This document shows positions 1-64,000 of a stretch of 64,000 nucleotides of DNA, piece after piece (the first letter of the stretch is position 1; each line of letters starts with the position of its first letter). Under the pieces are notes generated by a model. It had not been told where the DNA came from and made no database searches. It saw only the letters and a program-made list of their open reading frames with translations. The position numbers were made by a program, and so were the translations under genes. This DNA is from Geosiphon pyriformis uo1 (Eukaryota > Fungi > Glomeromycota), in NCBI GenBank assembly GCA_016748015.1, contig JAAOMT010000003.1:1182373-1246372 (forward strand). Direction: 5' to 3'.

Positions 1-1050
1 AAAATAACATCATTATATATTTATAAAAAAATTATCAATTATTAATGAATTAATTGTTAAAAATATTAATATAAGGTGTATAATAAAATTTTGGTTATAA
101 CCATTCTCAGGTGAGGATATTCTTAGTGTCACATGGTACAATATTTTTTTATTATTTTCGCGTCACAGAATTTCTAGTCGTTTATGTTTGCTTGATTTTT
201 CCCTCTTTGCAACACAAATCAACTTGCTAGAATCAATTCTTTGAACTTCTCAACTTATTGAGCATTTTCTAATTGGCTGCTTCGCCTGGCGGCAGGTCCC
301 GTATGCACGCGGACCTTTTTGGTACTTTAGTTTCCTTCGCACTTGGTTATCTTACCTGCCACTATAACTTGGTGAAGCAGTTGTACGAAGCTTGCAACGA
401 CATACCTTCTACTACGCACAAGGTATATAAGCCATCGCTGCGTCTCACTTTTTTTATTCTAGAAGTCTCTCCATCTAAAGCCGCTCGAAATTTGTTTTCT
501 CAAAGAATAAGAACCTCTTTGATTTACCGGCTGATCACCTAATATTTGGTTGAAGTTTTTGCGCATAACTGAACCTTCCCTCCTTATTTAAACAAACAGC
601 GTCACCTTATATACGCTTTATTTGCTTTGACTATACTGTTTTTGCTGATTCTCTATCCACTTTATCGAATTGCAGACTACGAATCCAAAAGAGTAAGTAG
701 TCAATTCAAAAAATTTTGATAATATTTTTATGTTCAATTTTTTTACCGCTTTTCAATTGTTGTATAGAGCGAAGGATATCCATACAGAACTTCTGCGAGA
801 GAGCATTTGCAAAGACGCGGCAGTTTTTAGTATCTTACCAAGATCCGTTGACTCTATTTTTAGTAGAGTTGGCATTATATCGTGGCGAGATTTTCTGAAC
901 CTGGAGGATGTAGGGTGTTTTAATTATTTGCGTATCTTGCAAAATTTAGAATTAGGGTGTGACTTTTCTGATTAAGCTTTATTTTTGGCTTGTCAATTAG
1001 TAAGTTCTATATTTATGTAAAATTCTTTAAAGTTAAATCCTGGAGAAACA

Positions 1051-4000
1051 ATGAACACACCTGGAACAGTAATAAAAATATTTTGGCCCACCCATGTATG
1101 TTCATCTGAAACATCATCGGGTTTTTTGGTGGGGTGGAATGTGAGAAGTTTCACAATATGTGTCGCCGCGATAATATCCGACGTAAAGGTAAATTTACCG
1201 AAATTAAAGGCTTATAGTTATAAGAATTTAATAGAATTTAATATACTTGGTCTAGCTTAGAGATTTAGAATCTACCCTATCAGCGCTCTCAACCGATAAT
1301 CGATCATCTTTTGTTCATATGAGTGAAGTTTGTGGTGCTCCTCCAATTGTTTTAGGGTTTTTGACTGTGGATTCTGCTAGCGACTTTGAGACAGAGAGGA
1401 TATTTCATGTGGAAGGTGAATGCGGATAATTCGTATTGGCAGATGGATTCTTTTTTCTACGAAAACAATAAATATACCTGCTTATCAACCCACACAATTT
1501 TATACTTTATGGATGTGCTGTATAGATGTTTCTGAAAAAAGTAAGACAGCCAATTTATGGGTAACCGTTCACCTTCAGCACAACAATATGATCTCACTCA
1601 GGTGTGAATTTCTACACGAGAGACAATCCCATAAATGTGGGCTATTGCACATTTCGTTAATATATCTTCGTGTCGTAAAGATCTATCGATTGCTGCGGCT
1701 ATCGCTATTCTAGTGTCAGCGCGGAAATCATATTCTACAAACAGCCGAACCCTACATTGTTACAATATCTTTCCTTGGAACCTTTGGTGCTGGATATTTC
1801 AAAGAACAATCACAATAAAATGGAAAAGGAATCAATTACCATCAAGAACATGAAAAAAATTACGAATACACGAATACGCTCTTCAACAAAGCAGCAACTG
1901 AATAAGAGTAACCATGCGAATGATTTAGAACGAGTACTGAATCAGGTAAATATTCCTAATCTCGAATAGTTTTCACGATTCGAATGACTCCTGTGATTGT
2001 CGCTCTCAATCTCATTCGCAATCTTGATGCAAAAAAGTGATGGGTTTATGTGGCTTTGTGACATAGATCAATTCATCCCATGAAACCGAAAGAGCCATTC
2101 GGATACGATGTAAACCGTCTCAAATTCGACGTAGTCGTCGAAGCGCAAGTGTTTCACAGACGGTAAAAAAGTCAGCCGTCGGCTTAGGGATACTTTTGAA
2201 AAGAAGCATAATGTACCCGTTGTTCTTGCTACGGCCTATTCTTGCACATCCCATATTGTATTTATTGGTACTGGTCAGAGTTTTTGCAGAAATAGTATTA
2301 TGGATACTTAATTTTCGCTTCCCTAATTCGTTCTTAAATGGAATTGCCTTAAAAGATTTTTCTGCGACAGGTAAAACCTATCTCTTATATCCTATTATGT
2401 AAGGTACTAAACCATATTTTTAAATTTACCTACATCAGCTCAACAAATTGATTTGCGTCTGCAACAAGCATGTTTTTGGCCTTGGCAATTTATGCTACAA
2501 AGGCGACGAGATTGGACTAATATTTCAACCACCCGAGCCCAGTATATCAGGTAAAATGCCCAGTCAAACTTTAAAAACTTATCAGTAAATTACATGTTTT
2601 AATAGCATTATTTTGACATAATTCTTGTTTAATAGTTTCTATAACAGTATGTGGCTCGTTGCCAACGACATAATTATTGGAGTAGCACTTGGATGTTTTT
2701 TGATGGACAACAATGAAGCAATAGCCAAATTAATTGTAGACGATTATCTTAATGTAAAATTATTATTAATTCAATCCCATCTTTTGCGAATGAACCTTTA
2801 ATTTTATATTGCTATTTTAGCATTACACTATAGAACGATTAGAAAAAATGGTTATTTGGTTAATGGGTTGGCCAGCTGGCTTGAAATTGAACAGCGAACT
2901 TGATAAATTTTTGGGCGAGCTTTTCCTTTGGTTGATTCTTCTTTGGAAAGGTTGGTAATGATTTGATTGAAAAAAATGTATATTTAAAAACCAATAAGCT
3001 AATTCTTTGGTTAATTGTTTTTGGAATTAAGGCTGCATATATAACATAGGGCCAGTGGCACCTACAATTATTAGAATGATTGGGATATCTGGCTTTTTTG
3101 GTGCATCGATGGTGCTTTCTTTACTGTCAGATTTTCTTTCTTTCATGACCTTGCATATTTATTCATTTTATATGGTGGCCGCGAGAATTTTTAATTGGCA
3201 ACCTACCATATTATACTCACTTTTTAACTTATTTCGAGGTAAAAATTCAATTACTTTTTTGCTATTTTTTCTTTTCTTGATCATTAAACTAACATTAATG
3301 ACTTAGGCAAAAAGTGGAATACTTTACGGAATCGGATTGATTCTTGTGATTACGATCTTGATCAATTGCTTTTGGGGACAATACTATTCACTCTAATAAC
3401 ATTTTTATTCCCCACAATCGTTGTTTTTTACGCCATATTTGCACTAGTAAGTAAGGTTTTTCATGTAGCAAAAGAGGTTGAATTCTCGAGTAGGTAATTT
3501 CTACTACTCACCAAACTTGAGTTTTTGTGCCAAAATAGAGTCGCGTTGGCGTTATTTTCCTTCAAGTTGTGATGGAGACCTTGTTGGCCTTTCTAAATCA
3601 CTTTCCCTTATTTGCTATTTTGCTACGCTTCACAGATCCTGAAAGATTACCTGGTATTTAATAGATAATGTCGCAATTAATATTTTTGCATAGGCTAATT
3701 GTTTGCTCGATGCTTATTATAGGTGGTCTCAGATTTGAAAAATGTGATCCTAATCACTTTGCAATCTATGAGATGCCCTTAGCCCGAGTATTTGAAGGAT
3801 TGAAATCCTTTTGGCCATGGTCATCAAATATAGATGGATTTCCTTTGCTAAAAACCTTAATCCCTCCTATTCTCAAAAACGAGATCATTACGACAGACAT
3901 TACCAGTTTAAAATTCAAACCATTTCAAATCAACCCTTTTGGGAATGGAAATCACTCCAAAGAAACCGATGAATCGAAGACCGACCCAAGGCAAAATCGA

Positions 4001-4552
4001 ATTAAAAAAATTTCAATCAATGGGTTTCCCCCTCCGTCTACAACCCCCATAATGACATCAATTACTCCTATCTCCACTACATCGTTACCTCCCAATATAA
4101 GATCAGCCCCACGTGTTAGTTACCTATTTATGAAGGTGAGTGAGTAATCATTAAATCAATCCCTCAAGATAAATTAGAATTGAGATGAAAGCCAAATTAC
4201 TGGTATGATTTGACCTCATTAATGGCCAGCTGTCTCTGCAATTTCAGAATTTACCCATACCGTTATCAGCAATATTCTTTCAATACATGCTTTTGTGGAA
4301 ACGGTTGAGCTCTCATTATTTTTCATTTTATGTGTTACGAGGGCTTGTGAGTGGGGAGACGATACGCCCGATCCCGAGACTTCAGTATCCCATGTTACCT
4401 GAAACAAGGCAAGTTAAAAATTATATTCCTGAATTATGTATAATCAATAATCTTTTAATTGCCCAATTGATAATGACTGGTTTTATTCTAGACCAAATTT
4501 GATGAATTTCTGGCTGTTTCTCAAACTAAGTTTAGCTGTGCAAGATGAATAA
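1051..4552 (+). CDS. GPI1: GPI-GlcNAc transferase subunit GPI1/PIG-Q (multi-exon)
   Basis: Spliced translation gives the N-terminal 'KIFWP...GFLVGWN' and the Gpi1 core '[14 protein letters not shown]', '[15 protein letters not shown]', '[23 protein letters not shown]', '[29 protein letters not shown]' and 'LNHFPLF...PERLPGG'. Introns are GT-AG. The last intron is probably GC-AG, so the exact end is slightly uncertain. Confidence 0.93.
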
Positions 4553-5021
4553 AATTGATGAACCGTTATAATATAACATAATATAGTATTATATTGTGTA
4601 CCTCTTGGCACACTACGCTTTACTATTTATGCTTGGCCTTTTCCCAGAAAGGGAAAGATTTTATATTTTCAGAGATCAGCGGTGATTTATTAAGTCGTTA
4701 TGCATTAATATCTCCAACTTCCAAGAAATATTCTTGTTGAACCTTCATTCCGATACCAAAAAGTTGCATTTATAGCCACTTAGAACATAGCCTTTCATTA
4801 TATTCATATTTTAACTGTACAAGTAATGAAGCCACAATCTAAAAAGCAATCTCTTCGGTGAAACTGCTTTTTCAGATGTCGCCATTGTTTGCGTGAAACC
4901 CCAAAAGTTATAAATAGCTTCAACTTATTCGGGGAATTTTCTGATTTATATATATACATACCTGTTTCTTGGGATTTATCACTAACCAACTACCTTAATA
5001 TTGCAAACTTTCTAAACAAAC

Positions 5022-6266
5022 ATGTCGCCAGTTCTCGTTCAAAGTTCTCTAAACACACGGGACTTGGGTAGTGACTTATCTAACCACCTCGAGCCAAATT
5101 CCACGCAACGAACGACACTTATATTCATTGGGGTATATGCAGTGGGTATCCTTATTGTGTGGAATTTGCCAGTAGTGAAGACAATTTTATATCCGTTTAA
5201 GGTCAGAAATCTTAAATATTTATTATTATGTAGAATGTTGGTAACGAATCAGGAAAAATTTCAAGTGGAATGAAACCCTATCAGACACGATGTCATGATA
5301 ATGTCTTTTCTAAAATTTTATTAATTATTATAATTATTAGCTGCTGGTTGTTGGGTTACATGAATTAAGTCATGCGATGGCTGGTAAGTGATAGATTAAT
5401 CTGATTATCCAATTTAGGATATTAAATTAATATATTGTTTTCCTCTAATATTTTCTCAAAACTATTATTAGGTGTATGTACCGGGGCGAAGATCGAAGCA
5501 ATCAAAATAGATCCGGATGAAGGAGGTGTCACGCTAATGGTATATTGTATTTCTAAGGTGAACGCTATTTTTGAATCTATAACCATTGCTAATGTTATCA
5601 AAAATAAATAGCGCGGAGGATTACAGTGCTGGACGTTACCAGCCGGCTATCTAGGTTCATCGTTAATTGGAGCATTTTTAGTATTTTGCGGGTTCAATAT
5701 CCTTGCATCTCAGATAGCGTCAATATTTTTGGGGGTTTGCCTATTGCTTACTATCTGGTGGGCCAAAAATTGGTTAACCCGATTTATTACCATTTTTTTT
5801 ATCGGAGTATTGGTGGGACTATGGTTTATCGAAAAGGGGGCTGGGTTAAAGTATTTTGTACTTTTTGTTGGGTGAGTGATATTTCATTTTTGAGGGTTTT
5901 TCTTGTTCAAATAAGTTATATTTTCTCTAATTCCGTTAAATCATTATTTAATAGCGTCATGTCGTGTTTATATTCGGTATGGGATATTTTGGATGACTTA
6001 GGTACTTTCAATTTCAAAATTTTCAAAATTCTTTCATAATCAACCTAGTAACCTGAAATTTGCTTGTCCCACTTTTAGTATTTCGTAAAGTTAACGAATC
6101 GGATGCGTCAAAATTTGCGAAATTATGCCATTGTTGTCCGGCACAAGTATGGGGTTTAATTTGGCTGATGATCAGTATTATATTTTTAGCGATTGGGATA
6201 TTGGGTGGACTTTTGGTATTTAGACAAGACAATCAAGCTCAAAAAGATCAGTCACTGATCAAATAA
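5022..6266 (+). CDS. Peptidase M50B-like membrane metalloprotease (multi-exon)
   Basis: Spliced 'LYPFKLLVVGLHELSHAMAG' (HExxH), 'IDPDEGGVT', 'LPAGYLGSS', several hydrophobic segments and 'SDASKFAK', matching the fungal M50B-like family pattern. Confidence 0.85.
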
Positions 6267-6496
6267 TTTTAGGGACAAATTATTAGAGCGAGGTTACAAT
6301 TTTAATTTCTGCACCCATCCAAATATTTCACTAACTGTATTTATAATGTATAATCTATACTAAGAAACTTTTTATACTTGATCGAAATTATCTATGGAAT
6401 CTTGACAATTTTTTCATCAAATGGTTAAATTATAAATGAGATAATCATTGTTGGCAGTGAATTAACAAATAATAACAATTCACACTAACGAGAGGA

Positions 6497-9385
<2,889 letters not shown>

Positions 9386-10379
9386 AATTCTCTGCCAGTT
9401 CAAGATTATTTAAAAATATTTCACATCTTTTAGTTGAGTCATTATACACTTTTTTAGTGAATTGCAATTTATTTTTTAATTAGTGACAATAAGAATTTGC
9501 TATACCAAACTATAGGTTTATTAAATATTTCGAAATTTACAATTGCATAAATCATATTGTGTACGAATTTGAAGCATCAAGAGATTGAAAAGATTTTAAT
9601 AGAGGGTAATCTTATTTGTTTAAATCTAAAAATATCGATTTTTATTTATATAATTATACAGAACTACTTAAAATATATAAATTATTTTAAAACAAATTAA
9701 ATTCCTAAGTTTTAAATTTTATTTTTATATAATGTAATCAAATTAAGAATTTTGTTAAAATGTTATTATTTGTTATTTATCATTCTATTTATTATAAATA
9801 AAATATATATTATTGAAATTAATTTATATTAAGAAAAAATATATTTATTTTGTATATTGACTATTTTATAGCAAACAAATATCAACAAATTTATATTACA
9901 AATTTTAATTCGATTTTTTGGAAAAATTCAATTGTAACTTTAAAAAACTATTTTACTTAACTTAAAAATATGTTGTTAATTTTTATTTTTTTAAATAATT
10001 AATATAAAATTTTAATAAGCTTAAATATATAAACAATAAAAAATGAATTTTATAAATTTAAAAAATATAAATGTAAATTATAATTGAATAATAATAATAT
10101 ATTTCTTAATTTTGGTTTAACTAATATTAAAACAGCCAATTTTTATATATATTATAAAGATTATATATAATAATATATCTATTATAAAAAAATTATATAA
10201 TATTAAATATTTAAGCATAATAAATATTAAATATAAATTTAATTTAAAATATTTAAATATAAAAACTTCTTTTTTTCTTATATTCTAAATTCTAATAAAG
10301 TATTTTGTTTTGAAAAAAGTTTTTTCTGTCTTTAATTTTCTTACTATTTAATTAAATTTTTTCAAATTTTTTCTGTTTG

Positions 10380-10991
10380 AATATAAAACTGCTAGTATTA
10401 GCAGTGGTTTGAGTATAAAAAAGTCCAAAAAAAAGTTTAGTACTGGTTTTGTGGTTTTAAATTTGTTTTTTAAGAAAAAATATAAAGATAATATTTTAAA
10501 AAAACCTATTGCTAAAGTTAATACTAATGTTTTTTAAGAATTATTTAAAATTAGTAAAGCAAATAATTTAACTGTTAGTAATATTACTAATATAAAAAAT
10601 ATAAATATAGAAAAGAAGTTTTTTGTTAAAAAAACCAGTTTTTAACTTAATAATAATAATAAATTGAAGCAAAAAGATATTAATATAACTTTTAAAGAGC
10701 CAAATAAAATTATTATTAAGCATATTTTTTAGAAACTTTTTGGATGGATTAATTTTAATATTTGTAATAATAATAATAAAAATGGTGTTTTAAATAAGTT
10801 TTTCTCTCTTTTTTTTAAGTTTTTAATTCATATTCTGGTTTGCAAATTAGTTGTTTTGAACATTAATTTTTTGGTTATTATTAGAAAGTTTTTTTAAAAT
10901 AAATTAAAGATTATTAGATTTATTTTTTCTGGTATTAATAAATTTAAAAGGGTTTCTACTTTTTTAAACTTTGGTAAAATTATTTAAACAT
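10380..10991 (+). mobile_element. LINE-a, 5' part of ORF1 (highly eroded); outermost element of the nest
   Basis: Degenerate ORF1-like frame ending '...GKII*T'. It continues in frame at 49950 ('SFISKKIILIVTNLTNDYGVVIN') once Gypsy-A and one TSD copy are removed. Start is approximate. Confidence 0.65.
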
Positions 10992-11785
10992 TGTTACTAG
11001 AAGTTTTTTGGTCTTTTTTTTTAAATGTTATTAATATTAGTTTGCTGCTAATTTACAATTTCTAGAAATTAATAAATCTTTAATAACTAAATTTATCTTT
11101 AAATTATCTTTTATAATTTGAACTACTGAACTTATAAATAGAATAACCAATTCCATACTAATTATTTTATATAGTTATGTTGTAGTAAATATCAACTCTT
11201 TTTTAAGAATTGCTTGTCTAAAAGCTTACTAAATTGTATAATTACTTTGCTGTGAAAGTTAACTTTTTTACAGAAATCTTATTTATAAACTATTTTAGTA
11301 ATTATAATAAAAAAAGTAAAAAAATATAAAAAAAATATAAAAGAGATAGAATTTAATTTAAGAGAATTATTTCTGGTCCAGACCTAAAAAAACTAACAGT
11401 TTACTAAAATTAGTAGTTAATAAATTTTAAAACATTAATTGGATTTTAAAAAATTTCAAATGTAAATAATTTAAGAAAATTAGGCTTTCAAAGTATTTAA
11501 TTTTTATTCATTTTTTTTGCAAAAATATATAAAAGTTAATTGATTCTAACTAAGATAATTCTTGGTAAGATACATTTTTTTGAAAAGAAAAGCTTTTCTT
11601 TTATATAATTTATTATAATACTAGTCTGTGAACTTGAATTTTTTCTCTTTGTTATAATTTTAATAAATTAAAGATACATTTTGACAAACTACAAATTATT
11701 TTATTAAGCTATTAACTATTTCAGTAAATTATTCATTATTTTAGCAAATTTCTATAAATTCAGTGAATTTTTGAATGTTACATAA
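10992..11785 (-). repeat. 3' LTR of Gypsy-A (truncated by Gypsy-B)
   Basis: Colinear with 33426-34200, including an A-rich segment absent from the solo copy at 14783. Begins TGTTACTAG. Confidence 0.85.
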
Positions 11786-14782
11786 TATTACTTATAAAAA
11801 ATAATACAAAAAAAAAATAGAAAAAACAAATAGTAAAAATAGGCCAATAAAAAAATAATACTTAACAAATAAGCATATTGTCAAAAAATTAAAACATATT
11901 GTTTAACAATAAGCACATTGTTTAGCAATGAAAACATTGTTAAAAAATTATAACATATTGTTTAACAATGAGCATATTGTTAAAAAATTATAACATATTG
12001 CTCAAGAATGTATAAAATCTTATATAATGAAAATTATATATATATAACAAGAGTATTAGAAGCAAAAAAAAAATTTAGATAAAAAACAGCAGCTAAAAAT
12101 CAGTAATTATCCAATATTTTTTTTTTAAAAGATAGTTTCTATAACTTGAAATAAAATTATACTTATATTAATAAAATTATCTATTATTAATAAAATTATC
12201 TATTATTATCTCATTTATGTTATTATTGCTTGATTAAGAAATATTAATCACTTCTATACTATTAATAATTTATGTTAATAAAATTTGATATTTAACCATA
12301 TTGAATTAATAGTTTTTAATCATGACTATTGATAAAATACTAATTTTTTATTTTATTTTCTTATTTTTTTATTTTATTTTATTTTAATTTTATTTTATTT
12401 TATTTGGTTTCATTTTCTTTGTTGTTTATTAATTGATTAAAAAAATTAAGTGTTAAGTAATTAACATCAAAAATAGTCTGGTAAAAGACCCAAAAACAAA
12501 AATAAAAAACTTAAGAATAGTTCACTAGAAGGCCATAATTGCCAAAATAAACCAGTTACCACACTAAAAAAAAATTCATAGAAAAAACCTTTTAATTAAA
12601 TCTTTGTTTATTATACAAAGAACTTAACTAAAACCTTTAAACTCCAAAATCTTTAGAAATTATCAATATAAACAGTTATTAGGCACCAAGTTACAGATTT
12701 GTTATTTGTTTCAACACTCTAAATAATTATTTGTAATATTTAGCACTCTTTGTAAAATATAATTCAATAAAAAATTAGCACTAACAGCAACTATTTAGAA
12801 CAGTAGCAGAATCAGAAGTAATAGGAACAAATCACTTGGAATTTGTGAAAGCTTTATTTCAACACTATCAAATTTACTTTGGACTAACAAGTAATTATTG
12901 GCCAGCAGAATCAGCTTTCAACTTTTATGTTAATAAAAAAATTAAATTCTACTTAAAAGACCAAGAAAATTCAAAAACCACTCATAAAAATTTTTACAGA
13001 AAATTACTTCAAAGCATTATATTTCTACAAAATTATTTGTTTGCTCTATTAATTACAAAAATAAATTAAGAAATTAAGAATTACATTTAACAAAAATTTC
13101 TTATTACTTCTACAGACAAAAAAAAATTATAAACTTCAACAAAAACACCAAAAAAAATACAATTATCTACTTAAAAAAAACCAAAAGTTGTTTTACTTAT
13201 ACACTTATTTTATCATAATATACCAAAAAGTACTATTCACATATTATTTAGATCTATATTACTATTAATTACAAAGACATTATTACTTAGAGTACTATTT
13301 CAAAATAATCAAAAAAAAAACAAATTATTAAGAACCTATGACAATTTTTTGAAGAATTTAAATTGTAATCAATAACATTATTAGGATTTTAATTATTGAT
13401 ATCTTAACCAAATTTCGGATCTATCAATAATTGGGCAGACACCAATTCAAAAAAAAAATACAGTAATCAGAAAAATAATATTCAAAACTCAATCTTAAAT
13501 AACTCAGAAGTCTAAATTCCAATTGTTCAAACTTAATAAAATCTAAACAATCTAAATTCAGCTCTTATTCTTCCAAAAAACTTACCTCCAGTTATCTTGA
13601 TTAATCCACTGTCAGTAATACCAATTGCTACTTAATCACAACTATCATGGTTTAATTAGTATTTAGGTTTAACTTAGTAAAAAAAAGAATTAATATTAAA
13701 GGAAAAATAATTAATACAGAATATAGAAGAAATATCATTATAATACTACAAAATAAATCAGAAAAAACATATACAATTGAACCAAATAAAAAGATAACAT
13801 AACCAATATTTTTACTTTTGGTAAAAATAGTTCAGTTAGTGTTAATGAAAACAAGAGAAAAGTTAAGAATTACAGCCAGAAAGATAAATAAATTTGGATC
13901 CACAAGTAGAATAAAGATACCAATTAATATAATGAAAAAAGAAACTATTAATTAGAGAAAAATTATTTCTACCAATTAATTAATTTCTATCTTATTATAT
14001 AACCAGCATATATTAGTTATAGAAAAAAAAGTAAAAGATTAACTCCAAATTTTTGAAATAAAACTTACTATTTGTGAATTAGAAGAAATTACTATTACCA
14101 ATTTTTACATACTAGCCAAGAACTATAAACACATTAAAATTCTAATATACAACATAATTAAAGATCTAATAAAAATACCAAATAAAACCACTATTAAATA
14201 CTTAAGCACTAAAGTTAAAAATCAAGCAACAACTACTATTCCAAATTTTTTACAACTTTGTAAATATATAGACATTATATTACAAACAATTTATATATGA
14301 GAAAAATATTATTTGTTACAACTAGAATAGTTAAAGCAAATAAACTTGGATAACTTAAACTTACTTTAAAGTATACAATTCAAGCTACTACTTAACAATT
14401 TCACCAATATCTTTGCAAATAAAAATAAATTTGGCAGAACTAATATCATTTAATATTAAATCAAAACTGGAAATACAATATTAATAAAACAAAGATCATA
14501 CCAAGTACTACTTATCAGTTATAAGATTATTTGTCAAAAAATCAACCATATGTTAAACAATGAATTAATTCAATTATTAATAAGTTTATGGTTATTATCA
14601 GTAGTATTTTGTCTGAAAAAAAATGGAAAAATCTACTTTTGTATAAATTACAAAAAACTCAACAGTGTTATTTATAGAAACAACTATTTAACTTTATAAA
14701 TTTAAAAATTATTCAATGCTTTTAGAGAAAAAAAATGGTTTTCCACATTGAATTTAGATAGTAATTACTAACAAATAATCAT

Positions 14783-15709
14783 TATTACCAGAAATTTTTG
14801 GTCTCTTTTCTTGAATGTTGTTAATGTCTGTTAGTTGTGAATTTCTATTTTTCTGAAAGTAGTTAAACCTCTGATAACTGAATTTATTTTCAAATTATCT
14901 TCTATAATTTGAACTGCTGGACTTATAAGTAGAATAACCAATTTCATGCCAGTAGTAAACATTAACTCTTTCCCAGAAATTGCTTATCTGGAAGCTTACT
15001 AAAATGTATAGTTACTTTGCTGTAAAAGTCAACTCTTCTACAGAAATCTTGTCTATAGGCTACCCTAATAATTATGCTAAGAAAAGTAAAAAAAATAGGA
15101 TTTTGTTAAGAGAATCGTTTTCTATTCAGGCCTGAAGTCACTAACAAATTATGAAAATTGGTAGCTAATCAATTTCGAAATGTTAGTTGTGTTGAGAAAA
15201 TTTCAAGTGTAATAATTAAGGATTTGGTTTTCAAATATTTAATTTTTTTTTATTTGATTTTGTAAGAATATAAAAAGATAATTTGTTCTAATTAAGATAT
15301 TTAAAGTAAGATACTATAATAAGATACATTTTTTTGAAGAGAGAAGCTTTTCTTTTATACAATTTGTTGTAGTACTAGTCTTTGAACTTGTACTTTTCTC
15401 TTTGTTCTAATTTTAGCAAACTAAAAATACATTTTGGCAAACTACAAGTTATTTCTACAAATTATTAATTATTTTGGCCAATTTCTGCTAATTTCGGCGA
15501 ATTTTTGAATATTAAATGGTTCAGAGTATTGTGTAATTTGATCATTTTAATTTCTATAATACAAATCAGATTATTAATTGAATAATTATTTTTGATAATT
15601 TGATTAAATAATAAATAATAATTGAAATAATAATAATATATACTAATTAATAATAAAAATTATAAGGGTAACTTCATGTTAATTAATAACTAAAATTCTA
15701 TTGGTAACA
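14783..15709 (-). mobile_element. Solo LTR of the Gypsy-A family inserted in the RT of Gypsy-B
   Basis: TATTACCA...TGGTAACA termini and a perfect 4-bp TSD TCAT (14779-14782/15710-15713). Removing it restores the RT frame 'Y*QIIINSANKKKT'. Confidence 0.9.
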
Positions 15710-18125
15710 TCATAAATTCAGCCAACAAGAAAAAGACAATGTTTACTATTAGAGAAAAAAACTTTGAATTTAATGTTATGTCTTTTGGTTTAATCAATAC
15801 TTCAGTCATTTTTCAATGATTAATGAAAATTGTGTATACTGAATTATTATAAAAATTAGTAGTAGTCTACTTAGATAACACCAATATGTTTTTCAAAACA
15901 TTTAATAATCATTTTTACCATCTCCAACAAATGTTTAAAAAATTAAAAAAAGCTGAATTAAAGCTAAACACAATTAAATACTTCTTTGAAAAAACTAAAC
16001 ATAAGTTTTTGGGATATGTTGTAAACAAAAACAGCATTAAAACAGATCCAAACAAAATTAAAATAGTTAAAAACTTTTCAGTGTTAACAAACTTAACAGA
16101 ACTAAGAGTATTTTTGAAATTTGCTAAAAACCATTACCATTTTATTCAAAACTTCTCCAAACTGACTTAACTATTTTACCAGCTTTAAGCAAAAAACATT
16201 AAATATAAATGAACTAAAAATCAACAAAAGCTTTTAACATATTGTGAAAAAAGCTTATTCAAGCTTTAGTATTAATTGATCTAAATTACAGCAAATTATT
16301 CATTATTACCACTGATGTATTAAGCCAAGTATTGAAAGCTGTGCTATTACAAAAGAGATCAAATAGATAAAAACATTCAGTAATATATGCCATCTAAAGT
16401 TTGAGTCTAGCTAAAAAAAACTATAGAACTCTAACACTAAAACATTTAGCTATTTATTAGGCTGTTATAAAATAGAAGAAATACTTGAATCAAAAGTTTA
16501 ATGTATACACTAATTACAAAGAATTAACATTAATCCAAAAGCAAAAATTTGGAAACAATTATCATACCAGATAAAAAATAAAACTTTTATCATTTAATTA
16601 TACAGTGCATTATAAAAAAAAAAAAAAAAGGAAATCCTAACAAATTGTTATGAATAAAACAAATTTAAAAATATTTTAACCCAAAAATATAACAAAAAAT
16701 AAATACACAAAAATACCAACAACTTTAACATTATATTAATACTTAACAGTTTTAAAAAAAATTATCTTAAAAAAAACAAAACCACATAAAACAACAATCA
16801 AAATATTTTATTACTTACTAAAATATATTATATTAGAAAAACAATAAAGATCTAATCAACTACTCAGAATAATTACAAAACCAGAAAAAAAACAATATTG
16901 TTTAACATGTACTTAGGTCTAAGTGCCAGACATTTTCATAAAGAAGCAACTATAAAAAAACCAGAAAAAAATACTATTGGCTATTTATGTATTCAGATAT
17001 CATCTAATATATTTAAAATTGTAATGCTTGTCAAAAAAAAGAAAAAACAAGACCTAGTAAACTATTAAGACTAATTAAAGTGAGACAATCATTCGATCAA
17101 ATTGGAATTAACTTAGTTAGATTATTAATAATAACCAGCAAAAGCAATTAGTATATAGCAGTAGCTATGAACTATCTTACAAAATTGCCAGAAGCAAAAA
17201 CAATACAAAAAGCAAATACAGAATTCATAGCTAAATTCATTTACCAAAATTTGATTTATTGACATAGATGTCCAAAAAAATTATTATCAAATCAAGAAAC
17301 TCATTTTGTGAACAGAACATTAACAGAATTAAGTCAAAAATTTGAAATCAAAAAACCATTATTATTACCATATTATTTACAAACAAATGACTTAGTAAAA
17401 AATTTAACAGAACATTATATGAAGTGATAGTAAAAATTAGCCAAGAAAACCAAAACAAATGGAATTTGTTTATATCATCAGTATTATTTGCATATTAGAC
17501 AATAAAGCAAGATACCATACAAGTAATACTATTTGAACTTGTTTATGGTAGAATGACAACATTATTAGTTGAAATAGACATTAAAACATATTTAATGGAA
17601 CCAATAACAGAAACCAACTTTCAAAAAACATTTCTAAGAAGAACATACAAATTAATAAAAATGTTGAAAAACAAAAAGCAGCTAATAACATTTAAAAATC
17701 ACAAAAAAAACAAAAAAAATAACATAATAACCAATTATCAGATAAACCAGTTGAATTCAGGATTAAAAACAAAGTACTTTTATATCATACTAAAGTAGAA
17801 AAACAATAGAATAAAAAATTTGACTCCAAATGAGACAGACCATTTTACATTGAAAAAATTCTAGAAAATAAAGCTTATAAATTAAAATATAACAACAAAA
17901 TTTTAATTAAAGCAACACATAGAGATTAATTAAAACCATATTACAATATAGTATTATTATTTACCAATAATATTCTACAACTAGAAATACAAAGAATACT
18001 AGTTAAATCAGATAAAATTTCATGAGATTTAAAACCAATCATTATTATTGAAGCAAACATATTAAATTAAATTACCAGAACAGTATATAAAAAACCAAAA
18101 CACATAAAAAAAACAACAAAAAAAG

Positions 18126-18781
18126 ATGAAAATTACCAACAACATCCACTTATTTGCACAACAACTATTACAACTAATTTAACAACAGGAATCAAGCCTG
18201 GAAGTTATCATCAATAAAAACATAATACAATATAAGAACAAAGAAATAACACAAAAAAACCAAACTAAAGAGCAATATTTTAGATATCACACTTCTAAAA
18301 ATATTATAGATAAAATAATAATAAAAATAGAAAAAACATTGAAAGATCCAAAAATATCAATACTAAAAGAAGAATTGATCTTAAAAAATTGGAACCAATA
18401 GATACAACAAATCCAAAAAACTTTTGTTATTATCAGTTGGAACAATAGTTAAGCATCAAAAACTTATATACTGACAAAACAAAAAGAAAATTTGATCTAA
18501 TTTAATTACAACAAATTGAACAACTTGTTGGAAAAAACAATTTATTCATATATACAAGAGCTATTTATTGACTATAAATGAGATTTTGAGACAAACCAAA
18601 AATATTACTACATTTAACAATAGATACTATAATTATTAATCAATTGAGAAAATTAACCAATGCCCAATTTAAAGAATTGCAGATGAAAATTACAAAAGCA
18701 ATTCTAGAGAAAGAAGTTATAAAGCTAATCCAAAAAAAAAATCTAGAAAGTTTAGAAGATTTTGATAGAGCTCAATATTAA
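18126..18781 (+). pseudogene. ORF3 of Gypsy-B (env-position accessory ORF, decayed)
   Basis: Translates 'MKITNNIHLFAQQLLQLI...YYQLEQ*LSIK...QQIEQLVGKNNL...IIINQLRKLTNAQFKELQ...FDRAQY*', which aligns with ORF3 of Gypsy-C. Confidence 0.8.
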
Positions 18782-21700
18782 AGGGGAGAATAATATTACT
18801 CATAGAAATTAGAAATGTTATAGTTAGAAAAATAGTCAATTAGAAGTAGGCATAGTAATAAAAAAATTCCAGGATTTCTCTAAAAAAATTGCAGAATTCC
18901 AAAATTTCAGAATATCAGAATTCTTCATATAGAATTGCAGGATTACAGAATCCCAGAATTTCAAAATTTTTTTGAAAAAATCTCATATAATACCAACTAT
19001 GTATATATAGTAGTAATATTAGAAGCAAAAAAAATAATTCAGTTTAGTTTTAATTTAGCATCTCCTTTCTTATCTATTAATTAACCCTTATTTCATAAAT
19101 GGTTAATATCAACTGAAATAAATTTATCAAAATATTTAATAAAACATACTTATTATTATTTAATTTATGTTAATTGAGAATCTTTATTACCTATCTGTTA
19201 TTAATGCTTTATGTTGATAATATTCAACACTTAATTACATTGGAATAATAGCTCTTGATTATGGCATATTAATTCTTATTTTCTTTCTTATTTTTTTATT
19301 TTTTTTATTTTTTTTGTTGTCTGTTGTTGAATAATTAATTTAAAAAATTAAATACTGATTAATTGACATCAAAGATAGCCTAATAAAAGATTTAGAAATA
19401 AGGGTATAGAATTTATAAATTAATGAATAGTTTATTAAAAGAGCACAACTGTCAGAATAAATCAGTTATTATACTAAAAAAAGAAATTTGATGGAATAAC
19501 CATTTTAAGAGACTACTAAAACAACTATTAAATCTTTGTTTATTATACAAAGAACCCAACCAAACTTTCAAATCAACCAAAATCTTCAGATTTATTAAAC
19601 ATTATTACATTATTAAGCACCAAGTTATGGGTTTGTTATTAGTATTAACATTCTAACTAATCATCTATAACAATATTTTAGAAAATAATTATGATAAAAA
19701 TAATTAAATAAAGACTAAAATCTGAAAAAATAAAGAAATATTTTGGGTATAAAGTTTTTATATTTTTTAGGTTTTGGGTTTTTCTTGTAATTATTTACTA
19801 TTTTTGTTTTTATATTTGTGTATTATTAAATGTTCAGATTTGGTTGTTGTTTTATTATAACTATTGGTTTTAAATATCAAAAAATATTTTTGGAATTAAT
19901 TAAAAGAGAATATATAGTAATTTATAAAATTAATAGTTTAAGATTGTTTTTGAAATAATAGTGCTTCAATTAATCTTTATGTATAACTTTGACTAGAATT
20001 TTGTCATTAAGTTTTAACTTATATAATTTATTGTTTAAGATTTTGTAAATATAAAATGGTTTATCTTATTTATACTTGAATTTTCTATTTTATTGTTTTT
20101 TAGCCTTAATTTTATATAGAAAAATTTTGTTTTCAATTTTGAATTTGTTGATAACTGATAGTAATTTGTTATCATGTTATTCTTTTTGTTAAGCTTAAAA
20201 ATGTTCAATATGAGTAATTGCTATTTATTTTTTTTCTTTTAAAATACTAAGTAAAGTATAAGCTCTTTATTGAAGTGTTTCTTGAAAGTTTTTTTTATTA
20301 ATTGGCTGTATTGAGTATGTTTTTATCATGAAATTAATTAGTAATATTGCTGTTTTTTTATAGATCAAATCAAAAAAATATATGTTTTGTAGTATCTTGT
20401 TTTAGTGTTCTGTATGCTAATAATATTAATAAAATAAAGATATCTTATTTTTGTTCAAAATTGGTTAAGATTTTGACTAATAATTTACACAATATTCAGT
20501 TAAAACATTCTATTAATTTATTTGTTTAGAAGTGATAAGATAATAATAAGAGTTTTTTGAAATTGAATTATTCACAAATTTTTTGTATTAAATTGTTCAC
20601 AAAATTTGTTCTTTGATTAAATAAGAGTTTAATTAGATATCTATGTTTACAAATAATGTCTTTATAAATAAAATTTGCTACTGATTTTGTATCTGTTTTT
20701 TGAATGGCTCTGGCTTTAAGCCATTTGGTAAAATAATCTACTACAATTGTTATATAATAGTTTTTTTGAATGGTAATTAGTAATGGTTTAACTAAATCAA
20801 TACCAATTCTGTCAAAAAGTTGTTTAACTTTGATTGAATTTAGAGGTTCAGTGGGGTAAATTTCTCTTTTTTTTAACAATTATTACATAATTTTATATAT
20901 TATCAAATGTTTTTTTGCATATGAGATCAAAAATAATATTCTAAAGTTTTTTAAATTGTATTATTTTTTCTTAGATATACCAATAATAAGTTTGTGTACA
21001 TATTGTAAAAAATGATTTTTTTCTTATTTTTTTGAATTAATTTGAGTAAATTTGTTGAATTTTTCCAATTTTGATAATAAATTTTGTTGTAGTGTAGAAA
21101 ATATTGTTTTAATTAGTATTTTAATTACTGTTTATTAATTGGAGACCAGTTTTTTGGCATAGTAAAAGTTTTTAAGTAATTTTTAATGTTTTTATAATTT
21201 CCAAAATCTATTGTTTGTTGATTGTTTTGTTGTTGTTGAATTGTTGAATTGTAGGTATTAATTATAATTTTGTCTTATTCTTAAAAGGTTATCTATATTG
21301 ATATGTAGTTTTTCTGGTTTGTAGTATACAATATATTTGTAATCTGCAAAAAAATTAGTCTATTGAGATTGTTTTGTATTAAGTTTTAATCTTTTCTTGT
21401 TAAGCTATTTAAAACTAATATTGTTAATTATAATGTCAAATTTTTTGCCATTTTAAAAATATTACTAAAAGTATTTTAAAGATCCAGATAACAACTGCTG
21501 CTTTTAATTTAGTTGGATTATATTTTGTTTTAATAAGTTTAAGTTTAATCAAACCACTAAATTAAACTAAACTTGAACAGAAAATTTGGCAAAATTTCAA
21601 ATTCAAACTTAAATCAGACTTAAAATTACTGAACTTAAACTGAATTTAAACATATACAACAAGTCTGGTTTAAGTTTGATTCAAAGTTTATAAATATGTT

Positions 21701-23269
21701 TAAGTTTGACTATTAAAAACATTATATTATACTATATTATTATTTAATTTTTTTTTAATGGTTTTTGTATCTATGATTAAAAATACTGTACTGCTCTTAT
21801 AGTTTTAGGCACAAAGTAAGACTTTATATCTGTAATCATATTTTTATCTGCAAAAAAACCACATTTAAAAACAACAGATAATCTTTAGATTGTTAAATAA
21901 TTACAAATTATATACAAAAAACAAAAAAATTGTGTTTAATATATTTAAATATCAAATTATTAATAAAATATTAATTTAGATAAATATTTTTTGTACTATA
22001 TTTTTTACTATACTATTACATCTATTTCCTTATTGGCCATCTTTTCAGAAATATAACAATTAATTTTGTCAAGTTTTTTTCCTTATTATTGTCAAAGTCT
22101 GTTTTTAATAGAAATCCTATAACTGATATTATAATATTATTAAAATTGTTATTCAACAAAAAACTGTTATTTGATATTAGTATAATGTTTAGTATATACT
22201 TTGTTTCAAAAAAAGTACATATGTTAAAAGTTTATTTATTGTGTGAAAGTTGAAAAATAAAACTATTTAAATAAATTAATAACTTACAATTCTTTTGTTT
22301 TATTAATATTGTCATCTAAGAATTCTCTTTTTGTAAAATAATAGAATTTTTTTCTTGGATTTAATGCAATGCAAAGCATTATAGTTGTATTTGTTTTAAA
22401 GTAATATTCAACCAACTTTTTTTTTGTTGCCTTAATCTCTATAATAAATTATGAATCTAATATTAAATATGTTAAATAATTAACTAAATAAATACAATTG
22501 AGATTATAATATTTTATTAAATTCATTATTATTAACCATGTTTTTAATGTAATTAAGAATAATATTAAAGAGGAAAATAATTGAAAAGACAGTATTATTT
22601 GAACTGGTTAATATTTTGACTGTAATATTCTTAAATAATTCAAGAAATTTAGCAATTCTATCAAAAACAGCTTATTAATTATATGAAATAGCATATTAAT
22701 AGAGATTGATATGAATATTAATAAGAGTATTTAATGTTTATAAATTTACAGTTAGAATTTTTGTATTCAAAATATACAAAATCAGAAATAAATGACTTAT
22801 TAGTTTAAGAAATAATCTATTCCTGACTATATTATAAGTAAAATTCCACCAGATAAGACAATCCAAAATGAATTTATGATATTTAATTTAACATATATTA
22901 TAAGCATATTCAAAGAGTTTAAAATATTAAAGCAAGGTACAAATTGCAGAATTAAGTTCTCTAATTTTTAATTTATATAAAATTTATATTAGAAAAATTT
23001 TAGATAAATATATTTGGTTTGGGTTTTTAATAAATATCTTAAAAACATAATTTTTTATTTTATCTAGAGCTGTTTGCACTGCCAAGTTTAAAATATAATC
23101 AAAGGATTGAAATTAAAAATTCTCCAAGTTTCATTAAATGTTTTTTTTAATTTTTTTGTTAACTCTTTTATAAAAGTACTATTATTTATAATATTATTAA
23201 GAATAATAGCAAAAAGCTATTGAAAAAAAATTAGATTATAACTAATAAAATTAATAATAAACTCATATA

Positions 23270-26036
23270 AAAAGAGGATAAATGTAACTTTTTCTTAAAC
23301 TTTTTTCTTAATTTTTTTGGCTGAAAATTTGGCTTAAGACAATAATAAAAACCATTTAAGTTAATATTAAAAAAACATGGTTTTTGATGATATAAGCACT
23401 GTGTTAATTCTGAACTTCAGAAAATGCTAATGCTAAAAATTTAGCTCTGAAACAATAATAAAAACCAGCTTAAGCCAATATTAAGAAAATGTAATTTTTA
23501 ATAATATAAGTATTATAGTAACTTTGAATTTTAGATAATACTAATATGTTACATAATATACTGATTTTATTATTAGCTATTAACTAATCCAAATTCATGC
23601 AAGAATATATGTATGTATTTTTAATGTAATTTTATAATCTTTTAATATTTTAAATAATTCATTCACAATATTTATTCCATTATATTATTTACTTATTAAT
23701 CCAAAATTAATTATTGTTTATTAAAGATTCCAATTATTATTGATATAAATAATAAATTTTTTGTCTCTTTAATTTTATGATTACGACTAGAGCAAAGAGT
23801 AAAAAAGCTGTATTTGATATCTTTTCTGAAATATCTAATAAAATTTCAACCAAAAAAGCTCTCTCTGTTGTAGAAGCAACCAGACAGAACGTTTTAGAAG
23901 CATTTCCTTTACTTAGTAATTGTGAAAAGCTGTCTTTGGTAACTATTAAAGCAACTTTTTTATCATTGACTGGTTTGTTATTAGTCAAAATTTCTTCAAA
24001 GAGACATACTTGGATCAGTCCCAGTGTTGTCTCCACTTCTACTAAAAGCCCAAAAGTGTTTAATAATAGACTAGTTAACAAACTGGTATTTCTCTCTATA
24101 GCTTTAATGTTTGGTGTTTTTAGCACTTTCTCTTTAAAAAAATGGTCAAAAAAGCCAAAAGTTCAGAAAAGTGAGAGCAGTTGCTTGCCTTTGCTATTGT
24201 TATACTAAACTCTTTTGTGATTCCAAATGAAATTTTAAATAAGATCTCTGTTATATTATCCAGTACATTATCCAAAATAGGCCAAGATCAATTACTGGCT
24301 GTGTTGCCAAATATGATGTCTTCCAACAAATTGTTATCAGTTTTAAAAACAAAACAATCATCTTTTGTAGTGTTATCTGTTTTTGAAAACTGAGATGACC
24401 AAATAGATACTGAATTATCTTTTTCTCTGGTTTCTGGTACTACTTTTGGTGGTGTTTGGAAAATTATTACTAGTTGTCAAAGATTTACTGGGTGAGTAGT
24501 CTCTACTTTGGTGCCTGGTGCTACTTTTAAGATCAAATTGGCTTATTTTAAGACTGTCTTCCAGTCTATACATGGTTTTTTGGATGCAAAATCTGTTTCA
24601 AAAAACAATGTGAAGCTTTTCTGTGTAGAATTTGCTTTCCAAAACTCTTTGGATGCTGCATTTTTGGTTGAGTTTACAAGCTCTGTTTGTCTTGCCACTC
24701 TTAAAATTGCCAAGTTTTTGGTAGTTTCTAAGTTTGGCTTTTCTTCTGTTGCTATTGTATTGCATGATGTGCTTTTGGGTGTATCTGCTGCTAACATTAA
24801 GACAGTTCTTGGTGTCTTTGGTAAAATTTCTCATATTTAGTCGAGATCTGCTGGTATTTGGCAATATATTGTTGTTTATTTTAAGAATTTGGATGCTATT
24901 ACATCTGTTCTTAATTACTGGTTAGTTTTGGTGAGCAAAAATAGTGTTTAGATTCTTCTTTTCATGAATCAATAAAAAACAATTGTGTCTTGTAATAGGT
25001 TTAAGGCCAAGTTGGTTAATTTTTTTTCTGACTGTACTGCCTTTGAAATCAGTAATATGATTTCTCAAGTTGATGGTTGGACTCGTTTTATTCTTTAGTC
25101 TCCTAATTCTGGTTATTATCTCTGCTTTGTTCTGGTTACATTTGGCTTTCAAACTGATTTAAATCTTATTGTTGTCAAAACTGTTACACTAAGAAAGTAC
25201 CATATTTGGTAGAAAATTCCTAGTTGTCAGCATTGTTTTTGGTATTAAGAAATAGGCTACTTGGCTGTGGACTGTAAGGTTGTTCTATCTCTCTCTTCTA
25301 AGGCTGTCAAAATGTTTAAATCACATTTTGTTGGTTTTTTGTCTTATGCAAAAACATCTGGTTTTTCTATTCTTTCTGAATTTTCTCCTTTGGTGGCTTC
25401 TGTTTTTTCTGTAGCTGTTGCTAATTCTTTAATGTTTTCTCAGTTAGCTTCTCTGAAATCTGGTTTGGCCAAGTTGTCAATATTGATTGAATCTATTATT
25501 AAGCCTGTTGGTAATTTGGTAACCACTTTTGAACAGTTTATTAAAAATGATCTTATATCTAGCAGCAAACTTGGAAACAAAATTAATGAACTTATGGCAC
25601 ATTTGAGTGCTTTTAGCAAATCTGTTGGTAAGTTAAAAAGAGAGATGGTGGCATTAAAAACTAAGTATAGCATAGAGAATGTTGATTTGTCTGGTGATTT
25701 TGGTGTTCCAATTAGAGTAAGTGATAAGATATTTGGTGAATTAATGGCACTCTGGAAATTTAAATCTTTTGATGTTAAGTTTGATCTTATAAAAACAGCT
25801 AAATGGCTTGTTAGATTGGTTCCTAATAGTCTTATTTTGTTTGATGTAATTCAAAAAATGTTTACTTTGAACAAGTTTTCTTATGAGTTAGCAGTATAGT
25901 ATAGTCTAAACTGGCTTGAGTAGCTGGTTACATGTAGAAAATACATGAACCAAATTAGCCCTGGATTACTTAATTTGGTTCTAATTTCTAATTACTGGTT
26001 GGACCATACTCATTAAATCTCTAATAATAATAATAA
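23270..26036 (+). mobile_element. ORF1-only non-autonomous LINE derivative (HAL1-like), copy 1
   Basis: One decayed frame, 23777-25899, with RRM-like segments, a degenerate CCHC knuckle ('CFWY*EIGYLAVDC') and a coiled-coil C-terminus. It is followed directly by a LINE-type 3'UTR and (TAA)n tail, with no EN/RT sequence. Confidence 0.75.
23320..23545 (+). repeat. Two ~112-bp tandem units at the 5' end of the ORF1-only element
   Basis: The unit GCTGAAAATTTGGC...AATGCTAAT starts at 23320 and again at 23432. Confidence 0.8.
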
Positions 26037-27864
26037 AATTATTGATATAATGAGTAGTAATGAAAACAAAGGTTTTATTATTGAAAAATATTCAGAGATC
26101 TAATGTAAAGAAAATTTTGGACTTAATAGTACTTAAGTATATTTATTATATTATAAGTATAAAAAAAAAAAGACATTTCATAATAAAAATAGTACTTACT
26201 CTTAAATTTTGTTTATCTAAAACATAAAATTCTATGACTTTATTTTTAATTGTATTAGCACAAACAAGTTGAGAAATGGAATTCAAATATTAAAATATTT
26301 TAATTAATTCAGAGTTTTTTACTGTAAGAAGTAATTGCTAGTAGTTAATAAGCCAAATAGTAATTATATTACAAAATTTATTATTATTAATATCAATAAC
26401 AATTACTACAAAAGGCTAAAGCAGTTTTCTAATCAGATTGGCCAAAAATCATAAAAAAAAATAGCAATTTCACTTATCAAAACATTTTTTCAATTAATTC
26501 ACAATTTTTCTAACCATTTTGCTTTTTCTTATAATATTCTTTTATTGTAACATATACTGTCTGATAAGAAGCCTCTAAATAGCACCATAAAAGTTTGGTA
26601 GTATCTGTAATTCTGCAAAAAAATGGTTTATGTATACATTCTAAGACTGTATATTTAGCTGTTTTTTTCTTTTATTTACTTAAACTTATTAAAATAGTTC
26701 TATACTTTATTCTAAAAACTATATTTATTAAATATATTAATATTTGGACTATTTGAATTATCAAATTCTGTTATTTCGAATTTTGAATTTTCAATAATAT
26801 TTAATAATACTAACAATAAATTTATTTTGATAAGTTAAAGAGTAGAATTGTTATACATGTATAATTTTATATATATTTTTAATTAATTATAATAATTAAA
26901 CAAAATAATAATTAATAAACAAATAATACAAGTTATATTTTTTTTTAATTTCATTAAACTTGAACAAATTTATGAACTTTGAACCAGACTTGAATCGAAT
27001 TTAAACTTGTTAAAAAGATTTAATATTAAACTCAAACTAAATCTACTTTGAAAAATTGGTTTGGTTTAATCAAAACTCTAATTGAAACTGTTGTTAATTT
27101 TGTTTTGAAAGTTTTAAATGCTTTTTGCTGTTTATGAATCCATTGATATGACATATTTTTGTTAATTAAGTAATTAAGAGATTTTGCAATTTTAGAGAGT
27201 TTTTTAATGAATTTTTAATGATAAAAGACCAATTCAATAAATTCTTTTAATTTTTTAATATTTTGGGAAGTTTGGAAATTTTTAATAGCACTAATTGTTT
27301 CTGGATTTGGTTGAATTCTATCTTTTCTAACAATATGTCTCAGAAAAATTAGATTTGTTTTTTTAAAGTAATATTTCTTAATGTTTAACTTCAATTTTGC
27401 TTTCCATAATTATTAAAATACTTTTTGCAGATAAATAAAATAAGCTTTAAAACTTGGTAAATAGACATTAATATTATTAAAATAAATAACTATTAATTGT
27501 CATAAAAGTTTTTTATAGACAATATTTATAAGTTTTTGAAATGTTGCTGGTGTATTGTAAAGTCCAAAAAACATTATATTAAATTTATAGTTTCTTTTTT
27601 AAGTAATGAAGATTGTTTTAAAGCAGTTCTTAAGATTTATTTTGACTTGTCAATATTTACTTTCCAAGTTTAAAGTTGAGAAAAACTTGGCTTTTTTAAG
27701 AATATCTAGTATGTTGTTAATTCTTAGAAGAAGGTATATATCTTTAATTATTATATTTTTAAATTGTTAATAATTTACACAGAATTTAATCTTGCCATTT
27801 TTTTTTTGACAAAAACTACTAATAAAACAGAGGCTTTTTGATAATTAGATAAAACTATTGTTAA

Positions 27865-28121
27865 AAATGAAGAAAAAATACGTCTAATTAAGAATTTGAG
27901 CTAAAAATACTGGTTTCTCTATAGAATTGAAAGGACAAGTGCTAAGGCTTCCAACTTTTGTTCACTAAATGAAGAATTCCAAAAGGTTTGACATGAGGTT
28001 CAATAAACGTACAATCTGTTACAAGAATAGGTGTTTCTTCAACATTTGACATGGACTGATCCAGTTCAACTGGTGTTGATTCGAGCGACACATCCATTTG
28101 TTCATTCATTTCATCAAAATG
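27865..28121 (-). other. ~257-bp foreign, CpG-retaining insert (gene 3'-end-like) inside Gypsy-A RT
   Basis: The Gypsy frame 'SHQFIRKEVQ*I' resumes as 'NNSFI' across the insert. The insert reads 'FDEMNEQMDVSLESTPVELDQSMSNVEETPILVTD...NKSWKP*' and keeps CpGs. Confidence 0.7.
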
Positions 28122-31100
28122 TATTTATTGCACTTCTTTTCTGATGAATTGGTGACTGGCAGATAGAACTTAATAAACTTAGTGTTTTAGTAAATCATCT
28201 TCTGTGTGAATTTAATGCTGCACAATATCAGTTTTTCCAAGATTATTGTTGTTTTTACTAAATATATTAGCATATTTAGTAATTAACTATTTTAATTATC
28301 TTTGTTATTAGGGTTTCAAAGGATTCATGTTAATTCAAAAAAAGTTTTTCTTCTATAATATAATAATTTTTGGTACTAAAAATAATGTTTAAGTTTAGGA
28401 GTAGTATATGTCTTACAATTTTAATAAAATTAAAGACAGTTTAAAAGATTTTATCTTGAAAGATATTGCTATATATGATTTTGATTTTTAATTTATTTAA
28501 TAGAACAATAGAATAATTGTTAGAATTATAAAAAATGACTTGGAACTTTTTCATTCTTTTTGGAATATAAATATTTGAAATTGAAATTTTGTGTTTTAAA
28601 CAAATTTGTTTATTTGATTCAAAAATTTGTTGAATGGTGGTTGGTTTTAAACAAGTGTAAATTTCATGATGTTTTTCAAAAGATAATATAGTAATTGGTT
28701 ATGAGAGTCAAAAAATTTGGTAAAATTTATTTTGTATATTAAGAGCTATATTTATTAAAACTGTAAATTGTTCAATTGAACCAAAGCTTTTGGTTTTTTT
28801 TTACTTTTCTTTAATTGTTTTCTTGATTTAACTAATTGCAAGCCTGAAATGTTGATTAAAAGTATATAAATAACTTAAACAATTTTCTCAGCATGTTTAA
28901 TCTTAAATAGTTTATCTGTTTTGTTTTGTAATATAATTGTAATATTTCTGGTGTATTCTGAATTTATAATTTTTTCTCTAATACTAATTTTTTTACTTGC
29001 CAATAATAATTGGAAAGCAATTTAAATTATTGCTTCTGGTAATATTTTAAAAGCAATTCTAAGATTAATTTTTGTTAAAAACTTGGGTTAAAAGACTAAA
29101 GTATCTTTTTTTAAATATTATAGGTTATATTCTGTGTTATTTTCATGAGTTTTCTCTGGCTTGATTCCTTAACTATTATTGTTAAAATACTTGAGTTTCA
29201 TAATAGATTAATTTTTAGTCAAATAGACCAAGATTGTTGTAAATTCTTCTTCTAGCTCAAATTCCCCAAATTTGATTTCATACTCATTACTTTTATTAAA
29301 CAAAAAAATACTGCAAACATAGCATTTTAAACACTATTGGTTTTTATAAAGCATAATACATTTTTTGCACAATTGAATATTCATTTGCTCTAATTATTGA
29401 ATTTGAGCTTTTTTGGTTAGATAAGTGTAACTTGCAATTTGATAATAAGTTTTGACTTTATCTTTGTAGTTATATTTAACAATTTCAAAAGTGTATTCAA
29501 TGTATTCAGCTTTTGTTATTTGGTAAACATTTTCTTGGATTCCTCTATTAATTAAAACTATGACTAGTTTATAGTTTATTTTAGCACTATATAGATAATG
29601 ATAAAGTTTATTGAAAACATTATTGTAAGTGGCATTAAATAAGATTTTTTTTTTTACTTTTTTAGCAATTGAAGGTACATATTAGCAAATTTGATCACAA
29701 ATTTTTTCTCTCATTGCAATATCAATTTAGTTGTATTTTTTTGATAATATTTTTTGGCATATAAAACAAAGAGTATTGTTCTATTTTCCATTTTATTTCA
29801 GGTATCCAAATCATTTCTAGTGACAAATCTTGTAGTAATAGCAAGTATACATCTTATATTCTTCTTTTGATAATATATAAGCTCTTATTGATAAAAGTTT
29901 TTTGTTGCAATCTTTGTATTTGAGTAAGATATATAGTAGTTGTTTTTGTGATTCTGGTTTAAAATACCAAATTTTGTTCTAATTACTGGTTTTTTCAAAA
30001 AATTTTGTTCTATTTTTTTGGTCCAATCGGATATTAATTCAAAAATCATATAAGTTTTGGTAATTGACATTTCTTTTTCCTTTTCAAATTCGAACACAAA
30101 AGCTTTTTCTGATTATTTGTTAAAGATACTACAAATAACAAATACTTTAGTGTATTGTTTTTGATATAAAATCTTTAATTTCTAAATTTTTTAATCCAAA
30201 TTTGCATTGGCCTTAAGAAGTCAATTATTTCTGATAAGAGTTTAGTATTAAGATACATTTATAATAAAATTTTTTATTGGAATAATAATTTTATTAATTG
30301 AAAAAAAAGTTGTTAATTTTGCTTATTGGAATTTTTTTCATACTATTGGCTATAATAATTATTGTTTGAACTGGTCTGTTAATAGTTTGTTAAAGTTGTT
30401 GCATTAGTTGGCAAATGATAATACTTCTAGCAAATTCATTGTCTAAAATTAAACAAATTTGTTTTCTTTTTACTTTAGTTTTGGTGTATATAGCTGTGAT
30501 TGCTTTTTGGTTATTAACAGCTGTATTGTTAAGCAAAAATAATGATTTATTTGCTTCAAATTTAAAAAGAAATATATTTAAAAGATTGGCATTTTGGACT
30601 GGTAAAATAATATTACTGGAAGAATTTTGTCTTAAGATTGCAGTTTCATCTTCCAAAAGTGCAGTTTGCTGAAAATTCATTTTTTTTAATATTATAAAAT
30701 AGCTAGATTATGTATAATAATAATTGGGTTTTTGTTAAGTTGAATTTTGAGAAATTAATTAGTTATTGGAATTAAATCTATTGTTATTGTTATAAATCAA
30801 TTTTGGAATGCAATTTGGTTTTGTTGAACCAATTTTTAAGCAGATATTTAATATTGCTAAACTGATAGTTATTGATACTATTGTTAAATGGGTTGTAAAG
30901 CAGATTAATAATAATTATTCTAGTATTAAGGTTTTGGTAGATAATAAGTTAGTAAAAGATTGATAGTAAGATTGTTAAGGTTAGAAATAATATTGATTAT
31001 TTTTCTGCTGCTAGTTTTATTGCATTTTTTGGCAGTCTTATTTCCAATGTTTTAAAATTTTACAATAGTAACAGCTTTAACTTTGGCTGTTTAATAATAG

Positions 31101-34100
31101 AAAGTTGCTTGGGTTTTATTATTGTGGTAGTTGATATCTCTATTTTTGCTATTATTGTTAATTGGTAAAATAATTTTCAACTTTTTTAGTTAGTTGATTA
31201 ATTTTTTTTTTAGCTGCTGAATTGGTTTCTTCAATGGCTAGATTGACAAGTTTTGTATAATTGGCTTCTTTTATTGTCATTATTATGGAATGGTTTTCTT
31301 GGTATATTTAATTGCCAATATTCCATTTTAATTGCAATTAGTCTTTTGTGAGTTCCTTAATTTTATTTGTGTAATAATGTTATTGTTATACTGAAGACTT
31401 TTTTTTTAATGTTACAATGTAAGTTATTTTTCAATTTCTAATTGTTGTGTGTATTTATGTACTCCTTCTCAAAGATTAAACTGAAATCTACCCACTGTTT
31501 TTAGTCTTCTCTAAAGCTATTTTTACAATTGCTTAATCTGTTTCTCTAATTTAAAAACATGAAATGTTAATAGCCCTTAGCACTTTTCCTAATTTTCACA
31601 ATAAAGCTTTTATCAATTAATAACAATGTGAATAATCTTAATCAAAGATTATTCTTCCAAAAGATTCAGCTGATAAATAATAGTTTTATTCAATAAATAA
31701 TACAAGTAAGTTTCTTAACATTTTAAGTTGTAATTATTCAGTTTTCAATATTCTTTTTGATTAAAGGTTTTTGTGAATATTTATTTTTAAAAGTAAAGAC
31801 TAAAAGATCATTAAAATGGAACTGTTAAATGAATTGTTTGATAACTTGTTTTTATGATTTGTTGGATAATATTGTTTTTCTCAATATTAAAACTACTATA
31901 TATATATATGTTTGTAGTTTTATAAGAAAACACATTGTAATACTTTTTTTTTGGTATTTCAATCTGGTGTTTACTACTATTACCAGTTAGTATTAACCAC
32001 TATTACCAATTGGTGTTAGCCACTATTGTAAACTAGTGCTTGCCATTATTACAAGATAGTGCTTGTTACTATGTTAATTATTATCTTTCTAGAATTATTA
32101 CTGTACTATATTATGATTGAATAATTTATATTATTTTATAATTTTTTTGCTAAATTCTTGAACCATAATATTATTTTATAGGTCTTAGCATATTGGATAG
32201 TAGTAATTAAGTCTTTTAGAACATGTGATTAAACTTTTTTGATAAGTTTGTCTTTTAATTTTGCAATAAATTAATCCAAAATCTGGGCATTAAAGTAATA
32301 ATTATTGGTTTTTAATTGTTGAATTCATTAGAGAAATTTGTTGAACTTTCCAAGATAAGTTATAACAAATTCAAATGGTTTTTGTTTGATATTGCAAAAC
32401 TAATTTTCAAGAATAATAAATGTATTGTTATTAATGAATTGTTTCAAGAAAGCATTTTTAAATGCTTGTCAATTTTCAAATAGTTTTGCCAAATTTTTAA
32501 ACCATTCTCCAGCTGTTTTTTAAAGAAATTAGAGAATAGCTTTTAACATTCTGGCTGCATTCTATTTGTTTGCATTTTCTGCTTTTCCAACTCTATTTAA
32601 CTATTCTTGAGGACTGATATTAGCATCTTTACTAGTAAATTCAGTAATTTTTGCAATATAAGTGGTTGCTATTTCTTCTGTATATTTGTTTTTAATGGGT
32701 TTTTTTTCAGTAAATTCAGAAATGTTTTTGTTGTTATCAAAGTAATTATTTTGGTTTTCTGCTAAGAAATCAAGAAGATTGGTACTGATAAATATTAATT
32801 TTGGTTGTTGAATAGGACTTTTTGGTAAGATAAAATCTTCTAGTTTTGAAAACCAGATAAGAAGTAAATTGGGTGTTTGCAATTAAACAAATAAAATAAG
32901 AAATAGTGTGATAAAGAGTGGTAATCTGACACTAGTTCCTTAATCAGATGTTTATAAGTATTTGGCCATTATTCTTGGTGTGTTATGAATTGTTTTTGAG
33001 TTTTGTTTTTGTTTTTGTTTTTTTTGTTGTTATTTTTAGATTCTGATTCTATGTTTAAAAAAAAATTTGAATTGTACTGAGTATTTTTTTACAATATTAA
33101 ATGATATTAAAATTGAGTTTTTAAAAGTAAATGTAAAGTGTTTTACTATTAAAGTTTTTTGTTTTTAAGTAGAAATAATATAGTAAATTTTCATAAAAAT
33201 TGTTTTTGACTTTTGAAATATTATAGTCTTCAAAAAAATAATTGTTAATACAGTTTTTAATATATTGGTATAATAATTTATTAAAAACTTCAATTCCGTC
33301 TTAAATTTTAAATTTTTGTTTACAGTAAGTGTAAATTAACCAATAATACTCTAGAGTTGTTGTGTTAGATGTGATTATTACTTTGAAGTTGTTATTGCTG
33401 TATTAATTTATAAAAAAGCACTAAATTTTACTAAAGACTTTTGGTTTTTTTTTTAAATATTTTTAATGTTAATTTGCTGCTAATTTATGATTTCTGAAAG
33501 CTAATGAATTTTTAATAACTGAATTTATTTTTAAATTATTTCTTATAATTTGAATTGCTGGAATTATAAGTGGAATAACCAATTTTATACTAGTTACTTT
33601 GTATAGTTATATTATAGTAAATATCAACTTTTTCTTAGGAATTGCTTATCTAAAAGCTTACTAAATTGTGTAGTTACTTTGTTGTAAAAATCAACTCTTT
33701 TACAAAAATCTTATCTGTAGACTACTTTAGTAATTATAATAAGAAAAGTAAAAGAAAATATAAAAAAATATAAAAAAAATAGAATTTAATTTAAAAAAAT
33801 TGTTTCTGATTCAAGCCTAAAAAAATTAATGGTTTACTAAAATTGGTAGCTAATCAATTTTAAAATGTTAAATGGGTTTTAAGAAATTTTAAGTATAAAT
33901 AATTTAAAAAAATTAAGCTTTTAAAATATTTATTTTTTATTTATTTTTTTTACAAAAATATATAAAAGTTAATTGATTCTAATTAAGATAATTCTTGATA
34001 AGATATATTTTTTTAAAGAGAAAAGCTCTTTTTTATACAACTTGTTATAATACTAGTTTGTGAATTTGAACTTTTTTTTTTGTTATAATTTTGATAAACT

Positions 34101-37100
34101 AAAAATATATTTTAATAAACTACAAGTTATTTCATTAAATTATTTATTATTTTTACAAATTTCTACAAATTTTGATGAATTTTTGAATATTATATGGTTT
34201 AGTATATTGTGTAATTTGATCATTCTAATTTCTATTGTACAAATTGAATTATTAATTAAATAGCACTTTCTTTTTTGGTGGCTCTTCTTCTGGCTCTGGT
34301 TATGGTTTAAGCTTCTCTTTGTCTGGTGCTTTGGGATTGGGTGGTGGTGCTTTCTCTTTCCTATTCGACAAGTCTCCCTTGGTTGCTCATTTGGCATCTT
34401 TGGAATGCTCTCTTAAACTTTTGGCTGACCAGGTTTCTGGTATTTTCAGAAAATTGAATTTTGTTAAATTGGTGCTTATGGTACTGTTTTCTGATGCTCT
34501 TTTTTTGGTTGGCTCTGTGCTGGTGGCTCCTGTTTTGGATTCAGATATGGCTTTGGATGGTGTATTGGCTCTGACCTCTCCCTTTCTCTCAAGTGTTGAG
34601 TTAGGTGCTGGTTTCAATTCAAGTAGTTCAAAGGTTCTGACCACCAAAATAGGTGGTTTGGAGTCTAAAATGTCAGCTATGGAGGCTTCGGTCAGTTTTG
34701 TTTTGGCGAAATTGGATCTCTTGTGTTCTGGTTTAGATCTTTTTTTACCTTATTCTTTCCAATAAGTAGTCTGGTTTGGAAATTTGCTATGTGTAATATT
34801 CATGGAATCAATGTTCCTGCCAAGCAGGAGGATGTTGTGTATTGGCATTAAGATTCTGGCAATTTGGTCTCATTCATTATGGAAACAAAGTTAAGATCTT
34901 CTACTAAGCCATGAATTGCAAATAAGTTTAATGGAATGCAGATTTTTTTTTCAGGATTAAATAAAAGTTTCATTGGTACTGGTGTTGCTATAATTATAGA
35001 CAATTCCTTGGCTCATTATGTTTCTAAGGTGGAGGAGATTCCTGATAGAGTTGTTTCTGTTCAGCTCTTATTTAAAGACAAACTCTTGGTTACTCTTTTG
35101 GGATTATATGCTGGTGCCTCTTCTGGGGCTAAATTTGGTCAGGCTTCTAAAGTTAACTTTTTCATTGCAAAAGCTGTCAACTCCAGCATTCATGTTATCT
35201 TGGGTAGGAACTTTAATGAGAATGGATCTGGTAGGAGTGCAAGTTTCAAGTTCTGTTTGGGTTTGGGTTTGGTCAATTCATTTGGTAATCATTGTTCAGC
35301 TGGCTCTCATACATGGAACAATTCAAGAGGGGTTGTGAAGACAATTGATTACATTCTTGTTAGTGGCAGCTTGTCTTCTGCTGTTGCTAATTATCAGACA
35401 GTCCTTGTTTCAGATTTCTTTGACACTAATCACAGGGCAGTTATGGTGTCAATTGGTTTGGGTGGGCTTCTGAATGTTCAATTGAATAGCTTGTGCAAGC
35501 AGGCAAATAGAGATTGTTGGAAATTTAAGTTCAAAGATGCTGACAGTGCTAAATGGGCTAAGTTTAGAGATCTCTTTTCGGCAAAACTCTTGTCATTGGA
35601 TAACATGTTCTCTAGTGCTGAAGTGCATGGTAATGTGGATGCTATGTGGGTGATGTTGTAGGAGGCTGTATTAGAATCTGCTGATAAGACATTTTTAAGA
35701 CATTGGTTTAGCAAATTTAGGTGTCTGAAAAACAAGCATTCTTCCAAGTTTTTTGGTTTGGAATTGTTGGTGGCCAAGATTGTCAAGAAATTTTGCTCTG
35801 ATGGCTTGTCTGATGTTGATTTTCTTGTAAGTAAGTGGTTGACTCTGGATAATGTCAAGGCTTGTGCCTTCAGAGACTTGGTTAGCTCAGGTGTCAAATC
35901 TGATGTTATTGTTAAGCATTTGTCATTGGTCTACAAAGATTACAGGAGGGTGAAGATGTTTGAGTTGAGGTTTGCTGAGGAGACTTCTATTAGGAAGGCA
36001 ATTGATAGGTGCATGAAAAATTTCTGTTCAGACAAAGGTAGTATGATCAGAAGTGTGTTGGACAGATCTCATTACAAGGTAGTGTTGGATCACCTGGTGG
36101 TTGATTATGAATTGGTTTTGGAGCCTGAAAAGGTGAAGGCAAGCGTGGACAAAATAATGAAAAAGTGGACAAGAAAATAATCAGTGCAGGCAGTGATCTC
36201 TGATCTTTAGACTTGGCAGTATGAGCCATTGAAATGATGTCTTTTCTGGTGTTATGTATGAGGTTGACATGGATGAGTTGCTTTCGGTCGTTAGTGATTT
36301 GTCTGATGGCAAGGCTGCTGATTTGTCTGGTATTCTAAATGAGTTGTGAAAACATAGTAGTAAGATGGTTTTGGAGTGCATGTTAGCACTATTTAATGTG
36401 TGTTTGTCTGCTGGTGTGGTGCCTGTTTTGTGGAAAAAGACATGGGTTTCAATGATTCCCAAGTCTTATGACTGGGATGGGGTCCTTATAAACACTTGGC
36501 CCATTGCTTTGATTGAAACTGTCAGGAAAATTCTGTTTAAGGTTTTGTCTGATCGTATTTCAGTGGTTTACAGCAAGTTTGACATTCTTCAGGGTAACAA
36601 TTTTTCAGTGTTAAAGGGTACATCTACGCAATCTCCAGTGTTTGCTGTCGACTCAATGGTTGAAGATGCTCTTAAAAAGAATTGAGAGGTTTGGTTGGTT
36701 TTGCAGGATATGCAGAAAGCTTAGAATTCAGTTAAGTGGCACTATTTGAGGACTAGCTTGTGGTGTATCAAGATGTGTGAGAAATTTATAAGGTTTTTTA
36801 GTAGTATTCATGAAAATAGGGTTAACAGGATAATGACTGACTTTGGTTTATTTGGTAATTACAAGATGCATGATAGACTAGATCAGGGTAAGGTTTTTTC
36901 ACCTCTTCTGTGGAGAATCTTTTATGATCTGCTTTTGTGTGAGGTTAAAAAACACAAACAATTGTGTGGGTACTGGATTGATACTAAGTTTGTTTCAAAA
37001 ACTGGCAAAATTGAAGATGGTGGTGGTTTGACTTCATACTTTTCAGCTGGTGCATTTGTTGATGATACAATCTGAATTGGAAATTGTCAGGCTTTCACTT

Positions 37101-38917
37101 AATTTGCATTGAACATTGCCAGTGAGTTTTTTGTAATCAATGATATTTTTATCAACAGTGAGAAGACAGTGGCTATTTCCATAAATCAGGGTGTTAAGGT
37201 TGCTAAGCTGAATATTTGTGGTCAGCCAATTTCAATTATTAAGAAGGGTGAGACTTATTGCTATCTGGATATTTTTTTGTCAACTGAGGGGTTATCCAAG
37301 CCAAGTGTTGCCAAAGCTTATGTAGATGTGTGTTTCTTTGTCAATGTTGTATTTAGAAAGGGGATTACTGACAAACAGTTCTCATATTTGGTTTTGGCTG
37401 TCTTGTAGCCTATTGTCAACTATCGCATTCAGTTCAGTTTTGTCTCTTTTAATGTTTGTCACAAGTGGGATGTCTTAGTTAGGAAGGGTCTTAGATCTAA
37501 AGCTTGTTTTTTTCATGATTTTTCTGATGCTGCTTTGTATTATCCATCATTGTATGGCCTGAAACCTTTTAAACAAGTGCAGTCTGAAGGGAAGGTAACT
37601 GCTTTAATAATGTTCTCCAATGCTTCTGGTGTTCTCGAGCATTTGTTTAGTCATAGATTTTTGGATTTGCAGGTTCTTGGTTGGACTCCTTTGGATTCTC
37701 TGCAGTTTTTTATCAAGTTGCATGTCAGTCCAGTGAACAATTTTTTGGCTGGGCTAGTAAAAATTTTTTTGAACAATGGGCTATCTTTGGTGAATAATCT
37801 TCTCACTGCGTTTCATAGTCTTGGTTACTTTCTTATGTCCACTATTCTTGAAAAGTCTCTGTATTTTGATTCGGTCATCTCTTTTAAGCACTTTGGTGTC
37901 ACTTTTGGTAATCAGCTTTTAGATAAAAAGGGTGGTTTGATGGATTAGAAGACATTTTGCCATTGAAAGAGGTTGGATCCACGTGGTTCTGTGCCTTATT
38001 GGTTCGCAGTTTCTTCTAAATTTTTGAGAGATAAGAGTTTCTCATCTTCTGGTTCTGCTGACCCTGTTGTGCTGCTTGGGTTAGACATTTTGGGGTCTGA
38101 AGAGTTCTCTGCTGTGAAAAATGGGTTACATGATATGTGGTCAGGTTTTTTTGAATAGATCTTTAAAGAATTTTGGTTCCACTGAGGTTGCCAGTGGTGC
38201 TGCTGCTTACTTTCTAGTATTGGATTAGAGTATTGGTATTGCTGTCCAAGGTCTTTTGTTATCTACTATAGCCAAATTACAGGCCATTGCTTTGTCTTTG
38301 GAGTGTGTTCCTTCTTCGAGTACTGTAGTGTTATATCTTGACAGCCAGGCTGCTATTGATGCTTGTGTGTCTGAGATGTCTTTAACTGCCCCTGATTTTT
38401 GTAATCAATGTTAGATAAAAAGGTGTCATATTTTCAATTTGGTTAAGAATAAAGATCTTAGTGTGAGTTGAATTAAGGTGAAGGGCCATTCTGGGGTTTC
38501 TGAGAATGTGGAAGCTGACTTGGCTGCTGGGACTGCCTCTGAGTCTCTTTTTTCCCTTTTGGCTGGAGTACGAGAACACTTTCTGGTTGCTGAGAGTACT
38601 CCTGTCTCCGATAATGCCTGTTATTTTGTCAGGGATATTTTTTGTTCTGTTTGTCGTGCTTGTTGGAAAGCTGGTCTTGGTTTTGATGTAGTTTCAAGTG
38701 CAATAATTGTTTGCATAAACTGGGTTGTCACTGCAATGGTATGGCATTCTGATTCTCATATGCTTACTGGTTTTACTAGTCATAAATCCTCAATGTTTTG
38801 AACTTATCTTATGAAAGCTGTCCACAGGAGATTGCCAGTAGTGGTTAGAAAGAGGTTGTATGACAGACATTACCCTAGTATGTTGTGTTTGTTGTGTAGT
38901 AGTGTAAAGTTCTCCGA

Positions 38918-39966
38918 TGTTATGGGTAAACTTGATGGATATGGGAAATGGTAACGTTTGGTGCTTTCAATTATTGATGATGCGTCTTCTGCGTAATTCT
39001 GTTGGCTTAGTCTTGATTATCAGTCTCTGAAGGTCTATTCCTGGATGTGAATTTTACCCGTTGAGTTCTTTGGTTATAAGGCACAGAGTTTGTCTTTTGT
39101 CGATTGCAACGTTTTTTGTAAATGTGAGCTTTCTTCTCCGAGCTAACGAGTGCAGTTGTTAGAGTCTGGTGTTGTCTTTTCACCCTTCTGGTAAGCTAAC
39201 AAGATAATGTTAATATCCAAAACTTAGGGGGAGCTTCCCTCTTTTATCAGGCTATCACGAAGTCTATTCCCAGACAGTCGATTTTACTATGTTGCTGCTT
39301 TACAAAAAATAAGACAGAAAAAGAAAGAAAAAGAAAAAGAAAAAGAAAAGAAAAGAAAAGAGAGAAAAGATAAATTAGTATCATCAATTGCCATGATCAA
39401 GAGTGATTGGTCCAAATTGTTAATAGATTTGAGGTGGTTATGCTAAGAGCATCTGTTCTAGAATGGAGGTACGAGACAAGGGTTAATTCATGTAAATTCC
39501 ACAAAGTTTGAGAACATGAATTTGTGATTCTGATTTCTTTTAATAATTGGTTTATTTCAGAAGATGAAATAGGGAAGATAATAAAGAATGAAGGGGTATG
39601 AATATTTTAATTTTTGGTTTAGAGGTTCATATCTATTTTTTTCTTCTCTGTCCTTTCTCACTTCTACAACTACTTGCTTTTATACATTCTTTTGGTTTTA
39701 CAGGATTGCTTTCAATTGTCTCACTATTGCTAGCTATTGCTTTGTTGTTTCTGTTATTGCTTCATTTTTCTACATTATCGCTAGTTATCCTATGTTATAA
39801 CACATTATCTGATGTTATTACATGTTATTCTGTGTTATCCTGCATTATAACACATTATCCAATGTTATAACGTGTTATCCAACGTTATTGCACGTTATTC
39901 TGTGTTATGTCATATTTTGGTTATGTTTCTTTATAACTTTAGATCGGTTTTTCTACTCAGATAACA
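38918..39966 (-). repeat. 3' LTR of Gypsy-C (1049 bp)
   Basis: Direct repeat of 48023-49115 with TG...CA ends. Confidence 0.95.
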
Positions 39967-39982
39967 TTATCTCTCTCTTTTT
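39967..39982 (-). promoter_or_regulatory. Polypurine tract of Gypsy-C
   Basis: Minus strand reads AAAAAGAGAGAGATAA directly before the 3' LTR TGTTAT. Confidence 0.85.
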
Positions 39983-40715
39983 AAAATTGAGCTCCTACGA
40001 AACTGTATGTATCTGTTATCATGGTTTCGTTCATGTAATGTTTGATTGTTGCCTCGAGTATTGCCTTTTGTAGGTCTTTGAACTGTTGATTGGTTATTCG
40101 TCCTATACTGTTAACTATTATGGTTTTCATAGATCCATTCAGTAGTACGTTTGGGCAATGTTGGAAGGTGGCGTATAGTCGGTATGCTGCTTTGTAATGT
40201 AGAATCAGGTTGTTTTTTTCTACGAATTTTTCTACTTGTTGTATTGCTTCTTTGTTGAATATTTTCTGGCTGAGATCTTCATATGGTGTTTTCAAGTCAA
40301 GCTGTTCTCCAATTTTGTAGAACCAATAAGCTGGAGGAAGTCTTTCTTTCCATTCCTGGGCGTTGTCAAGTGTCCACTCCCCTGTTTCGGGGAGTTTGGT
40401 CCCACAAGCTAAAGCTTCTTTTATTTCTTCGAGCTCGGGGACCAAGTATCTTCTTTTGTAACTTTTTTCTCATTCTTTGCCTCCTTCTTTTCCACCTCCC
40501 GCCTAAAGGCAATTTTTCCTCCCACATTGCCTTTCGGGTGGTGGGTAGGAGAGAGAACATTTAGTTCTAATTGAACTCTCGTTCTTCCCTCTCCTGCTCT
40601 TATCTTTGTACTGTATGTCTTTTTTACCAATTGTTATTTCTATTTGAGATGTCAATTTTTGAATTGTTTCAAATAATTGTTTAGATAATTTTAAAATTTG
40701 ATCTGAAAGGTCCAT
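39981..40715 (-). pseudogene. ORF3 of Gypsy-C (~244 aa, env position, two in-frame stops)
   Basis: ORFs 40503-40775 and 39981-40445 are in the same frame. Likely start is MDLSDQILKLSKQL at 40715 and it ends 'FVGAQF*' at the PPT. A homologue is present in Gypsy-B. Confidence 0.8.
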
Positions 40716-40795
40716 GTTGAAATTTCTATCGTTTCTTGCTGCTTTTCGGATGCTATATATATTTGAATTCCCCAATTTAATTTGCTGCCCATTGT

Positions 40796-43700
40796 TTACG
40801 TTTCAATGACAATAATTGGTTCCAGATCTGGTGGTATATTTTCTGATCTGATTAATGAAATTTGTGTTCCTAGTTGAGGTACTGATGATGATGATTCCTG
40901 TTTTACATGATAAATTTTTAACCAATTTCCATGCGCTACTTTCTTTAAAATCCTGTCTTCTAATCGTAATTTGTAAGCTCCATTTCCTAACGCTTCGTGT
41001 ATATGGAATGGACCATCCCACTTTGGGTCGAACTTTTCACTCCACTGTTTCTCAGCTTTTATACAATGTAACAGTACTTGGTCTCCAATCTTGAATTCCA
41101 TTGGTTGTTTTGATAGGTGTTTATCATGTCTTTCTTTTTGTCGTTCTTGAGTGTGACTAATATTGCCAGCTACTGTTTTTTGATTGTTTTCTAACATTTC
41201 CATTAGCTGGTACGTTATTTGGTATAAGATAGCCTCAAAATTCTCTTCATTGATTGTTTCTGTTGGGTATGATGGTATCACTTGTTCAATCGGTAATGTA
41301 GCTTTTCTTCCATAGACTAGTTCGAATGGTGTGAACTGAGTCGTATTTTGTTTCAATGTTCAGTATGCAAAGAGTACAGAAGATATGAATAAGTCCCATT
41401 CTTGTCTGTTTTCATGACTTATTTTTACTAGTGCTTTGCACAGTGTTCTGTTAAATTGTTCTACCAGTCCGTTTGTTTGTGGGTAGTATGGTGATGATAA
41501 GGGTCTCTTTATTCCAAACTGTTGGCTTAGTTCAGTCAGTGTATTATTAACGAAGTGTGTTCCCTGATCAGATAATAATTCTTTTGGACATCCATGTTGG
41601 CAAATTAGGTCTTGATGCACAAATTTGGTGACTGTTTTGGCATTGGCCACTTGGATTGCTCTGGCTTCTGACTATTTTGTAAGATAGTCTACGGCTACAG
41701 TGATATAGCAATTTCCTTGGGATGTAATTGAAAAAGGTCCAACCAAATCGATCCCGATTCTATCAAATAGATTTCCAACTGGAATGGGTTGAAGTGATTC
41801 TGTTGATCTTGCTCCTCCTCTTCGCTGGCATGCGTCACAATTGAGCATGTATTCGAAAATGTTTTTGTGCATTGTTGGCCAATAGTATAAGTTTAGTGTT
41901 CTTTTGAGGGTAGCGTCTTTTGTTAAAGTGTCCTGCAGTCAGATCTGAATGTACGCTATATAGTATAGTTTCTTTTTCACTGTCCATGATTAGTCATTGT
42001 GGGTTGGGGTGGTTTCGGTGTTCTCGTCAATATAGTTGGTTGTCTTGAATAAAATAATTTCGGGCTTGTTTTCATATGGTACTCTGTTTCTGTTGAGATA
42101 ATATCTTCTTGAAACATAGTGTCAATAGGTACTGATGTAGTCATTGATAAGTGAGTGTGTCCATGGGTTTGAGATTAGGTTTGTGGCATCCTCAACAAAC
42201 TGTCGGCATTGGTGTTCTTGGATCTTTCCTTGTAATGAACTTTGAGTGAAAATTGTTGCAGATAAGTACTCCATCTCGCATATTTTCTTTCTAGTTGTGG
42301 ATTGTTGAGTAACCAAATAAGTCCTTTGTGGTCGGTATATAGGTCAAATGGTTGACTAAGGTAATGTTTCCAAGTCTGTATGGCCCAATAAATGGTGAAA
42401 CATTCTAAATCTGTTGTGCTGTAATTCTTTTCTGCTGGGCTAGTGCTGCGACTAGCGTAGGCAACTGGGTGTTCTCTATTGTCTGGTCCTATCTGTGATA
42501 AGACTGCTCCTAGAGCATTTTTTGAGACGTCCGTAGCAATAATAAACCGTTTAGTGAAATCTGGGTAAATCAGGATTGGGGATATGATCAATTGCTGCTT
42601 GAGATAGTCAAATGCTTTCTGTTGATCTTCCTTCCACAAGTACGGTACGTATTTAGACAACAATTGATGGAGTGGTTTTGTGATGTTCAAGAAACCTTTG
42701 ACAAATCGACAATAATATCATGCTAATTCTAGAAATCCTCGTAATTCTCTGAGGTTGATTGGAGCTGGAAAATCCTTGACTTTTTGTACTTTATCTGGAT
42801 CGGGTTTAACTCTATTCTTGCTGATTATATGTTCTAGGAATTTTAACTCAGTTTTTCCAAAGAAGCACTTCTCGGAATTGAGTTTTAATCCAGCACTACG
42901 AAGACATTCGAAGACTTATTGCAGGTGGAACAGATAGTCTTCAAATATTTCAGAGAACATGTTTGTGTCATCTAGGTAGACTACTACTGATTTCCAAAGA
43001 ATTTCTTTGTATACTACATTTATCAGGCATTAAAATGTGGCAGGAGCATTACAAAGTTCAAAAAGCATTACGTTAAACTCAAAGTTTCCGTCTCAAGTGG
43101 CAAATGCTGTTTTTCTTTTGTCTTTGGGATTTATTTTAACTTGCCAGTAACCACTTGCTAAATCTAATGACGAGAACCATTTTTTTTTCCCTAGATTGTC
43201 CAGAATTTTCTGGATGAGAGGAGTGGGATAACTATCTCCTCGTGTGATGCTATTTAGTTTTTGATAATTTACGCAGAATCACACTTTTCCGTTTTTCTTG
43301 GTGACCAAGACTACTGGTGAAAACCAAGAGCTTAACAATTCTTTGATTAGGCCATTATCAAGCATCCGTTGCACTTCTTGCTTAATTAGGTTATCACCAG
43401 ATGGGGGTACACGATAAGTTCATTGCTTAATTAGTTGAGCGTCTATTGTATCAATCTGATGCTTCATGATGTCGGTGCATCCGAACTCATTTTCACTGGC
43501 AAAGACATTGGCATACTGATTCAGAAGGACTTTGAGTTGCATTTGTTGCAGGGTACTTAAATTTCCTAAATTCAATTTATTGATCTCTTCTGGTGTGAAC
43601 AAGTAACTTTCTTTTGGCAAATTCCATACTTGTGAGGTAATGTCACAGAATAAGAATAATTGTGCGAAATCTGGAATGAACTGGGATTTTTCAGGATTCT

Positions 43701-46700
43701 GACTATCTGTGGATATAGAACTGATAAGAGTCCCTTTGGGAATTTCAATGACATCTTCTGTTGGGTTGTGAATGGGGATTTTGAAGTGTTTATGGGCTTT
43801 GGCCAGTAGGTATAGATTAGCAACATCAGCTAAGGAACAGATTTTGGGACTGGCTTTGAATAATAGGGCTTGATCTTGGATCTTTCGATTCACCTTGAGG
43901 ATGTATTGTCAATATAGGAGAATGGAGATGATGGTGTCGGTGTAGATAAATTCTATCTGGTTACTGTCTTCCTCCATGAAATTAACTGGTATGTTTCTTC
44001 TTCCACTTGATCCAAACCCATTGATTCCTCGGGCAGTGAGGTCTAACTCTTCTCGGATTGTTACCAGGGTTAATTGGAGTATTTTGACTAGGGGTAGGAA
44101 AATAGCTTGGGCAATCTTTTCTTGTGATTCTATTTTGTAGGGTCTGTTCAAATTGTTTTGTAGCATCACGATGATGTTTTCCATGTAACCGGCATCAATG
44201 ATTCCTCCTTTTATGTTGATTCCTTTTTTGGCTAGACTAGATTGAAAGGCAACTTGTATCATTGTACTAACAGAAATTTCTAATGCTATCTTAAGATCTA
44301 TTTTTACAAGAGAATGTGGGGCTATAATAATGGGTGATTGTCCAGGGTATTGTAGGTTGAAACTGGCATCAGTGTCATGTACTCTTTCGGGGCAGATTCT
44401 TTCCTCATTGTTACTGTACCATTTTAGCTCTAGTTCTTTGGATAAGTCAAGATATGTGAGATACTGTTCTGTTTCAGTATCCTCAGTTGGATCTTGAAAC
44501 ATGTCCTTGATAATCAATACCTCTTCTTCGGATTCAGGTAGTTTGGTGATTAGAAACAGTATTCTTGGAAGTGAATTGAACATGAGATCACATTCATCGC
44601 AGTACTGGAAGTGACAGGGGATCAAACAGTGATTGCATAGTTTGGTATTCAAATCGGCCAATCTTTGCTCCTGTTCCTCACAAGTTGGGGTTAATTCCTG
44701 ATATCAGTTCTAAAATGCGTCTGGGTCATCTGTAAAGAAATCATCCTCAGGGTAGTCAGGTCCAGTATATTCGGGTGTCCAAGAGTTGTCCTTAATTTCT
44801 CATATTTCTTCGGGCATGGTGCTTTCAGCCTTGGCACTTGCCATTCTCCAGATTTCGTGGTCATCATGTGGATAACCATCTAGCCTGTTGAGTGTTCGTT
44901 TCCAAGTGTCCTCGATGAGGGTTCCCTTTCATACTCAATCATTGATTAATATGGTGTATTGACAAGCCTCGTCACATGTTCTTCCTCTGCCAGGCACATC
45001 ATTCCAGAGTCCTTCATCTGGCAGGATTTTACCACATACGAGGCACGGCATGTGGTCCCACTTGCCTTGTCGTTTTGGTCGTCCAAATCTTTTCAGTAAA
45101 CAAGGTCTGCAATAGTATTTGGTGGTGGTGGGCCATTTTTTGTTGTTCCCGATACATGTGCCCATAGTAGATAATTTTTTTTTACAATTGACACATATTA
45201 GTCTTGGGAGTTAGTAAAATAAGTTTCTTTGGTCCGAGGTTACATATCCTAGTGATAACAATTGGGGTTCTTCTTCGGCTCTGCCTTTTTCTTTTTCTTT
45301 CCAGGTTGATGGTGGAGGTAGTTCAGTTTAATAATCATCCACCCATGAAACCTGATAAGTCTCGATGGTTGGTGGCATTGATGTGTCTTTGAATTCAATA
45401 AGGGGTTCCTTGGTACGTTGGTTTTTAAAGTGTCCGCACATAGCTGGGACTTGGGCATGCTGTCCGTTGAACATGAGTTGAAGTTCTTAGGTGTTCCAGT
45501 CGAGAGTAGCGTTGGCTTTTGACAACCAGTCATTTCCTACTAGAGCTTGATATTGAGTAGTTTCCATGATGAGTACTTTGGTAGGAATTTGGATTCCATT
45601 AATCTCAAAGGGGAAGTTGTCAATTTCTCCTATTAGGGTTTTTGTGTTTCTATCCGCTGTAATGATCTGGGCAGTAGCAGCATAGTCTACTTGGCGACCT
45701 AGTTGGTCCATGAACTGCTTCGTAATTATGCTACCAGCTGATCCACTATCCAGAATTAATTTAATGTCTATTCCTCCGACTCTGACATCGGTGTATAGGG
45801 CCATTATTGGTTTATCTTGATTGATAGCTGCTCTACTAAAAAGGCTATGTGTGTTCAAATTATCGATGTCAAAAAGAAATATGGCGGCTAGGATGGTGTT
45901 TTTGGTAATAGTGGCTGGTGGGATATTGTTTTTTGTTTGCTTGGAAGGTTGGGAGATTCGTTCTATATCCCCCTCTTTCACAGATGTAGATTTATCAAAA
46001 CCCTGGTCTTCCATAAGACTGAGATAGGAAGCTTGATTCGGGTATTCAGTTGGTGTTGGTCGAGATTGGGCAGGACCACGAGGGATTGATTGAGATGGTC
46101 CACTGTTGGTTTGCACCTGATTGTTGTTGGAATTCCTCCATCCCTGATTATAGTCTATAGCTCAAGATTTGAATGGGCTGTAAGAGAAAGTTTGATAGTG
46201 AGGGATTGCTTGTGTCATTGGTGGTGGTTGATAATAATTCTGGGGCGGTGGTTGAGTATACGGGACTTGTTGTGCATATAAGAGTGGTTGATTCTGAGGT
46301 ATGGAATATTGGGATACCATGTTTTGCTAATATCTGGATTGCTGGTATGGGTTTCCTTGATTTTGGTCCATGATCTTCCTTCTGCAGTTATGGGTAATGT
46401 ATTCAGATTTCTGGCAGTAGTAGCAGTTGCAGAGATCGGATCTCCAAGGTTGTTGCTATTGCTAACAGTTCTGTTGCTGTGGGTATCTGCTGTTCTTGTT
46501 ATTTTCTCTCCATTGGGGTGGTTGGTAAGTTCCTGTAGTTCCGGCTAAGATCCCTCAATTTTCTGAGTTAGTTTCTCACTCAATTGGATTATCTTTGCGT
46601 CAATGTCAGAGGTTCCGTTAATGGCTAAATTAACAGCTTAGGTATGGTTCGCTTCTTGTTCTGCAGACTCAAAATTGCGAGCGAAAGTGATGGCGTCTTG

Positions 46701-47990
46701 TAAACTGGTCGGATGGCGAAGTCTTACAGATCTTAGAATACTACTCCACAATCCTTTAATGAATTAATTAAGAACTTGCGCCGTGGTGTAGTAGTCCCTT
46801 TTGATAGCTAATATTTGATGCAGAATTTAATTGAATCATCCGAAATAAGTAGTTACTGCTTCATGATCTTTTTGTTTAATTATGTTGAATTGATTCTGCA
46901 ATCGGATTAACATATTGGGATCACAGAAGTATTACAGAAATGCGAGTTTAAACTCGGTAAAGGAGGTAGGCTTCTCTGTCAGGCTCTGATAGCACGAATC
47001 GGCAGTTCCAGTCAGAAAAAATGACAGTACCTGAACTGTGTGGTCATCGTTCCAACCATTAGTAGTAATTGCTTTCTTGGCATCCACAATCCAAGAATAT
47101 GCATTATCTTCTTCACCAGAGAATTTTTCCAATTTAGCAATATCCCGGTAAGCCATGATTCAGTTAATGGGTGAGGTATTACTGGTTATGTTTAAAGAGA
47201 TTGGTGTCCGCGTATTCGAGTACTCTCTGGATGCTAATACTGGTTGCTTTCTTTTGTCACTTGAACCAATAGGTTGTAAGATAGCTGTTTCTTCCATCAG
47301 GGGAGATGCTGATTCTGCTAGGTTTTGTGCTAGTGGCTGTTCCCAAGTTGATGGGTTTCCTTTTGTTTGACCAACTGCTGAGGTAAGATTTCCAAAGAGT
47401 GATCCGTATTCTCCTAGTAATTTGGTCCAACTGTGTTGATTCCAAGGGTGTGGATTTCCAGGAGTTTGTGGTATTTCTGACTGGGTTTCTGGGGATGGGT
47501 TGAATACAATTCTACTTTGGGGTGTCTGATGGTATGATGGAGTTGTTGGAGAGAGGACTCTTGGTTTCTTGTTGACTATGGACTTGGCTTGGGCAGTTAC
47601 GGGGTTGTTGGATTCATTTTCATATTCCTCAGGGTCGGATTCCACTGGTTGTTGTACTTGAGGGAATTGTTGTGCCAAGTAATATTTAATGTCTGTATCG
47701 ATTATGCACAGAGTTTTAGCGATTGCTCAGGTAGTCGTGGCTGTTGAGTATCCTAGTAAGCTTTGATGAATTTGTTCTCCAAGTCTTCTTGTATCAGTTG
47801 TGCAGCCTAACAAGCAGTCAATTTTTGCATTGATATAGTTACAAAAATCACTTTCTGTATAAGCAGTTCCTGCTGGTATTCCTAGGTCTTTTCGAAAGTA
47901 TTAAAATAGTGCTTTTCCATACGAGGAGTGGTTCTTTCCTATTGTTCCAATAGTTGCCACTTTTATGTATTTTTGGAGGTGCTCTGTTTC
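40796..47990 (-). pseudogene. Gag-Pol polyprotein of Gypsy-C
   Basis: Consecutive ORF fragments in the order gag, PR, Cys-rich, dUTPase, RT, RNase H, IN. Stops are mostly explicable as CAA/CGA/CAG/TGG transitions, plus two small indels. Confidence 0.92.
44000..44430 (-). pseudogene. Trimeric dUTPase domain within Pol of Gypsy-C
   Basis: Motifs I-V: 'DASFNL', 'QSS', 'GIIDAGY', 'KIAQ', 'RGINGFGSSG'. Confidence 0.92.
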
Positions 47991-48003
47991 TGTGAATTTA
48001 TAA

Positions 48004-48020
48004 CCTCACAGGGAGCACCA
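48004..48020 (-). promoter_or_regulatory. Primer-binding site of Gypsy-C
   Basis: TGGTGCTCCCTGTGAGG, 2 nt downstream of the 5' LTR, complementary to a tRNA 3' end (...CCUCACAGGGAGCRCCA). Confidence 0.88.
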
Positions 48021-48022
48021 AA

Positions 48023-49115
48023 TATTACAGATAAACTTGGTGGGTATGGGAAATAGTAACGTTTGGTGCTCTCAATTATTAATGATGCATCTTCCACATA
48101 ATTTTGTTGGCTTAGTCTTGATTATCAGTCTCTGAAGGTCTATTCCTGGATGTAAATTTTATCCATTGAGTTCTTTGGTTATAAGGCACAGAGTTTGTCT
48201 TTCATTGATTGCAATGTTTTTCGTAAATGTGAGCTTTCTTTCCCAAGCTAACAAGCGCAGTCATTAGGGTCTGGCATTGTCTTTTCACTCTTCTGGTAAG
48301 CTAACAAGATAATGTTAATATCCAAAACTTAGGGGGAGCTTCCCTCTTTTGCCAGGCTATCACAAAATCTATTTCCAGACAGTTAATTTTACTATGTTGC
48401 CACTCCACAAAAAATAAGACAGAAAAAGAAAAAAAAAGAAAAAGAAAAGAAAAGAAAAGAGAAAAAAAATAAATTAGTATTGTCAATCACCGTGATCAAG
48501 AGTGATTGGTCCAAATTGTTAATAGGTTTGAGGTGGTTATGCTAAGAGCATCTGTTCTAGAACAGAGGTATGAGACAAGGGTTAATTCACGTAAATTCCA
48601 CAAAGTTTGAGAACATGAATTCGTGATTCTAATTTCTTTTAATAATTGGTTTATTTTAAGAGATGAAATAGGGAAGATAATAAAAGATGAAGAGGTATGG
48701 ATATTTTAATTTTTGGTCTAGAGGTTCGTATCTATTTTTTTCTTCTCTGTCCTTTCTCACTTTTACAACTACTTGCTTTTATACATTTTTTTGGTTTTAC
48801 AGGATTGCTTTCAATTGTCTCGCTATCGCTAGCTATTGCTTTGTTGTTTCTGTTATTGCTTTGTTTTTCTATGTTATCGCTAATTATCCTATGTTATAAC
48901 ACATTATCTGACGTTATTACATGTTATTCTGTGTTATCCTGCGTTATAACACATTATCCTATATTATTGTACGCTATTCTGTGTTATCCTGCGTTATAAC
49001 ACGTTATTCAACATTATAATGCATTATCCAACATTATTGCACGTTATTCTGTGTTATGTCATGTTTTGGTCAAATTTCTTCATAACTTTAGATCAGTTTT
49101 TCTACGTGTGTAACA
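48023..49115 (-). repeat. 5' LTR of Gypsy-C (1093 bp) with a U3 10-bp tandem array (48880-49059)
   Basis: Direct repeat of 38918-39966, with NNYRTTATNN units at a 10-bp period. Confidence 0.95.
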
Positions 49116-49591
49116 CCAACTATTCTTTTACTTGCGCTCATAAGTCTGGTGTTTGTAATGAGATCTTGGCTGAGGCATTTGCCTATTGGTCTGTTTTGGC
49201 TGGTGTTTCTGGTTCTTCTGCTTCTACCATACTATGGGTTTTATTTCAATGTTTTATCGACATTGGGCTGTACACTTTGATTTGCAAAGAGTTTGTGTTG
49301 AATGAGTAATATAAGGAGACATGTAGTGTTTTCAATGATAGGAAGGTGGCTGTTGCTCAGATTACTGACTTTGTAAGATTTGTTGTAAGATTACACCATG
49401 CTAAAATATGGTTGATAAGATCTAATTACTGGGTGAAGATAAAGAAGGCTGGTTTGGTTCATAATGGTGGTGTTGTTTTTAGGCTTGCTCATGGGGTGTC
49501 TTCGGTTTTGTCTGATGGTATTGTTAGGTTGCTTGGTTTGGCTGAGTCTTTTGCTGTTTGCTTTGGTCATCAAAGACCATGTGGTTTTTTT

Positions 49592-49709
49592 TCTGGTCTG
49601 AGTGGTAATGTGTTGGTTAATATAGGTGTGTAGTGTTGTCTTGTCTGATCTGAGTGGTAATGTGTTGGTTAATATAGGTGTGTAGTGTTGCCTTGTCTGG
49701 TCTGAGTGG
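49592..49709 (+). repeat. 52-bp tandem duplication across the LINE-b ORF2 stop and 3'UTR
   Basis: TCTGRTCTGAGTGG occurs at 49592, 49644 and 49696, and the intervening sequence is duplicated. Confidence 0.9.
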
Positions 49710-49949
49710 CTAGCCACATGTAAAAAATACGTGAGTCATGTTTAGTTTGGGCCTTTTAATTTGGCTCTTTGTACTAGATAGTAATTGGACTTTATTTATT
49801 AAACACGTAATAAAAAAAAAAATTAAATAGCAATTTTTGATTAAATAATAAGTGATAATTTGAATAATAATAATATATGCTAATTAATAATAGAAATTAT
49901 AAGGTAATTTTATGCTAATTAATGACTAAAATTCTACTGGTAATAATAT

Positions 49950-50330
49950 CTTTTATTTCTAAAAAAATAATATTAATTGTAACAAATTTGACTAATGATT
50001 ATGGTGTTGTAATAAACATTAATTTTAAGCAATTAATAAACAATTATTATGAAAAAAATTTCTGTGGAAACATTTGTAAAGACTGTATAAGCTATACTTA
50101 TTAACTATTATACTATTAAGTCAATTAAAATACAATTGGTAAATTTATAGCAGAAAACAATATTATAGAATAGTTTTTTTGATTATTTTAATTGTTGATA
50201 TTCTGTTTTAATTACAATTAGTTTCTTGTAAATTATTTAATTTTATTTGTATAAGAATATTAATATTTATACTAAAAACTTTTTCTTAATATTATATATA
50301 AGTTATTTCTTAATTCTTAATTATTATATA
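49950..50330 (+). mobile_element. LINE-a ORF1 continuation (eroded)
   Basis: 'MKKISVETFVKTV*AIL...IKSIKIQLVNL*QK' resembles the RRM-like ORF1 segment 'LHDVLLGVSAANIKTVL...AGIWQY' of the ORF1-only element. In frame with 10380-10991. Confidence 0.65.
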
Positions 50331-51236
50331 TAAAATTTTAATTGAATTAAACTAAACTGAACTTTGGATGTTGTTTAAGTTTGGTTTAAATTATAAGCTG
50401 AACTTAAACTGAATCAATTTTTCAAAATAGGTTTGGTTTAAGTTTGGTATTAAACTTTTTTAACAAGTCTGAGTTTAGTTTAAGTTTGGTTCAAAGTTTA
50501 TAAACTGATTCAAGTTTGATGGAATTAAAAAAATATATAATTTGTACTACTTATTTATCAATTATTATTTTGTTTAATTATTATAGTTAATTAAAAAGAT
50601 ATATAAAACTATATATATATAACAATTTTACTTTCTAACTTACCAAAATGAATTCATTGTTAATATTATCTAATGTTACCAAAGATTTAAAATTCGAAAT
50701 AATGAAATTTGATAACTCAAATAGTCCAAATATTAATATATTTGGTAAATATAGTTTTTAGAGTAAAGTATAGGACTATTTTGATAAATTTGAATGAATA
50801 AAAAAAAACAGCTAAATATATAGTCTCAAAATGTATACATAAATCATTTTTTTATGGAATTATAGACATTATTAAATTTTTATAATATCATTTAAAGACT
50901 TTTTACCAGACAATATATGTTATAACAAAAAATATTATAAGAAAAGACAAAATGTTTAATGTTTTTAATTATAGATACAGAAATTATTAATAAGAAAATT
51001 AAATAATAATATAGTATAATATAATGTTTTTAATAGACAAATTTGAATATATTTATGAATTTTAAACCAAATTTAAACCAAATTTGTTATATATATTTAG
51101 ATTTAGTTCAAATTTAATAATTTTAAGTCTGGTTTAAGTTTAAGTTCAAAATTTTGCCAAATTTTTTGTTTAAATTTGGTTCAGTTTAGTAGTTTGATTA
51201 AACTTGAACTGAACTAAACCAAACATCAGAATTCTA
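50331..51236 (+). mobile_element. Non-autonomous internally deleted hAT (~0.9 kb), same family as 21536-27080
   Basis: TIR-like ends TAAAATTTTAAT/ATCAGAATTCTA. The left part matches the reverse complement of 26520-27080 and the right part that of 21540-21790, with the junction at ~50955. Confidence 0.88.
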
Positions 51237-51885
51237 TTAGATCATGTTTTTATTTATTCAAAAAATGCTTTTATGAACTTTGAAATCTTGTTAAATTATA
51301 TTAAGTTGTAAAAAATTTTAATAAAGTATTGTTTTTTGTTAACATCTTCAATACTGTGTATTCTTTTTTTAGAAGCATCAAATATTGGTATTTATAAAGT
51401 TTTATGCAAAAAGTTTGTTTTTAAAAACTAAATTAATAAACTGGTATTAATATTTGATGATAAAAAAAAGATTGTATTAATAATGGCTAATTTTATCTGT
51501 TATTTAACTAAGAAAGATTATTGTAAGTTGTAAAATATTAGGTCAAAATACAGAATTAATATATAAAAAAGTGATTTAATTGTCAATAAAGAAGTATTGT
51601 TTAAGTTGTATAATGATTTATCTGGTTTTTTGTTAATGAAAATAGTTTATTTGCTTAATATTATTGAATTTTTTGCTGTTAGTTTTGAATTGTGTAAAGT
51701 TTGCTTGTTTTTTTAGAGTTGAATAATAATTTAGAGATTAGTATAAATGTATAATATAATTTTAATTAGCTTAAGTGACTAGTTATGTGTAGTAAGTACA
51801 TGAGTCATATTTAGTTTGAATTACTTAATTTGTTTTTGTATATTAGATAGTAATTGGGCTGTACTCATTAATAATAATAATAAAA
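51237..51885 (+). mobile_element. Eroded LINE 3' end (ORF2 C-terminus, 3'UTR, (TAA)n), probably LINE-a
   Basis: 'DHVF', 'GIYKVLCKKFVFK', a 3'UTR similar to 49690-49810, and a TAA tail at ~51870. Confidence 0.75.
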
Positions 51886-52396
51886 ATAAATAAATATTTA
51901 AAATTAAAATTCTTAATAATAATAATAATTAACTGGCTTAACAATGCAATTTATAGTTAATAAAATTAAGCTGTATAAAAATAGTTAATAATTAAACTAC
52001 ATTTGTAAGATTATAAAAAGCATTAAAAATAACAATTAATTATATAATAATATAAAAACTAAAAATTAAAAAGCAGCCCCTGAAAGTCTGATAATATATT
52101 TTTCAAAATAACCCCTGTTTTGTTTTGTAAGGCTATTAGTGTGGCTTACCACAGGTTGATCGTGGATTACGAACAGAGTAATTGCTTCTCGAACTTGCGC
52201 GAATTTATAATTGCACTCTTCATATCGTGTTAGTTCATCCTTTTGAAAGCCGACGAAAGCGTAAAACATTTTAATTTTATAAGGTTGTATTATCAGTTTT
52301 TTACTACCTCCAACCCTTATTTAGGGTCTGTCTCTACCCAAACCTCCGGTTGACATTTTTTAAGCAGTCATTTTTATCGAAGAAAACTTCGTCGCA

Positions 52397-54184
52397 ATGT
52401 CGAATCAATCTGGTTTTAATAGTGCGACTGGAAATAATGGCACTCAAAATCCGTTCTGGTGCCACCAATGTCGACAAGAGATTGTTCCTCTAATGGCCCC
52501 GATACCGACCTGTCCACTTTGTAATGATGATTTCGTAGAAGAGGTTGACTTAATATTTATTGTCTCTTAAAAAATTTCCAAAAAAGTTCGAATCATCTTT
52601 ACCGTTGATTTGTTAGATGTAGGGCTGACCTTTTGAAATATTAATTCAAAAATTTACATTTAAAAATTTGCCTTAGATCTCAGAAGATAATGATCCAAGG
52701 GAGTTTGTTGACCAAACTGGTCATGAGCTTGAGACAGACGAAGAAACTGACGATGTTGGGAATACGCCGAATGGGAGCGCGGGGACTGCACCAAATGATG
52801 TTGTACAAATGGTAACAAACCTGATACAGTCAATGCTTGGGCCTCATGTACCCTTCCGCGTAGAGACAAGAACCTATGGTGATAATAATGAAGGGCCAAA
52901 TATCACAACCACAACCACCACCACCATAACGACTGATGCTGGGGCTACAACAACAACTACAACAACTAATGAACAGCCAGTAGGAGGTGAACAGAATCGC
53001 CCAAATGTTTTTTTTACAATGGGTACGAATCAAGGAAATGGTCAAGAAGGTGGTGAAGCTCGAGGAACTAATATGCCGCTCCTCAATCTCGCACAGTATG
53101 ATTTTGATTTGTGATAATTTTCATATTTTGGGACTTTGTAAAAAGTATTTATGACTGTTTTCTAACTATTAATTTAATTTAAAAAAAAAAGGATGTTACA
53201 TCGAGCATTTGGTGAAGGGGCCCAACAAGGAGGAATCACCCCCTGGATGAATGTGCTCAACATTGTTGGTGACCCACGGGATTATGTATGGGGTGCTGGA
53301 GGCCTGGATAATATAATCTCACAGTTAATGGAACAACAAGCTGGGTAATTGTTATTTCGTGAAATTATTTGCTGATTGTTCAATTTATTTGACCCTAGGC
53401 AGGAACACTAAAAAGCTACTTTACGTCAATTTTATGAATTAGAAGACAAGCTCCACCCCCCGCTTCCGACGAAATAATTAATAAATTACCAAAGGTGAAA
53501 ATCAACAAGACGCAAGTTGGTCAGTGTTCGTGGGGTTCCATTTTTGCCCACAAGGATTGATTAATTAAATTGACCGTAAGGTTTTGGTATTGGAAAACGA
53601 CAAACGCTGACCTATATTTGCTCTTAATGTCACTCCAAAAGTGGAGGAACAATTAAATTGCCCAGTTTGCAAAGATGATTTCAAGGAAGCAGAAGAAGCT
53701 ACCACTCTTCCCTGTAAGCATGCATTCCATGATGAATGCATCAGACCGTGGCTGAAAATGAATGGGACATGTCCTGTATGGTACGTAAAAACCTCCGAAG
53801 TTTTGTTATTTTGAAAGGATGGACATTTAATTTTTTTTTTTGAATAGTCGGTATTCACTAGTCCAGCAAGATGGCGGAGGAAATGACCAAAATCGAAATG
53901 ATGGAAGTAGTAGTTCCGGTGCTTTCAATGGAAATATTTTCACTGGCAACGGAACAAATGGCAATTTCAATGGGAATGGGACTAGCGCTAACGGAAACTT
54001 TAACAGTGGCTCATTTAACGGTAATTTCAATGGAAATACAACGTCTTCATCTCAGTCTCAAACAAACTGGAATTTACCAGGAGCGTATCCTTCCCAAAAT
54101 CCAAATGCACAGCGCAATAATCGACAAACAGATCGCGACTCAGTTTATGATGTCACTGATATTGAATTTGAACCGTTAGACTGA
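52397..54184 (+). CDS. RNF115/RNF126-like RING-H2 E3 ubiquitin ligase (multi-exon)
   Basis: N-terminal zinc ribbon 'FWCHQC...CPLCNDDFVEE', 'DYVWGAGGLDNIISQLME', 'PPPASDEII', RING-H2 'CPVCKDDF...[26 protein letters not shown]', and an N/G-rich tail. Confidence 0.92.
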
Positions 54185-54656
54185 AATTGGAAATGAAGAA
54201 AATAATCCCACATCATGAACGAAGGGAATGTGCTGCTTTAACTCGTCTCCTATACCATGCTTTCCATAATCCTTTATATATATTATTATTTTTCTAGTTA
54301 CAATGAACTCTTGGTTTACTTACAAATTGCTTCAATTCTTTTGGGCTCTTTGCTTGTATCATCTGTAGAGTTTTTATTCCGTCTTCGGTTCGCTTTTTTG
54401 CTATAAAAAACATTTTTCTACAATGGCATAAAATAAGTGCCAAATTATCTATTTTTACCCTTTTTAAGCACAATCAACTATTTAAATGTGCATAGTGGTT
54501 TGTGCCCCTTTACATTTTATGATAATGATAATTTAAATCGAAATCTGCAGTTTTAGACATAATCTTTCTCAAATTTCAAGAAATTCCATGTTTGACTAGC
54601 AAAAAGTACCGCAAAATGTGATCTTTGAGTCTATCCCGGGGGTAATGGCACTTCAG

Positions 54657-56520
54657 CTATTTTGACACTCTTCTCGTCTTTGTCAAATACTTTTCGATTT
54701 CTTCTTTTGTTGAGTGGTATTCATGTGCAGTACGTTTGCGGGCATCTCGCTCAATCTCCACAGCATATCTTAACGCATCCAATAATGCCCTCCCCTCATC
54801 TTTTTTTGATAAGGAGTTGCAATAAACTAAATAAAAGTAAATCTTTTTCTTAGTCAAAAATTCTTTTTTTTTCTTGATATCGTCATGTTGCTTAGTGGAT
54901 GAAGGGCGAAGCTGTTTCTTGGATCCTGTTGAAGGAATTTTATCTTGAAAAGACTGGAAAATTTTTCCCTTTTTGGAATTGTTAGCATCTTGAAAAACTC
55001 GATAAAGCTCAGATAATGCAATCAGGACGTTGTTAAAAGATGAGAGGATACATAAGAGATCTTTAAGAACTATGAGAAAAAATTCGGGTGGCTGCTTATA
55101 TGGTGATTTCTGAAAAACAAAGGTCAAGAAATTTAAATGATCCTCAATCATAGGGAAGATTAATCAAAAAATTACCTCTAGAGCATTCTGCAAATTTGCT
55201 GCGATAGCTTCGGAAACGTTCTCATAAACAAAAGAAGTGTTAGAATTGAGGATGAAAGAAAGATCCCAGAGAATGGTGGCAGTTTCTTCAGGATTTTCAT
55301 AAATCTCCCCATTTAAATACCGGCATGTATGAGCGAAGGCGTATCTGTATTGTATAAGAACTTGCTAAGAATTCAGAAATTTGAAAATGGTGAAGAATTT
55401 ACAAATCAAGACTTTTCAATTTATAAAGCACTTGGCAAAATTTTATCTTGTAATATAAAAAGGATACAATATATTCACCAAATTAAATAATATATCGGGA
55501 TTTGGTGGGATCCTGGTTAACTCCTCTAAATTTTGGATGTTCTGCAAAATTTTTAATTGACAATTTGGGAAGTTTAAACCATTTCCCCCCTTAATCTCTT
55601 CAAAGTCTTCTTGTTCCACCATTTGAACTTTTGAGCTTCGAATATCAGATTCATAGTTCTGATTTTCCTCCCACCAAGGCTTCCACAGCTGTACTTCCTC
55701 TACCAGTACCGTCCCCAAATCCCCCAGTTTGCCTGTTAATGAAATTTGCTCAAACTCACGCTCCATTTTTTCTCGTTCTAGTGATGTCAATTGACTCCAT
55801 ATGGTCTCAAAAGATGCATTTTCTTGAGAATTTGACATACATAAGAAAGAGCTTAGGTAAAGCAAAAAACACGGTGAGAAGTATATAGATATCAATTGCA
55901 TTACCAATATCCAAGTGTTCAAAGCGTTCCGCAATATCTATCAATCAGAATATTGAATCTTATAAAATAGTAATTACTATTCATAAATTATTAGCTGAGA
56001 AACCCAATTACCTTGATCATTATTCTCATTCTCAATCCCTTCCATTATTGCTGTTTCTGCTGTCAATTCATCACCCCTCTGTTCAAATTTTTGTAAGATT
56101 TCGAACATTCTTCGTTTTTGAAAATCATCCACCTCCTTGTTCTTGATTTCTTCAATGATATTATTCTTATAAAACATCTCAGTACAGTTTAGATGATTCT
56201 TTGAAAGACAAATGGAAAAATCAGAGGTGATGATTTAAAAAAAAACAAAAAATTCAAATTTACTCATGGAGTTACATCATGTTTGTAGCATCCCAAGGAG
56301 CAGTATAAAAGGTTACATCTCGGGCAGATATACCTGGAAAACTGTATTTTACAGCTGTGAAAAATAAGTAACAGAATTTCGTGAGGTGGGTGAAATTGAC
56401 ACCCTTATATTTTTTCACTTTATGTTTGTTTCGCCATAAAACCTACATTCCACATAACTTTAATTCTTTATTTTCGATATCATTCTCGGTATCGAGAGCG
56501 ATGTTCAGAAGGCTTGTCAT
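54657..56520 (-). CDS. Zinc finger HIT domain protein, ZNHIT2-like (multi-exon)
   Basis: Spliced 'CGICKIQFSRYICPRCNLLYCSLGCYKHD-NHLNCTEMFYK', 'LWKPWW', 'NLVNILYAFAHTCRYLNGE', 'KKIYFYL'. Confidence 0.85.
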
Positions 56521-57814
56521 GTTTTCTTGGTCGCTTGACAATCTCAAAATTCTATTTCAACTAGAATGTGTAATTTTAGTCTTGCATTGCTTTTTTGTTT
56601 GTTTGTTATTTGCTTTCACATGCATATCGGGAAATTTATCTTTAGATCATTACTGTTAATCTGGAAGAAATGAATCTATAATTTTAATTATTCGTGTATA
56701 CATATTTTGCTTATGCGAATGTAGCCCAAACACAATTTACTGTATTAATGCGTATACATGCCTAAAGTAAACGTGAATCACCCTATATTTAAAATAATAA
56801 TAATAATAATAATAATACACAACATAATTATAAAATTGGAAAATTTGAAAAGCATTATTCTACGATTAATATAACATATCTAATTAAAATATTTTTTATT
56901 TAAACAAAAAAATAAACTTATTTGAAATAATTTCTTAAATCAATCTTTATATACAAATTGTTTTATTATTTAAAAAAATGTAAAATATATAAACTATAAA
57001 TTAATTATGATTTATTTTATTGAATTATTAAAAAAAATTGTTTGATTAATAATATGCATATTAAATATTTAAATTTGTGTATTTATAATATTATGTATTT
57101 AAATAAATTATTTATTTATATTTTTATGTTTTTTTATTACAATAATAAAAATTTATGTTTTCAGTATTTTTATAAAAAAAACCTGTGTTTATTTAAAAAT
57201 ATTATATAATATTTAATAGTTTAGAATAATATTATTTTTGTAATTTATTTTTTATTAAAAATATGCAATTTATTTTTGATATTAAATTATATATGTTTAA
57301 AATTTACAAAGTAAATAACTTTTAAGTTATTTATTTTAGTTTAAAAAATATTGGTTTATTCAAAATTTTAGTATTTATTAATAAGTTAATTAAAAACTTT
57401 GGTGTTATACCTTATTTTTTAAACTTAAATTTGGATGTAAGTATGATGATATATTATTGTTTATATTAACCAAATTATATGTTATAATATTGATTCTTAT
57501 GAGTATTTTAATATTAACTATGATAATAATTAATTTAAACAATCAAATATTTTTAAATATTTGTTTAAATAAAATATAGTTACTTGTTTTTAACTTTTAT
57601 AATAATTATTAAATAAAATATTAATATATAAGCAGTATACTGTTTAATAAAAATATTTTTATAAAATAATTTAAGATTAAAAAGTATTTTAATATTTTAA
57701 TTAATATTAAAAAAAAATTTTATTGGCTAGTAACAAAATAGTTTTTGGTAATATTTGTTATTTTATTAGAACTATATATAATATAATTAAATAAATTTGG
57801 TAAAAAATAGATTT

Positions 57815-58691
57815 TAGTATTAAAATTATTAATTCTTTAATATTTATGTTATTAATTTTATTTTGTTATTAATTTTATTGTTAATAGAAATTATTAAATC
57901 TTTAATAAGCCAATTTATTTTTAAAGTATTTTTTTATACTTTAGACTATTTATATTATTAAATTTATGATAAAATAACCAATTTTGTATTAATTATTTTG
58001 TGTAATTATTTTGCAATAAAAGCCAACTTTTTTACAAAAAATTTTAATTGTAAATTTTTTAATAATATGTAGTTATTTTGTAGAAAAAATTAATCTTTTT
58101 ACAAAAAATTTTGATTATAAACTATTTAATAATATATATATATATAATTAAAATAAAAAAATATATAAAAAAAAGTATTTTTTATTCAGACTTAAAATTA
58201 ATTAAGTTACTAAAATTAATATCTAATTAATTTTAAAATATTAATTAGAATTTATAAATTTTAACAATAATAATTATAAAAAAGTTTGGTTTTTAAAATA
58301 GATTTTATTTAATTATTTTCTAAAAATTTTTTTTTAAAAAAAGCTTTTTTACACATATTTATTATAGTAATATTCTATAAATTAGTATTTTTTTTTGCTA
58401 ATATTTTAGTAAATTAAAAGTATATTTTAACAAATTACAAATTATTTTTATAAATTATTAATTATTTTAATAAACTATTAAATATTTTAAATTCTTAAAT
58501 ATTATATAGTTTAAAATAATTTAATTTAATTATACTTATGTATTATACAAATTAAGTAATTAATTAAATAATAATAATTAATAATTTGATTAAAATAATA
58601 AATAATAATTGAAATAATAATGTTTATTAATTAATAAAAATTATAAAAATAATTTTATGCTAATTAATAATTTAATTTTTTATTTAATAAT
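57815..58691 (-). mobile_element. Highly eroded LTR of the Gypsy-A family
   Basis: Colinear with 14783-15709 but almost devoid of G/C. Boundaries are approximate. Confidence 0.75.
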
Positions 58692-59031
58692 ATTATTTTG
58701 TTTTAATATTTTAAAAATATCTTATTAATAAGATAATATTAACTTTATATTTTGGCTATTAAAAACTTATTAAAAATAGACTAAATAAACAATAATTAAT
58801 TAATAAAAACATATTTTTCTAATTAAAAATAATTACTTGTAAAAACTATATTTAGCTTTTTTGTTATTAAATTGCTTATAAAATTTTCAATTTTTAATTA
58901 TAATAATTATATTATCTATTTTAATATTATTATTAAACATATTATAGTTATCTGTTATTTTTTAAGTTAAAAAAACTAAATTAAAATTTAATTTATTTAT
59001 ATATATAAAATTTAACAAATTAAATCAAATT

Positions 59032-59590
59032 TTGCTTTTCTTTATGTATCTCACAGGTGTTGGCTTCTTGTATCTCTGAGGTTGAAATTGGTGTTGCTCT
59101 GTGTAAAGGCTTTGTTTTCAATGACTGGTTTCGGAAGTCTGTCTTGGTTTTTAAAAATTCTAAGAAAGACACTAAAAGGATTGTGGGCTTTGTGTGTGAG
59201 TTTTGTCTTGTATTTTGGGATAACATCTGGTTGGTCCATGCCAAACACCGGGCGTTTATGGAGAGGTGTGGTTTGATTTCACGTGATAGATCTGTTCCCA
59301 TGTCGATTTCTGGTTTGCCTGTGATATTTTTGGCTGGTGTAATTAGGCTGTTGGATATTGCTGAGGCTTTTGGTATTAGTTTCATGTTTCGCAAGCTTTG
59401 TTCATTCTTTTCAAGTATTGGGAACACAGTCTCTGTGCATATAGGTGTGTAATGTTGTCTTGACTGGCTCAAGTGGCTGGACATGTATAGAAAGTGCATG
59501 ATTCACACCTAGTTTAGATTATTTGTATGATATATAGTGCTAGATAGTGTTTGGACCTCACTCGTAAAATAATAATAATAATAATAATAA
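59032..59590 (+). mobile_element. LINE-c: short 5'-truncated LINE (ORF2 C-terminus, 3'UTR, (TAA)n)
   Basis: ORF 59057-59452 is homologous to 49250-49633 (both end 'IGV*'). (TAA)n tail and a 10-bp TSD AAATCAAATT (59022-59031/59591-59600). Confidence 0.92.
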
Positions 59591-59639
59591 AAATCAAATT
59601 ATAAAATTTTAACTTGTATTAATTCTAAATTAAAATATT

Positions 59640-61765
59640 TATAATTAAATAATTATTTATGACTTTTTTTTTTTAATTTTATAATTATAAATAAAACAAA
59701 GAGTAAAATTTCAACTATTTTTTTTTATAATAACTAATAAAATTTTAATAAAAGACAGTTTTTTTGTTATTAAAGCAGTTAAATAAAACATTTTAGCTTA
59801 AATATTAATAATAATAAACTATTTTTGGTAGTTTTTAAAACATTTTTTTTATCTTTAACTAATAGTTTTTTTCTAGTTAAGATTTTTTCAAGAAATACAC
59901 TTAAATTAATTATAGTATTGTTTTTGTTTTTTTTAAAAGCTTTAAAGTTTTTAATAACAGATTAGTTAACAAGTTAATTTTTTTGTTTTTATTATTAATA
60001 TTATTACTATTATTTTGCAAATAGTCAAAAAAATCAAAAACTTAAAAAAACAGCAATAGTTACTTGTATCTACTATTATTATACTGAATTTTTTTGTAAT
60101 TTCAAATAAAATTTTGGATAAAATCTTTCTAATAACAATAATAATATATTTTCCAAAATAAACCAAAATTAACTATTAGTTATATTGTTAAATATGATAT
60201 TTTTTAGCAAATTATTATTAGTTTTAAAAGCAAAACAACTTATTAAGTCTTTTAATTTTAAAAATTAAACTAATTACATAAAAATTAAAGCAATTTTTTT
60301 ATTTTTATTTTTATTTTCTGGTGCTGTTTTTAATTATTAAAGATTTTTTGAATAGATAATTTTTACTCAAATGTTTAATATTATTTTTAAGATTAAATTG
60401 GTTTTTATTTATTTTTTATTTTATTTGCTATTTGGTTTTATTGGGTTTAAATTAAGTTTAAAAAACAATATTAAGTTGTTTTATGTAAATTTTGTTTTTA
60501 AAACTTCTTTAATTATAGTTATTAATGTCTTTATTAATAATTTTTTTTTAATTACATATAAGATTGCAAAATCTTTTGTAATAGTTTTTAATTCTCTTTT
60601 TTTTTATTTCTGTTATATTTTATAATATTTTTCTTAGTACATCTTTTAATAATATCAAAAATATTTTGATGTGTTTAGTGTTATTATTTTTATAAAATTA
60701 AAACCTATTGATTTGTAATAATATATTATTATAACTTTTAAGAACTTTTTTTTTTGCTGTTGTTGCTTTTAATAATTAATTTGTATTAATAAAAAAACAG
60801 TATTTAGATCTTTTTTTTCAATTAAAAAAATATTATTATTTTATATAATATTTTTTGATTCTCTAATTTTTATTATTATTAATACTTTATTATTATAATA
60901 TTTAACTCTCATAAATTTTTAAATCTTGCTAATATAAAAACTAATACTCTATATAAATATTATATTTGGTAAAAAACTTTTAAGTATTATTATTATTACA
61001 AATATTAAAGTTTAAATTATTTGTCTGTTGATTACAAGATATTATTATTTCTTTTTTTGAGATTATTTGTTAAGTTTTCTGTTAGTTTTAAGTTTTTTAT
61101 ATTAAAACTTTTGTTTTTTTGGCATTTTTTTTGTTGTTTTTTTATTGTGTTTGCTGTTAATTTTGTTTTTAAATTTAAACTAAATTATTTAAAATTTCAG
61201 ATTTTAAGTTTGGCTACTTTATTTAAATTTGTTGTAAAGCTTATTGGCTCTTTGGTTATTTTAATTACTATTTTTTTAAATAAAAATACACAGAAAATTT
61301 TTGGATAAAAAAAATTTGTTTTTTATAATTATTGTTTTTAATAATTTTGCTAATTTTTTGGTTAATGTTTTTAAAAACATTATTTATCTTAAATTTAAGA
61401 TAAAATTGGTCACATAAACTATAATAAAATGTTAATTATTAAAATTTTTTTTAAGTAAGAATATTATTAAATATATAATTATTTTATAATATATATTACA
61501 TTTTAATACCAAAAGTAATATTAAAAAAACTAAATTGTTTTTTAGTGAATTTATTTTTAATAGTTAAAATATGAATAATATTATTGAAAAAATCAATAAA
61601 CTGGATTTATTTTTAGTTTTTTCTAATTTAGTTTGACTTAATATGAATTAAAGTTTATATCTAATTATATGTAAAAAATATATAAACTATTTTTAATTTG
61701 TGTTATTTAATTTAATTTATAATATTAATTTATAATTAAATTATATATTAAACTTAATAATAATA
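59640..61765 (+). mobile_element. ORF1-only LINE derivative, copy 2 (highly eroded)
   Basis: Colinear with 23760-26036 (e.g. AAAGTTTTTAATAACAGATTAGTTAACAA vs AAAGTGTTTAATAATAGACTAGTTAACAA; 'LSVDYK' vs 'LAVDCK'). Ends in a 3'UTR remnant plus TAA repeats. Confidence 0.7.
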
Positions 61766-61799
61766 AAAATTTATAATTTAAACTCAATTTTTATAAGTT

Positions 61800-62485
61800 A
61801 AGTATTAAATTAAAAAAAGTTATTTTAATTTTTTTAAAGTTTTTATTATTATTATTAATTAGAAAAAAACTATATAATAAAAATTATTAAATATTTTGTG
61901 TATTTAATATAATAAAATAAATTTTTAGATTATTGTTTTATTTACAATAAGTTTATAACTTGTATAAATTTAAATATATTATTAATGTTTTAATTTTAAT
62001 ATTAAAAATTATTAATAATAGTTTATATATAATTTTGTACAAAGATTTTGTGTTTGATAATTAGTTAATTAAGACTAATTTTGTTTTTAAAAATACAAAA
62101 ACTGCTATATTAAAATTATTTATTTGTTTAAAATATTATTATTAATTATAAAAAGCATATTTATAAAAAAAAGTTTATTAAAGATTAATAATTTATTATA
62201 TGTAGTTATTTATAGTTTATTTGCTGTTTTATATAATAATATTATATGTTTACTTAAATTAAAAAAGATTATAATATAAAATTTAATTTAAAAAAAGATT
62301 ATTTTTTTAATTTGTTTAAAAAATTTAATTATAATTGGCCCAAATAGTTAATTTAAATAGCTAATTATATATAAAAAATATATAAATTATACTTAATTTA
62401 AAATATTAAAATATTGTATTATATTAAATAGCAAGTTTTACATATTAAACAACAACAACAACAACAATAATAATAATAATAATAA
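61800..62485 (+). mobile_element. Eroded LINE 3' remnant with a (CAA)n(TAA)n tail
   Basis: AAAGATTTTGTGTTTGATAATTAG matches LINE-c 'KGFVFNDW'. Tail at 62450-62484. Confidence 0.6.
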
Positions 62486-62899
62486 GTTAATATCTTTAAT
62501 TTGTAATTAGTAAATTAAAATATATTATTTGCTTAAATTAAAATTTAAAAAACAAACTAATAAAAAAATAGTTAAAATTTTTATAAAAATATAAACCAAA
62601 AATATTTAACTTATATAATAATAATAATTAATAAAAACACATATTTTTATTTAATTTTATTTATTTATTGGTTTTTAGACTATAAAAAATGCAAAAAACA
62701 GTTAAAAAAATATTTTAACACTTTTTTTTAAGTTTATTTTTAAGTTTATTTTTAATATATCTTTGTTTTAAAAGTTAAACACAATAAATATTTTTGTTAT
62801 AAACATAATTAAAAAATAATATAAAAAAATTTATTTTAAAAAAATATTATTAAATTTAATTTTAATAAAGCAAACAAAAAGACCAAAAAACTTGCTATT

Positions 62900-64000
62900 G
62901 AAATATTGATATTAATTTTTTTTTTATTAATATAAATATAAAGATATTTAAATAATAAATTACATATAATAAATATATAAATCATATTAAAAATATTTAG
63001 TTTGTTTTTATATATTAAATATTTTAATAAAAAAAAATGAAAATACTAGATTTAGTAGTCTTTTTAAGAAGTTTGTATTTTAAAACAATAAAATAAGCAG
63101 TTTTATAATATTATTAATAATTAATTAAATATTAAAGATATAAAAATATTTTTTTAATATATTAATTATTAATATTTCCAATTTAATTATAATTAATCTC
63201 TCATAAATTTTTAATTTTGGTTGTATAATAATAATATTGTATTAAAGATTTTTTATTAATATTAAAATATAAGTTTTTTCTTAAATTCTAATTATTATTG
63301 TGTATTTATATAATTTTTTTCAAAAATTTATTTGTTGTTATTAAAATTTTTTTTGAAATTTTTTTTACAATTGTTTAAAATATTTTTCTAATCTAAAATA
63401 TAAAATATTAATAATATTTTAATGCTTTTTTTAATTTTAACAATAATATTTTTTTTAATTAATAATAATATGAATAATTTTGATTAAAAATTATTTTTTT
63501 AACAGATTTAGCTAATAAATAATAGTTTTATTCAATGAATAATACAAGTAAGTTTTTAATATTTTTATTATAATAATTTAATTTTTAATATTAATTTTTA
63601 ATTTTTTTAATTTGATAGTTTATTTGAATATTTATTAAAAATAAATACTAAAAAATAATTAATATAAATAATTAAAGATAATAATTAAAAAAATTAAAAG
63701 ATAATTTTTTTAATATTAAATTATTATATTTATATTTGTAGTTTTATAAAAAAATATATTAAAATAGTTTATTTTTAATATTTTAACATAGTATTTTTTA
63801 TTACTATATTATAATATTAACTGCTATTATAAAATAATACTTATTGTTAATATTATTTAATAATAATTATTATATTAATTATTAATTTTTTAAGATTATT
63901 GTATTATATTATGATTAAATAATTTATATTATTTTATAATTTTTATTAAATCTTAAATTTTAATAGTAAATATTTTATTAGCTAAAAACACATAATTTTT
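62900..64000 (-). mobile_element. Eroded gag region of another Gypsy-A-family copy (runs off the window)
   Basis: 63500-63560 is nearly identical to 31660-31720, and the region is colinear with ~31000-32200. Confidence 0.75.

What the first reader, a model, noticed from the sequence alone, without database searches (positions are those of the whole stretch)
39981..40715. Conserved non-membrane third ORF in the env position of two divergent gypsy families
Seen: between the integrase stop and the PPT, Gypsy-C encodes a ~244-aa protein in a separate frame. Gypsy-B (18126-18781), which has different LTRs, encodes a clear homologue: C 'FYKIGEQLDLKTPY...QQVEKFVEKNNL...AAYRLY...TIIVNSIGRITNQQFKDLQ...FVGAQF*' vs B 'YYQLEQ*LSIKNLY...QQIEQLVGKNNL...AIY*L...TIIINQLRKLTNAQFKELQ...FDRAQY*'. 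Both start with an amphipathic helix (MDLSDQILKLSKQL / MKITNNIHLFAQQL) and stop exactly at the PPT. Protein-level conservation despite nucleotide divergence implies past selection. No signal peptide or TM helix is visible, so it is not a classical Env. Known: most fungal Ty3/gypsy elements are gag-pol only. Inference: an uncharacterised accessory protein (anti-silencing, targeting or nucleic-acid-binding factor) defining a complex retrotransposon lineage. This is my best candidate for a new system, together with the dUTPase and Cys-rich module.
Basis: partly seen in the sequence, partly recalled or inferred. Interest (0 to 1): 0.82.

Follow-up and report, generated by a model that had tools for sequence, protein, structure and literature searches.

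The report
Third gene of fungal gypsy retrotransposons
Two decayed jumping genes in this fungal DNA carry, behind their integrase, a conserved extra gene that matched no described protein family or solved fold in my searches; it is predicted to be a soluble helical protein, likely made from its own promoter, and it likely works in the nucleus to switch its own element on.

Summary
Element C (minus strand) has a 244-codon frame between integrase and the polypurine tract, but it carries two in-frame stops. The copy in element B is frameshifted and has further stops. The two are homologous (34% over 122 aa, E 5e-16) and show a coding signature (codon position 2 vs 3 identity, 93 vs 60 of 135, p=8e-5).

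Relatives are Geosiphon pyriformis gene models in about five subfamilies (17-42% identity), plus three metagenome homologues. One of these is intact and sits behind RNase H and a separate integrase. There is no membrane segment, no Pfam family and no fold match, although the AlphaFold model is confident (pLDDT 80.5): it is not a classical Env.

A TATA box lies 46 nt (C) and 42 nt (B) before the ATG. A basic, flexible linker carries a PY-type nuclear-import motif in most subfamilies. Best reading (0.4): a nuclear activator or anti-silencer made from an internal promoter. A Rev-like role is the main rival, because family C embeds a strong four-hairpin RNA block in the gene. Extra 3' ORFs are a known kind; this protein family is undescribed in my searches.

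The parts
39981..40715 (-). ORF3 of element C, 244 codons plus stop, two in-frame stops (codons 71, 82)
   Evidence: family profile match 1e-86 over all 216 positions (this copy is in the profile)
40754..40761 (-). TATA box (TATATATA) 46 nt before the ORF3 ATG; candidate internal promoter (inferred)
   Evidence: one of only 2 TATAWAWR matches in the 8040-nt internal sense strand
40365..40598 (-). Predicted four-hairpin RNA block inside the ORF3 coding sequence; covers the family-C linker insertion
   Evidence: z -6.3, 0 of 200 shuffles; the two lowest-z windows of 202 over element C; 0 of 200 synonymous resamplings fold as well
39970..39982 (-). Polypurine tract, overlapping the ORF3 stop codon
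   Evidence: sequence
38918..39966 (-). 3' LTR of element C (TG...CA); U3 with 20/50-nt tandem repeats rich in ATAAY
48023..49115 (-). 5' LTR of element C; 94 differences in 1042 aligned bases to the 3' LTR, 90 of them transitions, 49 at CpG; flanks TTGG / TCGG as decayed 4-bp target duplication
48004..48020 (-). Primer-binding-site-like stretch beginning TGG, 2 nt after the 5' LTR (tRNA not identified)
   Evidence: sequence
42175..46161 (-). Decayed pol frame: protease, Cys-rich stretch, dUTPase, RT, RNase H, then a stop
   Evidence: Pfam hits for protease, dUTPase and RNase H; 16 stops in 1329 codons
40796..42164 (-). Decayed integrase with SH3 tail, starting at its own ATG after the RNase H stop
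   Evidence: Pfam rve and SH3_Tf2-1
18126..18781 (+). ORF3 homologue of element B, frameshifted and with several stops, ending at a purine tract
18084..18091 (+). TATA box (TATATAAA) 42 nt before B's ORF3 ATG
   Evidence: B is AT-rich, so such matches are commoner there (1.5 per kb)

Best explanation
ORF3 is a formerly selected accessory gene of a fungal Ty3/gypsy lineage; it encodes a predicted soluble helical protein that is likely made from its own internal TATA promoter, is likely imported into the nucleus through a basic linker, and there likely binds its own element's DNA or chromatin to switch the LTR on or keep it unsilenced. Shown: position, homology across families, coding signature, no membrane segment, TATA-box sequence in C and B (gene real: about 0.95). 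Predicted: an N-terminal helix plus beta-hairpin, a flexible basic linker and a compact helical core. Inferred: internal promoter (about 0.65), nuclear action in trans (about 0.6), action at the DNA or chromatin level rather than on RNA (about 0.4 overall). The logic: a gene with its own promoter can be expressed while the LTR is off, as for foamy-virus Tas and maize Grande gene23.
For: Real gene: ungapped C/B diagonals keep codon position 2 in 93 of 135 codons and position 3 in 60 of 135, p=7.8e-5. pN/pS is 0.63 (95% 0.46-0.86) for 118 core codons and 0.49 (0.34-0.79) for 47 N-terminal codons; integrase and RT controls give 0.38-0.58. An open paralogue (P0006) and intact 230/234-aa metagenome homologues exist. 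Linkage: 31 of 117 family proteins also match integrase, always upstream. L001 has RT/RNase H, a stop, a separate integrase and then an intact ORF3. Promoter: TATA at -46 in C (chance about 0.008 for a 31-nt window) and at -42 in B (about 0.05). Nuclear: linker net charge +3 or more in 37 of 39 sequences; R/H/K-X2-5-PY in 21 of 39 (not independent), against 4 of 51 background windows; this linker is low-confidence in the model (residues 40-50). The motif definition is from the start of the abstract of PMC2408616. Precedent: Grande gene23 is nuclear with its own promoter (PMC7264820); Tas comes from an internal promoter (PMC8003144 passages). Silencing pressure: LTR differences are mostly transitions, about half at CpG.
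Against: No binding, localisation or expression data. The intact L001 copy has no strict TATA match at -30 to -60; the nearest is at -126. The PY motif is missing in all 7 family-B sequences that hold the linker and in the window's own copy, and G-to-A decay inflates lysine in the Geosiphon copies. No DNA-binding fold was recognised: best Z 4.7; the ParB/Spo0J/KorB rows are Z 3.4-3.6 only. The two intact homologues are net acidic overall (-3). The hairpin block in family C points to an RNA-level role instead. dS is near saturation and the diagonals were picked by protein alignment.
Confidence: 0.4

Rival explanations
1. ORF3 is a Rev/CERV-like RNA factor: it binds a structured element in the element's RNA and exports or stabilises the full-length transcript, which carries several internal stop codons.
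For: The strongest predicted RNA structure of the whole 10-kb element C lies inside ORF3 (z -7.2 and -5.3, the only 2 of 202 windows below -4; 0 of 200 synonymous resamplings). One of 3 windows tested in B reaches z -3.1. Basic linker. CERV of Cer1 and HIV Rev are precedents (PMC10309623 abstract and section 15).
Against: No structure at the matching place in the intact homologues: 6 of 6 L001/L002 windows have z of -1.6 or higher. An mRNA from the internal TATA would itself contain the hairpins. No sequence or domain likeness to CERV; the intact homologues have 1-2 cysteines. Covariation could not be tested, since no paralogue DNA was available.
Confidence: 0.22
2. ORF3 is a particle or pre-integration-complex accessory protein (nuclear import of the cDNA, or targeting of integration) that works with the stand-alone integrase.
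For: Found next to integrase in C, B and L001 and in 31 gene models. The integrase is a separate ORF with an SH3 tail, and no chromodomain was hit in the integrase pieces scanned. NLS-like linker.
Against: ORF3 diverges faster than integrase (C vs L001: 35 of 103 aligned residues identical, against 203 of 358). A separate promoter is not needed for a stoichiometric particle protein (inference).
Confidence: 0.15
3. ORF3 is a degenerate Env or a captured viral coat or movement protein that supports spread between nuclei, cells or hosts.
For: Env position and sense orientation. The second ESM Atlas row was a closterovirus coat cluster (0.93, 156 shared features).
Against: No hydrophobic segment (at most 1.29). 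All-helical soluble core. No match at E<=0.001 among predicted viral structures. The Atlas recognition score (2186) is below the level at which high scores mean much.
Confidence: 0.05
4. ORF3 is a passenger: a captured host fragment, or a frame kept open by an overlapping RNA or DNA signal, with no protein function.
For: Both window copies are broken; the hairpin block could constrain part of the sequence; no expression evidence was obtained.
Against: Codon-position signal and pN/pS below 1 between families. Conserved start, linker and core across families at 17-42% identity. Intact 230-aa frame, against 13-27 stops in each of the other five frames, on L001. Confident fold. The pol and integrase frames are broken to a similar degree.
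Confidence: 0.04

Closest known systems
Sense additional ORFs between pol and the 3' LTR of Ty3/gypsy elements (aORF-3S / env-like ORFs of Athila, Bagy2; review PMC7264820, parts 1-2 of 3 read)
   Same: Same position and orientation; carried by many copies; function unknown.
   Different: The reviewed sense aORFs are discussed as env-like, some with transmembrane domains and spliced RNA. This protein has no membrane segment, has a TATA box just upstream, is fungal, and shows no sequence match.
Maize Grande gene23 (same review)
   Same: Accessory gene in the pol-3'LTR interval, with its own promoter and a nuclear product (inferred here, shown there).
   Different: gene23 is antisense and from a plant. 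No homology was tested directly; no Pfam link.
Foamy virus Tas/Bel1 from the internal promoter (PMC8003144, passages read)
   Same: Small non-structural gene just before the 3' LTR, with a candidate internal promoter; the model for the favoured mechanism.
   Different: A retrovirus with env; no sequence or fold match; transactivation is not shown here.
CERV of C. elegans Cer1 (PMC10309623, abstract and section 15 read)
   Same: Novel accessory protein of an LTR retrotransposon acting in the nucleus on its own element.
   Different: CERV is large, comes from a spliced mRNA and has G and Cys-loop M domains; ORF3 is about 210-245 aa with few cysteines.
VANC anti-silencing proteins of Arabidopsis VANDAL transposons (PMC5735166, PMC10398659; search listing only)
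   Same: Transposon-encoded trans factor against methylation silencing; a functional analogy only.
   Different: DNA transposons of plants; no homology found.
dUTPase-bearing fungal gypsy PosPlaTy3-5 and the unnamed 'add. ORF' of fungal elements (PMC2864245, passages read; figure and supplements not seen)
   Same: dUTPase between protease and RT; an extra ORF of unknown function is noted for some element in the figure legend.
   Different: I could not see which element carries the 'add. ORF' or whether it is related.

Membership tests
Ty3/gypsy LTR retrotransposon (host element) | Paired LTRs (TG...CA), PBS, PPT, target duplication | tested here: met
Ty3/gypsy LTR retrotransposon (host element) | Order protease, RT, RNase H, integrase | tested here: met
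   Pfam hits in this order; the integrase is a separate ORF
Env / env-like protein | Sense ORF between pol and the 3' LTR | tested here: met
Env / env-like protein | Transmembrane helix | tested here: not met
   highest 19-residue hydropathy 0.27-1.29 in 8 members
Env / env-like protein | Signal peptide | tested here: inconclusive
   hydropathy only: N-terminal 9-residue maximum 0.70-1.58; no signal-peptide predictor was run
Env / env-like protein | Fusion-protein fold | tested here: inconclusive
   no clear row
Sense additional ORF (aORF-3S class) | Present in many copies and conserved as protein | tested here: met
   the share of all genome copies was not measurable (no genome held)
Tas-type transactivator | Internal promoter | tested here: inconclusive
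   TATA at -46 (C) and -42 (B); none at that distance on L001; no RNA data
Tas-type transactivator | Sequence match to a described family | tested here: not met
   no Pfam family at E<=0.1 for the C core or at E<=1 for P0096
Tas-type transactivator | Nuclear localisation, DNA binding, LTR activation | not testable with these tools
   needs experiments
Rev/CERV-type RNA export factor | Structured cis element in the element's RNA | tested here: inconclusive
   strong in family C; not seen in L001/L002; no Rfam family at gathering score
Rev/CERV-type RNA export factor | CERV Cys-rich loop | tested here: not met
   1-2 cysteines in the intact homologues
Rev/CERV-type RNA export factor | Nuclear export signal, RNA binding | not tested
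   none
PY-type nuclear localisation signal | R/H/K-X2-5-PY in a basic, flexible stretch | tested here: inconclusive
   21 of 39 sequences, in all subfamilies tested except B; absent from the window copy
DUF1016 N-terminal (YhcG) / ParB-like helix-turn-helix (recalled lead) | Profile or fold similarity over the core | tested here: inconclusive
   hhalign probability 2%, 57 columns, 8 of 100 block shuffles reach the score; Z 3.4-3.6 to ParB-type domains

The most novel reading that the evidence does not exclude
A mycorrhizal-fungus Ty3/gypsy lineage is a 'complex' retrotransposon with four separately expressed genes (gag, dUTPase-pol, stand-alone integrase, ORF3). ORF3 is a new-fold, internally promoted nuclear anti-silencer or transactivator, a fungal counterpart of Tas or VANC, whose family-specific versions recognise their own LTR repeats (and, in family C, an embedded RNA element). 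It helped drive the LTR expansion that covers 41.2% of the Geosiphon pyriformis genome (figure from PMC11952901).
Probability: 0.22. Interest if true: 0.78.

Novelty: new variant of a known kind. Interest (0 to 1): 0.47.

Why it matters
What the extra ORFs of LTR retrotransposons do is an open question (PMC7264820). This family gives a concrete handle in fungi: intact 230- and 234-aa genes, a confident model with no fold match, a candidate promoter, a candidate import signal and, in one subfamily, a candidate RNA element, each directly testable. If it counters methylation silencing, it would help explain how LTR elements came to fill about 41% of the Geosiphon genome. It also shows that dozens of 'hypothetical protein' gene models in that genome are pieces of one retrotransposon gene.

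Tried and rejected
No whole genome is held for this window, so genome-wide copy counts, a dN/dS among young copies and covariation of the hairpins were not possible. Locus searches with the C core found nothing: 221 metagenome and 13 viral pattern matches, none confirmed; with the P0096/P0108 alignment, 0 of 404 viral stretches. Sequencing runs: no RNA holder was listed; this is no evidence either way.

Family scans: Pfam gave only single or paired weak hits among 17 members (best E 0.0073); PHROGs best E 0.0012 to a family of unknown function; NCBIfam nothing near a cut-off; PDB sequences best E 0.31, importin-5, rejected. Folds: first model of the C core pLDDT 60.8 with no Foldseek match; second model with no match at E<=0.001 in PDB or BFVD and 0 of 48,161 chains at Z>=5. 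The N-terminal mini-domain was not modelled or searched alone, and no AlphaFold DB search was available. ESM Atlas: blank for the C core; the closterovirus-coat and helicase rows for P0096 were not supported by the fold search.

The DUF1016-N resemblance (recalled, chosen after the fact) aligned at the expected motifs but was not significant. A weak profile hit at window 8948-9214 lies in an intron-rich host gene and was rejected. Spliced integrase-ORF3 fusions in public gene models were used only as evidence of adjacency. Whether the protein dimerises remains open: no complex prediction was obtained. Earlier AI notes gave no sequence look-alikes and nothing near this place.

Full report
Observation. 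Element C lies on the minus strand: 5' LTR 49115-48023, a decayed pol frame with protease, dUTPase, RT and RNase H ending in a stop at 42175, a separate integrase ending at 40796, then ORF3 (40715-39981), a purine tract that overlaps the ORF3 stop, and the 3' LTR 39966-38918. ORF3 has 244 codons with stops at codons 71 and 82. Paralogues read mostly Arg, Gln or Trp at these places, in line with the CpG-biased decay seen between the two LTRs: 90 of 94 differences are transitions and 49 lie at CpG. Element B's copy (18126-18781, plus strand) is frameshifted and has more stops. The two match at 33.6% over 122 aa, far above shuffles, and the N-termini match as well.

Is it a gene? On ungapped diagonals, C and B share codon position 2 in 93 of 135 codons and position 3 in 60 of 135 (p=7.8e-5). 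pN/pS is 0.63 for the core and 0.49 for the N-terminus, against 0.38-0.58 for six integrase/RT segments. Synonymous sites are near saturation and the diagonals were chosen by protein alignment, so these figures are rough. A fully open 244-aa paralogue exists (P0006).

Distribution. Word-based searches returned 46 of 64 and 61 of 4731 candidates, all named Geosiphon pyriformis gene models, so the window is likely from that fungus or a close relative (inference). The index-free HMMER search of 1.84 billion representatives gave 64 hits. Of these, 51 are named Geosiphon models, 2 are unnamed metagenome proteins (P0096, E 2.9e-6; P0108, E 2.5e-4) and 11 were not looked up. The Geosiphon sequences fall into about five subfamilies, 17-42% identical to each other; the tree has long branches and is no guide to deep order. 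The metagenome proteins are intact (230 and 234 aa) and align over the full length. A metagenome scan confirmed 2 of 592 pattern matches. L001 shows RT/RNase H, a stop, a separate integrase with one internal stop, and then the intact ORF3, which reads past a purine tract. Its integrase is 203/358 and its ORF3 35/103 identical to C's. L002 holds a partial copy behind another unnamed 137-aa ORF. Of 120 stored proteins, 117 match the family profile; 31 of those also match integrase, always upstream. The first ESM Atlas row for P0096 is a 98-member cluster of unnamed proteins, commonest in Mucoromycota (0.94; weak evidence by the tool's own calibration). My one HMMER job used a profile biased to family C, so the true range is probably wider than seen.

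Anatomy. No member has a membrane-length hydrophobic segment. AlphaFold with a 32-row alignment gives pLDDT 80.5 and pTM 0.66 for P0096: helix 7-20, a beta-hairpin 25-38, a low-confidence stretch 40-50, and a helical core 82-220 with block means mostly 89-96. Conserved core residues include Y102, Y104, L111, K143, N145, R155, L156, Y157, F160, L167, N178 and G181. Nothing clear matched by sequence or fold. A recalled likeness to the DUF1016 N-terminal domain was tested and stayed non-significant. The linker is basic in 37 of 39 sequences and holds R/H/K-X2-5-PY in 21 of 39, against 4 of 51 background windows; family B and the window's own copy lack the PY.

Expression signals. TATATATA lies 46 nt before the ATG in C, one of two such matches in 8 kb, and TATATAAA lies 42 nt before it in B. 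L001 has no strict match at that distance. No RNA run was listed, so expression is untested.

An unexpected feature: 40598-40365, inside ORF3, folds into four hairpins (z -6.3; parts). It contains the only 2 of 202 windows in element C with z below -4, and 0 of 200 synonymous resamplings fold as well. It matches no Rfam family at gathering score. It is not evident in L001 or L002 (6 windows) and only weakly in B (1 of 3 windows at z -3.1), so it may be specific to family C.

Mechanism. Shown: a conserved, once-selected, non-membrane gene in the env position. Inferred: own promoter, nuclear import, action in trans. I favour a DNA- or chromatin-level activator or anti-silencer (0.4), because an internally promoted gene can be made while the LTR is silent, as described for foamy-virus Tas (PMC8003144 passages) and Grande gene23 (PMC7264820), and because the element shows heavy CpG decay. 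The U3 repeats (16 ATAAY in 267 nt, against 0.7 expected from the interior) are candidate targets, but could equally be sites for host factors. A Rev/CERV-like role (0.22) rests on the hairpin block; a particle or integration accessory role gets 0.15, Env-like 0.05, passenger 0.04; the remainder is other functions.

Comparison and novelty. Extra sense ORFs before the 3' LTR are a known class (PMC7264820, parts 1-2 of 3 read), and dUTPase between protease and RT is known in a fungal gypsy element (PMC2864245, passages; its figure and supplements, which may name a fungal 'add. ORF', were not seen). Six literature searches listed no paper on such an ORF in Glomeromycotina. The original Geosiphon genome paper (recalled) was not among the listings and could mention it. 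PMC11952901 (passages) reports that LTR sequences cover 41.2% of the G. pyriformis genome; the passages returned did not discuss extra ORFs. Earlier AI notes describe similar small helical third genes in dUTPase-gypsy elements of another genome; they share no indexed words with this family, so kinship is untested and they are leads only. Verdict: a real and undescribed accessory-protein family, a new variant of a known kind, with function inferred only. Interest 0.47.

Noticed in passing
window 40598-40365 (-): Four-hairpin RNA block inside ORF3, the most structured part of the whole element; candidate packaging, export or stability signal specific to family C.
   Followed up: partly
window 42177-42162 (-); L001 772-810: Pol stops after RNase H and the integrase starts at its own ATG a few bases later, in C and in the metagenome element.
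   Followed up: partly
window 49119-49116 and 38917-38914 (-): Target-site duplication TTGG / TCGG: a 4-bp duplication centred on a CpG, decayed on one side.
   Followed up: no
window about 45200-44550 (-): Cys-rich stretch (several CxxC pairs) between protease and dUTPase in the pol frame; no family was assigned.
   Followed up: no
window about 40625-40410 (-), frame +1 to ORF3: An overlapping stop-free frame of about 70 codons over the family-C insertion; many public gene models use it. It may only reflect the purine-rich, structured sequence.
   Followed up: no
window 39966-39700 and 49115-48830 (-): U3 carries 20/50-nt tandem repeats with 16 ATAAY and 6 GATAA motifs in 267 nt; the copy number differs between the two LTRs.
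   Followed up: partly
window about 32500-19850 (-): A third, interrupted gypsy element (gag, protease, RT, integrase pieces) whose integrase end abuts B's 3' LTR; no ORF3 remnant was detected behind it.
   Followed up: partly
window 10985-11783, 14776-15584, 33428-34262, 57846-58570: A roughly 800-bp AT-rich repeat in four copies (66-83% alike), one nested inside element B's RT.
   Followed up: no
window about 6500-9400 (+): Intron-rich host gene that looks like the ribosome-biogenesis factor Kri1 (recalled motifs; not confirmed by a scan).
   Followed up: no
L002 398-811: A further unnamed 137-aa ORF directly upstream of the ORF3 homologue, with a TATA match at 314; no Pfam hit. Some relatives may carry two accessory genes.
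   Followed up: partly
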